DNA from: Planctomycetota bacterium
GTDB taxonomy: Bacteria > Planctomycetota > GCA-002687715 > DRQF01
Reading direction: 5' to 3'
Assembly: GCA_047639315.1 (NCBI GenBank)
Contig: JBLINQ010000001.1
Location: forward strand, 20,010-84,009
DNA length: 64,000 bases
Shown here: one piece after another, positions 1-64,000 of the stretch
How positions within the stretch are numbered: the first letter of the stretch is position 1
Layout: every line of letters starts with the position of its first letter
Notes under the pieces: generated by a model
The model's input: only the letters and a program-made list of their open reading frames with translations
What the model was told of the DNA's origin: nothing
Databases searched by the model: none
Program-made: the position numbers and the translations under genes

Positions 1-480
1 TTCAGGGAAAGGAGAACATCCCTCTGAGACAAGGATGACGGCAAAGAAGACAGCAAAAGCAATCTGCAATAAGAACTTGAGTCCTCGCGACATGCCGCCA
101 TCACTTGATCCATGCTTCACCTTCAAAAGATCATCGAGGGCCCCGATGCCTCCGAACCACAAGGTGGTCAAAAGCAACAGGCCAGTGGTGCCGCTGGATA
201 GATTGCAGAACATGAGCCCGCCAGCAGCAATGGCACCCACAATGAGGATGCCACCCATGGTTGGTGTCCCGGTTTTGCTCTTGGCAAAAAAAGCGTCGTA
301 GTTGCGAACCCGATCTCTCACGCCAGCTCGATAGAGGCGCGCTGCGGTTGTTCGACCAGCAAAAAAGACAAACAGGAATGACACAATGAATGCGCCAACA
401 CACAAGAGTAGGACCGGTGTGCCACCTAAGTGCCACCGCCCCATGTCCGAAAACATCTGGTCACAAATCCAAGGAATCAT
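1..480 (-). CDS. mraY: Phospho-N-acetylmuramoyl-pentapeptide transferase MraY, N-terminal ~160 aa. It is truncated at the window edge and absent from the ORF table because it has no in-window stop.
   Basis: I translated the reverse strand myself. The frame is open from the ATG at 480..478 to position 1 and reads MIPWICDQMFSDMGRWHLGGTPVLLLCVGAFIVSFLFVFFAGRTTAARLYRAGVRDRVRNYDAFFAKSKTGTPTMGGILIVGAIAAGGLMFCNLSSGTTGLLLLTTLWFGGIGALDDLLKVKHGSSDGGMSRGLKFLLQIAFAVFFAVILVSEGCSPFPE. The GTPTMGG and G.DD motifs are hallmarks of MraY. The ATG overlaps the TGA of the upstream fusion ORF (ATGA). Confidence 0.85.
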   Translation of the reverse strand, partial: MIPWICDQMFSDMGRWHLGGTPVLLLCVGAFIVSFLFVFFAGRTTAARLYRAGVRDRVRNYDAFFAKSKTGTPTMGGILIVGAIAAGGLMFCNLSSGTTGLLLLTTLWFGGIGALDDLLKVKHGSSDGGMSRGLKFLLQIAFAVFFAVILVSEGCSPFPE

Positions 481-3400
481 AAGGCATCATCCTGAATAGT
501 TGGAATGTCTCCTTGGAGACCAGAGCGAACCCGGCTCATTGTTTCCTTGAGCTCAAACGTAGGCGTAAAGGAATCGCAAGTAATAAGGATGTCGTCGAGT
601 CGTCGTCGAATAAGGTCGCGATCTTCGAGAATGCCACGCTTATAAAGGTCGTAGTAGGCACCAACAACAGCATGTCGAACTTGCCAGTTGGGGTGGTAGT
701 GCAAAGTCATGAGAATCTCGGCTGCTCGAGCATCCAGGGCCGCAGCTGTGAGGGCCTTCACGGCGGCCCGGGCGACTTCAAAATTCTTCTCAGTAACCAT
801 GCTCTTGAGGCGCCATTGTACCAGTCGCCTGACCGCCGGCGTTAGCTCTTTGGAGTAGGCTGCGATCGCGTCACAGGCAGCGGCTCTCACTTCAAAATAG
901 GAGTCACCCAAACCCGTCAACAGAGCGCGCTCGACATCAAGGTCAAGGGATTCAATTTGACGCAAACTGTGAATGGCATTTCTTCGAACGAAGCCTGGAT
1001 GCTCAAAGTCACCACCTAACATGCGATGAAGCAGTGGCGCTGGCGTCCTTGACTGAACGATCTTGACCAGATTGTATTTGAGTGAACGAATCTTGAGGAT
1101 GCCAACGAGTTTGACGCCGATGTTTCTTTGCTTCCAGTTTTCCTTGCCAAGGAAATCACGCACACGACCAGTCAAGTTTGCGTCACGCACACTGTCCGGT
1201 TGACTCAACGCAACTTTAAGAAGTTGTTCAGGACGCAAGCAGTAAACATTGAGTGGTGTCTTCTTTTGATCGCTTGGTGGGGCTTGTGGAATCTGCCGGC
1301 GCAAGCGTGCCAAGACGTCGTCCATCTCCGGTGATTTCAGAGCCCACGCCAGAACCAGATAGGATACACATCCAGTCGTCGCAGGGAGTGAGAAGACAAA
1401 CAGTCGAGAAAGGAAGGTCGGCAGAGCATCAAAGCCCTGAACTGTTTGAAGGGTAAGGAACGAGATGAAGGCAGCGCCCAGCGAAGCAATGATGGCGCGT
1501 TTTCCAGAAGGCAGAATGTCTTCGAATTCGAAACCACCGCCATCGGCCATCATATTCCGTCTCATATGCCAAACGCGAAACGCGCCGTTGGCCAAGAAGG
1601 CGATGGAGGTGCCAAGAGCAACTCCTGCGATTGACATTCCCATCAAGACAAAGCTAATTGAAAGAGTGATGTTCAATACGATGGCGCACAAGTTGATGAC
1701 GACTGCTTGCCCCAACTCAAGTCGCGCGGCGTAGAATCGACCCATCAGCCCTTGCAGCCCCCAACCAACCAATCCGACGGCGTAACAGGAAAGGGCGGTG
1801 GCGACAGCGATTGAGTCTTTCGATTGAAAGACGCCATAGTTCAGCAAAAGATCGACGGTCGGACGAGCCAAAACAATCATCAATGCAGAGGTCGGCAACA
1901 AGAGGAAGAGATTCCAGTTTACGCCTGTTGTCACGATGCGGCGGCACGCGGCCTGGTCGCGAGTCGCGAAGTTCTCGGCGTACTCTTTGAGTGCCACGGT
2001 GTTGATCGATTGTGAAATCAAAGCAAACGGCAACTGAAACAAGAGCAAGCCATAGTATAAGGCGGAAACGCTGCCCGTCGCCAACATGGAGACGATGGCC
2101 AAGTCTACAACAGATCCGATCTTCGTGATTGTTACGTCGGCGACGATCTTTGGTGCCGTCGAGCGGACCTTGCGCATGCCCGGCTCGTTGACGTTTAGGG
2201 CCGGTGCGAAACTCAAACCCGTTCGCCGGCGAAAGCTCTTTGATAAAAGGGGTGGCAGATGCATGAGCACTTGACCGAAGCCACCCAAGATGAGCCCAAC
2301 ACCCATGCCGACTATGCCAAGTGTCGGGTAGAGAAGGGCGCCACACATGATGCCAATGCTATACATAACCGACGCGTATGCAGGTGCCGAGAAGCGGCCG
2401 AAGGCTTTGAGGACAGCGCCAAAGACACTCGCGATTGTGATGAGTGTTAAGTAAGGCAACATCAAGCGCGTCAACTTGACGGCGTCGGGCAAGAACCCCT
2501 TTGCAGCGAAGCCAGGGACCATCACTGGCAACCAATATGGCACTGTAAATGCAGCCGCGACGACGAGCAATAAAGTGATGACTGTTGATGAGGTTAGGAC
2601 TGTACGGAAAAGCCGAATCGCTTCTTTCTTCCGACCCCCTTGATAGAGCATGACAAAGGTTGGCAAGAAAGCGCTGTCGACGGCGTTCTCGGCGAAAATT
2701 CGGCGGAAGAGATTGGACGCCGTGAGGCAAGCCACAATAATATCCATGACTCGCCCAGCGCCGAATGTCGACGCCAAAACAACCTCGCGACCTAGGCCAA
2801 AGATGCGCGACAAGAGTGTGCCGAACCCGGTGACCAAGACACTCGCGAGAACGCGTGAGTTTCTTGGGCTTTGCTCCCGTGTTTCGATGCGCGCCTGGAA
2901 GGTGTATTTGTTCGCACCAATCTCAAGGGCTTGCCCCGCCTGCAGGGGAGTCGATCGATCGATCACTTTGCCGTTGATCGCCACGCGCCCCTTACGGGGA
3001 AGAATGGAGTATGTGGTATTCTCTCGAGAGCTGCCACTGCGTCGCACGAGTGCGCGGTCTCCTTGGCCCCTGTCTCGCAAGCGGATGTCACTGCTGCCAG
3101 CATGGCCAATTGTCGTAACCGGAAAAAAGAGCTCTTCGGCTTCGCCGTCCTCCGCCGTTAATTCGCCAACAAGTACTTGTACGCTGGTCGACATGACTCG
3201 GCGTTTGTTGTGAGCTAAGCTCCGAACCAACGTGGCATTTTGCGGGCCGGCATTAGGGATCGCGAAATTGTGTGCCGATCGAGCCATGTCACTTAGCTTG
3301 ACTTCGTCGCGCAGGAGCTCGTTGATTTTTCTCGCCAACTGGTCGCCGTGTACGCGAGTGATCGGGCCTTCTTTAGCTTCGTAGATTTCTTCAAAGATCA

Positions 3401-4376
3401 CTTCAGCCGAACCATGCTCTTTCATGGTGAGGGCATTGACGAGTTGATGATTATCGACACCATCGCTTTTTGGAATCAGAAGGGCGGGCTTGCCGAGAGT
3501 GGCGAGTTCCATCAGGACGCCTGCGCCAGCACGAGCAACGACAAGGTCGCTGGCCGCATAGGCGTCTTCGATCTGGTCAAAGTAGCGGCGCAAGATGTAT
3601 CGATTTCGACTGGACTCTGCGACAGGAGCCGACTTCAGGCGATCGTTGGTGTCTCCCCAAGCATCGTAGTAGCCCGTAGCAGTAAGCCCGGTACTGTGAA
3701 TGACTGTCGTCTCTTCATTGTCCAAGAGTCGTGACAGACCCTCGACGGTTGCTCGATTGATCGAGCGGGCGCCCATGGAGCCACCAAGGATAAATGCCAC
3801 CTTGGCGTCTTTAGGAATACGAAGGCGGTCTCTTGCTGCCGCGGGATCACCGGCAGCAATTCTCTGACGAACGGGATAGCCGGTGAGCTCGGTTTTCTTA
3901 GCCGGAAACCACGGCAAGCTCTCTTCAAAGCTCACACCGATTTTGGTGGCAAATCGAGCCAGGAAGAGATTAGCTTTTCCTGGCCGCGCATTCTGTTCGT
4001 GCAAGAAAATGGGCCGCCGAAGAATTGCAGCGGCCAAAACGGTTGGCACCGAAACGTAACCACCGGTGGCAATGACAACGTGCGGTCGAAAGCGGATCAT
4101 TGTGATGAGGGATTGAACCAGGCCGACTGCCAAGCCAAAGATAAAACGAGCGAATGCACTTGGACGGCGTGGAGAGGAAAAGGGGCGCGATTCGATTCCC
4201 TTGAAGGCCAGTTTGGCCTTCTCAGCCAACTGTTTTTCGGGACCCCGATTGGTCCCCAAGTAAAGAATCCGGCAATCGGGCTCTTCGTCTTGAATCTCAC
4301 GGACAATGGCTAAGTTTGGGACCACGTGCCCACCGGTACCTCCACCGGAAAACAAATAGCGCCTGGGTTCCGACAA
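477..4376 (-). CDS. murG-murJ: Single 1299-aa ORF fusing MurG (UDP-GlcNAc:lipid I GlcNAc transferase, ~aa 1-380), an FHA-like domain (~aa 400-480), a MurJ/MviN lipid II flippase domain (~aa 500-1030) and a C-terminal HEAT/PBS-lyase-like repeat domain. It uses a TTG start.
   Basis: The N-terminus reads YLFSGGGTGGHVVP...HEQNARPG...AFILGGSMGAR...ASDLVVARAGAGVLMELATLGKPALLIP, which matches the MurG GT28 signature. The mid segment TTIGHAGSSDIRLRD...VAINGKVIDRSTPLQAGQALEIGANKYTF is FHA-like. The next segment reads VLVTGFGTLLSRIFGLGREVVLASTFGAGRVMD...NLFRRIFAENAVDSAFLPTF followed by many TM helices, which matches the MurJ N-terminal signature. The tail carries HEAT-like repeats (VRAAACDAIAAY, VARAAVKALTAAA, QVRHAVVGAYY). 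The ORF table shows one uninterrupted frame. Confidence 0.85.
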   Translation of the reverse strand: MSEPRRYLFSGGGTGGHVVPNLAIVREIQDEEPDCRILYLGTNRGPEKQLAEKAKLAFKGIESRPFSSPRRPSAFARFIFGLAVGLVQSLITMIRFRPHVVIATGGYVSVPTVLAAAILRRPIFLHEQNARPGKANLFLARFATKIGVSFEESLPWFPAKKTELTGYPVRQRIAAGDPAAARDRLRIPKDAKVAFILGGSMGARSINRATVEGLSRLLDNEETTVIHSTGLTATGYYDAWGDTNDRLKSAPVAESSRNRYILRRYFDQIEDAYAASDLVVARAGAGVLMELATLGKPALLIPKSDGVDNHQLVNALTMKEHGSAEVIFEEIYEAKEGPITRVHGDQLARKINELLRDEVKLSDMARSAHNFAIPNAGPQNATLVRSLAHNKRRVMSTSVQVLVGELTAEDGEAEELFFPVTTIGHAGSSDIRLRDRGQGDRALVRRSGSSRENTTYSILPRKGRVAINGKVIDRSTPLQAGQALEIGANKYTFQARIETREQSPRNSRVLASVLVTGFGTLLSRIFGLGREVVLASTFGAGRVMDIIVACLTASNLFRRIFAENAVDSAFLPTFVMLYQGGRKKEAIRLFRTVLTSSTVITLLLVVAAAFTVPYWLPVMVPGFAAKGFLPDAVKLTRLMLPYLTLITIASVFGAVLKAFGRFSAPAYASVMYSIGIMCGALLYPTLGIVGMGVGLILGGFGQVLMHLPPLLSKSFRRRTGLSFAPALNVNEPGMRKVRSTAPKIVADVTITKIGSVVDLAIVSMLATGSVSALYYGLLLFQLPFALISQSINTVALKEYAENFATRDQAACRRIVTTGVNWNLFLLLPTSALMIVLARPTVDLLLNYGVFQSKDSIAVATALSCYAVGLVGWGLQGLMGRFYAARLELGQAVVINLCAIVLNITLSISFVLMGMSIAGVALGTSIAFLANGAFRVWHMRRNMMADGGGFEFEDILPSGKRAIIASLGAAFISFLTLQTVQGFDALPTFLSRLFVFSLPATTGCVSYLVLAWALKSPEMDDVLARLRRQIPQAPPSDQKKTPLNVYCLRPEQLLKVALSQPDSVRDANLTGRVRDFLGKENWKQRNIGVKLVGILKIRSLKYNLVKIVQSRTPAPLLHRMLGGDFEHPGFVRRNAIHSLRQIESLDLDVERALLTGLGDSYFEVRAAACDAIAAYSKELTPAVRRLVQWRLKSMVTEKNFEVARAAVKALTAAALDARAAEILMTLHYHPNWQVRHAVVGAYYDLYKRGILEDRDLIRRRLDDILITCDSFTPTFELKETMSRVRSGLQGDIPTIQDDAL

Positions 4377-4899
4377 GGAACTCCCCCCGGGTTTTAATGC
4401 TCATAGATCGAACATCGACTCTCACTCCCGGCCCACAGCGTCCGAGGGAATTCGATGAATTCTAAGAGCTCCTCATGTTGGGTAGTTCTCTCCCTAGTTA
4501 ACTACCCCACATACAGAACTTTAGACCAAGGGGAGGGCATTGGGATGACCTCTTTGTGCTGCAGTGAGTTCGCATCTTTTGACTTTTTTAGACCCCGGAT
4601 TCGGGTGGCGGCCGTTTTCATTGATGGTTACCGAAATGGCTCACTCGCGCCGGGCCAATTCGGTCAACCAAAAATACGATTCAATGTTGCTGCGAGGGCC
4701 CGGCGTGATGACGCTGGGCCCTTTCTTTGTTTCGTCCTTTCCTCAAGCCTCCCGCCTTTGCAACGCCGGTCCAATGAATTACGATCTGGACCCCTGGGAA
4801 AGGGGTGTTGGCGCCAAATTGTGTGCCACGACTTAGTGATTGCCCCAACTGACGAGTGGGGCACAAGGTCCGGGAATTTAGCTAAATTGAGGGCATTGA

Positions 4900-6576
4900 A
4901 TGGCAGTCTCATATTCACTTCGCATATTCCTTGTGGGCATGTTCGCTGTCTTTTCGTTCCCGAATCGCGCATCAGCTCAATTTTCGAACCTTTATCAAGT
5001 GCAAGGACAGACCCAGAATGAGTCATTCGGCACTTCGATGAGCCGAGTCGGCGATGTGAATGGGGATGGGGTGTCAGATTTTATTGTTGGGTCTCCTTAT
5101 TTCGCCAACGGCCAGGGTGTCGTGGGCCGAGCCCAGGTGCTTTCTGGTATCGATGGAAACTTGCTCTACGCCAGGGTTGGGGCTGATGCCAACGCTCAAT
5201 TCGGCTACGCCGTGAGTGGTGTTGGCGACACAAATGGCGATGGCACGCCAGACTTTGCCGTTGGCGCCAGGTTCGCAAATGGCCTTGAGGCGTCATCTGG
5301 GCTTGTTCTTGTCTATTCTGGGGCCGATGGCGCGCAGCTCCTTTCTCTGCCTGGATCCAGCAGTTTTGATGGGTTTGGCTCTGCCATTGGCCGTGCGAGA
5401 GATGTCAATGGTGATGGTTTTGACGACATCATTGTCGGCGCACCGAAGTCTGACCTGGGGCTGCCGGATGGCGGTTGTATCGCGGTTCATTCTGGCTTCG
5501 ACGGCGCTCAGATTTATCTGTTGTTTGGCCAATCCGACGGGGCTGAATTCGGTTCATCTGTTGCTGGGATAGGCGACGCGAACGACGATGGTTTTGATGA
5601 TTTCCTTGTTGGTGCGCCTTTCTCTGAAATGAACGGAGTTCAGGTCGGGCAAGTACACCTTTTTTCCGGTGCGACTGGCGTTGTTGCGCGATCCATGAGC
5701 GGAGAAGCTTTTGGCGACCGCTTTGGCGCAACATTGGCAAATGCCGGGAATGTCGACCGCGACGGGTTTCATGACTTCGTTGTTGGCGCCAAAGGCAGCG
5801 ATTTGGGTGGGCTGAATGCGGGTCGTGTGCAGGTGTTTTCCGGATCGACAGGGCTCCTGCTTCATGATCTTGTAGGTGGTGCAATTGGTCAACTCATGGG
5901 CACGGCAGTTGATGGGGCGGGAGATGTCGATCGCGATGGTTTTGACGATATTATCGTTGGCGCCATTGGCGATGGGGCGAATGGCTCTCTTGCTGGCCTT
6001 GCAACGGTTCACAGTGGCCGCGATGGCGCTACGCTCGAGACGTTCTTGGGCACGGGACCCGGCGCGTTCCTGGGTCAGGCCGTTTGTGGCTTGGGGGACG
6101 TGAATGGCGACGGGTTCTTCGATGTTGCCATGGGTGCCCCTGGGGCTGACGTCCCTGCGGGAAATGCAGGGAGTATTCGTGTCCACGTTGCTCGAACCAC
6201 GCCCTTCTTTGTTTATGAGGACATGCCAGGCACGACGCGACTTTATTTGGAATGGACTCCAAACGGCGGTGATCCCAATTCCCTATTGGGAACCATGAGT
6301 TGTAGTGAAGCCACTCCAGGTGGCCTTGGTCAATATGCTGTCAGCCTTTCGCCAGCCAGTTTCCTTGTGTTCGGAACGCCCGTCTTAATTGCCAATGACG
6401 CCCTCAACTTGATCGACTCTGGGACCCTTGGCTTCGGCTTTTCGGGCGAAATCGCCGTGCCCAATATTAGTCGGGTAGCGCCCCAATTGGCCGGACTTTT
6501 TGTATTCGTTCAATTCTTTGAAAGAATGCCGTTTGCGTCCAGCTCCAACGGGGTAGCGCTTCTTTTGACGCCCTAA
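4900..6576 (+). CDS. Secreted FG-GAP/VCBS repeat beta-propeller protein (integrin-alpha-like repeats), paralog 1.
   Basis: There is an N-terminal signal peptide (MAVSYSLRIFLVGMFAVFSFPNRASAQ). Repeats such as GDVNGDGVSDFIVGSP, GDTNGDGTPDFAVGA and GDVDRDGFDDIIVGA recur seven or more times. The C-terminus carries the conserved motif VFVQFFERMPFASSSNGVALLL shared with the next two genes. Confidence 0.85.
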   Translation: MAVSYSLRIFLVGMFAVFSFPNRASAQFSNLYQVQGQTQNESFGTSMSRVGDVNGDGVSDFIVGSPYFANGQGVVGRAQVLSGIDGNLLYARVGADANAQFGYAVSGVGDTNGDGTPDFAVGARFANGLEASSGLVLVYSGADGAQLLSLPGSSSFDGFGSAIGRARDVNGDGFDDIIVGAPKSDLGLPDGGCIAVHSGFDGAQIYLLFGQSDGAEFGSSVAGIGDANDDGFDDFLVGAPFSEMNGVQVGQVHLFSGATGVVARSMSGEAFGDRFGATLANAGNVDRDGFHDFVVGAKGSDLGGLNAGRVQVFSGSTGLLLHDLVGGAIGQLMGTAVDGAGDVDRDGFDDIIVGAIGDGANGSLAGLATVHSGRDGATLETFLGTGPGAFLGQAVCGLGDVNGDGFFDVAMGAPGADVPAGNAGSIRVHVARTTPFFVYEDMPGTTRLYLEWTPNGGDPNSLLGTMSCSEATPGGLGQYAVSLSPASFLVFGTPVLIANDALNLIDSGTLGFGFSGEIAVPNISRVAPQLAGLFVFVQFFERMPFASSSNGVALLLTP

Positions 6577-7068
6577 CAACGACACCATTTGCCGCCCGGA
6601 ATGGGCAATAGTCGCTCAGATCCAATAGACTCCACTGGCGCCCGTATTATCGGGTGAATCCCCTACGGGTTCATGGTGATTTTTCTTGCCAAGGGCCCGC
6701 AAGATCCGCGACAGCCGGGAAATTACCCAAATCCGATCGCCATAAGTCTATGACTTGTCGGATATTTATCCTGATTTACCCGCATAATCACCCACGCGAA
6801 AAAAACCCGCAAAACCATAAGCCATACAAACGCTATATCTTAGGAGAAATTATTAACACCCAGGGCGATTTGGGCCCATAAGCCGCCCGGAAAAGGCTAT
6901 GGCAATTAATCCGGATCCCCTACAATTCCCGGTGTTCAGGCAGCGCGGATGCAATTAACATTTGGCTGCTTGTCGAGACGCCGCTTGTCCCTCGCACCGG
7001 GAGGCAGATCTCGAATACGACGTTAGACGTCGAACCTGACAACCAACAGACTGATTGGAGTCTATTCT

Positions 7069-9024
7069 ATGATGATAAATAAGTTACCCATCTGCTTGAT
7101 GCTCGTTGCTGCAAGCATGGCAATTGCGCCAATCGCTTCAGTAGGCGCACAAACAATGGTGCCCGTGCCCGCCCAAGAAGGCAGCGATATTATCTCTAAG
7201 GGAGGTAGTGCTCCTGCCACGACTAATCCAGGAAGTGCTTATGGGAGCGCAATCTGCAATGCTGGCGATTTCGACGGCGACGGGGTCAATGACCTTGTTG
7301 TTGGTTCCCGCGGCGAAGACACAGGCGCAACGGATGCCGGCATGATCGAATTGATCTCCGGTGCTGATCAGTCCGTCCTGTTTAGTTTTATGGGTACCAA
7401 CGCATTCGATCAATTTGGCTACTCAGTCCATTGCGCAGGCGACCTCAACGGTGACGGATTTGCTGATGTCATCATCGGTGCTCCTTTCGCTGATCCAGGC
7501 AACCCTAACGCAGGCCAAATCGTTGTCATTAATGGCGGCGACGGTGGTGTGACGGTTCAAGAAGGCGAGCTCTATCGGGTTAACGGTCCTGAAGCTTTTG
7601 CGCTCTTCGGCGAAAAAGTACGTCGTATCGGCGATGTCAATGGCGATACAATCGGCGACCTCTTGGTCAGCGCCCGAGGCTTCAATGGTGGCCGCGGTGC
7701 GGTTCACCTTCTTAGTGGCGCCGACGGTGCCGAACTTCGTGTCATCGAAGGTGAAAATGTCGGTGATTTCTTTGGCGCATCCATCGCAAGTATCCCTGAT
7801 CTTACCGGTGATGGCATCGATGACATTCTTGTTGGTGCAATCGGCGACGATGATGGTGGCAATAGCAGAGGCAGCTTGACAGTCCTTGATTCCGATCTAA
7901 TCGGGTCTGCTGCGACAGCAAGTGTCCTTTCTTCAGCTGTCACTTTTGCCAAGATCAACGGCACTGCTGACTTTGAACAATACGGAACAAACGTCAGCTG
8001 CGCTGGTGATTACAACAACGACGGCGTCTTCGACATCGTTGTTGGTAACCCTTCAGCATCGGATGTTGGTAAAGCATTTTGTGGGGAAGTCAAAGTCCTC
8101 AGTGGACGCGACATCGACACGACCGTCACCGAACTCTTTGCACTCAAAGGCATCTCTGCTAACGATCAATTCGGAATCGCAGTGAGTGATGCTGGAGATG
8201 TTAACGGCGACGGCTTCGACGACATTCTCGCTGGAACTTACAAAACCACTGGAGCCTTTAATGCTGGTTCAGGTGCCGCAAATGTTATCTTTGGGAGCCC
8301 TATGGGCGCACTTGGAACACAAACCTTGCAGGGCACATCAGACTTCGACTTCTACGGTTCAGCGCTGACTTCCATGGGTGACCTGGACGGCGATGGTTTT
8401 TCAGACTTCGCTGTTGGCGCCTACGCTGATCACACAACAAATGGTGATGACACTGGTTCGGTTAGAATGTACAAAGCATTCAACTCTGGTGGAATGAATC
8501 CAACTCTGCCTTTCCCAGTTCGCGTCTATCACTCCGAGAATCGCCGCGATCTTGAGACCATCCAAATGCGATGGGAGGCTGATACCACAGCACAGTCGAC
8601 ACCTAATCCTGATCCATATGCGACCACGGGAAAAATCTTCATTAAGACTCCTGAGCTCCAGGTCGGTCCAGCTGCTGTTGGTCCACAGTTCGTGTACTTT
8701 GTTTCCAGCACGCCGGTTGATTTTGTTCAACCAGCCATGGGAATGTTCCCAGAACTGCTGCTTTTGATTTCGAATGATCCAACCCACATCATTCAAGACC
8801 GGACAGACTTCAATGACCCGTTGAATCAGTTCTTCTTTAACCCGTTGGGCGAAGTGAGGTTCAACTTTGACCGTGAAAACGCTCAAGGCAACATTGCTCC
8901 TATTCTGCCAAGTAATGGCTTGTTGGCTGGTCTAACGGTCTACTTCCAGATCTTCCAGCTTCCTGATCCTGTGAAGATGTACCCATTCCGCTGGTCAAAC
9001 GGTATCGCCATGACTCTTGAGTAA
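7069..9024 (+). CDS. Secreted FG-GAP/VCBS repeat beta-propeller protein, paralog 2.
   Basis: It has a signal peptide and repeated FG-GAP motifs (GDFDGDGVNDLVVGS, GDLNGDGFADVIIGAP, GDVNGDGFDDILAG). The C-terminal motif is VYFQIFQLPDPVKMYPFRWSNGIAMTL. The stop was checked at 9022-9024. Confidence 0.85.
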   Translation: MMINKLPICLMLVAASMAIAPIASVGAQTMVPVPAQEGSDIISKGGSAPATTNPGSAYGSAICNAGDFDGDGVNDLVVGSRGEDTGATDAGMIELISGADQSVLFSFMGTNAFDQFGYSVHCAGDLNGDGFADVIIGAPFADPGNPNAGQIVVINGGDGGVTVQEGELYRVNGPEAFALFGEKVRRIGDVNGDTIGDLLVSARGFNGGRGAVHLLSGADGAELRVIEGENVGDFFGASIASIPDLTGDGIDDILVGAIGDDDGGNSRGSLTVLDSDLIGSAATASVLSSAVTFAKINGTADFEQYGTNVSCAGDYNNDGVFDIVVGNPSASDVGKAFCGEVKVLSGRDIDTTVTELFALKGISANDQFGIAVSDAGDVNGDGFDDILAGTYKTTGAFNAGSGAANVIFGSPMGALGTQTLQGTSDFDFYGSALTSMGDLDGDGFSDFAVGAYADHTTNGDDTGSVRMYKAFNSGGMNPTLPFPVRVYHSENRRDLETIQMRWEADTTAQSTPNPDPYATTGKIFIKTPELQVGPAAVGPQFVYFVSSTPVDFVQPAMGMFPELLLLISNDPTHIIQDRTDFNDPLNQFFFNPLGEVRFNFDRENAQGNIAPILPSNGLLAGLTVYFQIFQLPDPVKMYPFRWSNGIAMTLE

Positions 9025-9060
9025 TCCCAAGTCATAGTCGATCAGTCCTAATCACGAAAA

Positions 9061-9093
9061 GCCCTCTTGCGAAAGCGAGAGGGCTTTTTTTTG
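9061..9093 (+). terminator. Rho-independent terminator after FG-GAP paralog 2.
   Basis: The stem AGCCCTCT/AGAGGGCT has a 10-nt loop and is followed by a run of 8 T, about 37 nt after the stop codon. Confidence 0.7.
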
Positions 9094-9483
9094 GCCTCTT
9101 TGCCGCCGCGCAGTGGGCCAGCAAAGCCAAATACTCGACTAAAATGCACCATGAGCAGGTCCCACCGAGTTCGGCCCATGAGATTAAAATCGAGTCGTCG
9201 TAGAATCTAAACCCGACCACGAGAGTACCCGGATCTCGCAAGGCAACGCACTTCCCCAAGTTGCGTCAAACCCACCCCCCAGGTCTCGTCAAGTCACTTT
9301 TTGGGTGTTCAAAAAAAACTTCAGGGCGCCGGCTCGATTCCCTACTGTTCGCCTGTTCGAGCAGCGAAGTGCCTCCCACAGAATCGCTGCAAGAAATCAA
9401 AGTCGGCTTCGATTGTGAGAAGCAGGCAGCGGTATCGCTCAGCGATCAATGTGAAGTCGAATGAAAACGAACGGAGCCCACCT

Positions 9484-11190
9484 ATGATGATGAAACACCT
9501 TAAGAACCTCGCGATAGTCGGATCCCTCTTTGCCGCATCAGCGAGCCTTTCTCTTGGCCAAGCTACTACGACATATACCGTTGCCTATGACCTGGATGGT
9601 TCGGCAGCAAACCAGTCTTTTGGAAACTCCGTTTGCAACGCCGGTGACGTGAACGGCGACGGTATCAATGATCTTGTTGTTGGTGCGCGTGGCGATGCAA
9701 CGAACGGTGCGAATGCTGGAAGCGTTCGGGTCTACTCTGGCGCCAATGGCACCTTACTTCATACCTTCATGGGCAACGCCTCATTCGATCAATTTGGATA
9801 TTCCGTCAGCTGTGCTGGCGATGTCAATGGCGATGGATTTGATGATGTCGTTGTCGGTGCACCCTTTGCCGATGCTGGCGGCGTTAACGCTGGCAATGCG
9901 AAAATATTGTCAGGTATCGACGGAACCCTACTCCACAATTTCGATGGATCAGGGTCCTTTACTCTCTTAGGTGAGTCTGTCAGTGGTGCTGGCGATGTCA
10001 ACAACGACGGTTTTGATGATGTAGTCGTCGGTATTCGTGGCGACGCCACTAACGGCCTTGGAGCTGGAGCCGCCCGAGTTTACTCCGGTGTTGATGGCAC
10101 GATCCTCTATACTTTCCTTGGCGACAATGCTGGTGACGGCTTGGGTAACTCAGTTAGTGGAGCAGGTGATGCCAACGGTGATGGCTACGATGATATCGTT
10201 GTCGGAGCTACTGGCGACGACAATAACGGCAACAGCTCTGGCGCACTTCGCGTCTACTCTGGCTTTGACGGCAACGTGCTCTTCACTCGTTTTGGCGACT
10301 CTGATTTTTGCCAACTTGGTTCATCAGTGAGCAATGCTGGTGATGTCAATCGTGATGGTTTCGCTGATGTTGTTACTGGCGCACCATATGCCAACGCCAA
10401 TGGACCCACCGCTGGTTTGGTCAGGGTCTACTCTGGTCTTGATGGATCAACCTTGCATTCATTGACTGGTGCCATGGCCAATGATCAATTCGGATTATCT
10501 GTGAGCGGCGCAGGCGACACCAACGGTGATGGACATGATGATATTATTGTCGGCGCTTACCGCGACGGAACAACTCTTTCGAATTCTGGGCACGCTCGGG
10601 TGATTTCTGGTGTGGACGGCTCGACCTTGGCCGACATCGCCGGTGATTCAGATCTGGATTATTTCGGTCAATCTGTCAGTAGTGCTGGTGATATTAATGG
10701 TGATGGATTTGCCGATGTTTTGGTTGGTGCCTACGCTGCGGATGCGGACACCGCTTTGGACGCTGGTCGCGTTGTTCTCTTATTAGCGCCAACACTCCCG
10801 GTTCTCAATTACTACTCCAACCTTTCACCTCTCAATACGCTTGAACTCGACTGGATCCCAGATGGCAATGATGTCAATTCAGTGACCGGAACAATTGAAA
10901 CAACAGGTGCAACACCAAACGCTAACGGCTTCTACTTTGTCAGCGTCTTGGCCGACGACTTGGACGTCTTCGGTATCGTCAATTTCCTTATCACTGGTGG
11001 CGCCGCATATGAGGTGGTCTACGGTGGCTTCCTCTTTGATGCGGCAGGAACTTTGACGGTTCCAGGCATTGTGCGTTCATCGCCAGGGCTTGCTGGCCAG
11101 AATGTCTACATCCAACACTTTGAGACAGCCCCAGTGATTCGCGCTTCCAACGGCCTTAGGGTGACCTTGACCGACATCGTCAATGGTTAG
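9484..11190 (+). CDS. Secreted FG-GAP/VCBS repeat beta-propeller protein, paralog 3. The true start is probably the ATG at 9484, not the ORF-table start at 9301.
   Basis: MMMKHLKNLAIVGSLFAASASLSLGQA is a signal peptide preceded by a GGAG ribosome-binding site. There are at least 8 FG-GAP repeats (GDVNGDGINDLVVGA, GDVNGDGFDDVVVGAP, GDANGDGYDDIVVGA). The C-terminal motif is VYIQHFETAPVIRASNGLRVTL. Confidence 0.85.
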   Translation: MMMKHLKNLAIVGSLFAASASLSLGQATTTYTVAYDLDGSAANQSFGNSVCNAGDVNGDGINDLVVGARGDATNGANAGSVRVYSGANGTLLHTFMGNASFDQFGYSVSCAGDVNGDGFDDVVVGAPFADAGGVNAGNAKILSGIDGTLLHNFDGSGSFTLLGESVSGAGDVNNDGFDDVVVGIRGDATNGLGAGAARVYSGVDGTILYTFLGDNAGDGLGNSVSGAGDANGDGYDDIVVGATGDDNNGNSSGALRVYSGFDGNVLFTRFGDSDFCQLGSSVSNAGDVNRDGFADVVTGAPYANANGPTAGLVRVYSGLDGSTLHSLTGAMANDQFGLSVSGAGDTNGDGHDDIIVGAYRDGTTLSNSGHARVISGVDGSTLADIAGDSDLDYFGQSVSSAGDINGDGFADVLVGAYAADADTALDAGRVVLLLAPTLPVLNYYSNLSPLNTLELDWIPDGNDVNSVTGTIETTGATPNANGFYFVSVLADDLDVFGIVNFLITGGAAYEVVYGGFLFDAAGTLTVPGIVRSSPGLAGQNVYIQHFETAPVIRASNGLRVTLTDIVNG

Positions 11191-11218
11191 TTCGAAGCAA
11201 CACCTTCATGATCTAAAC

Positions 11219-11257
11219 AACAAGGGGCTTCGTGGTGATACCACGAAGCCCCTTGTT
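11219..11257. terminator. Perfect 17-bp inverted repeat with a 5-nt loop between convergent genes, likely a bidirectional terminator hairpin.
   Basis: The sequence is AACAAGGGGCTTCGTGG-tgata-CCACGAAGCCCCTTGTT. It lies between the stop of FG-GAP paralog 3 (11190) and the stop of the minus-strand gene (11278). No strong T-run follows. Confidence 0.55.
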
Positions 11258-11277
11258 CTGTATGACCCACAGCCAAC

Positions 11278-12351
11278 CTATTCGATCACGTGGCGTTCTT
11301 CATCCTTGGTGATCAACTCGACATCACTGGCATCCATTTCGGCCAACCGCCTTGACCGCCTGACGCGATAAGAAGCGAATGCGAGAAGGGCCAAAACGAC
11401 AATCGTCACCGAGAAAAAGACGTCGGGAAAGAGTTGAATAGGAAATGGCAAGCTTGACTTCTTTTGCTCGCTCCATCTTGCTTCTAATCCACGGAAATGG
11501 AGCCCTGTGATGGCAAAGAGAGCTTGGTCAAAAGACTCCCCGTTTGCCAAGTGCAACAGGATACCGTGGATGTTGGCGCGGTTTCTTTCTGGGTCATTGT
11601 ATTCGGCGATGAACCGAACCATGCTTTCGCTTTGAGCGTAGGCGAGCTCGGAGGCTCCTTCTTGTGCCGGAAACTTGTTTTCTAAATCAGCGAAAGGAAT
11701 CCAAGCTTCCTGTCGCAAGGCTTGGTGCAAGCGAACGCTATCGCCCCGGAAAAGACCTTCACTCACCCATTGGGCAATGCCTTCATCAAACCAAGCTGGG
11801 ATCGACATTCGCTCATGAATGCGCCGCAAGTGACCAAGGAGGCAGTGAGAGATTTCATGTTGAACGATAATCTCGAACTCGCGAACCGAGCTTCGAGTCC
11901 ATGCAGCCGACTTGAGCACAATGACGTCAACCATTGGGAATGCAACTGCCGCTATGTGTTCTGGTTTAGCTTGCCCGCCGAGGGAAATGATTTGATCGTT
12001 GAAGGGTTTGTGATCGCGACAAATCCAAACACGAACGGTCTTCGTATATCGATAACCAAGTTTTTCTTCACAGTCGCGTTTGAGCCTCGGGTACACCCGG
12101 AGAACGCGTTCCGCTGCTCCCTTCATTCCGTCAGGGAACTCTACCTTGATGCCCGGTTCATTTAGCTGATTCTGCCCATGAGCGAGGGTGCTGGGCCCTG
12201 GCAAGAATCCTGCACCGAAGAGCACAAGCGCGAACAAGGCAACCCAAACTCGAGGGCAAAGAGTGCGCGTTATCTTCAGTCTATCTCGATTGTCGGGGCG
12301 CGGGCGCCTAATAAATTTCAATTCGTTCTTCCGTCGGTTGGCAACGTTCAA
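11278..12351 (-). CDS. Membrane-anchored putative zinc metallopeptidase (HEXXH, gluzincin-like; DUF1570/peptidase-MA-like).
   Basis: The N-terminus has a signal or TM segment and the C-terminus has a TM anchor. The motif IVQHEISHCLLGH followed by WFDEGIAQWVSEG resembles the M1-type HEXXH-X18-E signature (WLNEGxAxY). Confidence 0.6.
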   Translation of the reverse strand: MNVANRRKNELKFIRRPRPDNRDRLKITRTLCPRVWVALFALVLFGAGFLPGPSTLAHGQNQLNEPGIKVEFPDGMKGAAERVLRVYPRLKRDCEEKLGYRYTKTVRVWICRDHKPFNDQIISLGGQAKPEHIAAVAFPMVDVIVLKSAAWTRSSVREFEIIVQHEISHCLLGHLRRIHERMSIPAWFDEGIAQWVSEGLFRGDSVRLHQALRQEAWIPFADLENKFPAQEGASELAYAQSESMVRFIAEYNDPERNRANIHGILLHLANGESFDQALFAITGLHFRGLEARWSEQKKSSLPFPIQLFPDVFFSVTIVVLALLAFASYRVRRSRRLAEMDASDVELITKDEERHVIE

Positions 12352-12634
12352 AAGTCAGCCCAATATCCTTTCGGCCAAAACGCGCTTCGATTTCTACCAA
12401 TCTCGTCATGAATGGTCTCTTTCACTCCGCCAATTCCCGATTCGCATCGATAGCGGTCGCTACTTACATGATAGGTAACATCGTCAAAGCCAGCGACTAT
12501 TTGCTCAAACCAGCAGATTTGCCTCGATTAGGTCTACCATTCACCGGTGTGACCCAACAAAAGAGTCACTTCCCTTGTTCGGCATGGCATAGGGACCTAC
12601 CGTTCTTTTCGAGAGTTTATAATCGGACCAAAGA

Positions 12635-13522
12635 ATGACATTCGTAGTGAAGCTCAATTCTGCAGAGATGGACGCCTTTGAGGGCGAGGTGCGCAGCGGC
12701 TCCTTCGAATTTCGCTCCATCGACTACGCTCGTTTTGGCGCCAAGGGGGAGGGGGTGTCAGTCGCCCTCTACAACTCCGGGAAATGTGTCGTCCAGGGTA
12801 AAGGTATGGAGCAGTTTGTGGCTCATTATCTTCCAGGCCATGAAGCCCAGAGCCCAAAGGTTAAGAAGGAAGAGGATGCAGTCCTCGAGTTTGAGTCCGT
12901 CGTTGTTGGTTCTGATGAGTCGGGCAAGGGTGACTATTTTGGCCCCTTAGTCGTGGCGGCCGTCGCCTTTGGACCCGAATACGTAAGCATCATGGAAGAC
13001 GTGACCCTGGGTGATAGCAAGAAGCTAAGCCGCAAACAGATCCAGGAAGCCTCCGTAGTCATCAAGGAAAAGCTCCCTCACGAAATCGTCGTGATTGGAC
13101 CTGAGAAATACAATCAGCTCTACGCCAAGTTTCGCAACTTGAATTCGCTCTTGGCTTGGGCCCACGGAACTGCGCTCGAACGCGTCTTAGACCAAACCCA
13201 AGCCGACACGATCGTCGTCGACAAGTTTTGCGAAGAGGCTCCGTTTAGGCGAGGCCTTAAAGAAAAAGGCAATGCGGCGAAACTTATCTTGCGCCCCCGG
13301 GCCGAGTCGATTCCCGCGGTTGGTGCTGCTTCCATTCTTGCCAGCGAAGCATTTCATCGCAGCCTTTTCTTTCTTGGCAAGGAATATGACCTAACCCTCC
13401 CGAAAGGTGCGGGTGGCCAAGTTGACGCCGCGGCCAAGCGCCTCGTCAAGGTGCGCGGTGAAGAGATTCTACCGTTTGTGGCCAAAATGCACTTTGCCAA
13501 CACAAGGAAAGTCCTGGGATGA
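12635..13522 (+). CDS. rnhC: Ribonuclease HIII-like (RNase H type 2 catalytic core with a ~85-aa N-terminal extension).
   Basis: GSDESGKGDYFGPLVVAAV is the type-2 RNase H catalytic motif, and DSKKLS follows it. The length of 295 aa with an N-terminal domain fits RNase HIII architecture. Confidence 0.7.
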   Translation: MTFVVKLNSAEMDAFEGEVRSGSFEFRSIDYARFGAKGEGVSVALYNSGKCVVQGKGMEQFVAHYLPGHEAQSPKVKKEEDAVLEFESVVVGSDESGKGDYFGPLVVAAVAFGPEYVSIMEDVTLGDSKKLSRKQIQEASVVIKEKLPHEIVVIGPEKYNQLYAKFRNLNSLLAWAHGTALERVLDQTQADTIVVDKFCEEAPFRRGLKEKGNAAKLILRPRAESIPAVGAASILASEAFHRSLFFLGKEYDLTLPKGAGGQVDAAAKRLVKVRGEEILPFVAKMHFANTRKVLG

Positions 13523-15465
13523 TTGCCGGAGTCGTAAGTTTTCTTTTCGCAGCTCTTCAAGTCGCAGGGTTTAACGCCGAAAGCGGAGTCCTTGTCAGTG
13601 GGGCGGTGCTGTTGCCGGTTGTGTTCATAGTCGTCTTCGATCTGATTCATCGCAGGTCTACCAATCGAATCAAGCAGGCGCGGGAATCGAATACTGGACA
13701 AGCAACAGGCCGGACGAGAGAGTCGAGTCCTTGGTCGTTGGTGTTCATGCATCAGCTGGGATTCATGGCGATTCTTCATTTTGGATGGAGTCGTCTTGTC
13801 CAGGTGGAGTTGGGGCTGGGTGGTATCTTCCTATTGCCTGGTATCCTGATGATACTGCCGTGGCTTGCTGTTCACGTCTCAAGCATCTATCACCGCTGGC
13901 GCCTCGACGAAGGCGAAAGGCTTGATCCGTGGCCGTTGGCGGGCTTTCTGTGCTTTAATCTTCGAGTCCTGATTGTGCCTGTCTTACCGTGTCTGATCTT
14001 CAGTATTATTGCGTGGCTTGGAACAAACGAGCCAACACGGTCTCTGATGGCAGCCTATCCGAGCTTCGAGATGTTGATCTCGCTGGGATTGACCTTATCC
14101 ATTGTTGTATTCTCACCGTTCTTGGTTCGGGCCGCTGTCGCCAGTGATCCGATGCCAGAATCGCCGATGCGCGATCGGTTTGAGGCCATCGCCCAGGAGG
14201 GTGGGTTTCGATTCTTGGATATCCGAATTGCACGGACCCACAACCGCATCGTCAACGCTATGTTTGTCGGAGTTGCGGGACGCCTCCGCTATGTCTTCAT
14301 GACGGACGCAATTCTGTCGCAGCTCAGCGAAGAAGACCTCGATGGTGTTTTTGCCCATGAGATGGGGCATTCTCGCCGCGGTCATATCCTCTTGAACATG
14401 GCGATGTTTCTCGGTCTCTCTTTGTTCATGCATTTGTCTATGGACGTCGATCAAGTTGAGAGTTCATCGATAGCCGCCTTCTTCCTCTATCCGTTCTTTA
14501 TCTTCTTTGTCTTTTCCCCGGTGGCGAAAGCCTTCGAGTCGGAGGCTGATGCCTTCGCCGGTGAAATTCTCGGTGATCCTGGTCCGATTCGTCGTTCCCT
14601 GGAAACCATGGGGCGCATGTATCCCAAGCGCATGAAAGACGGGGGACTTGTTCACCCGAGCATTGAGCAACGTGTTGGGTTCTTGGGTCTCTATTTCAAC
14701 AATCCAGACGTAGCTAAGATGTTTCGCCATCGTCTACGGCGAATCAAGATCACGATCGGGGTGTTCTTTGCGGTGCCACTTCTCCTGTGGATCAACACTT
14801 GGCCATCGGAATACCGAGTCGGAGGCTTGCGGGCGGGTGCCATGGAAGCATCCGCCAATGAAGACGGCGTGAGCGCCCAGGGACTCCTTGAACGCTACGA
14901 CAACGAAATCAACCGGGAGGTTGATGATCCGAGCGGTGCCATCCAGGTCACCTTGTGGCAGACCGTTGCGATTGCAGCTCAATCGAAAGAAGACTTTGCC
15001 AAAGCCGCGCCCATGATTCAGCTCATGCGCGAACAGAGAGATGACTTCGAATCACCGATTTTTGTCTATAACACATCGATTCTCAGTGCCCAGCAAGCCG
15101 CTGGAACTGGAGACTGGCCGCGTCTCACACGAGAGCGCAGGAGAGCCGAAGAGGAGCTTGATGTGCTCGAGGCGCTGATGCCTAATGATCCACAGTTAGT
15201 CCAAGAAAGAGAAGATATACAGCTCTTAACGGCCATCGAGACGACGGCTCGCCGACTGAAAGCCCTGCCACCTACTGTGAACCCAGAGCCCTTGCCGGCC
15301 CCCAAGACCCCAGAAATCAGCTTTTTGCATGTCCTGGTCGGCCGCGAAACCGATATACAGAGTCCTTCTGGCACTAAGCCGGAGGAGGAGAAATTGAGCC
15401 CCGGATGGAAGCGTGCCTCCCTCCAACTACTGAAGACAATCGCCACGGCCAAGCAAGACCAATAG
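13519..15465 (+). CDS. Polytopic membrane protein with an M48/M56-like zinc metalloprotease motif and a C-terminal coiled-coil/alpha-helical domain.
   Basis: Several N-terminal TM helices are present. The motif AHEMGHSRRGH (HEXXH) is followed by FESEADAFAGE, an M48-type E..AD motif. The gene overlaps rnhC by 4 nt. Confidence 0.55.
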   Translation: MIAGVVSFLFAALQVAGFNAESGVLVSGAVLLPVVFIVVFDLIHRRSTNRIKQARESNTGQATGRTRESSPWSLVFMHQLGFMAILHFGWSRLVQVELGLGGIFLLPGILMILPWLAVHVSSIYHRWRLDEGERLDPWPLAGFLCFNLRVLIVPVLPCLIFSIIAWLGTNEPTRSLMAAYPSFEMLISLGLTLSIVVFSPFLVRAAVASDPMPESPMRDRFEAIAQEGGFRFLDIRIARTHNRIVNAMFVGVAGRLRYVFMTDAILSQLSEEDLDGVFAHEMGHSRRGHILLNMAMFLGLSLFMHLSMDVDQVESSSIAAFFLYPFFIFFVFSPVAKAFESEADAFAGEILGDPGPIRRSLETMGRMYPKRMKDGGLVHPSIEQRVGFLGLYFNNPDVAKMFRHRLRRIKITIGVFFAVPLLLWINTWPSEYRVGGLRAGAMEASANEDGVSAQGLLERYDNEINREVDDPSGAIQVTLWQTVAIAAQSKEDFAKAAPMIQLMREQRDDFESPIFVYNTSILSAQQAAGTGDWPRLTRERRRAEEELDVLEALMPNDPQLVQEREDIQLLTAIETTARRLKALPPTVNPEPLPAPKTPEISFLHVLVGRETDIQSPSGTKPEEEKLSPGWKRASLQLLKTIATAKQDQ

Positions 15466-15548
15466 ATCTGTCGCTAAGCCTCGTCTTTTCAATGATTTGC
15501 GGCCAAAATGGCCGGGTTGAAGGGTGGGGGGTTTAGGTTAGAATATCG

Positions 15549-15609
15549 CATGTGAAACAGGGGTTACGACACCCCGTCGCGTGGGCGACATAAAGCTATG
15601 TTTCACATG
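15549..15609 (+). promoter_or_regulatory. Structured leader or operator immediately upstream of gyrA. An 11-bp perfect inverted repeat encloses two small inner hairpins.
   Basis: CATGTGAAACA (15549-15559) pairs with TGTTTCACATG (15599-15609). The inner hairpins are GGGG-ttacgaca-CCCC and GTCGC-gtgg-GCGAC. Confidence 0.4.
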
Positions 15610-15640
15610 AGTTTATGGTGCTTTGAGGCGACCAATCCAG

Positions 15641-18214
15641 ATGGCAGACAAGACACCGAGTTCCAGCGGCAACGATATCCCAGATTTGCGCGAGAATGTC
15701 CGCGAGCAAGAGCTCGAAACGGAGATGAAGGAGTCTTACCTCTCCTACGCCATGAGCGTCATCATCCAGCGAGCATTGCCCGATGTTCGGGACGGCTTGA
15801 AGCCTTCCCAGCGCCGTATCTTGGTGGCGATGAATGACCTGAACCTTGGCCCTCGTTCCAAGTTCAGAAAATGCGCCAAAATCATTGGTGATACGACTGG
15901 CAACTACCATCCTCATGGTGATCAGGCCGCGTATCCTACTTTGGTTCGCATGGCGCAGGCTTTCAATATGCGCTACCAGCTGATCGATCCGCAAGGAAAC
16001 TTCGGCTACGTCGATGGTTCGCCTCCAGCTGCTATGCGATACACAGAAGCTCGGATGCGCGCACCAGCCGCCGAACTTTTGGACGATCTCAATCGCGACA
16101 CCGTCGATTTTGTTCCGAACTACGATGACACGCGGGTTGAGCCATCGGTTTTACCGGGACGTTTCCCGAACTTGCTGTGCAATGGTTCCCAGGGCATCGC
16201 GGTCGGTATGGCGACGAGTATTCCGCCACACAACCTGACTGAAGTTGCCGATGCCATCATCGCAACCATCCACAATCCAAATATCGAGCTGCTCGAATTG
16301 ATGAGCATCTGCCAAGGGCCGGATTTTCCGACAGGCGGCACAATTTGTGGACGCAATGGAATCTTGAAGGCCTATAAGACGGGCCGTGGTCAAGTCATTG
16401 TTCGTGGCCAGGTTGACATCGAAGAGCGCCGCGGAGATCGACAAAGTATTGTCATCACCGAGTTGCCTTATCAGGTCAACCCCAACTCGATTTTTGAACG
16501 CCTCAAGGATCTGATGGCTGACGGTGTGATCAAGGGTGTTGTGCGGGCGAACGACGAGACCGATCGTCGCGCTGGCATGCGCTTGGTTCTCGACATCAAG
16601 AAGGGCGAAAATGCGGAGTTGATTGTCAATCAACTCTACAAGCACACGCCTCTCCAGTCGTCGTTCTCGATCATCATGCTTGCCCTCGATAAGGGTCGGC
16701 CGAAGACGTTTCAGCTGAAAGAATTCTTTGTCGCGTATCAAGACCATCGCGTTGAAGTCATTCACCGTCGCACGCGCTTCATGTTGCACAAGGCGTTGGA
16801 TCGCTGTCACATCGTCGAAGGTTTGCGCATCGCTGTGCAAAACATCGACGAGGTCGTCAAGATCATCAAAGAGTCAAGCAGTCCAGATGAGGCTCGCGAT
16901 GCATTGATAGTTCGTTTTGAGCTATCGAAGCGTCAAGCAGATGCCATTCTGGCGATGCGCCTGTCACGTTTGACTGGCCTTGAGGTCACGAAACTAGAGG
17001 AAGAGTACGCCAACCTCTTAGAAGACATTCGTCGACTCCGAGAGATCCTGGGCGACATCAATATTGTTCACCAAATGATCATCGACGACCTTGAGCAGAT
17101 CAAAGCGAAGTTTGGCGACGAACGCCGGACCCGCATTGAGATGATTGAAACAGAGATCGAAGATGAGTCTTTGATCGCCGACGAAGAGTCTGTCGTGACC
17201 GTTTCCCATGGTGGATACATCAAGCGGACCAACCCAAGCACCTACAAGAACCAAGGTCGGGGTGGTACCGGCGTGGCTGGCGCCGATCTCAAAGACGGCG
17301 ACTTCTTGGAACGCGTCATTGTTGCGATGTCGAAGGACTATTTCTTGTTCTTCACCGACAAGGGCCGCCTCCATTGGCTCAAGGTCTATCACATTCCAGA
17401 AGTCTCTCGGACAAGTCGCGGTCGTTCAGTCGCCAACCTCCTGCAGTTGCAGGAAGATGAGCACATCACTTCGATGATTCCAGTGCGAGAATTCGAAGAT
17501 GACCGTTATCTGATGCTGGTTACGGAGCAGGGCAATGTCAAAAAGACAGCTCTTTCCGCTTTCAGTAACGTTCGAGCCGCTGGCATTATTGCTTGTAGCC
17601 TCAACGATGGTGACCGACTCATTCGTGCCGTCATCACCGATGGCAATGACGAGGTTGTCATTGCCACAGCTCATGGCCAGTCGATTCGATTCAATGAGTC
17701 GGATTGTCGCCCAATGGGCCGAACAGCTCGGGGTGTTCGCGGCATCAAGTTCAAATCTGAAGGTGATCGAGTCATCGGCATGGTGAAGGCCGAAGAGGAC
17801 CGTACTCTGTTGACGCTTTGCGAAGGCGGTTACGGCAAGAAAACACCATTTGCCGAGTATCGCCTCCAGAGTCGAGGCGGCAGCGGTGTTCGCAACATTA
17901 AGACAAGTGAGCGCAACGGCAGCGTGGTGAGCGTCCTCTCGGTTGCAGAGGACGATGGCATCATGATGATTTCCGAAGGCGGAATGATTGTTCGAACCAG
18001 CGTGGAAGCGATTTCCACGGTTGGCCGGGCCACCCAGGGTGTTCGCGTCATGAGAATGAAGGGTGACGATCGACTCGTAGCATGTGCAGTGATTGCTATG
18101 GACGAGATTGAGGCAGATGGCGAATCGGAGACCCCAGATGGGATCGATTTGCCGGAGACTGCTGCGCCTGAGACACCACCTGAGACACCACCGGAAGAAA
18201 CGCCAGAAACTTAG
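15641..18214 (+). CDS. gyrA: DNA gyrase subunit A.
   Basis: The N-terminus reads ESYLSYAMSVIIQRALPDVRDGLKPSQRRILVAMNDL, matching the GyrA N-terminal motif. The gate, tower and CTD are full length. A GyrA-box-like QGRGGTGVAG is present. The tail is acidic and Pro/Glu/Thr-rich. The ORF table starts at a TTG at 15623; the ATG at 15641 (MADKTP...) is more likely the true start. Confidence 0.85.
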   Translation: MADKTPSSSGNDIPDLRENVREQELETEMKESYLSYAMSVIIQRALPDVRDGLKPSQRRILVAMNDLNLGPRSKFRKCAKIIGDTTGNYHPHGDQAAYPTLVRMAQAFNMRYQLIDPQGNFGYVDGSPPAAMRYTEARMRAPAAELLDDLNRDTVDFVPNYDDTRVEPSVLPGRFPNLLCNGSQGIAVGMATSIPPHNLTEVADAIIATIHNPNIELLELMSICQGPDFPTGGTICGRNGILKAYKTGRGQVIVRGQVDIEERRGDRQSIVITELPYQVNPNSIFERLKDLMADGVIKGVVRANDETDRRAGMRLVLDIKKGENAELIVNQLYKHTPLQSSFSIIMLALDKGRPKTFQLKEFFVAYQDHRVEVIHRRTRFMLHKALDRCHIVEGLRIAVQNIDEVVKIIKESSSPDEARDALIVRFELSKRQADAILAMRLSRLTGLEVTKLEEEYANLLEDIRRLREILGDINIVHQMIIDDLEQIKAKFGDERRTRIEMIETEIEDESLIADEESVVTVSHGGYIKRTNPSTYKNQGRGGTGVAGADLKDGDFLERVIVAMSKDYFLFFTDKGRLHWLKVYHIPEVSRTSRGRSVANLLQLQEDEHITSMIPVREFEDDRYLMLVTEQGNVKKTALSAFSNVRAAGIIACSLNDGDRLIRAVITDGNDEVVIATAHGQSIRFNESDCRPMGRTARGVRGIKFKSEGDRVIGMVKAEEDRTLLTLCEGGYGKKTPFAEYRLQSRGGSGVRNIKTSERNGSVVSVLSVAEDDGIMMISEGGMIVRTSVEAISTVGRATQGVRVMRMKGDDRLVACAVIAMDEIEADGESETPDGIDLPETAAPETPPETPPEETPET

Positions 18215-18374
18215 GTCTCCATGTGATCAGCCTAACTGTTGAGCCACCAGGAGCTTGAGCCGAGAGCGTTCGGTGTTGGGTGTGCGATATTTTAAAACAG
18301 CGTAATTTTCTGCGCCGTTTTTGCCCTGATTCCAGCCTATATGGGTGGGAAAAAGGTGCTGTTAGGGCTCATGG

Positions 18375-18415
18375 GATAGCGTCGAGGTGCAAGCCTTCGA
18401 CGCTATCTCTTTTTT
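18375..18415 (+). terminator. Rho-independent terminator downstream of gyrA.
   Basis: The stem GATAGCGTCGAGG/CCTTCGACGCTATC has a 6-nt loop and one bulge, followed by CTCTTTTTT. Confidence 0.6.
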
Positions 18416-18712
18416 AGCTCTTCTTGCGCCCAAATTCAGACTAAGCCTCCCGAAACGGGTGGGGCGGCGAGAATCCCGGACAGCACGGCGCTCATGATTT
18501 ACGCCTATCTGGCCAGGAATACTCAATACCACCCAGGTGACGGGGCTGTGTTCTGTCTCTGGGTTGACACCAATCGGTGGCATTCATAACCTGACCACCC
18601 TTCACGGGCCGTTTAGGCCGTGATTAATCCCTTGAATCGAGGATGTTTCGAACCTTCGAAGCTTATCCTCGTTGTGGAAATGGGCCTGGTGGCTCAACGG
18701 AGATTATTCGAC

Positions 18713-19852
18713 ATGCGTAACATCATGCCGGCAGCTTTGCCTTTTGCTCGTTGCCTTGCCCTCGCCTTCCTGCTTTGCGCCACTTCTGGCGCTCAGCGTG
18801 CCGAGATCGTCTATTTGAACTCCAAGGGTGATCAAAAAACGGACGCTAAGGCGTCGATCACCGAATGGACCTACACAGGCATCAAGTTCAAGGGAAAGAC
18901 CAAGCGCGATATCTCACCTGGTTCCTTGATCTCCGTCAAGTTCACTCGGCAACCAGTGATCTTCGAAGATGCCATGTTGCTGATGGAAGAAGGTGAACAA
19001 CGCAATGCGCTCCCACTTTTCCTCACCATCATCGAAGGCAAGAATGAAGAAGGTAAGGACCTAGGTAACCGAGACATCTGGATCCAAGAGCACGCACTCT
19101 TCAACGCATGGGTTATTTCACGAGGCATTGACCGTCTCGCCGATGCCAAAGCGCATCGCGAAGCACTTAAGAAGTCGTACCCAAAGAGTCACTACTTGCC
19201 AGAAATCGAATTCCGCGAAGCTGGCGATTTGTTTGCTTTTGGCGACTTCGGCAAATCCCTTACCGCCTTTGAGGCTTTTGGCGCCCGCGCCAGCAAGCTC
19301 GGATTCGGAAACAAGTACATCATCTTAGCTGGTGTCGGCCGCGTCCGTTCTTTGATCGGCGCAGGCAAGTCTTCCGAAGCCGAAACAGCTCAATCGAATC
19401 TGTCTGCCAAGGCCCTCAACGAGAGAACGCGACTTCGCTGCGAATTGCTTCGAGGTGATATTCTTGTCGCCAAGAAGAAATTCGGTGCAGCCGAAAGTCT
19501 CTTCACTGAAATGCTCAAGAAAGCAGACTTCGCGAAACAGCCTTACATTTTCGCTGGTGCCGCAAATGGACTCGGTGATTGCCTTTACGGTAGCGCCAAG
19601 TACAAGGAAGCCATGTATGAGTACTCAAAGACATTCGCTTTGCTCGCTGGCCAAGATGGACTTGACCACGAGAACGGTTGGGCCTTCTGGCGTTTTGCCA
19701 ACTGCTGCAAGCAGATCGCTGCCAAGACCGAAGGCCCCGAAGCCAAGGTCTACGCCTCACGCTTCCGTAAGAACCGTGATCGCGTTGCCGAAGAGTATCG
19801 ACTCTCTCGTGGCGGTCAGCTGGCTCGCCGCGAAAAAGGCATGGGCAAGTAG
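18713..19852 (+). CDS. Secreted hypothetical protein, alpha-helical/TPR-like.
   Basis: The ATG at 18713 (MRNIMPAALPFARCLALAFLLCATSGAQRA) is followed by a signal peptide. The rest is helical and repeat-like with no catalytic motif. Confidence 0.5.
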   Translation: MRNIMPAALPFARCLALAFLLCATSGAQRAEIVYLNSKGDQKTDAKASITEWTYTGIKFKGKTKRDISPGSLISVKFTRQPVIFEDAMLLMEEGEQRNALPLFLTIIEGKNEEGKDLGNRDIWIQEHALFNAWVISRGIDRLADAKAHREALKKSYPKSHYLPEIEFREAGDLFAFGDFGKSLTAFEAFGARASKLGFGNKYIILAGVGRVRSLIGAGKSSEAETAQSNLSAKALNERTRLRCELLRGDILVAKKKFGAAESLFTEMLKKADFAKQPYIFAGAANGLGDCLYGSAKYKEAMYEYSKTFALLAGQDGLDHENGWAFWRFANCCKQIAAKTEGPEAKVYASRFRKNRDRVAEEYRLSRGGQLARREKGMGK

Positions 19853-19879
19853 CCTGGTTGGCTCAGGGGTCTAACGAGA

Positions 19880-20527
19880 GTGGCAAGCAAGGCTGAGGCA
19901 AGCACTGGCGTCTGGAGATTCCAGCGCTTCATGTGCGTTGTAGTCAGGCTCTTCATGGGGGTTCTCTTTGGTCTGCGGGCGGTCAACGTTCCCAAGCTGA
20001 AGGGGCCCTTCATTCTCGCGCCCAATCACACCAGCTTCCTTGATCCTATGCTGGTGCAACTTGTCATGCCCCGCCATGTATCGTTCATGATGGATGGCAA
20101 GCTCTATCACCACAAACTTTTCTGTTGGTTCTACCGCTTCTGGCGTGTCATCCCGTTGTCGTCTGCGACTCGAGCTGTTGGCGCCATGAAAGATTGTTTG
20201 CGTGCTGTCAAAAGCGGTGAGCTCGTTGGAATCTTTCCGGAAGGCCATATTGCGAGCGACGGCCAACTCCAAGAGGGCATGGCGGGCGTCGGCTCGCTGA
20301 TGTTGCGTTCACGGGTTCCGGTCATCCCGGTCGCTATTTTGGGGGCCTACGATGTTCTTCCGCGCCGAGCCCAGTTTCCACGTGCTGGTCGCATCCTTAT
20401 TGTCTTCGGCGAACCAATCCAGCCGGATGCTGAAGTGGGCGATCGCAAAGAGGCATCGCAGAAGCTAACGGTTCGGGTGATGGAGCAGATCAAGGCGCTC
20501 CAACTCGAACACGCCTCTCAGCGTTGA
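19880..20527 (+). CDS. plsC: 1-acyl-sn-glycerol-3-phosphate acyltransferase family (lysophospholipid acyltransferase).
   Basis: The H(X)4D acyltransferase motif APNHTSFLDP and the FPEG motif (GIFPEGH) are present. The listed start is GTG at 19880; an ATG at 19931 is an alternative. Confidence 0.7.
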   Translation: MASKAEASTGVWRFQRFMCVVVRLFMGVLFGLRAVNVPKLKGPFILAPNHTSFLDPMLVQLVMPRHVSFMMDGKLYHHKLFCWFYRFWRVIPLSSATRAVGAMKDCLRAVKSGELVGIFPEGHIASDGQLQEGMAGVGSLMLRSRVPVIPVAILGAYDVLPRRAQFPRAGRILIVFGEPIQPDAEVGDRKEASQKLTVRVMEQIKALQLEHASQR

Positions 20528-21732
20528 AGTGACCCAAAGAACTTGGTCAATCTCGCCGCAGCTCGCTGGAGTTCTTCCATCGATGTTGCATAGGAAATGC
20601 GAATCGTCTCCGGAGCCCCGAACGCCTCTCCTGGTACAACTGCAACGAGAGCTTCATCGATTAAGACGTCGCAGAGATCGAGGGCTGTGTTGATTTGACG
20701 GTCACCATAGCGCGACCCGAACCATGCCGAAACATTAGGGAGGGCATAGAAGGCTGCTTGCGGCGCATGGCAAGTAATGTCGCCGATGTCATCAAGGAAT
20801 CCCAGGACGAACCTCGACCTTTCCTCGTAGGCATCGACCATGTTCTGGATGAAAGCATCGTCGGTAAATTCGAGCGCTTTTGACGCCGCCAACTGCGCAA
20901 TTGTATTTGCGCATGAAGTCGAATGACTTTGGACGGTGGCGATTTTGCTGACGATGTCAGCAGGGCCGGCGACGAAACCGATTCGCCATCCAGTCATGCA
21001 ATAAGTCTTCGACATACCGTAGATAACCAGCGATTGATCACGCAGCTCCGGAACCACCATGGGGAGGTTCATGAATTCATGACCAGGGAAAACAAGCCGA
21101 GCATAGATGTCATCACAAATCGCCCAAATTTCTTTACCCTTAATCACTTCACCGATCGCTAATAACTCGTCTCGACTCATGACGCGTCCGGACGGATTGC
21201 TCGGGGTATTGATAATAATGGCGCGTGTGCGATCAGTAATATGGCTGGCGAGTACGGTAGCATCGATACTAAAGTCGCTCTTGCAAGGTACGATGATCGG
21301 TTCGAGTGCTAATGCACGACACATTTCCGGGTAGGATGTCCAGTAGGGTGAGAGAATGAGAATCTCATCCCCTGGATCTGCAACAACATAGAGTGCGTTG
21401 AAGATGGATTGTTTGGCACCGGAACTCACCACGATCTCGTTCGGCGCGTACTCAAATTGATTCAAATCTGAAATCGATTTGGCAGCGCTTCGTTGAAGAT
21501 CAGGAAGACCAGCCACTGCAGTGTAGCGGCCGAGGCCAGCGGCAATGGCCTCCGATGCTGAACTGTCGACGATCGGAGGTGGAGAAAAGTCGGGCTCACC
21601 AGCAGCCAGGCCGATGACATCTTTGCCATCAGCTTTGTATTGTTGGGCCCGAGCAGAAATCTCTAGGGTCAAGGATGGATTCACGTGTTTCAATCGTTGT
21701 GAAATACGCATAAGAAAGAACTCCCGCGGCAA
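20518..21732 (-). CDS. Class I/II PLP-dependent aminotransferase (aspartate aminotransferase-like).
   Basis: NPSLTLEISARAQQYKADGKDVIGLAAGEPDF, SPYWTSYPE, NTPSNPSG and SKTYCMTGWRIG (PLP lysine) are present. Confidence 0.8.
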   Translation of the reverse strand: MPREFFLMRISQRLKHVNPSLTLEISARAQQYKADGKDVIGLAAGEPDFSPPPIVDSSASEAIAAGLGRYTAVAGLPDLQRSAAKSISDLNQFEYAPNEIVVSSGAKQSIFNALYVVADPGDEILILSPYWTSYPEMCRALALEPIIVPCKSDFSIDATVLASHITDRTRAIIINTPSNPSGRVMSRDELLAIGEVIKGKEIWAICDDIYARLVFPGHEFMNLPMVVPELRDQSLVIYGMSKTYCMTGWRIGFVAGPADIVSKIATVQSHSTSCANTIAQLAASKALEFTDDAFIQNMVDAYEERSRFVLGFLDDIGDITCHAPQAAFYALPNVSAWFGSRYGDRQINTALDLCDVLIDEALVAVVPGEAFGAPETIRISYATSMEELQRAAARLTKFFGSLQR

Positions 21733-21809
21733 CTTTGTTGGGCTCAGACAATCTCAGGACCAGTATCTTTACTAGCCCATGGTGCAGACAGTAGAATTCG
21801 AATCGAAAT

Positions 21810-23813
21810 ATGAAAAATGATCTACTAAGAAAACTCGGAGCATCCAGAAAGCGGGTCATTTTCGCCGCCATTTTGGGACTTCTTCTCGCATATGGGCTCA
21901 TTTGGACCAAATCCAACATATATGACCCCTTCTACGACGACTACGACGACCTCCGGGTGTTTGTGCCTTCGGACGCTGATTTCGCTGTCTTCTCAGTAGA
22001 CCTTCCCACATTGATCAAAGGATTGGAAGATCGACCTTTCATCAGTCAACTAGATCGCAACCAAAATTTTGGTCAGTTCCTCAACAGCGACTTGGTGACT
22101 GAGACCCAAATCATCCCCCAAATTCGTGAAGCTTACCGTCACATACGGGAGATCGACTCGGAATTGCCGTTCGATCTCAAGGCGCTTGGTGATCTTTCCG
22201 GCAGCGAGGTCGTGATCTCAGGCTTCGCACCCGAAACATCGGATGGCGATTTTGGCATCATAGTCGCCATTCAACCCCAATCGAACCTAGCGGTAGCGGC
22301 GGCCAACGCGCTCATGAATTCCACCTTGTCTGGTCTCTTTAGCGATAACCTCGGTGCAGAAGAGATCGAACATTTTGGCTGGGGGGTGCAAATGACCTTC
22401 AATCAAAATGGCAAGAGAACAGTGATCGGACTGGCGCGTGTTGAGCGAGTCCTCCTTATCGGCACCGACATTCCCAGGCTGGCACGTTTCGTCAAGAACG
22501 CCAAGACTGAGGGAATCTTGGACATCCCCGAAGACCGTATGGACCCGAATTGGGTTTGGTCACCTCGGTCCAGAAGTGCGATCAGCGTGATGGTCCGATC
22601 TGACTTTCTTCTGAGGCGAATGGATTTCCATAACAACATCTTGATTCCGATGTGGGGCATCGACATCGCTCAGGCTTTTGAGCGTGGTTTTCCACAATTC
22701 TCGAACGGGGATGCTCATCTTCAGGTTGATTGCACAACTGAAGCGGATCTCAAGATGTCGATCGACATCGATAACGATAATGGATCCGACCTGTTCTCGA
22801 AGTGCGGTCCATTGGACCAAGATGAAGTCCAGTCCCAGATCACTGAGGTGGTCGGTAAACTTCCGCATCATATCTTTGCCTATTCAGCGATGGGCAGTCA
22901 TCCTGCTGACCTGCTCACTAATTCTCTGCGCGAAAAATCCATCATCGATCAAGATCAGCGTGAGTTACTCTATGCCGGATTGGTGGAGTTAGAGTCTTTC
23001 AAACGATACAAGCAACCGAACGACGTCGTCCCAGAGTTCCCCCGTCCACTATCCAACAAGCTGAAGGACATGTTTGATCCAGGCTTGGGGATGGTTTTCT
23101 TTAAGAAAGAACGAAAAGGAAACACGTCGGATGGAAGCCCAGGTTTTGCCTGTCTACTCAAAATCAAAGATGAACTTCTTCTTCGTGACTTCATTGAAGA
23201 GATTGATAAAGCGTTCAAGCAACCCTTCGACTTTTTCAATGACGGCGTTGAATTCTGGCGGGTGAGCAAGAAAAGCTTCTTGGACGACGCCGAAAACAAT
23301 GATCCCGGTTTTGCGATCATGGGCAAATACTTCGTCATTACGAATTGGGCGCGGTTGTTCACCGAAACACAAGAAGTCATCAAGAAGAACCGCCCTTCTA
23401 TGCCCCAGCGGGAGCAGTTGGAATATCAGATCTTCAACATGACCCCTGGCACCAAATGCATGGTTTTTGTCGACACGATTCGGCTCTACGACCACATGGA
23501 CCAAGCCAAGGAAAGTTGGATCGAAGAACGCAGCAAAATCGACGAATTGGAGAAATTCGTGGCGCGGAGTCGGCTATCTGGAAAATGGTCTCGAAGTGGC
23601 TCGAACGAATCCGAGGAAAAATGGGTCGATCGCGAATTTGAGACCTGGCTTCGAGCGACTAAGTCTGAGCGGAGTCCAGTGGCCATTAGGCGCAAGGTTG
23701 AGCGTAATTTGGATCATTTCAGGGATGCATTCTCCTATTTCTATGCCGACATAGGGCAAGATGGCCCCTATTTTAGGCTCCGCCTTTCCCTGGCGACGCA
23801 GGAAAATTACTGA
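21810..23813 (+). CDS. Hypothetical membrane-anchored protein (667 aa) with no recognisable domain.
   Basis: A long ORF carries an N-terminal TM helix (VIFAAILGLLLAYGLIW). The stop was checked at 23811-23813. Confidence 0.5.
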   Translation: MKNDLLRKLGASRKRVIFAAILGLLLAYGLIWTKSNIYDPFYDDYDDLRVFVPSDADFAVFSVDLPTLIKGLEDRPFISQLDRNQNFGQFLNSDLVTETQIIPQIREAYRHIREIDSELPFDLKALGDLSGSEVVISGFAPETSDGDFGIIVAIQPQSNLAVAAANALMNSTLSGLFSDNLGAEEIEHFGWGVQMTFNQNGKRTVIGLARVERVLLIGTDIPRLARFVKNAKTEGILDIPEDRMDPNWVWSPRSRSAISVMVRSDFLLRRMDFHNNILIPMWGIDIAQAFERGFPQFSNGDAHLQVDCTTEADLKMSIDIDNDNGSDLFSKCGPLDQDEVQSQITEVVGKLPHHIFAYSAMGSHPADLLTNSLREKSIIDQDQRELLYAGLVELESFKRYKQPNDVVPEFPRPLSNKLKDMFDPGLGMVFFKKERKGNTSDGSPGFACLLKIKDELLLRDFIEEIDKAFKQPFDFFNDGVEFWRVSKKSFLDDAENNDPGFAIMGKYFVITNWARLFTETQEVIKKNRPSMPQREQLEYQIFNMTPGTKCMVFVDTIRLYDHMDQAKESWIEERSKIDELEKFVARSRLSGKWSRSGSNESEEKWVDREFETWLRATKSERSPVAIRRKVERNLDHFRDAFSYFYADIGQDGPYFRLRLSLATQENY

Positions 23814-23872
23814 AGACGAAATTTTGCTCTGGAAGCCCTTCTTTGACCCCATATAATCCCTCAACCATCTGA

Positions 23873-23958
<86 letters not shown>

Positions 23959-23964
23959 CTCGAG

Positions 23965-23997
23965 CCGGACGATCCAACGGATCGTCCGGCTTTTTTT
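23965..23997 (+). terminator. Rho-independent terminator following tRNA-Leu.
   Basis: CCGGACGATCC-aac-GGATCGTCCGG is followed by C and 7 T. Confidence 0.8.
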
Positions 23998-24140
23998 GTA
24001 TCAACAGGAACGTCCTATGTCGTAGCCGGCGCTTCTCTGCGTCCAATCGCTCGATCATGAGGGGTGACGGCACTTGGCGGTACCGTCCAAGAGGTGTCGT
24101 TTCGCCTGGACTTCTTCGTTTTCTTCGGTTCATCTGAAAC

Positions 24141-24180
24141 GAAAAAAACGGGCAACGTGGATTGAACCACGTTGCCCGTT
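24141..24180 (-). terminator. Rho-independent terminator for the minus-strand secreted-protein gene.
   Basis: The plus strand shows GAAAAAAACGGGCAACGTGG-attgaa-CCACGTTGCCCGTT. On the minus strand this is a 14-bp stem followed by a U-run, about 38 nt after the stop at 24218. Confidence 0.75.
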
Positions 24181-24217
24181 TGCTTGATTGCGTTCTATTG
24201 GTCTAAGAAACGAGAGA

Positions 24218-25228
24218 TTATGAGTCTTCCGCAACGCCCCAAATACCACGTTTGACCTCTGTAGGGACCCAACCACCTGGGGTGAGTACGCCTAACATGT
24301 AGTCAAAGACGAAGCCGACCGGAGCGACTCCGAGGAAGACATTGGCGTCGAACTCACCCAAGCCGTTGCTGATATCGTGAAGTCCAGTTGTGCCAAGTGG
24401 CAGAGCAAGAATACCGAGTAGCTGGGAGTCAAGATAAAGGCCACCAAAGAATCCACCACCCTTAGGCCCAGATGTGTCATGGCTCACCAAGGTGAAGTAT
24501 TCAGCGAATGGAACCTCAGTCTTGACGCTAAGCTGAACAAAGCCAGCCTGTGGGATGAACCTGACCCCGTTGGACGCGAAGGGCGTACCTGGGCTGTGCG
24601 TGATGTTGTCGATGTGTGCGCGAGGGGCAACGAGGTTGTCTCCCGAATTGCCCAAGTGGATCTTGATCTCGAATGGAATCGTCACGTTGGCGCCAATGAA
24701 TGTGGCACCAAGGTCAATGGCAACGTGGGTGACGACTGAAGATTGAAGACCAGTGAGTGTCAACGAACCGTTCGGGATAGCATCATTTATGGTGTCGAGG
24801 TGAAGGATGTTTTGGGTAACGCCGCCGGCAGAGATGCTGACCTCGAGGAAGTCGGGGTTGGTGTCATCGTTGCCAAGCAAGACCGCATCAAACTCAAGTG
24901 TTGTGTCGGATGAGTTTGGAAAAAAGAAAAACTGGCTCAGCGTCACTGTACCTGTAGCGTCAGTGCCAAACCCACCTGGGTTGGAGTGTGGTGTTGCTGG
25001 GCCATTCGTGCCACCAGTCATGACCGCGAAGCGGGTGCCCTGAGTTGGCATCGAGACGTCGAACGTGGAAACAAACGAACCACCGCCATTGGGATTAAAG
25101 GTCCAGCTCTGTGGTGTTCCAATAGCACTGGCTTCAAAATCGGCGTTTACGATTTGAGCCGAAGCCGGATTGGTGAACACGGCGACGCTCACTACGAGCG
25201 CCAAAGCAATAAGCGAAATACGAGACAT
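24218..25228 (-). CDS. Secreted hypothetical protein.
   Basis: The ATG at 25228 (MSRISLIALALVVSVAVFTNPASAQ) is followed by a signal peptide. The sequence is Gly/Thr/Asn-rich and beta-type. The ORF-table start (TTG at 25300) adds 24 aa without signal character. Confidence 0.5.
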   Translation of the reverse strand: MSRISLIALALVVSVAVFTNPASAQIVNADFEASAIGTPQSWTFNPNGGGSFVSTFDVSMPTQGTRFAVMTGGTNGPATPHSNPGGFGTDATGTVTLSQFFFFPNSSDTTLEFDAVLLGNDDTNPDFLEVSISAGGVTQNILHLDTINDAIPNGSLTLTGLQSSVVTHVAIDLGATFIGANVTIPFEIKIHLGNSGDNLVAPRAHIDNITHSPGTPFASNGVRFIPQAGFVQLSVKTEVPFAEYFTLVSHDTSGPKGGGFFGGLYLDSQLLGILALPLGTTGLHDISNGLGEFDANVFLGVAPVGFVFDYMLGVLTPGGWVPTEVKRGIWGVAEDS

Positions 25229-25517
25229 ATCTTCTCCGTCCTGCTGCATTATTTTTCTATGGACCGGCAAAGCAAAAGGTGACGCGCACGCTTCAGGCAA
25301 GAGGGTCGCGACACCCTTCGAGGTGATGTGCCTATTGAACCTGGAAACACTGTTTTCGCACAGAAAAATCGGTTTCCTCTGATATATTTCCTCGAGAAAT
25401 TTCTCTTTTAGGGCTCATGCCTTTCCTGAATCTGCCTAAAAGAAGGAGGAAAAAGAATAGAAGGGTTTGTCGGAAACCCAGTAGTGGACGTAAGTCCGTG
25501 TAATTAAGGAGCTTCCA

Positions 25518-25826
25518 ATGGACATAAGAGATGTCAGCGCGGAAATCAGTCGAGCCTCGCAAAAGGACCGACCGGACCCTTCGCGCCGAGGAAGTGCCTC
25601 AGCAAAGGCTCATAAAACGACCGGAGATCGAGATCATTTCGAGAATTCCGGGCAATTGGGCCAAGTACGTGCCTTGATTGATTTGTTGGCTCAAACTCCG
25701 GAGATCAGCCAAGAGGCTGTCGAACGAGGAAAACAACTCCTCGCAAGCGGAGAGTTGGATAGCCCAGCGGGTGCAGCCAAGGCAGCTGAAGGCTTCTTAG
25801 CAGAGGGGGGTGGGTTCTTCGGTTAA
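25518..25826 (+). CDS. flgM: Anti-sigma-28 factor FlgM-like.
   Basis: It is a 102-aa unstructured-type protein. The C-terminus EISQEAVERGKQLLASGELDSPAGAAKAAEGFL resembles the FlgM sigma-28-binding helix region. It sits in a flagellar neighbourhood. Confidence 0.5.
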   Translation: MDIRDVSAEISRASQKDRPDPSRRGSASAKAHKTTGDRDHFENSGQLGQVRALIDLLAQTPEISQEAVERGKQLLASGELDSPAGAAKAAEGFLAEGGGFFG

Positions 25827-25949
25827 TTAGAACCGTAGAAAACACCGTATATCGCCGACCGGCATTCGTGCCGAACAATGTTGAAGTGCAAACGGGAGGC
25901 TCGAAAGAGCCTCCCGTTTTCTATTTCAGATTCTGTTCGACGAGTCGAA

Positions 25950-27626
25950 CTACTCAGCCAAGGCTGGGGTAGCTTTCTTCGGCGAGGTGAGCGGTTGAAG
26001 CTCGATGGACTTCCAGCCAACGTATCCGTAACCCCAGCAGAAGAGGCCAAGGAAAGGAACAGCTAACCAAAGGCCTTGCATGACAGCGTAGCCGGTGACG
26101 AACGCAAAGTAGACCGAGAACGCAAGCTCCAAGGCTGGCAGCATAGATTTGGAAGCGGCGTAGCGCTTCTTCTTCCAGCCTTCACCCTTTTCGTTGGCAT
26201 CGACTTGGTACTTCGGCGTGCGGACAAATGGGCTTTCTTGCCCACGAAGCGCTTCGATTACGGCCTTAGCCTGATTCAACGCCATGCCGATACCGAGGCC
26301 CATCAGCAAAGGCATGTAGATCGCCTTCTTGTACCACTTTTCATCGATTTGGCGCTCAGCGTAAGCATAGAAGCTTAAGATGCTGACCGTGGCACCAACA
26401 AAGAGGCTGACGTCGAAGATTGTCGCCCATATTCCAGTCAAGATTTGGCAGCGGTAATACAGTGCTGGGAACATCAAGAGGGACAACGCGATCATGAACA
26501 AGTAAGTGATGTTGTTGGTCAGATGGAAAGTACATTCGATCTTCACTTTAAGCGGCTGCTTGCTTTTCCAAATTGGAACGAGCATGTGCAGCATGGCTTG
26601 AATGAAGCCCTTGGCCCAGCGATGTTGCTGAGTCTTGTAGCCATTCATGTCGACAGGCAATTCAGCCGGGACACCTTGGTCGACCAAGTAAACACCACGC
26701 CAGCCACTGAGTTGAGCTCGGTAAGAAAGATCTAAATCTTCAACCAGCGTGCGGTGTGACCAGCCACCGGACTTGTCGATGCAAGCGCGGCGCCAGGTTC
26801 CGGCTGTGCCTGAGAAGCTAAAGAAACGTCCTGAGCGCTGGCGGCCAGTGTGCTCAAGCACAAAGTGACCGTTCAAATAAAGCGCCTGAAGCTTCGTCAG
26901 TAGGGAGTGATTTTCGTTGATGTGGGCCCAGCGAGCCTGCACGAAGCCAACTTCTGGGTCGGTGTAGTGGTGAACTTGGCGACGTAGGAAGTCAGCGTGC
27001 GGCACAAAGTCGGCATCAAACATGCAGATGATTTCGCCACGGGCCGTCTTTAAACCGTTTTCGAGTGCGCCAGCTTTATAGCCACTGCGGTCGGTCCGAT
27101 GGATGACTTCAATATCGAAGCCTTCATTTTTCCAGCGCGCTGCGGCACGACGACTGATTGCCACGGTTTCGTCCGTCGAATCGTCAAGCACCTGCACTTG
27201 GAATCGATCCTTTGGGTAGTCCATCTTGCAGACCGCATCGATGATTCGATTGGCGACATACATTTCGTTGAAGATGGCAAGTTGAACGGTGACGATCGGC
27301 AACTCTTCGTCGCCGTACATCCGCTTCGGTGTGGGCACATTCTTCTTGTTTGAAGAATAGAACCACATGATGAAATAGCGATGAACGCCGAAAAGCCACA
27401 ACAAGAAAAGTGTGACGGCATAGAGTCCGAGAACGAGAGGCTTGAACCACCCTGCGTCCACAGGCGCAGCAACTGCACCTTTCAGCAAACTATCCGTAAA
27501 AACTGCAAAACCGTGTCCAAACATCGGTTGATCCTCAAATGCCAGGGAACTGTCGAGCCCGCATTGTTGATGAAATGCACCATGAATCGAAGGTCCTACA
27601 ATCAGACCGATTCGAATTCTTGTCAT
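25950..27626 (-). CDS. Processive family-2 glycosyltransferase (cellulose-synthase/CslA-like beta-glycan synthase), multi-TM, with no PilZ domain.
   Basis: QVLDDSTDET and DADF (D, D, DXD motifs) plus QQHRWAKG (QxxRW) are present, flanked by N- and C-terminal TM helices. Confidence 0.75.
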   Translation of the reverse strand: MTRIRIGLIVGPSIHGAFHQQCGLDSSLAFEDQPMFGHGFAVFTDSLLKGAVAAPVDAGWFKPLVLGLYAVTLFLLWLFGVHRYFIMWFYSSNKKNVPTPKRMYGDEELPIVTVQLAIFNEMYVANRIIDAVCKMDYPKDRFQVQVLDDSTDETVAISRRAAARWKNEGFDIEVIHRTDRSGYKAGALENGLKTARGEIICMFDADFVPHADFLRRQVHHYTDPEVGFVQARWAHINENHSLLTKLQALYLNGHFVLEHTGRQRSGRFFSFSGTAGTWRRACIDKSGGWSHRTLVEDLDLSYRAQLSGWRGVYLVDQGVPAELPVDMNGYKTQQHRWAKGFIQAMLHMLVPIWKSKQPLKVKIECTFHLTNNITYLFMIALSLLMFPALYYRCQILTGIWATIFDVSLFVGATVSILSFYAYAERQIDEKWYKKAIYMPLLMGLGIGMALNQAKAVIEALRGQESPFVRTPKYQVDANEKGEGWKKKRYAASKSMLPALELAFSVYFAFVTGYAVMQGLWLAVPFLGLFCWGYGYVGWKSIELQPLTSPKKATPALAE

Positions 27627-27861
27627 CTCCCGCAGGCAGCTTGCGCTACCTGGGCGGGTACTTTGGCGCCATCTTGTTCACGACCTAATCGCAGCACACG
27701 GGCGCATCTTGCGCCCCGGCATACTGCTCACATGTAAACAGGAGGTGAACGTCGGATGATAGGGAGGGATAAGAACAGGTTCAAGGACGGCGTAATTGGC
27801 GGCGGGCTGTGAAGTTACGACTTACGGCCACCAAGGGCATGGGGCCGTAAGTCGTTTTCTA

Positions 27862-28527
27862 TTAACGCTTTGCGATGGGTGCTTTTTTGTGTCGCCGAGG
27901 TTTGAGTGCCGCTGCGAGAGTTGCGGCAATACGCGAAGAGGCGTATTCACCAAACAATCGTGGAGAAATCAGCACTTTCTCGTGGTCGAGGAGTGACCCC
28001 TCTTCCCACTTTTCGGTGTCATAGTAGTGATGAACATCTTGCTCAATCATCCTGGAGGACGCATCGAGGAGCAGGTCGGTGGCCCAAGGGACTTGACCTG
28101 TTCGGCAATCGAGCAGAGTGAGGCGAAGCCCCACAACAATCTGGGGGAATACTTGATAATGGGTCACAATCCCGTGAATCACGCCTTCAGCACCGAAGCG
28201 CCGACTCAACGTGATCAAGTCTTCTGTCTGGTAGGTACCTTGGCGTCGCGTCGAATCGAAATCGGTATCTGCTAGGTCATTTTGGGCGACCGGCAAGAGT
28301 TCGAACAAGTGCTTGGCCGTAATGGCACGCAAAAGGCTTGTTTCCAAGTTATCGACCGGGGCATGGCCCTTGATCTCTGTTCGCAGTGGCATCATCACCA
28401 CGCGCCGGAGACCGCCGACCGATTGGGCTTCGGCGTGGTAGGGAAATGCTCCTGGGTCCGAGACTGGCGTGTTTACGCAGCCGGTCAAGCAAACAAGGAG
28501 ACAGAGAACAACGAGTGAGGCCCTCAT
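27862..28527 (-). CDS. Lipoprotein, hypothetical.
   Basis: MRASLVVLCLLVCLTGC contains the lipobox LTGC. Confidence 0.55.
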   Translation of the reverse strand: MRASLVVLCLLVCLTGCVNTPVSDPGAFPYHAEAQSVGGLRRVVMMPLRTEIKGHAPVDNLETSLLRAITAKHLFELLPVAQNDLADTDFDSTRRQGTYQTEDLITLSRRFGAEGVIHGIVTHYQVFPQIVVGLRLTLLDCRTGQVPWATDLLLDASSRMIEQDVHHYYDTEKWEEGSLLDHEKVLISPRLFGEYASSRIAATLAAALKPRRHKKAPIAKR

Positions 28528-29063
28528 TGACCGTCTCCTTTGGTCAGGTCGCGAATCTTCATATCTGCCACCATCTGTTGATAGTGAACAGAATCCAATT
28601 GAGCGCGAAGCAAACGCTCTTTCAACTTCTTCTCGCGATCGGCCGAGCTGGCGAGAGTTGCCTCATACTCCTCGATCATGGTGGCCAGAGTTGACTCGCT
28701 CGACTGTGCTTCCTTGCGAATCTTGACGGCAGCAGTACGCTCCTCGTCAGCGGCTTTCAGTTTTCTATTTAACTCAAAGACCTGGTGCTCAAGGCGATCG
28801 ATCTTACTGAGATATTGCGTGTCGGCTTTTCGTTCGTCCAAGTCTGGAACTTGAACATCCCGGTTCGATGTGGCGCTAATTTCGCGTCGAGGTTTGCCGC
28901 CATCAGGGATCTCGTTTTTGAGATCGTCACGAACCGATTGGCAACCGCCCAGAAGCAAAAGGCTGGCGATCAGCGCGACCGACAAAAGACTATATTTGTT
29001 TTCAATCACGATGCATTCTCCTGACTTGGGTAAACACACTCGACAAAGGTCGTTTGGCCACAA
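28524..29063 (-). CDS. Lipoprotein with coiled-coil region, hypothetical.
   Basis: LLSVALIASLLLLGGCQS contains the lipobox LGGC. The remaining ~120 aa are heptad-rich and helical. The listed start is TTG and the true start may lie further downstream. Confidence 0.5.
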   Translation of the reverse strand: MWPNDLCRVCLPKSGECIVIENKYSLLSVALIASLLLLGGCQSVRDDLKNEIPDGGKPRREISATSNRDVQVPDLDERKADTQYLSKIDRLEHQVFELNRKLKAADEERTAAVKIRKEAQSSESTLATMIEEYEATLASSADREKKLKERLLRAQLDSVHYQQMVADMKIRDLTKGDGQ

Positions 29064-29230
29064 CTACAGAGAATCTCGATCGCTTCAATGATATCTTGAT
29101 CGTTGCGATGAAGGGTAATCTCGCTGGTGTCGTTGCCACGATGGGAGCCTCTCTTCCCTGTCGAATTCGACGAGGAAGCGGGTAAACCCACAACAGCGCC
29201 AATATTAGATGCCTTGATGATATTACTCAT
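29006..29230 (-). CDS. Small hypothetical ORF (74 aa) translationally coupled to fliA.
   Basis: Its start overlaps the fliA stop by 8 nt. There is no recognisable motif. It competes with the alternative-frame ORF 29002..29202. Confidence 0.3.
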   Translation of the reverse strand: MSNIIKASNIGAVVGLPASSSNSTGKRGSHRGNDTSEITLHRNDQDIIEAIEILCSCGQTTFVECVYPSQENAS

Positions 29231-29984
29231 TGACCGGTTCCGCCTTGGGCCGTGTTGTCATGGCCTTATTGAGCCGATAGATGGCTCGACTGTGAATTTG
29301 ACTGACTCGACTTTCTGAAACGTCAAGCACGGCACCGATTTCCTTCAGGAGAAGACCTTCGGCATAGTAGAGAACGATGACTCGCCTCTCATTTTCTGGT
29401 AACTCGTAAATCAAGTCAGCAATCATCGACTTGAGCTCTGAGGCTTCAGCGATATCAGAAGGATCAACACTCGAGGCGCAAGCAATGGCATCTGAGAGTC
29501 GAGCTCCTTCACCGTCGCCAGAGCCTTCGTCGAGCGACATGACGGAGGCGCCCTGCATGTTGACGAGAATGTCGTCTACCTGCTCGACCTTGAGTCCCAT
29601 GGACTTTGCGATTTCTTCTGGCGTCGCAGCTCGTCCGAGCTGATCTTCCAATTCGAGTTCTGTCTTCTTGAAGAATTTGATTCGGTCCCTCCGTGAGCGA
29701 GGAACGATGTCGTACTTGCGCAATTCGTCGAGGATCGCTCCACGAATGTTCACGTAAGCATGAGTCTTGAACTGGGCACCCTTCGTGGAGTCATAAGTTC
29801 GCGCAGCATTCATGAGCCCAAGCACGCCGACCTCGAATAGATCGTCCTGATCCATGAAGGCAGGTAGCGTTAAGGGCAAACGGCCAAGGACGTGGCGCAC
29901 CAATGGCAGGTACTCTTCCACAAGCTTGTTGCGGTCCTCGTCCGTGATCGAACGGCGTGAATAAATCTGCACCGCATCGCTCAT
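29223..29984 (-). CDS. fliA: Flagellar sigma factor sigma-28 (FliA/WhiG family).
   Basis: Region 2 reads DLFEVGVLGLMNAARTYDSTKGAQFKTHAYVNIRGAILDELRK. Region 4 reads RRVIVLYYAEGLLLKEIGAVLDVSESRVSQIHSRAIYRL. Confidence 0.85.
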   Translation of the reverse strand: MSDAVQIYSRRSITDEDRNKLVEEYLPLVRHVLGRLPLTLPAFMDQDDLFEVGVLGLMNAARTYDSTKGAQFKTHAYVNIRGAILDELRKYDIVPRSRRDRIKFFKKTELELEDQLGRAATPEEIAKSMGLKVEQVDDILVNMQGASVMSLDEGSGDGEGARLSDAIACASSVDPSDIAEASELKSMIADLIYELPENERRVIVLYYAEGLLLKEIGAVLDVSESRVSQIHSRAIYRLNKAMTTRPKAEPVNE

Positions 29985-30313
29985 GTGCGAACTCCATCAT
30001 TTGCTTCTGGGGCGACCATTCTCTTGCGCCAGTCGTGAAGGACAAAAGTGAATAGAAAGCGGGTAGCCACGCTGACAAAAACCCACATCACGACACCTGC
30101 GAGGAGGCTGCGCGTCACTGCCGTTGTCGCGGGGACACCGGCAAGTCCGGCCACCCCAAAGACAATTGCAGCGGTCGGAATCGAAACCCCGGCGCCCGCA
30201 AGTTTCCCTAAGGCTTTGGCCCCAGAGCCCTTGGGTCGGACTGTGTCTGGTTTTTTGACCTCCGCATCGCCGACTTCGGCTGGGAGGCTTTCTGGTTCTT
30301 TGTTCACTCTCAT
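29981..30313 (-). CDS. Small two-TM membrane protein (110 aa) lying between flhA and fliA.
   Basis: Two hydrophobic helices are present (IPTAAIVFGVAGLAGV and LLAGVVMWVFVSVATRFLFTFVL). It overlaps the fliA start by 4 nt. No known family is recognised. Confidence 0.5.
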   Translation of the reverse strand: MRVNKEPESLPAEVGDAEVKKPDTVRPKGSGAKALGKLAGAGVSIPTAAIVFGVAGLAGVPATTAVTRSLLAGVVMWVFVSVATRFLFTFVLHDWRKRMVAPEANDGVRT

Positions 30314-30356
30314 TCCCTATCTCACAGGGCTCTCTTCGGGACTTCTATCGGCATTT

Positions 30357-32453
30357 TCATGCACTCAACTCAAGAGAAACTGGTTCGGCAGTGGGTGTTA
30401 TTGAAACTTGGCCGACGGGTTCGACCTTCTTGGCAGAAGTAATTTCATTGAACGCCAGTACTGGGATTCGAGGTTTCATGCCGTGGAGCATGTCGGCGAT
30501 GTAGCGCCTGACAGTCGCACGCGTCAGGATGATAGGTTCCTTGCCCATCTGTATGGCATCGGTGTAGCAGGCTGCAGCACTCTCCTGGATCTTCTGCAGA
30601 GTCACGGCAGTCATGGTGCCAGTAGATTGTCCGATGAGTTCTTGCTCGATTGCACTCTCCAAGTGTGGGTCAACCACAATGCAAGCGATTTCGCCTCCCT
30701 TGCCGCCATGCATTTCACACAAAACTCGTCCCATCCTCTGCCTCACCAACTCAGTGAGCTGCTCCGGATCTTTGATTTTCTTCCCGTGATCAGCGAGCAC
30801 CTCGAGGATGACTGGCAGGTTGCGAATCGGGACTCGCTCTCGAAGTAGATTCTGGAGGACGCATTGGATCTCTCCCAACCCAAGGATCTCTGGCACCAAT
30901 TCGCCTACGACTGTCGGTGCGTCTTCTTTGATTCGATCAATCAAAGCCTGGACATCTTCTCGTGTCAGAACTTCTGCCGAGTGTTCTCGAATCGTCTCGG
31001 TCAAGTGAGTCACCATGACGCTAATCGCATCAACAACGGTATAACCTAGCATCTCAGCCTCATTCTTAAGTTCGTCGCGAACCCAGACAGCAGGCATTCC
31101 GAACGTCGGATCGAAACCCCGAACACCGTCGACTTCCTCGGTCACCGTGCCCGGATTCATGGCGAGATAATGGTTGGGGTAGAGCATCCCCTTAGCGACT
31201 TCCTGGCCGCCAATCAGGATGCGATATTCGTTGGCATCCATCGCCAAGTTATCGCGCAACCGGATGGGGGGGATGATAATGCCCAGTTCTTTCGCGAACT
31301 GTTTTCGTACCATGCCGATGTGATCCAAAAGGCCACCCTTCTGGTCAGCGCCAACGATCTGAATTAACCGGTATCCAATCTCGATGCCCATGCGGTCGAC
31401 ATGAAGCAACCGACCAAGTGTTTCAGGTGTCAACTCCGGACCATCATCCTCCGGAGCTATATCAGTACTGGCCGCTTCAGCAGCAGCTTCTTCCTCCGCT
31501 TGGATACGGACAATACGCCGCCGCGCGAAGAACATGCCAACGGCAATGGCGATGAATGGGATCTTCGGGAAACCTGGCACGAGAGCCATTGAGAACAAGA
31601 CAAATGCGGCAATGCCCAGAGCTCGAGAATTGCTAAAGAGCTGGCTGCCAAATTCGGTAGACATCTGTTTCTTGCTTGATGTCTTGGTCACTAAGAGGCC
31701 AGCAGCAATACCGATGATGAGCGCAGGAGTCTGGCTCACAAGACCGTCACCAATGGTTAGGATGCTGTACTTTTCAAGGGCCTCAACAAGGCCCAAGTCG
31801 TTTGACATACCGATCACGACGCCGCCCAAGACGTTGATGATGGTAATAATCAAACCGGCAACCGCATCCCCTCGAACAAACTTACCCGCACCATCCATGG
31901 CACCGTAAAATTCGGCTTCCTCTGAAATCTTCTCGCGCCTAACCTTGGCTTCATCTTCGTCGATGAGACCAGAGTTAAGGTCGGCGTCAATGGCCATTTG
32001 CTTACCAGGCATCGCGTCCAAAGTAAATCGAGCCGCGACTTCGCCAATTCGGTTCGAACCTTTGGTAATCACAATGAACTGAATGATGACTAAGATCGAG
32101 AAGATGACGACACCAACCACAAGGTTGCCACCCACCACGAAGTCCCCGAATGCCTGAATCACATTGCCCGCCTGACCCTTCAGTAGAATCAATCTCGTTG
32201 ATGCCACGTTGAGAGCCAATCGGAATAGAGTCGTCAACAACAAGAGGGTTGGGTAACTGGACAGCTCAAGCGATTCTTTTGCGCTTAGAGTAATCAAGAG
32301 CAAAAGCGTTGCGAAGGCGATGTTCATTGCGATGAACACGTCCAAGACAATAGGAGGCAGAGGAACGATCAATACGAAGATCATTCCCATGACGCCTAGC
32401 CCAAGACCGACTTCGCCCTTCAACCCGCCTTTTGTTTTTTCAAATTCCGCCAT
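30357..32453 (-). CDS. flhA: Flagellar biosynthesis protein FlhA (type III export gate).
   Basis: It is 698 aa with N-terminal TM helices (FIAMNIAFATLLLLITL, FGDFVVGGNLVVGVVIFSILVIIQFIVITKG) and a large cytoplasmic domain typical of FlhA. Confidence 0.9.
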   Translation of the reverse strand: MAEFEKTKGGLKGEVGLGLGVMGMIFVLIVPLPPIVLDVFIAMNIAFATLLLLITLSAKESLELSSYPTLLLLTTLFRLALNVASTRLILLKGQAGNVIQAFGDFVVGGNLVVGVVIFSILVIIQFIVITKGSNRIGEVAARFTLDAMPGKQMAIDADLNSGLIDEDEAKVRREKISEEAEFYGAMDGAGKFVRGDAVAGLIITIINVLGGVVIGMSNDLGLVEALEKYSILTIGDGLVSQTPALIIGIAAGLLVTKTSSKKQMSTEFGSQLFSNSRALGIAAFVLFSMALVPGFPKIPFIAIAVGMFFARRRIVRIQAEEEAAAEAASTDIAPEDDGPELTPETLGRLLHVDRMGIEIGYRLIQIVGADQKGGLLDHIGMVRKQFAKELGIIIPPIRLRDNLAMDANEYRILIGGQEVAKGMLYPNHYLAMNPGTVTEEVDGVRGFDPTFGMPAVWVRDELKNEAEMLGYTVVDAISVMVTHLTETIREHSAEVLTREDVQALIDRIKEDAPTVVGELVPEILGLGEIQCVLQNLLRERVPIRNLPVILEVLADHGKKIKDPEQLTELVRQRMGRVLCEMHGGKGGEIACIVVDPHLESAIEQELIGQSTGTMTAVTLQKIQESAAACYTDAIQMGKEPIILTRATVRRYIADMLHGMKPRIPVLAFNEITSAKKVEPVGQVSITPTAEPVSLELSA

Positions 32454-32483
32454 CTCTATTCACCCGTTCATGGTTGCTGGTCT

Positions 32484-33557
32484 CTAAGACCGTGCAAATT
32501 TCATTTTGTTCTTTTTCTTGAAGACGAAAGCCAAGACCGCAGCAACGGCTTTGAACAATCGCTCAGGAATCACTTCGCCTACCTCCACACTGCGGTGGAG
32601 CTCCCGTGCGAGGGGCCGGTTCTCAACAACTTCAACCCCAGCATCTTCGGCGAGCTTGATGATTCTTAGCGCCATGTGGCCGCGCCCTTTGGCCACGACC
32701 ATCGGCGAGCTATTTGCGTCGCTGTCGTACTTCAGAGCCACCGCGAAGTGCGTCGGATTTCGAACGACAACATCGGCGGTCTTCACGTCTTGTTGCATGC
32801 GTTGCATCGCAAGGCTCATTTGGATCGACTTGATCTTCGCCTTGATCTTGGGATCGCCTTCTGACTTCTTGCGCTCTTCCTTGACGTCTTCTTTCGACAT
32901 CATGAGGTCCTTCTTGTGTTTCCAGATGCGATAGAAAAGGTCGAGGATGCCGACGGCAAAAAGCCCGGCGGCAACGCGGAAACCCATTAGGAAAATGAGA
33001 TCAACCGTCTCGGCGACGATGTGGGGTAAGGGTGCGCCAGAAAGCTTAAGAATAACCGGCATGGCGCCGGCAATGGTCACCCAAACAACCATCCCTACCA
33101 AGGCCATCTTGACTAAGTTCTGTATCGTGGTGACGACGCTATTGAGTGAGAAGAGCTTCTTGATTCCCTTCAGAGGATTAAGCTTGCTCAACTCTGGCTC
33201 TAACTTCTTAGTACTGAGGACCAACTTGGTTTGCATCAGCCCAGGAATTAGTGTGATGAAGAATGCAGCCGCGAAAATTGGACCAACCGCACCCAGGAGT
33301 TCTGCGCCCAAACTGCCAAGAAATGCACTTGGGTCGGTGGTCACGAAGGACTCAGTTGGAAGCCGAAAACTTGTCTGGAGACGATTCGATAACATTGCGA
33401 AGATCGAGTCACCGACGCCCTTGATCATGGCGATACCGCAAAGGAAAATCACCGCTCCGGTGAGTTCCTTACTGTAGGCAATCTGCCCTTTCTTCGCGGC
33501 CTCAGAGGCCTTTTTGGGCGTGGCCTGTTCTGTTTTTTCTTGGGCGCTATCGGCCAT
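32484..33557 (-). CDS. flhB: Flagellar biosynthesis protein FlhB.
   Basis: It has four TM helices and the autocleavage motif NPTH (VVRNPTHFAVAL). Confidence 0.9.
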   Translation of the reverse strand: MADSAQEKTEQATPKKASEAAKKGQIAYSKELTGAVIFLCGIAMIKGVGDSIFAMLSNRLQTSFRLPTESFVTTDPSAFLGSLGAELLGAVGPIFAAAFFITLIPGLMQTKLVLSTKKLEPELSKLNPLKGIKKLFSLNSVVTTIQNLVKMALVGMVVWVTIAGAMPVILKLSGAPLPHIVAETVDLIFLMGFRVAAGLFAVGILDLFYRIWKHKKDLMMSKEDVKEERKKSEGDPKIKAKIKSIQMSLAMQRMQQDVKTADVVVRNPTHFAVALKYDSDANSSPMVVAKGRGHMALRIIKLAEDAGVEVVENRPLARELHRSVEVGEVIPERLFKAVAAVLAFVFKKKNKMKFARS

Positions 33558-33559
33558 GA

Positions 33560-34321
33560 CTATTCAAACATCTCAAACAGGAAAATCTCAAGGTCTTCAA
33601 ACACATCGATCATCGACGGAGCTAAAACATGGATTGTGGTCACTAATAAAATCAGGCCAGTCAGAATCTTGGCTGGAAAAGCAAATTGCATGACCTGTAA
33701 CTGAGGTGCAACACGGGCAACGATCGCCAGGGCGATCGCGATGGCGAAGAGAGCAACGAAGACCGGAGCGCACACTTGAAGGGCGGAGGCGAACATGCCC
33801 GATGAAAACAACACGAGCGCGCTGAAGAACTCTCTCGACATGTCGAATTTGCCGACAGGGTACACTTCAAAAGACCTCGCCAAGGCGCGAATGATGACGT
33901 GATGGCCATTCGTCATGAAGAAGATCATCATCCCGATCGACTCAAAGAGATGCGCAATCAACTGTGAGTTGACTCCAGTAATGGGGTCCTGGATGCTCGC
34001 CATGTTGAAGCCCATCTCTTCACCAATGATGTGGCCGCAGATGCGGAGGGTGGCGAATGAAATCAAGACAATGAAGGCAAGGATAAAGCCGAAGAGGCTT
34101 TCCTTTAGGACCATGACCGCAAGGAAGAGGGACTGGCCCGGATCGTCGAATTGATCGATGTCAGCAAGTAAAGAGAGGATCGTTCCAAGGGCAACACCTA
34201 AACCAACCCGGGCCATACGCGAAGTACCGCCCTGTCCAAAAATTGGTAAAGGTCCTACCAGCGCTAGGCAACGAACCCAGTGCAGCATGATGAAACGAAC
34301 ATTCTCTTCGAGGAATTCCAA
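33560..34321 (-). CDS. fliR: Flagellar export apparatus protein FliR.
   Basis: It is a 253-aa polytopic membrane protein positioned between fliQ and flhB. Confidence 0.8.
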   Translation of the reverse strand: MEFLEENVRFIMLHWVRCLALVGPLPIFGQGGTSRMARVGLGVALGTILSLLADIDQFDDPGQSLFLAVMVLKESLFGFILAFIVLISFATLRICGHIIGEEMGFNMASIQDPITGVNSQLIAHLFESIGMMIFFMTNGHHVIIRALARSFEVYPVGKFDMSREFFSALVLFSSGMFASALQVCAPVFVALFAIAIALAIVARVAPQLQVMQFAFPAKILTGLILLVTTIHVLAPSMIDVFEDLEIFLFEMFE

Positions 34322-34332
34322 GGCTCAACCTT

Positions 34333-34602
34333 TCACAGTGCCGCGTCGACAAGCGACCGGAATACATCAGTTGTGAAAGTGCCCAGTGTCTTCAGGATGT
34401 ATGGCATCATGAGGACGATCGTCATACCCACGGCGAGGATCTTCGGGATCATCGTGAGGGTCTGCTCCTGGACACTGGTAATGGCCTGAAAAATCGCCAT
34501 CAGGATGCCGATTAACATGCCAACAATCATGGCAGGTCCGGCGACCCAAATGGCGGTTAGAAAAGCTTCTCTCGCTAGATTCACCACGTAGCCTTCATCC
34601 AT
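34333..34602 (-). CDS. fliQ: Flagellar export apparatus protein FliQ.
   Basis: It is an 89-aa two-TM protein (LAREAFLTAIWVAGPAMIVGMLIGILMAIFQAITSVQEQTL). Confidence 0.85.
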   Translation of the reverse strand: MDEGYVVNLAREAFLTAIWVAGPAMIVGMLIGILMAIFQAITSVQEQTLTMIPKILAVGMTIVLMMPYILKTLGTFTTDVFRSLVDAAL

Positions 34603-34614
34603 TTGAAATTCCTC

Positions 34615-35412
34615 CTAACCGACGATTTGGAAACTTTCCATCAGGGAGCCGATCACGAGTGACCAGCCATCGACCATGATGAAAAGGAGTATCTTGAAAG
34701 GTGTCGAAATGATGACCGGCGGCAACATCATCATGCCCATGGCCAAGAGCAAGCTGGCAACGACCATGTCCACGATCAGGAATGGGATGTAGACCAAGAA
34801 GCCCATCTTGAATGCCACTTTGAGTTCACTGAGAGTGAACGCCGGAATCAACACGGTAATTGGTACATCAGCTGCCGTAGCCGGTTCGTCGGCACTTGTT
34901 ACATCGAGGAAGAGTTGAATCTCGTCCTCCTGTGCATGCCGTAGCAAGAAACCGTGCATGACGTCATGAGCTTTGTCGGCAGCTTCGCCCAAAGCGATCT
35001 CGTCTTCCATGTAAGGAGAAACCGCACCATCATAAATCTCTTGAAACACCGGCTGCATAACAGCGATGGATAGGAACAAAGCCATGCCGATCACGATTTG
35101 ATTTGGCGGCATATCCTGAATTGAAAGTGCTTTTCGAACGAACGACAACACGATGATGATGCGGGTGAACGCAGTGATCGTCATCAGGATGCTTGGCAGC
35201 GCAGCGAGCGCTGTCAAGACCAAGACGATCTTCATCGATGTTCCCATTTCGAAGCCCTCGGTAAGGGACTCCACGTCAAAGGATGATTCTGGCTGTTCAC
35301 CGGTGAGTGTGATTTCAGCTGGATCTGTTTCTTGGGCACTCGCCACCGGAGTCATGAAACTGATTAAGGCAAAGATCGCCAAGGACAAGATGTAAAGTGA
35401 TCGATGCTTCAC
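34615..35412 (-). CDS. fliP: Flagellar export apparatus protein FliP.
   Basis: It has a signal peptide and the conserved FTRIIIVLSFVRKALSIQDMPPNQIVIGMALFL segment. Confidence 0.9.
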   Translation of the reverse strand: MKHRSLYILSLAIFALISFMTPVASAQETDPAEITLTGEQPESSFDVESLTEGFEMGTSMKIVLVLTALAALPSILMTITAFTRIIIVLSFVRKALSIQDMPPNQIVIGMALFLSIAVMQPVFQEIYDGAVSPYMEDEIALGEAADKAHDVMHGFLLRHAQEDEIQLFLDVTSADEPATAADVPITVLIPAFTLSELKVAFKMGFLVYIPFLIVDMVVASLLLAMGMMMLPPVIISTPFKILLFIMVDGWSLVIGSLMESFQIVG

Positions 35413-36083
35413 GCTTCCACCTCCATCGCTGCCATGTTTCTTCTGGGGCGGGACATACTCTCTGAGAGTTTTGTTGAGAAATTCAATGGAGTGTCGGTTT
35501 CGACCGCCTCAATTTCGTCTGCGGAGAACTCAGAAAGGACACTCATTGAGTCGGCGGTTGCTCCAACGATGATGTTGCGGCCGTAGGCACTGACGATGAA
35601 AACCTGCTTCTTTGGGCCCAAGGGAATGACGTCGACCAACTCCAAGACTTTGTTGCCTTGTGGGCGCATACGCATCTTCTTGAGGAATCGACTGCAACCA
35701 ACGGCGGCAGCAAAGACCAGTAGTAGAACGAGGCCAAGGGCGCCGATTGTTCCCCAGATCGAACCAGCGCCTGGTCCCTCGGGGCTGGTCACCTTGCGTT
35801 TGGATGTGCGCCAGCTCGCCTTCTTCGGGGTTGCCAATGCAGCCTCGAGTGCGTCATGGCCTTCTTTGACTTCAGGTTCTCTTGATTCGACGGCTTTGGC
35901 CGACTCGGCGGGACTTGGCTCTTGATCATCACCAATCAGTCCGGCGGCGAGAAACGCGAAAAGCGCAAGTGCTACAGCACCGACCATCCAGATGGTCCGA
36001 TCGCCCTTTGAGTTTCCTTCGCGGAGAAAGTTTTTCACCAACATGCATTCTCTTCCTGGTTCAGAGTGGGTCCTAATGCCCAC
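35409..36083 (-). CDS. fliO: FliO-like protein with an extra N-terminal TM and linker.
   Basis: The TM GALGLVLLLVFAAAVG is followed by LKKMRMRPQGNKVLELVDVIPLGPKKQVFIVSAYGRNIIVGATADSMSVLSEF, which follows the FliO pattern. It overlaps fliP by 4 nt. Confidence 0.65.
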   Translation of the reverse strand: MGIRTHSEPGRECMLVKNFLREGNSKGDRTIWMVGAVALALFAFLAAGLIGDDQEPSPAESAKAVESREPEVKEGHDALEAALATPKKASWRTSKRKVTSPEGPGAGSIWGTIGALGLVLLLVFAAAVGCSRFLKKMRMRPQGNKVLELVDVIPLGPKKQVFIVSAYGRNIIVGATADSMSVLSEFSADEIEAVETDTPLNFSTKLSESMSRPRRNMAAMEVEA

Positions 36084-36266
36084 ATGGCCAACTACAATGG
36101 CCGTGCCAAACCCAGCAGGCTTTTTCGATTGGTCTTAAGTTCTTTTCAGGAATGCACTTAGGTGGGATGTCGTAGAATCCCACAACACTGGCAGAAGGGG
36201 ACTGTCGTCGAATTATCCAACGGTCGTCTGGAAACGCGTCAGTCTAGGGGCTGTTGATGGGGTGGA

Positions 36267-36455
36267 TTACTTGGCCCGGAAGAACCGTTGCTCGACGCCA
36301 CCTTTACCAACGGCCGCGCGGATCCGGCGATAGCAGCGGGGGCAGCCACCAACGTAAGCGTCCCCTTTCACATTCCGGTAAATGCGGGCGTAAACCTTGC
36401 AACATTCAAAGTAGATGCCGATGAATGGACGTCTTGGTCGAGCGGTCGGTGTCAT
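36267..36455 (-). CDS. Small Cys-rich basic ORF (62 aa), possibly a zinc ribbon.
   Basis: The cysteine pattern is CC-x24-C-x2-C (FECCKVYARIYRNVKGDAYVGGCPRCYRRI). It overlaps an alternative plus-strand ORF and is not otherwise supported. Confidence 0.25.
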   Translation of the reverse strand: MTPTARPRRPFIGIYFECCKVYARIYRNVKGDAYVGGCPRCYRRIRAAVGKGGVEQRFFRAK

Positions 36456-36566
36456 TTTCTGTCTATCGTCCTTTTCCCCAGAATCTCTTCTGCGATATTT
36501 CTGAGGGCACCCAAGGTTGACGAGGTCCCCTTGTTCCGCAATTTGGTGTTAGAACAGAGGTGATTC

Positions 36567-37517
36567 ATGAGCGAGCCTTGGCTGGTGTATTGGCCCAACC
36601 GTTTTGTTGACTGGAGATCAAAGATGTCGCACCTTCTGAAATTGGCCCCTCTTCTACTTGTCGTAGGACTCGTTGTGTTGCTCTCGTCGTCAAGGAACGA
36701 GACGATCCCTCTGCCAGAGGAAATCGCTATCGGCATTACCAGCGATTGGATGCGGGATGGCATTTGGGATGATGGTAATGCTGAATATTCGGTCTATGAC
36801 GCTGAGTGGCGGCGCTATGGCCGACTGAACAAGGGGCGTGTGTGCATGTTGATCGTGAAGGAACCATGGCAGGCGAAGCTCGACACGAAGTCGGAAGGAG
36901 GCCAACCCGCCGATTTTGATGTTCTTAAGCTGAACGTCATCCGAGATATCAATACAGGTGTTTATACCTATGAGCAAATGGCAAGCGTCTTTGCTCGTCG
37001 CGATACAGGTGCCTTGCGCAAGTATGTCACAGGAAGCTTGGAGGCTTGCGGGCAGACGTCGACGATGTTGATGAAGGGCCAGTTGTCAACGCGATCTTAT
37101 TGGGGTGATCAAGGTAATCGCGACCAGAACTGGCCGGCGAATGCGATTCCTGAGGATGCATTGCCGCTCTATCTTCGTGGACTCATGACCGGCGAATTAC
37201 CGACGTCGATTTCCGTATTTCCATCTCTGATGGCCGGGCGTTTACCACGATTAGAGCCAACCACGTTTTCTGTGGAGCGAAAACTTGACGTGACGGTCAA
37301 GACAGCCGCGGGCACTTTCAACACGGTGTCGTTCACTCTTTCATATGGACGTGAAAACCGCGTTTTCCAATTCGACTCAACCGCCAAAGGAAGAACGCTC
37401 GTTCGATTCCGACATAGCAATGGAACGGAATACACCTTGGCGAAAACGGAGCGTATGCCCTATTGGCAGATGAACGGACCAGCAGACGAGGCCTGGTGGC
37501 CCAAGCGACTGCGCTGA
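36567..37517 (+). CDS. Hypothetical protein with an N-terminal TM anchor.
   Basis: A TM helix (LLKLAPLLLVVGLVVLLSS) precedes a ~280-aa soluble domain with no recognisable motif. Confidence 0.5.
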   Translation: MSEPWLVYWPNRFVDWRSKMSHLLKLAPLLLVVGLVVLLSSSRNETIPLPEEIAIGITSDWMRDGIWDDGNAEYSVYDAEWRRYGRLNKGRVCMLIVKEPWQAKLDTKSEGGQPADFDVLKLNVIRDINTGVYTYEQMASVFARRDTGALRKYVTGSLEACGQTSTMLMKGQLSTRSYWGDQGNRDQNWPANAIPEDALPLYLRGLMTGELPTSISVFPSLMAGRLPRLEPTTFSVERKLDVTVKTAAGTFNTVSFTLSYGRENRVFQFDSTAKGRTLVRFRHSNGTEYTLAKTERMPYWQMNGPADEAWWPKRLR

Positions 37518-37532
37518 TCGCGGTTGGCTGAC

Positions 37533-38390
37533 CTACGGTTGCGAAAGTCGAATGATTTCTGTGGCCATGGACATCGATGCAGCAATGACAATTGGTTCGG
37601 TAGACAGGGGGTCGTACTGATCACCCTGGGCGTTCAGATAGACACCCCCTGCTTCTTCAATGATCAGTTGAATCGGGATGACGTCCCAAATTTCTTGCTT
37701 GCGCTTCTTTGGGTTGTTGTCGTGGACGACAGCTCCAAGCGTGTCTCGAGAATCTGTGATGCGAAGGGCGAGACCCGAGCCCGGTGGGTCTATGGTAACC
37801 ATGAAGGCGCCGTCTTTGGTTCGTAATGATTCTCGGGACCGCACAAAGAACTCTGTCTCGAGGGTCTTGTCACCATAGTGATTCATGGCGACCCAAGCGC
37901 TCTGTAGCTTGCTACCGGCACCCGGTACTTGGATGCTCTTCTCGTTGCAAAAGGCACCGCCCCCAAGAGCTGCGCAATACGTCTCATCAGTGAATGGGAA
38001 GCGAACAACGCTAACGACGGTTTCGCCGCCGAGCCGCAAGGCAATCATGGTGCTGACGAGTTCGAGTCGTGCCCGTGCCAAGTACGAGTTGGTGCCATCC
38101 AAGGGATCAACAATCCAACATTCATCAGGAAATTCGTCAAAATCTGGACAGAGTTCTTCCGAGATTACAGGGATATCGGGAAATGCATCGGTCAAGAAAC
38201 GTGTGATCGTATGATCGATCTTCACGTCGATTTCAGACACGTAGTCACCGACGCTCTTAGTGCTCATGTTGAAGTCGTGGAGTTGCCCCTCTCGTGCAAT
38301 CGCGCAGCCCAAAGCAGCCGCTTCGATCGCGACTTTGAGATATTGGTAGTGGGGCATGTCCGCATGGAAGGCTTGGCTCATCATCGTCAA
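37533..38390 (-). CDS. Inositol monophosphatase family protein (SuhB/CysQ-like).
   Basis: WIVDPLDGTNSYL is the IMPase DPIDGT motif, and GGGAFCNE and WDV motifs are present. Confidence 0.8.
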   Translation of the reverse strand: MTMMSQAFHADMPHYQYLKVAIEAAALGCAIAREGQLHDFNMSTKSVGDYVSEIDVKIDHTITRFLTDAFPDIPVISEELCPDFDEFPDECWIVDPLDGTNSYLARARLELVSTMIALRLGGETVVSVVRFPFTDETYCAALGGGAFCNEKSIQVPGAGSKLQSAWVAMNHYGDKTLETEFFVRSRESLRTKDGAFMVTIDPPGSGLALRITDSRDTLGAVVHDNNPKKRKQEIWDVIPIQLIIEEAGGVYLNAQGDQYDPLSTEPIVIAASMSMATEIIRLSQP

Positions 38391-38456
38391 TCAATCTCTC
38401 GCAGTGTCAACAGACCTTGACCTAAAGAATTTTAGACCGATAGAGGACAAAGCCTA

Positions 38457-40478
38457 CTATTGAACGATGACGCTGAGGCCATTGGAGATTTCAAATTGTC
38501 CATTTGCGCCCTGAATCAAGGCCTGCATGGTGAATGTAATTGGTTCACCAAAAGCTGGAACTGTGACCGCCCAAGGTGCAGCTGTCGATGGCGTCAATGC
38601 GTCTGGACTCTGGGTGACCGAGTCGGCCAGCAAGAAGAGTGCGAAGCTATTTGGGTTGACGGCGTACGGCGTGAAGAGCATCGGCGCCCCGATAAAATCA
38701 ATGAAGAATGAATCTTCAGGCTCGGGCAGTCCGATGGTCCCAAATATGATGAATTGAGCTGGGAAGCCATTCAGAGAAGGATTGCGCATTTCGATGACCG
38801 AGGGCTGGGACATCGCTAAGTGGACCACTTTCCCTGGGGTTCCGGTGGCGCCGTCTACGAGCAGGACTTCTTCAGGATCACCGTTGAAATCGACGAGTGT
38901 GCCCATGAAGTTGCCACGAATTCCAAAGTATTCGTCGGCGCCAACATCAACAGTAAGGCCGAAGTTTCGGGTCTCACCATCAAAATCGGCTGTCGAGGTT
39001 GTCAGGCTCGAATCACCCGCATCAATGCAAGGTGAGCCATCAAGCAGGTGGAAATCGAGAATGAATGGATTGACCCACATCGGATCGGCATCAAAATTCC
39101 CAGCACCCGGATGGCCACCCAGGACGTTGCAAGCAGAAACGGTGAATTCCTGGGCCACAGTAGCGCTCGGCGATGATCGGAAATGTGAACCGAAGCTTGG
39201 GTAGATGATGGAATTTGAAATTCTAATATCGGCTGTTTGCGTCGAATCGACCGAAACAGCAGCACCTTCAAAGGCCGCATTCGCCACAAAGTTGCAATGC
39301 TCAACAATCAGCGTGGCAGGATTTCGTTGATGGATTGCACCACCAAAGCCGCGCGCCTGGTTGTCGGCGAAAATGCATTCGCCAATCGTCGCTGGCCCGG
39401 CGTTGAAGTCTAAGTTGAGACCCGCGCCCTCTTCCGCTCCATTGCTGTAGAACTTCGAGTTACTGATTACAGTGCCGCTGCTGGCTGACGACAATGCACC
39501 GCCGCGTCCACCAATGAGTGGGATGCTGTTGGTGTTAGGAACCACTCCTGTCTTGTTCCCCGAGAATAGGCAGTTCACGATTTCGAGCGTTCCACCAAAA
39601 GTGCGAATGGCGCCTCCTTGCCCAGCAGGCCCCGCGGCACCGTCTGTGACCCCAGTCGTGTCATCACCACCGTCTCCGCCATCCCCGGCGGTGTTGTTGA
39701 TAAACGTGCAGTTAGAGAAGGAGAGGTCGGTGTTTTCGGCATAGATAGCGCCTCCATCTCCGCCAAAACCTCCTGGCCCTGGAGCATCATCGGGGGCAGT
39801 CTCAGGAGAACCTTTGCCGCCCTTGCCCGCCTTGTTGTCGACGAAGTTGCAATCAATGAAGTCGGCGGTGGAATTGGCCAAGAAGAGTGCGCCACCAAAA
39901 CCACCGAAGTTGGTGTAAAAGTTACCAACGTCTTCGATCGGACCTTGGCCACACTGGTTGTTCTGAAACAAACAGCCGACAAATGTTGGCCCGGCAAAAT
40001 ACACGGCCCCAGCGGCGCCGTGGGCATCGTCGCCATCAAGCCGCGTGTTATTGATGAACTTACAATTGTGAATGATGGGCGAAGCAACAATCAACAGAAG
40101 AGCGCCACCAAAAGACAGTCCAACGTCACCAGTCAGCGTGAACCCACTGACCAACGATGCTGTCGACTGTCCACCGCCCATCAGGATCTTGTTGTTGGTG
40201 CCGGCCAAGACCGTGACGTCAGGGCCACCAGTTGATCTGAGCGTGATGTTCTTGATGCCGAAATCGATCGGCATTGGCAGGACGTGGATGCCTGGGAGGA
40301 CCTCAACAATGTCACCCTCTGCCGAGGCCAAAACAGCACCCTGTATCGTCGGGAAGGCCGCGGTTGGCGCGTGACGTATGACCTGAGCGCTCAGCGCGAG
40401 GCACGCGCATGAAAACAGCAAAACGATATAGACAGGAACTCTATTTGACATAAAGCAGACCGAGTATTCTGGTGACAT
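38457..40478 (-). CDS. Secreted right-handed beta-helix protein with Pmp-type GGA(I/L/V) and FxxN repeats.
   Basis: It has a signal peptide. The repeats GGAIYAEN, GGAIRTFGG, GGALSSASSG, FINNTAGDGGDGG, FSGNKTG and FADNQARGFGGAI recur. No C-terminal beta-barrel is present. Confidence 0.7.
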   Translation of the reverse strand: MSPEYSVCFMSNRVPVYIVLLFSCACLALSAQVIRHAPTAAFPTIQGAVLASAEGDIVEVLPGIHVLPMPIDFGIKNITLRSTGGPDVTVLAGTNNKILMGGGQSTASLVSGFTLTGDVGLSFGGALLLIVASPIIHNCKFINNTRLDGDDAHGAAGAVYFAGPTFVGCLFQNNQCGQGPIEDVGNFYTNFGGFGGALFLANSTADFIDCNFVDNKAGKGGKGSPETAPDDAPGPGGFGGDGGAIYAENTDLSFSNCTFINNTAGDGGDGGDDTTGVTDGAAGPAGQGGAIRTFGGTLEIVNCLFSGNKTGVVPNTNSIPLIGGRGGALSSASSGTVISNSKFYSNGAEEGAGLNLDFNAGPATIGECIFADNQARGFGGAIHQRNPATLIVEHCNFVANAAFEGAAVSVDSTQTADIRISNSIIYPSFGSHFRSSPSATVAQEFTVSACNVLGGHPGAGNFDADPMWVNPFILDFHLLDGSPCIDAGDSSLTTSTADFDGETRNFGLTVDVGADEYFGIRGNFMGTLVDFNGDPEEVLLVDGATGTPGKVVHLAMSQPSVIEMRNPSLNGFPAQFIIFGTIGLPEPEDSFFIDFIGAPMLFTPYAVNPNSFALFLLADSVTQSPDALTPSTAAPWAVTVPAFGEPITFTMQALIQGANGQFEISNGLSVIVQ

Positions 40479-40716
40479 GGATTTAGCAGTGCGAGCAGGT
40501 ACTCGCCTTAGGATAGTCGCTCATCGCACACTCTGATAGCTTTCTTTTATCGAAAACTAATTCGAGGCTGTAAGGATTTTGCAAAGTGCCTATGAAACAG
40601 TAGTTTAGGGCGAGTTCGAAGGCCTCCAAGAAAGACCTTATCGACGAGAAGCCGCCGTGTGTTATTCGTCAATTATCGAGCCGAAAAACGGCCCAAGATC
40701 AACCAAGGTCTGAGAC

Positions 40717-43596
40717 ATGCCTGAATCGAGTGAAGTTGATGCTTTCCTCAAACAATATCGAGCGGACCTAGATTCCGGCCAAGAGCGGGACCTTGACGAC
40801 TATTTAACGTTGTTTCCCAACGATCCCGAAGGGGTATCAATCGCGCACCGCTCCCTGATCGACGGCTCGACCATTTTCACAGCCCAAGACGAAAGCGACA
40901 GAGCCGAAACTCTTAACATGGGCGCGCTGCCCATCACGCCCTCGCCGACAATCAAGAAACTTGGCCAATACCACATTGTCAAACAGATTGGTCGAGGGGG
41001 GCAAGGGCTCGTATTCCTGGCCAAAGATGAGCGCCTTGGAAGACTTGTTGCTCTCAAAGTCATGCACGGGCTGTCCATGCAGTCCCCTGATAACCTCCAG
41101 AGATTTCGCCGTGAAGCTGAGGCCGTCTCGCAACTCGATGACCCCGGGATCTGCACCGTATTCGAAACTGGAACGATTGAGGGTGTGCCCTTCATCGCCA
41201 TGCAATACGTTGATGGTCGTAGCCTTTCGGAATTGTTGAAAGCGGACATCCTCAAGTTCAAAGAGAAGAACGTTGACGGCACAATCGCGGATGCCAAGAG
41301 CCAAGCCTCTCATAGCTCAGTCCGCGCCCGCGTTGACTATTACGTGTCCTTGGTTGAGCGCGTTGCTCGCTCTCTCGCGACCGCACACGAAAAAAATCTC
41401 GTTCACCGAGATATCAAGCCCGGCAACATCATGGTGGGCAAGGACGATCGCCCGATCATCCTCGATTTTGGTTTGGCTCATGTAGATAATGATGATGGCC
41501 TAACCAATACCGGCGACGTCTTGGGCACCCCAGCCTATATGGCTCCGGAACAAATTCGCGGCGAGCTCCAACGCATCGACATTCGGACCGACATCTACGC
41601 CTTGGGCGTGACACTCTTCGAATGCGTCACCATGGAGCGCCCGTTCTCAGGCCCGACGCGTCAGGCGCTCTATCGCCAGATCATCGAAGGTCGGCTTGTT
41701 TCTGCCTCGACGTATGTACCTAATATTCGCCGAGACCTCGATATCATCCTGCGTACCGCGATGGATGCCGACATGAATCGGCGGTACCAAAGTGCTGACG
41801 CATTCGCTGATGACTTGGCACGATTCCTTAGGCGAGAAACCATTCAGGCCCGTCCAGCCAGTTGGAGCCTCATTCTTTCGCGCTGGGCCGAACGCAATCC
41901 AGCCTTAGCTGTTTCTTTGGCGATCTCTTTCCTTTCATTGTTAACAGGATTAATTCTGACGACGTCCCTTTGGCGACAAAGCGACTTGGACCGCCAGAAA
42001 GCTGAACGAGAAACAAGGCGGGCCGACACCAAAGCCCAAGAGGCAAAAGAGAATCTGGATAGTTACGAAATGCTCTCCGATAGTTTGCGTTACAGCCATT
42101 TCTTGCAGGAGATGCCTAGTTTCTATCCACCTCATCCAGAGCGAATACCGCTGCTTGACAAATGGCTGAATGATGTCGAAGAACTCCTTCAAAGAGAGCC
42201 ACTCTATCGCGCGCTTCTGCAACAGCTCCAAGAGGAATCTCATGCTCTCGAGTTCGCAGAAATCGCACAACAGCGACACGCCCCAGATGTGAAGATTATC
42301 AACGGCATCCGAGAGCGGCTCATCGTAATCAATGAGGCACTGGCGGAAGATCTTCCGGCGGAACAGCGCACTTCGTACGAAGCTATGCAGAAGCGTGTGA
42401 AGATTCTCCTGCAGGAGATGGAGCGAGCCACGCTGGCGCAATTCGAACACGTCTTTTCTGATGCTGATAAGGAATGGCGCCATGACAACATCAAGCAGCT
42501 CATCGACAACATTGAATTGCTCAAAGAGAAGTCTGATCCACTGGCGCCAGTTGCAGCGATGCTCCGACTCAAGTCACAGTGCCAACGCATTCAGCAAGAG
42601 AGTTTGATCGACGCGTCACAAATTTGGGACGAAGCCATTAAGAGCATCGGGGACCAAGATGACTGCCCACTTTACCAAGGACTAGTCATTGAGCCTCAGC
42701 TCGGGCTTGTTCCCATCGGTAAAGATTCTAAGTCGGGTCTCTGGGAATTTGCTCACGTCCTCACCGGGAGCATGCCTGAGCGAAGTGAAGACGGCGAGCT
42801 GATTCTCAAGCCAGATTTTGCCACGATACTCGTTTTGCTTCCCGGCGGACGGCACACCATTGGTGCCAGAAAACCGAGCTTTGAGGGCGAGACCGGACCC
42901 CATATTGATTTCTTCGCTTCGGGGCTCGAGTACGAGCCCCGGGTTGTCGATCTCCATCCCTTCTTTGTCGGCAAACACGAATTTACTTTGTCGCAATGGG
43001 GCATTGGCACTGGTGACGAGTTGAGATCAATGCCCGGCGAGCATGAAGTCACGGAAGCTGAGTTTCATGCCGCAGGTCGTCAACCACTGAGTCGAGCAAA
43101 CTGGTACACGGCGGAGCGTTTCACTCAACAGCTTGGATTTGACCTGCCCACGGAAGCGCAGTGGGAATATGCCTGTCGCGGAGGGACTACGACGACTTGG
43201 TGGTGTGGCAGTACCCCAAACACGTTGGCTGGCATTGCCAACATCAATGATGCTGAAGCGCGGCGTATTGGGCTCAATAAGTGGAATGATGGTTTTGAGC
43301 GTTTGGCACCAGCTGACAGTTTCGAGCCCAATCCATTTGGCCTTCATCACATCTATGGCAACGTGTGGGAGGTGACCCGCGACGATCTTGTCTTAGATGC
43401 GACTGGCTTTTCCCCGGGAGATGGTCTTCATTCGATCACGATAGAAGAAGATGTTGTTATCAGGGGTGGGGGGAGCCAGAACGCCCCTGTTCGGTGCACG
43501 TCTGCATCGCGAGCCCAGGTCGCGAAGGAAAGCAGTGCGTCAACCATTGGTATTCGCGTGTGTCGAAAAGTTTACGGATTATGGAGGCGACCTTGA
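40717..43596 (+). CDS. Ser/Thr protein kinase (N-terminal) fused through a TM and coiled-coil region to a C-terminal formylglycine-generating-enzyme (FGE/SUMF1)-like domain.
   Basis: The kinase subdomains are VALKVM (VAIK-type), HRDIKPGNIM, DFGLA, APE and a Gly loop GRGGQG. The TM helix is PALAVSLAISFLSLLTGLILTT. The C-terminus RANWYTAERFTQ...WEYACRGG...FEPNPFGLHHIYGNVWEVT...RGG is the FGE-sulfatase fold signature. Confidence 0.8.
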   Translation: MPESSEVDAFLKQYRADLDSGQERDLDDYLTLFPNDPEGVSIAHRSLIDGSTIFTAQDESDRAETLNMGALPITPSPTIKKLGQYHIVKQIGRGGQGLVFLAKDERLGRLVALKVMHGLSMQSPDNLQRFRREAEAVSQLDDPGICTVFETGTIEGVPFIAMQYVDGRSLSELLKADILKFKEKNVDGTIADAKSQASHSSVRARVDYYVSLVERVARSLATAHEKNLVHRDIKPGNIMVGKDDRPIILDFGLAHVDNDDGLTNTGDVLGTPAYMAPEQIRGELQRIDIRTDIYALGVTLFECVTMERPFSGPTRQALYRQIIEGRLVSASTYVPNIRRDLDIILRTAMDADMNRRYQSADAFADDLARFLRRETIQARPASWSLILSRWAERNPALAVSLAISFLSLLTGLILTTSLWRQSDLDRQKAERETRRADTKAQEAKENLDSYEMLSDSLRYSHFLQEMPSFYPPHPERIPLLDKWLNDVEELLQREPLYRALLQQLQEESHALEFAEIAQQRHAPDVKIINGIRERLIVINEALAEDLPAEQRTSYEAMQKRVKILLQEMERATLAQFEHVFSDADKEWRHDNIKQLIDNIELLKEKSDPLAPVAAMLRLKSQCQRIQQESLIDASQIWDEAIKSIGDQDDCPLYQGLVIEPQLGLVPIGKDSKSGLWEFAHVLTGSMPERSEDGELILKPDFATILVLLPGGRHTIGARKPSFEGETGPHIDFFASGLEYEPRVVDLHPFFVGKHEFTLSQWGIGTGDELRSMPGEHEVTEAEFHAAGRQPLSRANWYTAERFTQQLGFDLPTEAQWEYACRGGTTTTWWCGSTPNTLAGIANINDAEARRIGLNKWNDGFERLAPADSFEPNPFGLHHIYGNVWEVTRDDLVLDATGFSPGDGLHSITIEEDVVIRGGGSQNAPVRCTSASRAQVAKESSASTIGIRVCRKVYGLWRRP

Positions 43597-44183
43597 AGAG
43601 AACATTGCTCTTAGATGTGATGAGTACCTTGGTCTATGACCCTTTCTATGTCGAGATGCCCAAGTTCTTTGGCATGTCGCTCACTGAGCTAATGCGTGAA
43701 AAGCATCCAACGGCATGGGTGGAGTTTGAGACCGGTCGATGGACCGAGCAGGAATTCCTCGACAACTTCTTCGCAGATGGAAGGCGTTACGATCAAGCCG
43801 GTTTTAAGGAAGTGACATTGTCGTCCTATGAGTGGATTCCTGGGATCGAGGAGTTGCTAAGGGAGCTTCAAGAATCCGAAGTTGTGATGCATGTCGTGAG
43901 CAACTATCCCAAGTGGTATGCCGACATTGAGGCGAAGTTGAAGCTCAGCCGCTATTTGCCGTGGACTTACGTTTCCTGCGATTGGGGCCATCGAAAGCCG
44001 GATCCGCAGGTATTCTCCGGACTTCTCGGCCAACTTGGATTGTCGCCAGAGGCCACCTTCTTCGTCGATGACAACGGTGCGAATTGCGATGCTGCAGTCA
44101 ACTATGGCATCGACTCCCATCGTTTTCAGGACGCAGAACACCTGCGCAAAGCACTCATCGCCGGAAAATTTTTGAGGCCCTAG
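43581..44183 (+). CDS. HAD-superfamily hydrolase.
   Basis: LLLDVMSTL is motif I, and the C-terminus carries a FFVDD-type motif. The ATG at 43581 overlaps the kinase gene by 16 nt. The ORF-table start at 43365 falls inside the kinase gene and is unlikely. Confidence 0.6.
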   Translation: MEATLKRTLLLDVMSTLVYDPFYVEMPKFFGMSLTELMREKHPTAWVEFETGRWTEQEFLDNFFADGRRYDQAGFKEVTLSSYEWIPGIEELLRELQESEVVMHVVSNYPKWYADIEAKLKLSRYLPWTYVSCDWGHRKPDPQVFSGLLGQLGLSPEATFFVDDNGANCDAAVNYGIDSHRFQDAEHLRKALIAGKFLRP

Positions 44184-44358
44184 TGCCTCAAATTCCAACA
44201 ATTCCTCTCGAAACACCCAAATTCAACTCAATTAAGCGTCGGCTTTTACCACACTCGGAAAATCCTAATCACTGGGGTGGAAAGGATTTCAGTGTCGATT
44301 GCTTCGACCCGATAAGAAACGAAGTAAGAGGACATTCCCGTGTGGGGCAGAGGACAAG

Positions 44359-45357
44359 ATGAGTCAAAGCGACTTATTAGACATACCGGCAATCGACGCT
44401 CTGCTTGAACGTTTCCGAACGCGTCAAGCTGAGCAGGTAGATCTCGCCACAACGACCACCGATTTTACGGTTGATGAGCCCAGCACTTTGGGCCCCGAGG
44501 CGATGCACGCCATGGGTGTTCGTCTTCGTATGGTGGCAGACCGTATGGCCGGTGATCTCAGCGCAGTGTTGCGGGCTCAATTCTCTTGCGACGTTCAAGA
44601 CTTCTCCCTGGTTCGACTACGCAGCCTCGTCGACAAGATGCCGAGCCGTTGTTGTGTGATTGAACTGGACGTCACCGAGTTGGCCCTGCCGGCCTTTCTT
44701 GCAATTGACGTCGGGACGGCCGCATCGATTATCGATCGTATGGTCGGTGGAACGGGTGAGGCAAAGAAGTTCGACCGAGACTTGACCGACATCGAACAGC
44801 GGGTCGTAGCGGATGTCGTGAATCCTGTCGTCGATGCATACCAATCAATCATGACTGGCGTCGCCCAGTTGACCATGTCTTGGCAGAGGTTCATCGGAAC
44901 CCGAGACCAGTTAGCGGTCTTTCCGTCAACCGAACTCTATCTGACGGCGAAGTTTGAAGCGACTGTTGACACTGGCTTGACCTGGCATTTCGAATTCATG
45001 TTGCCAGTTTCCCAGTTGACGCAAGAACTCGAATTGGCTGCTTCGATTCCAGTTCAAACCGCCGAAGTCGCTCGCGACCGGCGTCAGGGATTGAAGCGCC
45101 TTCTTTGCGAGGTTTCAGTGGATAGCACCATCGAAATCGGAACCTCCATTGTCAGCCTCCGGGATGTCTCGACCTTAGCTGAAGGGGACATTATTGTGCT
45201 CGACAGCAAACCAGGCCAACCCCTACAATTTAAAGTGGGTGGCAAAACCAAATACATCGGCTCACTTGGGCGTTGTGGATCCAACATGGGATTCAAGATC
45301 GAAGAACAAGTGGACGGGAAGTCGTCAGAACAGATTAACAGGGGAGCTGGTGGATGA
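44359..45357 (+). CDS. fliM: Flagellar motor switch protein FliM.
   Basis: MSQSDLLDIPAIDALL is FliM N-terminal-like. The middle is CheC-like. The C-terminal SpoA domain reads LRDVSTLAEGDIIVLD...GKTKYIGSLGRCG. The start is the ATG at 44359. Confidence 0.7.
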   Translation: MSQSDLLDIPAIDALLERFRTRQAEQVDLATTTTDFTVDEPSTLGPEAMHAMGVRLRMVADRMAGDLSAVLRAQFSCDVQDFSLVRLRSLVDKMPSRCCVIELDVTELALPAFLAIDVGTAASIIDRMVGGTGEAKKFDRDLTDIEQRVVADVVNPVVDAYQSIMTGVAQLTMSWQRFIGTRDQLAVFPSTELYLTAKFEATVDTGLTWHFEFMLPVSQLTQELELAASIPVQTAEVARDRRQGLKRLLCEVSVDSTIEIGTSIVSLRDVSTLAEGDIIVLDSKPGQPLQFKVGGKTKYIGSLGRCGSNMGFKIEEQVDGKSSEQINRGAGG

Positions 45358-45746
45358 CTCAGGACACCGTAGACGAAACAACTGAAGCAGTCGACAGTGG
45401 TGCGGCGAAAGAGGCGGTTCAGGAAGAAGCCACTGTCTCTGATGTTGCAGCCGTTGATTTTGAAGATTTTCAGAGTCCCGGCAACACCTCGAGTCCCGGG
45501 GCATCATCTGAGAATCTTGGACGCGTCATGGACGTCAAGGTGCCCATGACTGCGCGCATTGGCATCGTCAATAAGACGATCTCAGATGTGATTGACTTGG
45601 TGCCGGGGTCCATTGTTGACTTGGAGCGCAATGCCGGTGAGCCCATCGATCTCGTCATCGGCGACAAACTAATCGCACGCGGTGAAATTGTCGTGGTCAA
45701 AGATCGTTATGGCGTTCGGATCGTCGAGGTCATTCAGGACGACTAA
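45354..45746 (+). CDS. fliN: Flagellar motor switch protein FliN.
   Basis: The C-terminal SpoA/FliN domain reads MDVKVPMTARIGIVNKTISDVIDLVPGSIVDLERNAGEPIDLVIGDKLIARGEIVVV. It overlaps fliM by 4 nt. Confidence 0.8.
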   Translation: MTQDTVDETTEAVDSGAAKEAVQEEATVSDVAAVDFEDFQSPGNTSSPGASSENLGRVMDVKVPMTARIGIVNKTISDVIDLVPGSIVDLERNAGEPIDLVIGDKLIARGEIVVVKDRYGVRIVEVIQDD

Positions 45747-46698
45747 GTTTCTTTTGAATGTCGTTGGGGCTGAATTCTGGCGGCAACACTGAAAAGAGTC
45801 CGAGTCGACCGCAACGAACGACGTTGCTGGTACTTGGATTCTCGAGCACAACGATAATGTGCTTGTCGCCGCAGTCCGGCAACTCTTTCATGCCGCGTAA
45901 GAGTGACAAGATGTGCTCCTCACCCTTATTCACTCCGATCACTGCGCCACTGACATCCTCGTCGAGAAATCCTCTCATCAACTCGGCAATTGTTTCACAT
46001 TCTTGCGGCTCTGCGCCCAGTTGCGCGACAATGTGATCTTTCATCGGAGACGATGCGGGATAAAAAACGAAGCTCCCTGAGGCTGAAGATCCGCTCTTGG
46101 CCTCGAGGGCCTGAGCGAAGTGTTCTCGGATGAATGTCGCCGACAAGACGACGTGGCTAGCTTCACTTTCTTCACCTCCGTACCTCACATTGATTTCAGC
46201 AACGAGGAATGATTCGGCTCCGATAGGATCTTGACCACTTGCCCAGGCGGAGCCTTCAATGATGTCATGATGGCTTGCCAAGTTATCGTTACTGCAGTCG
46301 CCTTTGACTGCATCGATAAGAGACTGGCTCAACAACTGCTGGGCGGTCATCATCGCGGCCTTCTCATCGTCTGAGAAGGGGGCCTCGTCAGCGAGGCGCT
46401 CAGCTAAAGCACCCTCACCGTCATCTGCTGGGCGCGATACAGCCAGAGCCACCTTGCGGCCACACAGCACAAAGAAATGACCCTCAGAATCGTCTAATTT
46501 AAGACCCCAGGAAAGCCCGTCGGACGGCACCTGGGAGCGAATTTCTTCTTCCGTCTTCAGCGCCAAGGCTTTGATGTCGATGTCGAGTGTGCACCCAAGT
46601 TCTCCAGCAGCCGACTTCCCCATAGTCGACAAGGATCGCTTGAGCCAAGCTTCTAAGGCCTTGATCTCTGGGTCAGCAAAGTCTATTTCTTGAGCCAT
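45730..46698 (-). CDS. Hypothetical cytoplasmic protein convergent on fliN.
   Basis: It is a 322-aa acidic protein with no clear motif. Its C-terminal third is weakly receiver-like (IIVVLENPSTSNVV...LPPEFSPNDIQKKL). Confidence 0.4.
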   Translation of the reverse strand: MAQEIDFADPEIKALEAWLKRSLSTMGKSAAGELGCTLDIDIKALALKTEEEIRSQVPSDGLSWGLKLDDSEGHFFVLCGRKVALAVSRPADDGEGALAERLADEAPFSDDEKAAMMTAQQLLSQSLIDAVKGDCSNDNLASHHDIIEGSAWASGQDPIGAESFLVAEINVRYGGEESEASHVVLSATFIREHFAQALEAKSGSSASGSFVFYPASSPMKDHIVAQLGAEPQECETIAELMRGFLDEDVSGAVIGVNKGEEHILSLLRGMKELPDCGDKHIIVVLENPSTSNVVRCGRLGLFSVLPPEFSPNDIQKKLSRPE

Positions 46699-46770
46699 GG
46701 ACTTCTTCCAAGTTCTTGTCTTTCAAGGAGATAGGAAACAGAGTTCCATATCACCTCGATGTAGGGGTGT

Positions 46771-47592
46771 TTGTATCTTTTAGTATATCGGATGTTTCAT
46801 TGGGATTATGTGAGCTTCATGGCTGGTTTTGAGGAAAAACCTGAAGGTGGGTTTGAAGCCGATTGGCGGGCCCGCTTTGATCGATTCGCAGCCCGGGGCG
46901 GTAGTGAGGCCACCGTTTCCGGCTGGTCCGAGCATGGACTGGCCCGAAGACTCCGAGCGATTAGCCTGTCACTGCGAAACCACAGCCCCGAATCAGGCGC
47001 TCGAGTCGTCGATCTCGGGTGCGGCACCGGGGTCTACTGTGACACCCTCCATGCCATGGGCTTCTCGCCAGTCGGAGCTGATTTCTCCTTGGGTATGCTG
47101 CGGCGAGCCCAAGAGGTCACCGATGATGTCCCACTTTGCGCCGCCGACCTAAATGCGCTGCCATTTGGCGACGGTCAATTTGGCGGTCTGGTTAACGTCG
47201 GCGTTCTCCAGCACCTAAGTCGTGTTGATGGGGCACTTGGGGAAATGAGCCGGGTCCTGAAGCCGAACGCCATGGCCTACCTTATCACGCTCAATCGGTG
47301 GTCCTTACACTCCTGCGCTGCCGCCCTGATTGGGCGTCTCAAGGCGTGGCGCCAGGGTCAATGGGTACCTCGCCAGCACGCCGTTCGCCGCAGCGTCGGT
47401 GATTTGCTCCACCAAGCTCAAACCGCTGGGTTCGAACAAGTCGAAGTCGTGGGCGTTTATCTCTTTCCGTCTGGTTTTGGTTTTCTCGAGCGCATCTTGG
47501 ATCGGCTCGATTTCTTGAAAATGCCAATCACCAAGCGCCCGCTATTCCTCTTCATGGCCAACGCCTATCAACTAGTCTTACGGCGCTCGTAG
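46771..47592 (+). CDS. Class I SAM-dependent methyltransferase.
   Basis: VVDLGCGTGVYC is the SAM-binding motif I. The start is uncertain; an ATG at 46819 (MAGFEEK) is possible. Confidence 0.7.
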   Translation: MYLLVYRMFHWDYVSFMAGFEEKPEGGFEADWRARFDRFAARGGSEATVSGWSEHGLARRLRAISLSLRNHSPESGARVVDLGCGTGVYCDTLHAMGFSPVGADFSLGMLRRAQEVTDDVPLCAADLNALPFGDGQFGGLVNVGVLQHLSRVDGALGEMSRVLKPNAMAYLITLNRWSLHSCAAALIGRLKAWRQGQWVPRQHAVRRSVGDLLHQAQTAGFEQVEVVGVYLFPSGFGFLERILDRLDFLKMPITKRPLFLFMANAYQLVLRRS

Positions 47593-47700
47593 GCCAAGGC
47601 GTTCTTCCAGGCTCCCCTCGTCTCGACCAGATCTACCTGACAAGCACTCCATTTTGACTTAGGATCACGTTTCAGACGTGTCCCAACAGAGAGAAGTTAC

Positions 47701-49824
47701 ATGTGGCGTTGCTTAGTCTTCTTACTCCTATTGTCTACCTCGGTTTCCCATCCTGGAATCCAAGAAGACGTTGAATCCTTTGAGCGGGACTACGGCAAAG
47801 TAATCAGCTATGCCAAGCGTTCGAGGTGGAAGAAAGCCGGAGAACTGCTCGATAAGGTGCTTCTTGATCACGCCTTGGCACCCTATGTATTCGCCAAGAA
47901 GCGAGAGATCTTGGAGTACCTCGAACGCTGCGCCTTCCATTCGGAATACCCAGATGCCAAACCTGCCGATGTCGTCTCAGGGGAACTCCATTCCTACGAT
48001 TCTAAGCGCGGAAAAATAAAAATCACCTACAGCGGCAACTACCGTGATTTCGACAAGTCGACCGACTTTCGCTATCACCAGGCGAAGCTTGCAGGCCCTA
48101 CGACCATTGAAATTTCAGGCAAGAGTCATCCCGTGGGCCAAACACTCTATGCCCGCGCCTGCGTCGGCAACAAGATCGCCTACTCAGTTATCTTCGGTTG
48201 CAATGAAGACGCCAGCGGCTGGTTTCCAGGTCGAATTCGCGTCTTCAAGAACGAAGTCTGGGAAGAGGTCGACACGCGCAAGATGTCTCCGGTGAAGGGC
48301 GGCAAGAAATTCAAGCTCAAACTCAAGATTGGGGCCAAGTCGATCAACGCCTATTACAACGGGCGCGCCTACATGGCTGCTAAGAAGAAGAGCAACCTAT
48401 GGGAGTCATGGGGCATTGACCTCAACAAGGCAATCGAGAAGGTTACGCTGACCGGGACCATTGAACCGTCATGGATCAAGGGCAAGATTGATCAACGTCG
48501 GCAAGAGAATCTCGCCAGCTTCCGATCGACGTTTAAACTATCGGCGATTGCTCCAAGCTGGCTTCTCAAAAAACAAGAGGCCGTCGCCAGGGGCAAGAGC
48601 GATCGACGAAATTTCCCTGGTAAGATGAATACAGTTGTGCGCAACAACCTCAGTCAGGTTTGGCGCTTTGAAAGACTCAGCGAATGGGAGCTCGGACTCG
48701 CTGAAGTTGAGAAACTGCCAAGCTCGATTCCTGCGATTACTAAGGAGTGGTATCGAGGTGTTTTCAAAAGCCGCCTTGGGCGCTGGCCGGAATCTCTCAT
48801 TCACGCCGACGCCGTTCTTGCAGTCGACCCAACATTTTTTGAAGCCAGCGCCTTGCGTGGCAACGCCCTTGAACGATTAAGGCGTCGAAAAGAAGCACGA
48901 GCGCATTGGCGAAGTTTGATAAGAAGCTACCCCGGCGAGTCCTACTCGTTCATCTCACTTGCCTACTTGTTGCTCGACATCAACGAGATCGATCAAGCCC
49001 AGAAAATTCTGAGCAACGCCATCGCAAATGGCCATCGCAATCGCCAAATCAAGGAGCTCGAAGAGACTCTGTTTCGAGCCAAGAATGGTCCCAAGTGGGG
49101 ACGTGTCTTCGTCTGGAAATCTCGTCACTATGAAGTGCATACGGATATTGACAAGAAGACAGCCGAAGAGTCTGCCAAGGTTCTCGAGAAGGCGTTCTCG
49201 GCATATTCCGCTTACATGGGACGCGTCAAGAACACGCAGAAATCTCGCTTCCGCGTCTTCATCTTCTCTGGCGAAGCTGGCTACGCCGAATATGTCACAC
49301 GCCTATCTGGGAGTCCGAGCAGTCACACTGCCGGACTCTATTTCCCACTTCTGAAGCAGTTACTTATTTGGAACCTGCCGAATCGCGATGACATGTTGAA
49401 GACAGTGCAGCATGAAGGGTTCCACCAATTCATCGACAGCATCACCGAGGAGATGCCCACTTGGCTCAATGAAGGCACGGCCGAGTACTATGAAACAGCT
49501 ACCAGCGGCCGGTGGTCCAAGACTCCTGTCCGACCGGACCATCTGACTCATCTCGACTCTGTCGTTGGCGACTTAGCTAAGTTTGTGCGCATCAAGCACA
49601 AGGACTTCTATGCCCGGGCTGGCTTCAACTATGCTCGTGGCTGGGCCCTGGTTTATTTTCTCAGACACTCAACTCCGGCAAACAAAGCCCTCCTCGTGGC
49701 CCTCCATGAGAAACTCAAAAGTGGCATGCGCCAACTTCAAGCCATCAATCAGGTCTTTGACCAAGTGAGCATGAAGCAAATAAAAATCGAAATCGAGACC
49801 TTCTTGAAAGAGTTGCCCCGTTAA
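47701..49824 (+). CDS. Secreted TPR-containing putative zinc metallopeptidase (HEXXH gluzincin-like, DUF1570-like).
   Basis: It has a signal peptide. TVQHEGFHQFIDSITEEMPTWLNEGTAEYYE is an HEXXH-X18-E pattern with WLNEGxAxY as in the M1 clan. The central region is helical and TPR-like. Confidence 0.6.
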   Translation: MWRCLVFLLLLSTSVSHPGIQEDVESFERDYGKVISYAKRSRWKKAGELLDKVLLDHALAPYVFAKKREILEYLERCAFHSEYPDAKPADVVSGELHSYDSKRGKIKITYSGNYRDFDKSTDFRYHQAKLAGPTTIEISGKSHPVGQTLYARACVGNKIAYSVIFGCNEDASGWFPGRIRVFKNEVWEEVDTRKMSPVKGGKKFKLKLKIGAKSINAYYNGRAYMAAKKKSNLWESWGIDLNKAIEKVTLTGTIEPSWIKGKIDQRRQENLASFRSTFKLSAIAPSWLLKKQEAVARGKSDRRNFPGKMNTVVRNNLSQVWRFERLSEWELGLAEVEKLPSSIPAITKEWYRGVFKSRLGRWPESLIHADAVLAVDPTFFEASALRGNALERLRRRKEARAHWRSLIRSYPGESYSFISLAYLLLDINEIDQAQKILSNAIANGHRNRQIKELEETLFRAKNGPKWGRVFVWKSRHYEVHTDIDKKTAEESAKVLEKAFSAYSAYMGRVKNTQKSRFRVFIFSGEAGYAEYVTRLSGSPSSHTAGLYFPLLKQLLIWNLPNRDDMLKTVQHEGFHQFIDSITEEMPTWLNEGTAEYYETATSGRWSKTPVRPDHLTHLDSVVGDLAKFVRIKHKDFYARAGFNYARGWALVYFLRHSTPANKALLVALHEKLKSGMRQLQAINQVFDQVSMKQIKIEIETFLKELPR

Positions 49825-49837
49825 GCCTGTCTTCGAT

Positions 49838-51994
49838 CTAGTTAATACTCATGCGGCTTCCGTCAGAGAATTGCAGGAATTCGACGTTGGTAAGCACATC
49901 CTTGCCATCACGGTTCGCTGTCTTGTCCAAAATCGTTATCACTCGGAATACAACCGTGATTTGATAGTCAGATTTCTTGCCACGGTAGATCGCAACATCG
50001 ATGCCTTTGCCGCCGTCAATGATGTCATCTCCGCCATGGCCTTCGAACGAGTTGTTCCCTGCGTTGCCGCTTAGGCGGTTTGCGTGTTGGTTCCCCCAAA
50101 GGGTCGAGTCAAGGGCGCCACAAAGCCGCACGTGACGTAGATGCTTGGAAACCGATGTGTAGGGAATCTTTGTGTCATAGCGAATAGAAAATACCCCTTC
50201 GAACGACTGTGGCAGAGTTGGCTCATAGGTCAGGTGATCGGGAAGAAAACCTTCAACTAGCTTGAAGCCTCGGGCATCGGCCTTCCGCAGCGCCATTCGT
50301 GAATTGGCGCGAAAGTGACCAAAGTGGGAAGTCCCGGTGGGAAGGTCGTTAGCATCTAAGTCTTCCCCTTCATATTTCTTGGGCTTGACCTGCCATAGGT
50401 CTATGTAGTTGTCATATGCGGCTGCGATGTACTCGTTGCGATGACTGTCTGGCTCGTCCTCCGGCCATGGTTGCCAGACACCTTTCTTGGCGGCTTCAAG
50501 ATTGGCCTGTTGAAGTTCTTGATCATATCCCGGCAGCGCTGGGCGTATGCCATAGTCATGAACCAAATGAAGGATCTCTTCAAATGCTGCATCTCGTGTG
50601 ACGTGCCCCATGTAATCGGCGGAGCCTTCGATGGGGCATTCGTTTGCTCGCAGATCTTGAATTCCCAGATCGAGCTCGCCTAGTGGACCATCGAAGGCAA
50701 GCTCCATGTCTTCCTCGGTTCGAAATAGAGCCAAAGTCGCCCGGCGATCAGCCATGGCATTGGCGACTGCTTCCTTGTTGGCGCCAAATTTGGAACCGGG
50801 CACGTTGGTGAGGAAGTGGCCGAGAATCTTGCGAGTTCGAACGATCCCTTCATTCGTCCAACCCTCTTGCGCCAAGATGTGAATGGGCTTGCCGTTGGGA
50901 GCCACGATTCGCGTGTATCGATCAAAAGTCTTACGAATGATTGGATGCACCGACGGTGTCAGTGCTGCGATGGCGTTTTGCTTGCCTTCAATCTTGAGAT
51001 CATCAAGCCCGTAGGAGCGGTCCTCGAGCTCTGACTTGACGCGCTCTTGCGTCAATCCGAAGTGCGAGATTTCTTTAGGACTCATCCAATGAATGCCATC
51101 CGCGGGAGCTGCCTTCAAAGTAAACCAATAGAAGGCCTCCGGAATGCCCATCGCCTTATAGAACTCAAGGAACATGGCATGCTCTGGGTGATCATTCGGT
51201 AGGTCGGCGCCTTCTCGTCCGTCTTCGCCTTCGGCCCATGAATGAACACCGATCCTAGTATTCTGCCCCACGGTGCGCCTTGTTCCCGCACAGAAGAAGT
51301 CAACTCCTCCTGACGCAATCTCTCCACCATCAGCCAAGTGGATGTCATAGCCGTGCTTGCGAACGAGATCGGCAGCAAGGAGATTCGAGTGGTCATCAGC
51401 TGACCCTGGAACGTTGTGCATCTCAATGATTCGAATTTGTGGATGTTCTAGCCTGAGCCGTAAGACTGCCCCGGGCGTTGACCCATCGATTGTGCCCGAC
51501 ATGATGGCGCGATCTTCATTGACAACAAAAGCAACAGGCGTGAACTCGGATTTCAGGCGCATCAAGACTTCATGACGTTCGATCACACCGTCGCGATTGA
51601 CATCCAAGTCGTCGAGTTCTGCACGGCGTTCCTTGCCGAGTTCTTTCAGCTCGATCTTCTTATCACCATCTTTGTCCAAAACCTTGAAGAGGCCATCAAC
51701 TTCATTAGTCATCTCAGTAAGTAAATCAAGATGTTGCTCGCCGTCGGCCATGAGTTCCTTGGAGATCTTCAGAAACTCTTCAACACTCATTTTCTGATCG
51801 GCGCCCCCGGCTTCCTTGGCCAAGAGCAGCAGCCGCCCCGCGGCCTCATAGCCGCCAACCTGGTTGTCGTGGTTCGCATCAAGGAATCTGGCGAATTTCG
51901 CCAAGTCCGAATCGCGTTGTTGTTGTGAGGGTGTATTCAGAAACAGGAACAGGCACGCAGAAATACTCAGCGCAGTGGTCAGTCGGTTTGTCAT
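49838..51994 (-). CDS. Large secreted protein with N-terminal EF-hand-like loops, a ClpP/S49-like fold segment, and C-terminal hemolysin-type Ca-binding (RTX-like) repeats.
   Basis: It has a signal peptide. The EF-hand-like loops are DANHDNQVGGYE and DKDGDKKIELKE. The ClpP/S49-like segment reads IEMHNVPGSADDHSNLLAADLVRKHGYDIHLADGGEIASGGVDFFCAGTRR...IGVHSW. The C-terminal RTX-like repeat reads LSGNAGNNSFEGHGGDDIIDGGKGIDVA. Confidence 0.55.
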   Translation of the reverse strand: MTNRLTTALSISACLFLFLNTPSQQQRDSDLAKFARFLDANHDNQVGGYEAAGRLLLLAKEAGGADQKMSVEEFLKISKELMADGEQHLDLLTEMTNEVDGLFKVLDKDGDKKIELKELGKERRAELDDLDVNRDGVIERHEVLMRLKSEFTPVAFVVNEDRAIMSGTIDGSTPGAVLRLRLEHPQIRIIEMHNVPGSADDHSNLLAADLVRKHGYDIHLADGGEIASGGVDFFCAGTRRTVGQNTRIGVHSWAEGEDGREGADLPNDHPEHAMFLEFYKAMGIPEAFYWFTLKAAPADGIHWMSPKEISHFGLTQERVKSELEDRSYGLDDLKIEGKQNAIAALTPSVHPIIRKTFDRYTRIVAPNGKPIHILAQEGWTNEGIVRTRKILGHFLTNVPGSKFGANKEAVANAMADRRATLALFRTEEDMELAFDGPLGELDLGIQDLRANECPIEGSADYMGHVTRDAAFEEILHLVHDYGIRPALPGYDQELQQANLEAAKKGVWQPWPEDEPDSHRNEYIAAAYDNYIDLWQVKPKKYEGEDLDANDLPTGTSHFGHFRANSRMALRKADARGFKLVEGFLPDHLTYEPTLPQSFEGVFSIRYDTKIPYTSVSKHLRHVRLCGALDSTLWGNQHANRLSGNAGNNSFEGHGGDDIIDGGKGIDVAIYRGKKSDYQITVVFRVITILDKTANRDGKDVLTNVEFLQFSDGSRMSIN

Positions 51995-52017
51995 TTGGAT
52001 AACACTTCGAGAAGTCT

Positions 52018-52033
52018 GGTAACCTTGGTTACC
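52018..52033. promoter_or_regulatory. Perfect 16-bp palindrome (candidate operator) 24 nt upstream of the start codon of the 49838..51994 gene.
   Basis: The sequence is GGTAACC-TT-GGTTACC. Confidence 0.35.
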
Positions 52034-52284
52034 TCATGACGGGCGGTGGCAAGGATCTTGGCTCCGCTGCTCCGTTGAGCATGAACGTTAGCACAAGACG
52101 GCCTTTCTTGTGCAGAGGTCAGGGGCCCTGCCCGAGGATAGACCATCTTCGTGCCCGAGTGCCTTATCCAGTTCAGTCAGGGACTTGCTACCACCAAGAT
52201 TGAGATCGCGTCGCCAAGCATGGCACTTCCGTTGTAGACGGCCCAAGATTCCAGAACTCGACCAGTTCTGTCGATAATGCAGAC

Positions 52285-52773
52285 ATGAGCGAGACGGAGA
52301 AGATCACTTCGAAAGAGGAAGTTGCCGAAGAGGTGGGGGCTCCTGCATTTGAAGATTTGCCTGAGTGGTTTCAAGCAGAGATCAAGGATGAGAATATGCG
52401 CAGAGAGGTGATCGTCGACACGCGCGATAGCCTCTCTCAGACCTTCAAGCGAAATCTCGTAATCTTCGGGGCTTGCCTCAATGTCGTCGTCATTTGGGTC
52501 ACGTCAAATGCGATCTGGGGCGAACTGTTCTTGATGGCTGCCGCAGGAGCTTTATGCGCCTACATTTGCCTTCGCCTTGAAGCGAGTGAGCCAACGGGCG
52601 TGCTCATTGCTGGCGCATGCAATTTGCCGGCCTACTTCCTCGCGAGGAGCCCAGGCGAGTTGTCCGGGATGGATGTCGCGCCCTATTTCTTTACTTGTGT
52701 CATTCTTCTGGCAGCCGGTGGGATCCTCTCCTATACAATCTCCAGCGAGCGAGCCGAGCGCCTCCCTTTTTGA
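52285..52773 (+). CDS. Hypothetical small membrane protein.
   Basis: A 162-aa protein has an acidic N-terminus and 3-4 hydrophobic helices. Confidence 0.45.
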   Translation: MSETEKITSKEEVAEEVGAPAFEDLPEWFQAEIKDENMRREVIVDTRDSLSQTFKRNLVIFGACLNVVVIWVTSNAIWGELFLMAAAGALCAYICLRLEASEPTGVLIAGACNLPAYFLARSPGELSGMDVAPYFFTCVILLAAGGILSYTISSERAERLPF

Positions 52774-52824
52774 CATATGGTCTCAGGCTTTGAGATCGCG
52801 GGTGGTGCTGGTGTTCGGCCGGGA

Positions 52825-53466
52825 CTATCTCTTGGTCATGGCAATTTCTTGAAGAATTTCTCGGCACGTACACCCAGACCCAAGGCGATAGATACCGACA
52901 GCACGCGCACGACCCTGAGGCATGTCTACCAGTCCCGTTTCAAAATGATCGTCGCCAAACCCCAAAGTGATGTGGGGGTCAAAATTCGAAAACGCGGCTT
53001 TTTCAGCAAATTGACTAATCCATTGGGCATCGGATTCTCTGGCAGAATCGACGCCAGCCAGGAAGCTTGCAGTGTCGCCGTTGGCTCCGAGCCAATCAGA
53101 GAAGACAGACATGGTCGCCTGGTGGAGATCCTGAATTTCGGCTGTTCTTAGAACGTCAAGCGAATAGGTGTACGAGCCATGGGAGTTTCGTCTCTTCGAG
53201 ACTCGCTCGACTTCGATTTGGATCGACGCCGACTGCTTGAGCAAACTATTCAGTCGGTCTCGCGCCTCCAGGACGAACGCTCCTCCAACGAAGAACATAC
53301 CGAGTGAAATATGAGGCAAACCAAAGCGCACGTTCGGAGTCATAGCAAGTCGAATCTCACTGTCTCGACGATCCAACAATCTCTTGTTGATGGAGATGGC
53401 TTCCATGGCCAATTCATCGCCCGGGATGAGGGCCACATCGACAGCGAAGAAAAGAGACTGGTTCAT
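52825..53466 (-). CDS. 2H phosphoesterase superfamily protein (LigT/2'-5' RNA ligase-like cyclic phosphodiesterase).
   Basis: Two H-x-[ST]-x motifs are present (PHISLGMF and PHITLGFG) at the spacing expected for the 2H fold. Confidence 0.6.
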   Translation of the reverse strand: MNQSLFFAVDVALIPGDELAMEAISINKRLLDRRDSEIRLAMTPNVRFGLPHISLGMFFVGGAFVLEARDRLNSLLKQSASIQIEVERVSKRRNSHGSYTYSLDVLRTAEIQDLHQATMSVFSDWLGANGDTASFLAGVDSARESDAQWISQFAEKAAFSNFDPHITLGFGDDHFETGLVDMPQGRARAVGIYRLGSGCTCREILQEIAMTKR

Positions 53467-53720
53467 TCTTGTTCTTTCGTTCTGATGATGTGGGCTCGGT
53501 ATCTATCAGTCTCCATAAGAATCGTTTTCGATGGCGATTGCAAGTCACCAGCTGACCAGGAGATCTGCACTTGTGCAAAATGAACCTTACACATGGGGCG
53601 TGACTCCAGGATTCGAAAAGCTTTGTTGTTTTCACAGGCATCGAAACATGGTTAAGATCTGCCCGTCGCCCAGGAACGAACCAACCATTTCGGTTCCTTT
53701 TCCTACATCGAAAGAAGAAC

Positions 53721-55349
53721 ATGAAATCCACCCTTCGGGTTTGTCTTGTTTTGCTCACCATCATGTCTGCGGTGCCAATCGCCGAGGCCCAGAGCTTTGG
53801 CGCTTTGCGACGTGTGATTCAACGCAAGTATTCGCCAGCCGGTCATGCCGAACGTATGAATGCAGCTGAGGCGATCAGCGATCACGCCGACAACAACACG
53901 CTGCGCTTCGTCATTGCTCGCATTCGTATGACGTCGAAAGAACTCGTGTTCTTGCGCAACGATATGACCAAGGTGAAACATCGCCTTGACGAACTTGCTG
54001 TTAAGCTGAAAAAGGCGCGCAAGCTTGGCGCCGGCAGCGTGAACCAGAGCGATGTCAACGAACAGGCGAAAAAAGGAGAAGAACTCAAGGACACAGCACG
54101 TGCTGTCAGTCACATCGGTGACTTCTTGGAGGCCTTGCGCAAGTCTGTTGGTCTCATCGTCAAGCGCCTCGCTCCTGAGGATCAAGACAAAGCCCTGAAG
54201 ACGATGATCAAGGCCTACAAGAAAGGCCGAGATCCAGAAGACAAACTCGTCGTGTTACGCGTCATTGTCAGCTGTGAATCGCCAGAAATTCAGCCGCTTC
54301 TCATCAAGCTTACTACTTCGAAGGATGAGCTTGATCGCTTGCGAGTCTTGATCGTTGCCGAAGACTGGGGCGGACTGCGTGCTCTACGCTTGGCACTTGT
54401 GTGCTTGGAAGACGAGGCTTGGCCAGTGCGAGCGCAGTCCATTCGCGTCCTCAAGAAAGTTGGTGGTCGCCGAGCCTTAGAGTTTCTTAATGCAGCCATG
54501 GTGCGCGAGAAGGGGCGGCTCAAGACCGACGCCATCTTAGCGATGCGCTACTTGACTGGCGAGAACTTCCGCACGAACCAGCATCTTTGGAAAAAGTGGT
54601 TTGATGAGAACCGCGAACTGGTTACCGAGCCAACCGAGACGACCAACGCTGAGCCGCCCGAGGAAAAGAACAACAAAGAAGAGCCAGGGGGCGGCAGCCA
54701 AGACCCTCTTCGCGGCAAATTAGACGCGCCGAAAAGGAAGCAGGAAGCAGGCGGAACAGGTTTCTATGGCGTTGAGTCGACTTCGAAGCATGTTGTTTAC
54801 GTCCTCGATTTCAGTGGCAGCATGTCTCATTCGAAAACAGATAAGGCCGCAGGTAATTCGAAAATTACACTTCACGGTACTCGGCGAATCGATCGCCTGG
54901 CCAGTGAGCTTCTGCGTGCTGTCAGCGCTCTCCCGAAGGGCGCTACATTCAACATCGTTACCTTCACGCACAACGTATCTTCGTGGCGCGACAAGATGGT
55001 CTTCGCCACGAAGGACAACAAGGACGCCCTCAAGGCTTGGCTCTTGAATCGCGGCCCATCTGGTGCGACCAATCTCTTCGGTGGCTTGGAAGAGGCATTT
55101 AAGTTTGCCGGACGTGGCTCCTATGACGAATCCTACGAGACTGCTGCCGACACTATCTTCCTTCTTTCTGACGGCCAACCATCAGCAGGACGCTTGCAAA
55201 AGACTGATGAGATCCTCGCCGAAATCCGCAAGGTGAACTCTCTACGCCGCATCGCGATTCATGGTGTTTACCTTGGCAGTCATGGAGGTGGCTTGGTGCG
55301 TCGCTTAGCCGCTGAACACGATGGGCAATTTGTTAAGATCCCCGACTAA
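53721..55349 (+). CDS. Secreted protein with N-terminal HEAT-like repeats and a C-terminal von Willebrand factor A (VWA) domain.
   Basis: It has a signal peptide. The MIDAS motif is VVYVLDFSGSMS, with GATNLFGGLEEAF and IFLLSDGQPS downstream. Confidence 0.7.
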   Translation: MKSTLRVCLVLLTIMSAVPIAEAQSFGALRRVIQRKYSPAGHAERMNAAEAISDHADNNTLRFVIARIRMTSKELVFLRNDMTKVKHRLDELAVKLKKARKLGAGSVNQSDVNEQAKKGEELKDTARAVSHIGDFLEALRKSVGLIVKRLAPEDQDKALKTMIKAYKKGRDPEDKLVVLRVIVSCESPEIQPLLIKLTTSKDELDRLRVLIVAEDWGGLRALRLALVCLEDEAWPVRAQSIRVLKKVGGRRALEFLNAAMVREKGRLKTDAILAMRYLTGENFRTNQHLWKKWFDENRELVTEPTETTNAEPPEEKNNKEEPGGGSQDPLRGKLDAPKRKQEAGGTGFYGVESTSKHVVYVLDFSGSMSHSKTDKAAGNSKITLHGTRRIDRLASELLRAVSALPKGATFNIVTFTHNVSSWRDKMVFATKDNKDALKAWLLNRGPSGATNLFGGLEEAFKFAGRGSYDESYETAADTIFLLSDGQPSAGRLQKTDEILAEIRKVNSLRRIAIHGVYLGSHGGGLVRRLAAEHDGQFVKIPD

Positions 55350-55379
55350 GTAAGGGCGGCCTGAGCGCCCAAGTCAGTC

Positions 55380-56183
55380 GTGGAGAGTTCGCCGATGACG
55401 CGTCTTTGCCAACAAGCTATCGTTGTCGTTCTTGTGCTCGCTCTGGGCGCATGCACTTCAACGAACGCCTTTGTCGACATGCGGCCAGATAACGAAGGCA
55501 ATGCCTTTGCCGTTGCGTGGCTTGAGTTCACCCGACCAGACGACTCACATGTCACCCTCGTGAACATGGCCCACTTTGGCCATGTTGATTTCTACGATCG
55601 TGTCAGCAAGTCATTAAATAATTACGACATCGTGCTGATGGAAGGTGTGACCGGCGAAAGAAAAACTCCTTCCGAGGTGATGTCCCATTACCGCGAGATT
55701 GCTGAGACCCTCGGAGTCACAACTCAGGAATCGGCCTTAGCGCCCCAATCGAACTGGCGAGTCAGCGATGTGGATGCCGGCACGATCGCCGCTGCCATCG
55801 GCGACATTGAAGCCGAGATTGGTTCTTTCAACGAGCTGTTGAAGAGCCGACTCCAGGAAGAAATTGCATTCTCGAAAGCCAAGTGGCCGGCCCTGAACGA
55901 AGCAGAGCATAAGGCCAAGGCTCAAGAGTCGCTCCGTCAATCCTTCGCCGAAGGATTGACAGAAAGCACTGTGGATTCTGACCCCATCATCATCGTCGCC
56001 CGAAACCGATTTCTTCTGGCTCGCTTGGACGACTATCTTGGCTCTAAAGATTCCGTTGGCGCCAGGAATGTTGCTATCTGTTGGGGTGTGGCTCATGCGC
56101 CCGACCTAGTAGAGCGATTGAAAAATGATGGCTGGATTCTCACCTCGATTGAGTGGCAGCCAGTCTTCCCGATTGCTCCTTAA
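55380..56183 (+). CDS. Lipoprotein, hypothetical.
   Basis: VVVLVLALGAC contains the lipobox LGAC. No catalytic motif is seen. Confidence 0.5.
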   Translation: MESSPMTRLCQQAIVVVLVLALGACTSTNAFVDMRPDNEGNAFAVAWLEFTRPDDSHVTLVNMAHFGHVDFYDRVSKSLNNYDIVLMEGVTGERKTPSEVMSHYREIAETLGVTTQESALAPQSNWRVSDVDAGTIAAAIGDIEAEIGSFNELLKSRLQEEIAFSKAKWPALNEAEHKAKAQESLRQSFAEGLTESTVDSDPIIIVARNRFLLARLDDYLGSKDSVGARNVAICWGVAHAPDLVERLKNDGWILTSIEWQPVFPIAP

Positions 56184-56247
56184 GGCGAAGGGCACAAAAA
56201 AAGGCGGCGGCGGTTTGCGGCTGCCCTTCTCTGCGATTGACTGATTG

Positions 56248-57798
56248 CTACTTCCGCGGTTTCGGCAACTTGCCCTGAAGGACCACTTGAAGGTTGTTGG
56301 AGCTGTCAGCGAAGTACTCGGTCAGCCTCAGATCCTTAGCATCTTGTCGCCAGAAGAGAATCGAAAGTTCGGGCCTCTTGTCCAAGGCTGCTTTGAATTT
56401 TTCTGTCTTAAACCTGGTGAAGGTTCCCCGCAAGTCGAGCACTTTCGTTTGCCCATCAACCAAGTTCTGGAAGCCCTTAGCGCTGAGCTTCTTCATGTTA
56501 ACGAGCCTTAGTTTCTTGAGACCGCTGAGATTAGCGAGCGTTTTGCAGTCAGCATCGGTCACTCCTTGGCAGTAGAGGAATGACAATTCCCGCAGCGCAC
56601 GGCTAGATTGGATGCCTGTGCGGTCAGGGTTGGTGAACATAGAGATCTGTCCCTCAGTGAAAGTGACGAATCGAAATTCGAGAGAACTTAGGTTTGGAAG
56701 TAGGCCCAGCGCGGTCAAATCTTCTGTGCGGTAGGTGACAGAATCCATGCCGCTCGCGCCCAATTCTAACGTCCTGAGATTCACAAGGTTGGCAAACGCT
56801 TTCAATTGTGACATTGAGCGATTCGACGAGCCAGTGGCAGTCAGGCTCATGAGGCGGGGCCAGGATGATAGCGACCGGATGCCTTCAGCGGAAATATTGG
56901 TGCCGGAGATATTAAGCACAGTCAGTCTTTGGCCTACCTTTGCGCCGAGTCGATAAAGGTGCTCGTCGGTAATCTCAAGACCGCTGATGTTCAGACTGCG
57001 TAGCTTCGGCAAAGAAGCCAGACCATGGATCATGAAGGCACCAGGTTTTACCCCAGGATCTGGCTCCGGCAGAGGGTCTGGCAGGAAATCATTGAAAGAA
57101 GCACTCTGGCCGACCCACCCGCTGAGATCGAGGTGCGAAAGGTCCACGAGTTTGGTCACGGAATTCCACCCGGCTGCACTGATGTGTTCGTTCCAAGCGA
57201 GAGAAAGGGAAGTGAGATGCTTCAGCTCACTGAGTTTGCGAACGCTTCGTTCCGTGACCCAGGATTGACGAATGTCCAAATGGACGAGATTCGGTTGGGT
57301 CCGAATGATCTCAAGTAGAACGGCGTCGGTGATCTGATCGCTTGCACCCAGAATCCTTGTTGCCCCCGGGCTCAGTTTCTTCACATCGGCCATGGTGAAG
57401 ACCGAGATAACGGGGAGTACTTCGTTGTGGTCTTCGACCTCTTGATCATCTTCATCTTGGATCACTGGTGTTGCAAATCGATCTGCATCTGATTTGTCCG
57501 CAAAGAAACCGTTGTTCCAGAAGCTTGCAATGAGGAAGAAGATGGCACCGATGCAGGCCGCGTTAGCCAAGAGCGTCCAGAATTTTCGATCGAATCTCGA
57601 GGCTTCGCCCGGTTTGTTCAAAGTTGTTTCTATGACCATGGATGACATCTCTTCTCCTTTAACCTGCCGTTCTTCAGATTCGAACCTCTCGCGTACAACG
57701 GCGGACAGATCTCGCAGGGGAGATTCTTTCACGTCTTCACGCAAGGACTGCTCAAGAAATAGCAGCTCCAGATCTTCGTCGGAACGATTAGGCTTCAT
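56248..57798 (-). CDS. Anti-sigma factor with a cytoplasmic N-terminal domain, one TM helix and a periplasmic leucine-rich-repeat (LRR) domain.
   Basis: Its start overlaps the ECF sigma gene by 11 nt. The TM helix is LLANAACIGAIFFLIASFW. The C-terminal 350 aa carry regular LxxLxLxxN/T repeats (LTSLSLAWNEHI, LSHLDLSGW, LRSLNISGLEITDEHL, LTVLNISGTNISAEGI). Confidence 0.65.
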   Translation of the reverse strand: MKPNRSDEDLELLFLEQSLREDVKESPLRDLSAVVRERFESEERQVKGEEMSSMVIETTLNKPGEASRFDRKFWTLLANAACIGAIFFLIASFWNNGFFADKSDADRFATPVIQDEDDQEVEDHNEVLPVISVFTMADVKKLSPGATRILGASDQITDAVLLEIIRTQPNLVHLDIRQSWVTERSVRKLSELKHLTSLSLAWNEHISAAGWNSVTKLVDLSHLDLSGWVGQSASFNDFLPDPLPEPDPGVKPGAFMIHGLASLPKLRSLNISGLEITDEHLYRLGAKVGQRLTVLNISGTNISAEGIRSLSSWPRLMSLTATGSSNRSMSQLKAFANLVNLRTLELGASGMDSVTYRTEDLTALGLLPNLSSLEFRFVTFTEGQISMFTNPDRTGIQSSRALRELSFLYCQGVTDADCKTLANLSGLKKLRLVNMKKLSAKGFQNLVDGQTKVLDLRGTFTRFKTEKFKAALDKRPELSILFWRQDAKDLRLTEYFADSSNNLQVVLQGKLPKPRK

Positions 57799-58321
57799 GA
57801 CTCAGTTTCCTGTTAATGCAAGAGCGCAGGCGCTCGCGAGCTCGATGGAGGGTGGACCAGACATCAGACTCGCTGAGCCCTCGGGCTTTTGCGACTTCGG
57901 GACCTGACATGCCACGTCGATAGAAGAGATCGACAGTTTTCTGCATTCGATCGGTGAGATGGGCCTCACATTCAGTGAGTGCTTCGCGGTAGACGTCCGG
58001 CTTCTCGTCCAAGCGGTACTTTTTCCAGATGACCTCAGCAGCTTCTTCTCTCAAGATTCCCAGGCGTTTGGCCTCGTTGCGTCTCGAGTCTCGCAACAAA
58101 TTGAACGCTGATCGCCTCAAGAAAGCGGCCGCACTGGCTTCATCGGTGAGCTCAGACCCTCGCCGCAGAAAGACCAAGAAGGCCTCCTGGGCTAAGTCGT
58201 CTGCGACCTCCATCGTCGCCCCAAGAAGCATCAGGTATCTCCTGAGGCCGTCTTGGTGGGTACGAACGAAGTCGTCGATGTTCAATTTCAATGCGTTAGT
58301 CATGTCGCTATTGAATGGCAT
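57788..58321 (-). CDS. ECF-family RNA polymerase sigma factor.
   Basis: Region 2 reads DDLAQEAFLVFLRR. Region 4 reads ESDVWSTLHRARERLRSCI. It is 177 aa. Confidence 0.8.
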   Translation of the reverse strand: MPFNSDMTNALKLNIDDFVRTHQDGLRRYLMLLGATMEVADDLAQEAFLVFLRRGSELTDEASAAAFLRRSAFNLLRDSRRNEAKRLGILREEAAEVIWKKYRLDEKPDVYREALTECEAHLTDRMQKTVDLFYRRGMSGPEVAKARGLSESDVWSTLHRARERLRSCINRKLSHEA

Positions 58322-58457
58322 GGCGACCCAGATTTCTTACATCTTTCTCGAGAAATTGCAGAAAAAGCCGCCAACCACTGAAAAGTGCACCACTTCGTCA
58401 ACGGGTCGAAGGAAATCCTATCGTGTCCAGAACTCAAAGAAACGCTACTATCGCCTT

Positions 58458-59501
58458 ATGGGAACGCCGTCAGCTGAAACATTTGAATTCACCTCTGTCA
58501 TCATGGCGATTCGCAATGAAGAGGAGAACATCACCGCGACACTCGACGCGTTGGCAGCTCAAACTTGCGCCCTAGGATCGTATGAGCTCGTGATTGCTGA
58601 TGGCTGCTCGACAGACCGGACATTAGAGCTGGTGACGAGTTTCGCAGCGGCTCAAAAGGAAAAGGGGCTGACAGTCACCATCCTCGAGAATTCTGGGCAA
58701 TCCGCAGCAGCGGGGCTTAATCAGGCTTTGCAAAGCGCGAACGGCTCGGTGATCGTGCGCGTCGACGGGCATACGACCGTCGCCACCGATTATCTCGCGA
58801 GCGTGCACGCTGTCATGAAGGCGAGCGGTGCCGACTGCGTCGGTGGCCTCCAAATTCCTCGGAGCTCAGTCTCTTGGGGCAAAGCCTACGGTCATGCGAC
58901 CTCGGGGTATCTTGGCTCAGGCGGCGCCGATTTTCGCTCGAAGGAAACGGCGCGATTCACCGATACGGTTTACTTAGGAGCCTGGCAGCGAGCTACTTTC
59001 CACAAATTCGGTGAGTTCGATGCGTCGCTGGAACGCAACCAAGACGATGAGCACAACATGCGGATCCTCGATGGCGGCGGGCGGGTTTTTCTCGATCCGG
59101 CGATTCGCTCGACCTATCGACCTCGCGAAAGTGCTGCTGCTCTCGCCCGCCAGTACTATTCTTATGGGCTTTGGAAGCCGATAGTTCTGAAGCGGCACCC
59201 CAGGCGAATACGACTCCGCCACCTTTATCCGAGCGCCTTGGTGATGTTGGCATGGGCTGCCGCAGTCTTTCCATCCTCGGCCTTCTTGCTCTTGGCCTAT
59301 GTCCTCATTATAGCGCTCGTCTCAATAACTAAGGCCTGGAACGCGAAAGACCTGGCCCTTGCTTCTTTCATCTTCGCAACCTTCCTCATCATGCATTTTA
59401 CTTACGGATTTGGCTTTCTCTTTGGACTTCCGAGGATTCCTTTGAGCCATTTGGCGGAAACCTCAAGCAATGAGACTCAACCTGGAGTGAGTCGTGACTG
59501 A
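58458..59501 (+). CDS. GT2 glycosyltransferase with two C-terminal TM helices (polyprenyl-phosphate sugar transferase, GtrB/ArnC-like).
   Basis: FTSVIMAIRNEEENI is the GT2 N-terminal motif, and ADGCSTDRT is DXD-like. C-terminal TM helices are present. The ATG at 58458 is preferred because the ORF-table start at 58029 lies inside the sigma factor gene on the opposite strand. Confidence 0.7.
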   Translation: MGTPSAETFEFTSVIMAIRNEEENITATLDALAAQTCALGSYELVIADGCSTDRTLELVTSFAAAQKEKGLTVTILENSGQSAAAGLNQALQSANGSVIVRVDGHTTVATDYLASVHAVMKASGADCVGGLQIPRSSVSWGKAYGHATSGYLGSGGADFRSKETARFTDTVYLGAWQRATFHKFGEFDASLERNQDDEHNMRILDGGGRVFLDPAIRSTYRPRESAAALARQYYSYGLWKPIVLKRHPRRIRLRHLYPSALVMLAWAAAVFPSSAFLLLAYVLIIALVSITKAWNAKDLALASFIFATFLIMHFTYGFGFLFGLPRIPLSHLAETSSNETQPGVSRD

Positions 59502-60186
59502 CGCGCAATCCAAGATGGAGTTAGCACGGATCAAAGAGCAGTTTGATCGAAGAGATCAGGAGGTTGTCGAGCATGAGAAAGTGCAGGCCTACTTTGATGG
59601 TTGTCGCCATCGAGTGCGCCGGCAACTCCTGCACACTTGCCTCAAAGCGGATGCCAAACTTCTGGATGTTGGATGTGGGGCCGGAGATTGGCTCGTAGCG
59701 CTCAAGGATGAAGGAGCGTTGGAGCATAACCTCCATGGGATTGACCAGTCCGAGAGTCGTTGTGAACGGGCACGAGAGCGATTGCCTAAGGCCCAGGTGA
59801 TCACCGGGTCGGCGAGTCAGTTAGATTTTGAATCTGGCGCATTCGACGGCCTCGTTCTTTCACTGGTCTTGTCGTCAATTCATACGAGCGAACTGCGCCA
59901 GGCAGTCATTGATGAGGCTTGGCGCGTGCTGGCCCCAGGGGGTTGGCTCCTCGTTCATGATCTCCATCGGTCGCGGCCCGGCGGTGACGCCCGGGCGACG
60001 CCATTTCGTCAAGTTCGAGCCATGCTCGGTGAGCGATCCGAGGTTAGCGAGCATAAAGAACTCATTTTGCTACCCCCAATAGCTCGGTTCTTTGGACCTA
60101 AAGCCATGGGGGTGGTACAAATTCTTGAGCGCATCCCATTCTTGAGGGGTCACTGGATGGCGCGTTTCGATAAGGAGCTGTCGTGA
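59494..60186 (+). CDS. Class I SAM-dependent methyltransferase.
   Basis: LLDVGCGAGDW is motif I. It overlaps its neighbours by 8 and 4 nt. Confidence 0.7.
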   Translation: MTDAQSKMELARIKEQFDRRDQEVVEHEKVQAYFDGCRHRVRRQLLHTCLKADAKLLDVGCGAGDWLVALKDEGALEHNLHGIDQSESRCERARERLPKAQVITGSASQLDFESGAFDGLVLSLVLSSIHTSELRQAVIDEAWRVLAPGGWLLVHDLHRSRPGGDARATPFRQVRAMLGERSEVSEHKELILLPPIARFFGPKAMGVVQILERIPFLRGHWMARFDKELS

Positions 60187-61328
60187 CTTCAATATCAGTC
60201 CCATTTCATCGCCCTTGGCTCGGGCAAGAAGAGTCGGATGCCGTAGCAGCTGTTCTGCATTCTGGCTGGGTAACCGCTGGCCCGAAAGTCGATGAATTCG
60301 AGGCTCTGTGCGCCGAGAAACTGGGCTGCGCTCACGTTCTGGCGGTATCCTCTTGCACGGCTGGTCTTGAGCTTGCTTTGTTGACCGAGGGAATCGGTGC
60401 TGGTGATGAAGTCATCACGACACCCCTGACCTTTGTAGCTACCGCGGCGTCGGTGTGGCGGGTTGGCGCAAAAGCCATTCTCGTCGATATCGATCCAAAT
60501 ACCGGCATCATCGATATCCTGGAAGTCGCCAAGGCGATCACTCCCAACACAAAAGCGATCATGCCGGTGCACCTCAACGGTTATCCAGCGCCGATGGAAA
60601 AACTCAAGGCCCTTGCCGAACAGCACAACCTCGTCATCATTGATGACGCCGCCCATGCCTTTGGCAGCGCTACGGGGAACGGGAACATCGGCGCTTTGGG
60701 CACCTACTCGGCATTCAGTTTCTACGCCAACAAGAACTTCACGACGGGCGAGGGCGGCCTCCTCACGCTGCCGACAGAAGCGGCAAAAAAGCGCGCCAAA
60801 ATGTTAAGGCTTCACGGTATCGACAAGGATGCCTGGAAACGCGAGGGTGGCGAAGGCTTCCGTTTCTATGACGTTGTCGAAGTTGGCCTCAAAGCCAACA
60901 TGTCAGATATGGCCGCGGCCGTTGGTGTCGTTCAATTGTCCAAGTGGCCCGAGATGGTCAGCCGAAGAGAGCATATCCGCGAGCGCTACGACGAGGCCTT
61001 CTCAGCTCTTACTGCTTTGAAGTTACCCCCTCGACCAAGAGAAGGGGTTCACGCTTGGCATGTCTATGCCCCTCAATTCACCCAATGCACCGACCAGACA
61101 CGGGATGAGTTCATCGATGTGCTTCATGCCCAAGGAGTCGGGACGAGCGTTCACTTTAAACCTCTCCATCTCCTATCAGGGCCGAGCCAGAAGCTCGGTT
61201 CAAATCTCGGTGATTTTCCTCACGCTGAGGCCTACTACAATTCTCATGTGTCGCTCCCGATCTTCCCCACAATGACCGAGGAAGAGATTGATCACGTTAT
61301 TGGCACCGTTCAAGGTTGGTGTTCATGA
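60183..61328 (+). CDS. DegT/DnrJ/EryC1/StrS-family PLP-dependent sugar aminotransferase (PglE/ArnB-like).
   Basis: LHSGWVTAGPKVDEFE and FSFYANKNFTTGEGG (Schiff-base Lys region) are present. It is 381 aa. Confidence 0.85.
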   Translation: MTSISVPFHRPWLGQEESDAVAAVLHSGWVTAGPKVDEFEALCAEKLGCAHVLAVSSCTAGLELALLTEGIGAGDEVITTPLTFVATAASVWRVGAKAILVDIDPNTGIIDILEVAKAITPNTKAIMPVHLNGYPAPMEKLKALAEQHNLVIIDDAAHAFGSATGNGNIGALGTYSAFSFYANKNFTTGEGGLLTLPTEAAKKRAKMLRLHGIDKDAWKREGGEGFRFYDVVEVGLKANMSDMAAAVGVVQLSKWPEMVSRREHIRERYDEAFSALTALKLPPRPREGVHAWHVYAPQFTQCTDQTRDEFIDVLHAQGVGTSVHFKPLHLLSGPSQKLGSNLGDFPHAEAYYNSHVSLPIFPTMTEEEIDHVIGTVQGWCS

Positions 61329-61930
61329 GCGCATTGGTCAAACGATCATTCGATGTGCTTGTCGCACTCACGGCCTTGGTTTTCTTGATGCCGGTGATGG
61401 CTCTTGTCACGCTCTTCGTTCTCATCTTCGATCACCCTCCGGTCTTTTTTCTCCAGGAGCGCATCTGCCGGGCGGGAAAACCGTTTGTTCTGGTGAAATT
61501 CAGAACCATGCGCGCAGAAGATGGCCCTGAAATTACCAGCCAAGACGATAAGAGGAAAACACCCTTGGGTTCTTTTCTCAGGCGCTATCGCTTGGATGAA
61601 CTGCCCCAGCTCGTCCATGTTCTAAGAGGCGAGATGAGTTTGGTCGGCCCACGCCCGGAGGTGCCAAAGTTCATTGATCACACCAATCCAGATCAAGCGG
61701 TTGTCTTGTCTGTCCGACCGGGTTTAGTGGACCCCGCCGTCTTGGCCTATTTCAACGAAGAAGAAAAACTGCGTGGTGTTGATGATCCCGAACAATATTA
61801 TTGTGAGAAGCTTCGGCCTCGTAAGCTGGCACTCTCAGCCAGTTATGTCGAGACCGCTGGCTTCTGGAGCGATCTCCGTCTTCTTTTTGCAGCCACTTGG
61901 CGCATCTTTGGTTTAGGAAATCAATCATGA
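61316..61930 (+). CDS. Small monotopic phosphoglycosyltransferase (PglC/WbaP C-terminal type) that initiates synthesis on undecaprenyl phosphate.
   Basis: KRSFDVLVALTALVFLMPVMALV is a re-entrant helix. PVFFLQERICRAGKPFVLVKFRTM and DELPQLVHVLRGEMSLVGPRPE are sugar-transferase signatures. Confidence 0.85.
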   Translation: MVFMSALVKRSFDVLVALTALVFLMPVMALVTLFVLIFDHPPVFFLQERICRAGKPFVLVKFRTMRAEDGPEITSQDDKRKTPLGSFLRRYRLDELPQLVHVLRGEMSLVGPRPEVPKFIDHTNPDQAVVLSVRPGLVDPAVLAYFNEEEKLRGVDDPEQYYCEKLRPRKLALSASYVETAGFWSDLRLLFAATWRIFGLGNQS

Positions 61931-62886
61931 CGAATGATCCGGGCTTTGATGTGCCCTTGACCCCAAACGAGATTGAGGTGTTCCTTGGCCGACCGGAGAC
62001 AGATATCCCGTTGTCTGATCTGCCGCCCCAAAAAATCTTGGTGACTGGCGCCGGCGGTAGCATCGGCCGAGCTTTGACCATCTCACTTCTCGAGAACGGG
62101 CACACGGTTACCGCCCTTGATAAGAATGAGAATGGCCTCTTTCTTCTTCATCAGCTCTGTGTTGAGAATAAAAAAGAGATCCTTCCCGAGTTTCTCGTTT
62201 TGAATCTGGGGGCTTACATCTATATCACTGAGCACCTCAGGGCGAACGCATATGATGTTGTCATCCATGCCGCGGCCCACAAGCACGTGGGCATGATGGA
62301 GCTCAACGCTGTCGAATGCCGACGGAACAACCTGGAGCACAGCCTTAATCTATTCCAGCAGGCCGGTAAGGCTGATGTCAAGCGCTTCGTTTTCCTATCC
62401 ACAGACAAGGCGGTTGACCCCATCGGTGTGATGGGGAAATCAAAGCACGAAGCGGAACGGCACCTGGCTCATTTCGCAGCGTCATCTACCATGACCCTCA
62501 CAACCATGCGCCTGCCAAATGTTCTTGGCTCTGATGGCAGTGTGACACAGATTTTTCGCAGGCAACTGGGCCTCGGACGACCTCTTTCGATTACCAACCC
62601 GGAGGCGGCTCGTCTTTTCATCTCTCCGCATCAGGCAACTCAACTCATCATGACGGCCTTGCACGAGAATCATGTTGGCACACGTGTGCCAGCTCACGTG
62701 GAGCGACTCACGGTTCTCGATCTTGCCAAACGTGCGCATTCACTTTGGGGCCTTGGCGCCGAAGTAGAAATGGTCGCCACTGGTTTAGGTGCCGGAGAAA
62801 GATTGGAAGAGAAACTCGTTGCCCCTGATGAAGTCGAATCGCCGAGCCAAAACCCTTCGCTTACCGCAGTCACCAAAGCCGGATGA
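61897..62886 (+). CDS. Short-chain dehydrogenase-type UDP-GlcNAc 4,6-dehydratase-like (PglF/CapD catalytic domain).
   Basis: ILVTGAGGSIGRAL is a Rossmann motif, and IHAAAHKHV and FLSTDKAVDPIGVMGKSKHEAE are present. The last is the CapD/PglF STDKAV.P.NVMGA.K signature, with Met replacing the usual Tyr as in PglF-type enzymes. Confidence 0.75.
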   Translation: MAHLWFRKSIMTNDPGFDVPLTPNEIEVFLGRPETDIPLSDLPPQKILVTGAGGSIGRALTISLLENGHTVTALDKNENGLFLLHQLCVENKKEILPEFLVLNLGAYIYITEHLRANAYDVVIHAAAHKHVGMMELNAVECRRNNLEHSLNLFQQAGKADVKRFVFLSTDKAVDPIGVMGKSKHEAERHLAHFAASSTMTLTTMRLPNVLGSDGSVTQIFRRQLGLGRPLSITNPEAARLFISPHQATQLIMTALHENHVGTRVPAHVERLTVLDLAKRAHSLWGLGAEVEMVATGLGAGERLEEKLVAPDEVESPSQNPSLTAVTKAG

Positions 62887-64000
62887 CAAACATGGAGATC
62901 GAAAAAGTCGAGACCGAAGGTGATGTGACGATCGTCACATTGACAGGTTCGATTTTTCGATTTACGCCTACAGAAATCTGCGTCACCACCAGGATCCCAG
63001 CGGAATTCTCTGTCGGTGTCATCAGGCTTGAGCCTCATGCTCGATGGCACGTCCAAGGTTGGACTCGTGACGAACTCACCGCACAACGTGATAAACAGCA
63101 ACTGTCCTTGGGTTCTGATGGCTTCTTGCGCATCGATAGCACCGGGTCGATGCCGGTCGAATTTAGGCCGTCGTTCTCCATCACCGATACAAGCGAAAAC
63201 ACGTTAGCAACTGATCTTCGAGGCAAGGGTTTTGGCTGTGGACTCTATCGCTTACCGGGAACGTCATTTGAAAAAAATCGAATCAGGCAGACGATGGATG
63301 AGACCCATCCCTTTTTCTTCCACGTCTTTCCACCACGCCATCCAGACAAGACAGCATTCACCAAGCGTATTGCCCATGAAGGCCGTCCTCAAAAGGGCCG
63401 CGCTTATCCCAATGACGAGCTGATTCGAAAAGTCGCTAAGCACGCCAAGATTCTTGCTCTGCACGCCTATTTTTGGGCCGAAGAAAACCCCAAGCTTCGG
63501 CCCAAGTTAAGTCGCTATCGTTTCCGTAAATGCCCTTGGCTCTCGGCAATACATCGACCAGAAGATGAAGCTGAATTGGAACGGGTGATGGCGACGGCGC
63601 GAGTCGAAGGCATGAAGTTCGTGCCTTATGTGTCGCCGCGCTATTCGACCGCTCCTGACATTCACGCCGAACTGAGCCGTCTCATGTCTCTTTATAACTT
63701 TGACGGGTTTTACCTGGACGGCTTAAGAGGCAACTTCGTCGATCAACGCAATTTCATCAGAGCCCTCAGGCAAGATCTGGGCCAAGATTCCATTATCTAT
63801 CTCAATGGCACCACCCAGCCTTTCGACACCGCCAGGATCACCGCGCCATTCATTGACGCTCACTGCGACTATGTCCTCAGAGGCGACTCTGGTCGTGCCG
63901 GCTTGGGGCGTGACGACTTTCTTCGCCTTTGTGTTTCTGGTCAAGGTGCCGGCAACCAGGTCGGTGTGTGGTGTCACTACGGCTCCTCTGGTTTCCCTTT
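62883..64000 (+). CDS. Hypothetical protein, 5' part only. The ORF runs off the window end and is not in the ORF table.
   Basis: I translated from the ATG at 62883, which overlaps the upstream stop as ATGA. The frame is open for at least 372 codons to the window end (MTNMEIEKVETEGDVTIVTLTG...FVPYVSPRYSTAPDIHAELSRLMSLYNFDGFYLDGL...). It may be a TIM-barrel or glycoside-hydrolase-like fold, with no firm motif. Confidence 0.5.
   Translation, partial: MTNMEIEKVETEGDVTIVTLTGSIFRFTPTEICVTTRIPAEFSVGVIRLEPHARWHVQGWTRDELTAQRDKQQLSLGSDGFLRIDSTGSMPVEFRPSFSITDTSENTLATDLRGKGFGCGLYRLPGTSFEKNRIRQTMDETHPFFFHVFPPRHPDKTAFTKRIAHEGRPQKGRAYPNDELIRKVAKHAKILALHAYFWAEENPKLRPKLSRYRFRKCPWLSAIHRPEDEAELERVMATARVEGMKFVPYVSPRYSTAPDIHAELSRLMSLYNFDGFYLDGLRGNFVDQRNFIRALRQDLGQDSIIYLNGTTQPFDTARITAPFIDAHCDYVLRGDSGRAGLGRDDFLRLCVSGQGAGNQVGVWCHYGSSGFP

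Follow-up and report, generated by a model that had tools for sequence, protein, structure and literature searches.

A single open reading frame (ORF) in the 64-kb stretch of Planctomycetota DNA analyzed here (the window) encodes, on one polypeptide, a MurG domain, an FHA-fold domain, a complete MurJ domain, and a HEAT tail, and its stop codon overlaps the start of mraY. We think it probable that the two genes together make up a compact module in which MraY, MurG, and MurJ carry out the membrane steps of making and exporting lipid II, with the FHA and HEAT domains as structural adaptors. The four-part composition agrees with the initial annotation. All domain matches fall on a single frame, and the Pfam models for MurG (Glyco_transf_28 and Glyco_tran_28_C) and MurJ were both recovered in it.

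The fusion ORF occupies positions 477 to 4376 on the minus strand and encodes 1,299 amino acids, as defined from the ORF list, Pfam and NCBIfam models, and homologues. Its architecture, MurG-FHA-MurJ-HEAT, is referred to as type A; related proteins have the order MurJ-MurG-HEAT (type B) or MurG-HEAT (type C). The frame is uninterrupted and begins with a TTG codon, with an in-frame TGA 9 codons upstream and a likely ribosome-binding site, GGAG (4381 to 4384, minus strand), 4 nt upstream. The JGI gene call for this protein begins 17 residues later. The MurG/FHA junction lies at about 3188 to 3237 and the FHA/MurJ junction at 2852 to 2871; these values replace earlier estimates of ~3200 to 3400 and ~2900 to 3000, while the outer coordinates first given for the gene hold. 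Across family loci, 14 to 24 amino acids separate MurG from FHA, 7 to 16 separate FHA from MurJ, and 11 to 25 separate MurJ from HEAT.

The MurG domain (GT28 fold; residues 1 to 380; positions 3237 to 4376, minus strand) was assigned with Pfam and NCBIfam models and by alignment to the E. coli and P. aeruginosa MurG structures. Glyco_transf_28 (PF03033) matched residues 8 to 147 (6e-33), Glyco_tran_28_C (PF04101) matched residues 194 to 367 (4e-23), and residues 8 to 375 align to 3S2U and 1F0K in a two-domain GT-B fold. The motifs quoted in the initial annotation were all found (GGGTGGH at residues 11 to 17, HEQN at 126 to 129, GGSMGAR at 198 to 204, and, in the MurJ part, NLFRRIFAEN from residue 555), and the fusion also carries the MurG motifs RAGA..E and HQ..NA. 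In 111 family sequences, the catalytic and nucleotide-sugar motifs (GGxGGH loop, HEQN, GGSxGAR, RxGA...E helix, and HQ..NA) are near-invariant. The murG model TIGR01133 aligned over positions 3 to 348 of 353 with 228.9 bits, under its equivalog cutoff of 250.25; the MurG parts of relatives scored 213 to 228 bits and are under the cutoff in types A, B, and C. With its catalytic motifs intact, the MurG part is predicted to transfer GlcNAc from UDP-GlcNAc to lipid I.

The MurJ domain (residues ~509 to 1022; positions 1311 to 2852, minus strand) has 14 transmembrane (TM) segments and was delimited with Pfam, NCBIfam, and alignment. Its Pfam model matched residues 534 to 960 (2e-76), and the murJ model TIGR01695 matched over positions 2 to 505 of 506, TM13 and TM14 included, with 267.9 bits against a cutoff of 235.55, which bears out the original description of a complete MurJ. 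Since about 14 hydrophobic segments accompany a full-length match, both termini should face one side of the membrane; the proposal that MurG, FHA, and HEAT share one compartment is therefore topologically coherent, and the permuted type B order, which places MurG after TM14, supports it independently. The essential cavity residues R18, R24, D39, and R52 of E. coli MurJ align to R524, R530, D545, and R558, which are conserved in 102 to 119 of 120 sequences. Three of the four E. coli arginines considered (R18, R24, and R52) are thus kept; the fourth position, the essential R270 (R255 in T. africanus), is lost, being L778 in the window and E, I, V, T, or L in the family column. One helical turn past this position, 51 of the 120 sequences have an Arg, and the window protein has a Gln. 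Members of the cationic triad can relocate in bona fide MurJ proteins, for example, S. aureus MurJ (bioRxiv 10.64898/2026.06.21.733627). This part of the fusion is a full-length MurJ, for which lipid II flipping is the predicted activity.

The C-terminal tail (residues ~1045 to 1280; positions 537 to 1244, minus strand) is a HEAT-like alpha-solenoid, as judged from Pfam, alignment, AlphaFold, and Foldseek. HEAT_2 (PF13646) matched residues 1151 to 1238 (3e-8; 34.3 bits against a cutoff of 27.7), and HEAT (PF02985) scored 27.6 bits against 23.5, so the HEAT-repeat tail seen at the outset is above threshold in Pfam as well as an alpha-solenoid in predicted fold. The AlphaFold model (pLDDT 91.8) has 15 helices, and its Foldseek matches were alphaRep/HEAT, importin-alpha, and CpcE/F. 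Conserved blocks (W..RN.G.KL.G, GF.RRNA, and D.Y.EVR) and family-wide invariant charged and aromatic positions occur along the tail. HEAT-tailed MurG proteins form a large unnamed family with more than 1,000 database matches, and the domain that defines this family is the HEAT tail, not FHA.

The fusion was sought in related genomes. The same architecture is found in over 100 protein clusters and at about 35 independent loci from metagenome-assembled genomes (MAGs); the records carry the labels Planctomycetota, Aminicenantes/Acidobacteriota, Chrysiogenales, and others. MurG and MurJ are both present in each of the best 120 homologues, and HEAT in most of them, at identities down to 30%. Retrieval with a HEAT-tail probe (trimmed alignment) gave 48 MAG loci, comprising 35 of type A (truncated contigs counted), 10 of type C, 1 of type B, 1 with separate murJ, murG-HEAT, and mraY genes, and 1 of no determined type. 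A second type B locus (L005) was obtained apart from this set, and the type B domain order was confirmed by Pfam. MurJ is thus joined in at least two ways (types A and B) and is elsewhere a separate gene. In neighbor-joining trees, type A is one clade and type B falls inside type C; a purD-purE-yciO context is common to types B and C. When a cultured host was sought with a type C query, the names among the best 120 matches were all MAGs. The cultured Planctopirus limnophila appears to have neither the fusion nor the MurG-HEAT/MraY module; its murJ (Plim_0195) and murG (Plim_0205) stand apart as individual genes, and the annotation of the gene before mraY (Plim_1131) reads "cell cycle protein."

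Directly downstream of the fusion, its TGA stop shares bases with the mraY ATG in an ATGA overlap (477 to 480, minus strand), an arrangement that suggests translational coupling. The first 160 codons of mraY (1 to 480, minus strand), with the motif KTGTPTMGG, are present before the gene runs off the window; this fragment matched MraY_sig1 (20.9 bits; cutoff, 20.1) and the family MraY HMM (3e-43). The initial annotation gave no strand for the fusion and overlooked mraY, which starts at 480. Full-length MraY orthologues beside the fusions of relatives scored 271 to 304 bits with TIGR00445 (cutoff, 192). The gap to mraY is ≤30 nt in 47 of 49 loci, with an overlap in 27, and the same 4-nt overlap is found in most related loci; the Planctomycetota loci L010 and L011 have no downstream mraY. 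Two type C loci, L016 and L023, have a gene for a MOP-family flippase after mraY, so the trio of synthase, MraY, and flippase recurs even without a fusion. The constant core is MurG, the HEAT tail, and an adjacent MraY.

We propose the following arrangement. MurG and MurJ would be joined via a short, rigid FHA-fold domain, with the HEAT solenoid at the end of the protein, and its translation would be coupled to that of the overlapping downstream gene for MraY, the lipid I synthase; the two genes would then cover all three membrane steps in the making and export of peptidoglycan precursors, MraY, then MurG, then MurJ. Lipid II enters MurJ by a portal between TM1 and TM8 that is fed by the TM13-14 groove (PMC6465408). 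Whether MurG is tethered to the N terminus of TM1, as in the window, or to the C terminus of TM14, as in type B, the MurG-HEAT unit would sit beside this portal, and new lipid II could pass from MurG straight to the flippase. The HEAT tail would serve as a docking scaffold, with MraY as its likeliest partner because the tail is always C-terminal and mraY is the near-universal next gene. Substrate channelling, which was part of the original proposal, is a reasonable inference; a fusion alone does not prove it, since fusions of non-consecutive Mur enzymes exist (PMC10214165).

It may be that the module is accessory rather than housekeeping. According to this explanation, which we consider plausible if somewhat short of probable, the genomes keep a dcw MraY and MurG and a separate MurJ, and the HEAT-tailed set is a specialized paralogous module for lipid II or a lipid II-like molecule, used for conditional or spatially distinct wall synthesis or for a modified precursor or related envelope polymer. 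It overlaps the arrangement proposed above and differs mainly in physiological role. Consistent with it, the fusion gene is not within a dcw cluster in the window or at the related loci examined, the MurG scores fall short of the equivalog cutoff in each of the three types, and the R270 position of MurJ is lost. Type C is frequent among MAGs with the labels Syntrophobacteraceae, Myxococcales, and Gemmatimonadales, groups that normally carry complete dcw clusters, and at L016 and L023 the genes that come next encode a Polysacc_synt flippase and NosD-like beta-helix proteins. However, the adjacent MraY of relatives and the MurJ domain pass their peptidoglycan equivalog cutoffs, and the UDP-GlcNAc-binding motifs of MurG are invariant. 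The second gene set is, moreover, presumed: no second copy of murG, mraY, or murJ was found either in the window or up to 10 kb from any locus.

We consider it unlikely that the fusion serves only 1:1 stoichiometry, colocalization, or stability, a reading in which lipid II is not handed over directly and FHA and HEAT are inert spacers. Natural chimeras of non-consecutive steps (MurG-MurC and MurC-Ddl, as well as MurD-FtsW) do provide a precedent, and stability and expression balance have been proposed for such proteins (PMC10214165). In the present family, however, the three activities that are joined or coupled follow one another in the pathway, and MurJ became attached on two independent occasions, in both cases at a terminus beside the substrate portal. 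The junctions are also short and conserved in length, and the invariant charged and aromatic positions of the HEAT tail are unexpected for an inert spacer.

The domain between MurG and MurJ (residues ~397 to 502; positions 2871 to 3188, minus strand) was identified by profile, AlphaFold, and Foldseek as an FHA-fold beta-sandwich without the canonical phosphothreonine (pThr)-binding residues. Pfam FHA gave no match at E ≤ 1 on the full protein. For the isolated segment, the best weak Pfam match was Yop-YscD_cpl (16.9 bits; threshold, 33.2), a model weakly matched by 12 of 42 family members, whereas PF00498 was matched by only 4 of 42 (best E, 0.0096). A profile of the 42 sequences was compared with PDB sequences, and its 15 best matches were all FHA domains (E, 1e-5 to 7e-3); the profile matches include the FHA domains of Ki-67 (1e-5), EmbR (2e-5), TB39.8 (1e-3), and kinesin-3, and also YukB, EssC, and YscD. 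The AlphaFold model of the segment is all-beta (pLDDT 90.2), and a Foldseek comparison of it with the PDB gave FHA domains for all of the 50 best matches (probability, 1.00). The pThr-contact columns were anchored on the EmbR alignment (R312, S326, H329, and N348) in 111 sequences. In the Arg column of "GR," N (46 sequences), T (17), S (13), H (9), and R (7) were counted, and the window protein has His; for SxxH, the Ser column is variable and the His column is mostly Arg, and at the Asn of the NG loop 105 of 111 sequences carry Gly. The domain first described as FHA-like is therefore real by profile and predicted fold, yet it falls below the Pfam FHA threshold and lacks the pThr-binding Arg, Ser, and Asn.

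These residues bear on the phospho-regulated machine that the initial annotation had proposed, in which the in-cis FHA domain reads pThr written by a Ser/Thr kinase, as FhaA binds phosphorylated MviN in mycobacteria. With the pThr-contacting Arg, Ser, and Asn not conserved, this model is unsupported, and we regard it as very improbable, even though the fold is truly FHA, the FhaA FHA domain (3po8 and 3oun), including its complex with the Rv3910 intracellular domain, is among the Foldseek matches, the FHA loops are conserved inside a close Planctomycetota subclade, and the genome encodes Ser/Thr kinases. Mycobacterial FhaA acts in trans and binds pThr on a pseudokinase domain fused to the MviN C terminus. 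The analogy is likewise unsupported here, in that Pfam detected no Pkinase domain in the fusion protein, the nearest Ser/Thr kinase gene (40717 to 43596) is 36 kb off, and the best weak Pfam match is a YscD-type cytoplasmic FHA-like model. Furthermore, type B and type C relatives do without an FHA domain. Lying 7 to 16 residues from TM1, the domain would instead be a phospho-independent structural adaptor, like the degenerate FHA domains of YscD and EssC.

An artifact in which a frameshift or a chimeric contig ran two or more adjacent genes together was rejected as having almost no likelihood: although locus L044, with its MurG part split over two frames, indicates that errors or pseudogenes occur in the family, the same unbroken architecture recurs with conserved junction lengths across over 100 non-redundant proteins and some 35 assemblies that are independent of one another and come from different studies and phyla.

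Taken further, the proposed arrangement leads to a broader and more tentative suggestion. HEAT-tailed MurG, coupled MraY, and a fused or adjacent flippase could constitute a widespread and so far unrecognized "lipid II assembly line." MraY, MurG, and MurJ would then form a physical complex, with HEAT and FHA as its scaffold, that carries lipid I to lipid II and on to the flippase portal and lets none of it out into the bulk membrane. The assembly line may be a second, dcw-independent system in several uncultured phyla, with the window protein as its most integrated form. The fusion bears on how lipid II passes from MurG to the flippase and on whether the membrane steps form a physical complex. 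The joining of MurJ twice at portal-flanking termini, together with near-universal mraY coupling, is "Rosetta stone" evidence that the three proteins work together. The fusion supports MurJ acting directly after MurG, and cryo-EM and hand-over biochemistry would find in it a ready-made stoichiometric target. Every fusion member found here is from a MAG; since the members all come from uncultured bacteria, this side of wall biology is invisible in model organisms.

Natural Mur chimeras surveyed previously are MurE-MurF, MurG-MurC, MurC-MurB, MurC-Ddl, MurD-FtsW, and MraY-MurG, and channelling, stoichiometry, and complex stabilization have been proposed to explain them (PMC10214165). The MurG-MurJ pair is absent from that list, in a survey that left out unidentified species (PMC10214165), and, as the initial annotation had supposed, no description of the architecture was found in the literature searched. 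By its domain content, the fusion belongs with this known kind, with which it shares two peptidoglycan-pathway activities in one conserved ORF. In contrast to the listed chimeras, it has a peripheral enzyme fused to a 14-TM transporter, includes FHA-fold and HEAT domains, occurs in two permuted orders, and is coupled to a third pathway gene, mraY. Compared with canonical MurG (E. coli 1F0K and P. aeruginosa 3S2U), the motifs and the two-domain GT-B layout are the same, but the window MurG is fused, does not reach the equivalog cutoff, contains an insertion in the C-terminal domain, and is encoded outside a dcw cluster. Likewise, the MurJ part resembles E. coli (6CC4) and T. africanus (5T77) MurJ in being full length, with 14 TM segments and conserved R18, R24, D39, R52, and G/A-E-G-A region, and differs in being fused and in having no Arg at the R270-aligned position.

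The MviN (Rv3910)/FhaA/PknB system has in common with the fusion a MurJ-family flippase and an FHA domain on the cytoplasmic side. Here, however, FHA is in cis, N-terminal to TM1, and without the pThr residues, and the C-terminal extension is a HEAT solenoid. A further likeness is to YscD/PrgH of type III and EssC/YukB of type VII secretion systems, in which a cytoplasmic FHA fold without a canonical pThr pocket directly precedes a TM helix and is thought to serve as a structural or protein-binding module. That likeness is one of fold and remote profile only, and the membrane partner differs, being a MOP flippase and not a secretion apparatus.

The ORF listing returned one uninterrupted 1299-aa frame, as the initial annotation had proposed; it lies on the minus strand (window 477..4376) and has a TTG start, a GGAG 4 nt 5′ of it, and an in-frame stop nine codons upstream. 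The public gene call for an identical protein (database cluster P0001, 1282 aa) begins 17 residues later (window 4326-4376, minus strand); since the GGGTGGH nucleotide-binding loop would be lost with this later start, the TTG at 4376 is the better call. Pfam placed Glyco_transf_28 at residues 8-147 (6e-33), Glyco_tran_28_C at residues 194-367 (4e-23), MurJ at residues 534-960 (2e-76), and HEAT_2 and HEAT, both over their gathering cutoffs, at residues 1151-1238. A hydropathy scan found ~14 hydrophobic segments from residue 510 to residue 1015. The NCBIfam murJ equivalog matched over its full length (positions 2-505 of 506; 267.9 bits versus a cutoff of 235.55), and NCBIfam murG did so slightly below its cutoff (228.9 versus 250.25). 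MurG and MurJ were thus recovered in one frame, the MurJ that had looked complete and the HEAT-like tail both held up, and all motifs quoted in the annotation were found. G+C content was uniform along the gene.

The MurG part aligned with the P. aeruginosa and E. coli MurG structures, all signature motifs being kept, and these motifs were near-invariant among 111 family members. The MurJ part aligned with E. coli-type MurJ structures over TM1-12, and the equivalents of R18, R24, D39, and R52 were conserved in 102 to 119 of 120 sequences. At the position aligned with the essential R270 of E. coli (in T. africanus, R255) the fusion has L778 (about window 2043-2045), and the family does not conserve this position; only 51 of 120 sequences have an Arg one turn of the helix further on. 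R270 belongs to a proposed substrate-binding triad (PMC6465408). The lost R270 is an unexplained deviation; since S. aureus MurJ takes one member of its triad from another helix (bioRxiv 10.64898/2026.06.21.733627), it does not disqualify the fusion MurJ.

The initial annotation had the four-domain fusion right and overlooked the gene directly downstream. Window 1-480 (minus strand) encodes an mraY N terminus with KTGTPTMGG; the gene continues beyond the window, and MraY_sig1 matched this part just over its cutoff. The mraY ATG overlaps the fusion TGA as ATGA. In related loci the downstream gene encodes a full MraY (TIGR00445, 271 to 304 bits versus an equivalog cutoff of 192). The fusion-to-mraY gap was ≤30 nt in 47 of 49 loci, with an overlap in 27, and only L010 and L011 had no mraY downstream. 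Judged from sequence, two overlapping genes encode the consecutive membrane steps of MraY, MurG, and MurJ.

Among 5.8 billion proteins searched, each of the 120 best matches had both Pfam domains, MurG and MurJ, and HEAT_2 was present in most. They were mostly 1190 to 1350 aa long, with identity down to 30%, and one 929-aa protein lacked the HEAT tail. Source labels included Planctomycetota, Acidobacteriota, Aminicenantes, Deltaproteobacteria, and Candidatus Lernaella; taxon labels here come from the MAG records and are in some cases plainly wrong (“archaeon,” “Patescibacteria,” “Clostridia”). With the HEAT tail as a probe specific to the family, and one genome per species, we obtained 48 loci, every one of them from a MAG. 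When family domain HMMs were applied to the ORFs of these loci, ~35 showed a continuous MurG-FHA-MurJ-HEAT order. The search of related genomes suggested earlier located the fusion both in loci and among database proteins. Junction lengths were conserved (MurG-FHA, 14 to 24 aa; FHA-MurJ, 7 to 16 aa; MurJ-HEAT, 11 to 25 aa), the first two junctions being short and rigid, and selection acts on the arrangement in several phyla. At one locus in a MAG labeled Chrysiogenales (L044:6811-10681), the MurG part is split over two frames, which marks a pseudogene or an assembly error; this frameshift inside MurG is absent from the window fusion.

The HEAT-tailed MurG family occurs in four arrangements. 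Type A (the window and ~35 loci) is MurG-FHA-MurJ-HEAT, then MraY; type B (clusters P0109-P0119, loci L005 and L019), confirmed by Pfam, is MurJ-MurG-HEAT, then MraY, without FHA; type C (10 loci) is MurG-HEAT of ~650 to 780 aa, then MraY; and type C′ (L025) has murJ, murG-HEAT, and mraY as separate consecutive genes. Type C was abundant (1132 matches at E ≤ 1e-30 to one member) and was the commonest single-stretch class in an exhaustive representative search. The invariant core is MurG, HEAT tail, and MraY, not MurG and MurJ. Neighbor-joining trees, which are rough (midpoint-rooted, without support values), gathered every type A sequence into a single clade that has a Planctomycetota and an Aminicenantes-like branch, and placed type B inside type C. 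A purD-purE-yciO context ~3 to 4 kb upstream is common to types B and C (L005, L021, and L054), which suggests that MurJ was added in place. Because of these placements and this common context, we conclude that MurJ was joined to a MurG-HEAT core on at least two occasions and in different positions.

Individual loci differed further. At L017:2496-3869 and L018:3868-5241, the MraY encoded beside the type C gene has a ~90-residue insertion, and the family HMM matches it in two separate segments. At L016 and L023, both of type C, mraY is followed by a gene for a different MOP-family flippase (Polysacc_synt) and then by one to three NosD-like beta-helix proteins (L016:11956-17543 and L023:9738-13578). 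After the type B gene and mraY, L005:16758-20721 encodes a polysaccharide deacetylase, an APH-family kinase, a sugar-phosphate nucleotidyltransferase, and a GH3 hydrolase, a set reminiscent of the AmgK/MurU/NagZ murein-recycling genes.

AlphaFold modeled the HEAT tail as a confident 15-helix solenoid (pLDDT 91.8) resembling generic prokaryotic HEAT-like scaffolds (alphaRep, importin-alpha, and CpcE/F). Some positions of its invariant blocks (W..RN.G.KL.G, GF.RRNA, and D.Y.EVR) are ordinary HEAT-consensus positions. Lipid II is thought to enter MurJ by a portal lying between the helices TM1 and TM8, into which a lipid-tail groove formed by TM13-14 leads (PMC6465408). The attachment points, the TM1 N terminus in type A and the TM14 C terminus in type B, would both adjoin this portal, and the even number of MurJ helices means that the FHA-MurJ insert would leave MurG and HEAT side by side at the cytoplasmic face, as in types B and C. 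For these two reasons, we propose a MurG-HEAT unit positioned at the portal, from which freshly made lipid II passes to the flippase. The FHA domain would serve as an adaptor, independent of phosphorylation and anchored on TM1, the gate helix, and the HEAT solenoid would dock MraY; the HEAT tail is always C-terminal and mraY follows directly, which would favor cotranslational assembly. That MurG and MurJ form one real fused protein with a role in making and exporting lipid II is very probable, while direct channeling and MraY docking come close to an even bet. The combined reading, a fused MurG-MurJ with hand-over and MraY docking, seems on balance probable.

An accessory paralogous module, partly compatible with this reading, is a possibility to be taken seriously, if a tentative one. 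It is favored by the location outside the dcw cluster, the MurG score below threshold, the missing R270, and the fact that type C is abundant in MAGs labeled with lineages that would normally carry dcw clusters. Three FG-GAP repeat proteins, two peptidases, RNase HII, and gyrA lie upstream of the fusion, and the peptidase/RNase HII/gyrA context is common to the window and one Planctomycetota relative. The 64-kb window contained neither a further murG or murJ nor any other gene for the cell wall. The FG-GAP proteins are large and consecutive (window 4900-11190, plus strand), divergent from the fusion; the related Planctomycetota locus L010 likewise has an upstream FG-GAP protein. Elsewhere, window 25950-36083 (minus strand) and 44299-45357 (plus strand) encode a GT2 glycosyltransferase, a sigma-70-family factor, a cluster for flagellar export (FlhA, FlhB, FliR, FliP, and FliO), and a FliM/FliN switch protein. 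Window 40717-43596 (plus strand) encodes a 959-aa protein in which a Ser/Thr kinase domain is joined to a C-terminal domain of the FGE-sulfatase (sulfatase-modifying-factor-like) type; it lies 36 kb away from the fusion, and no link between the two is evident. Window 53721-55349 (plus strand) encodes a protein whose HEAT_2 repeats precede von Willebrand factor A domains, unrelated to the MurG-associated tail. That fusion serves stoichiometry or stability only strikes us as rather unlikely.

Phospho-regulation through the FHA domain depends on what kind of domain this is. FHA models did not match the whole fusion protein even at E ≤ 1 (Pfam). Residues 395-505 are kept with few gaps throughout the family, which argues for a folded domain. 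A profile from 42 family segments of this region (alignment A1) was compared with PDB sequences, and all 15 best matches were FHA domains, including those of Ki-67 (1.1e-5), EmbR (2.3e-5), M. tuberculosis TB39.8 (1e-3), which we take to be FhaA, KIF1B, KIF13B, Dun1, and YukB. The AlphaFold model of the segment was confident and all-beta (pLDDT 90.2, pTM 0.80), and FHA domains made up all 50 of its best Foldseek matches in the PDB, among them 3oun, a complex of the FHA domain of FhaA with the intracellular part of Rv3910 (presumably the mycobacterial MviN). Because profile, model, and Foldseek matches agree, we regard the predicted FHA fold between MurG and MurJ as real, as first annotated. The best weak Pfam match of individual members was a YscD-type cytoplasmic FHA-like model (12 of 42), against which the window segment scored 16.9 bits (cutoff, 33.2). 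The conserved E415, L416, F418, D430, G463, N468-G469, and D482 look like core, not loop, positions.

The proposed role as a phospho-reader was not supported by comparison with the phosphothreonine-reader positions R312, S326, H329, and N348 of EmbR. In an HMM alignment anchored on EmbR, with counts among 111 sequences having a residue at the column, R312 (the Arg of “GR”) corresponds to H425 in the window protein (Arg in 7/111; mostly N, T, S, or H), S326 to Q438 in a variable column (R/I/A/G/V), H329 to R441 (Arg in 58 of 111), and N348 to G463 (Gly in 105/111). The segment is thus an FHA-fold domain without the residues of a phosphothreonine reader, and with these missing, phospho-regulation through it is very improbable. 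Given the same order in the MAG loci and best matches and the conserved junction lengths, we attach practically no weight to an artifact.

Full-text literature searches turned up no account of a MurG-MurJ fusion, a HEAT-tailed MurG, or an FHA-MurJ fusion, in keeping with the earlier remark that the architecture was not recognized as described. Automated pipelines label some members “MurJ/...MurG,” so the proteins are present in databases and so far uninterpreted. In P. limnophila, a cultured model planctomycete, murG and murJ are separate, with no sign of the module. The fusion offers comparative evidence for a MraY-MurG-MurJ complex and a natural construct for the study of lipid II hand-over; for specialists, it is notable rather than shocking. 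A survey of Mur fusions, which left out unidentified species, lists MurE-MurF, MurG-MurC, MurC-MurB, MurC-Ddl, MurD-FtsW, and MraY-MurG, and MurG-MurJ is absent from that list (PMC10214165). Enzymes and Mur fusions are thus known; what is new is the pairing of MurG with MurJ, together with both accessory domains, the permuted architectures, and the coupling to mraY.
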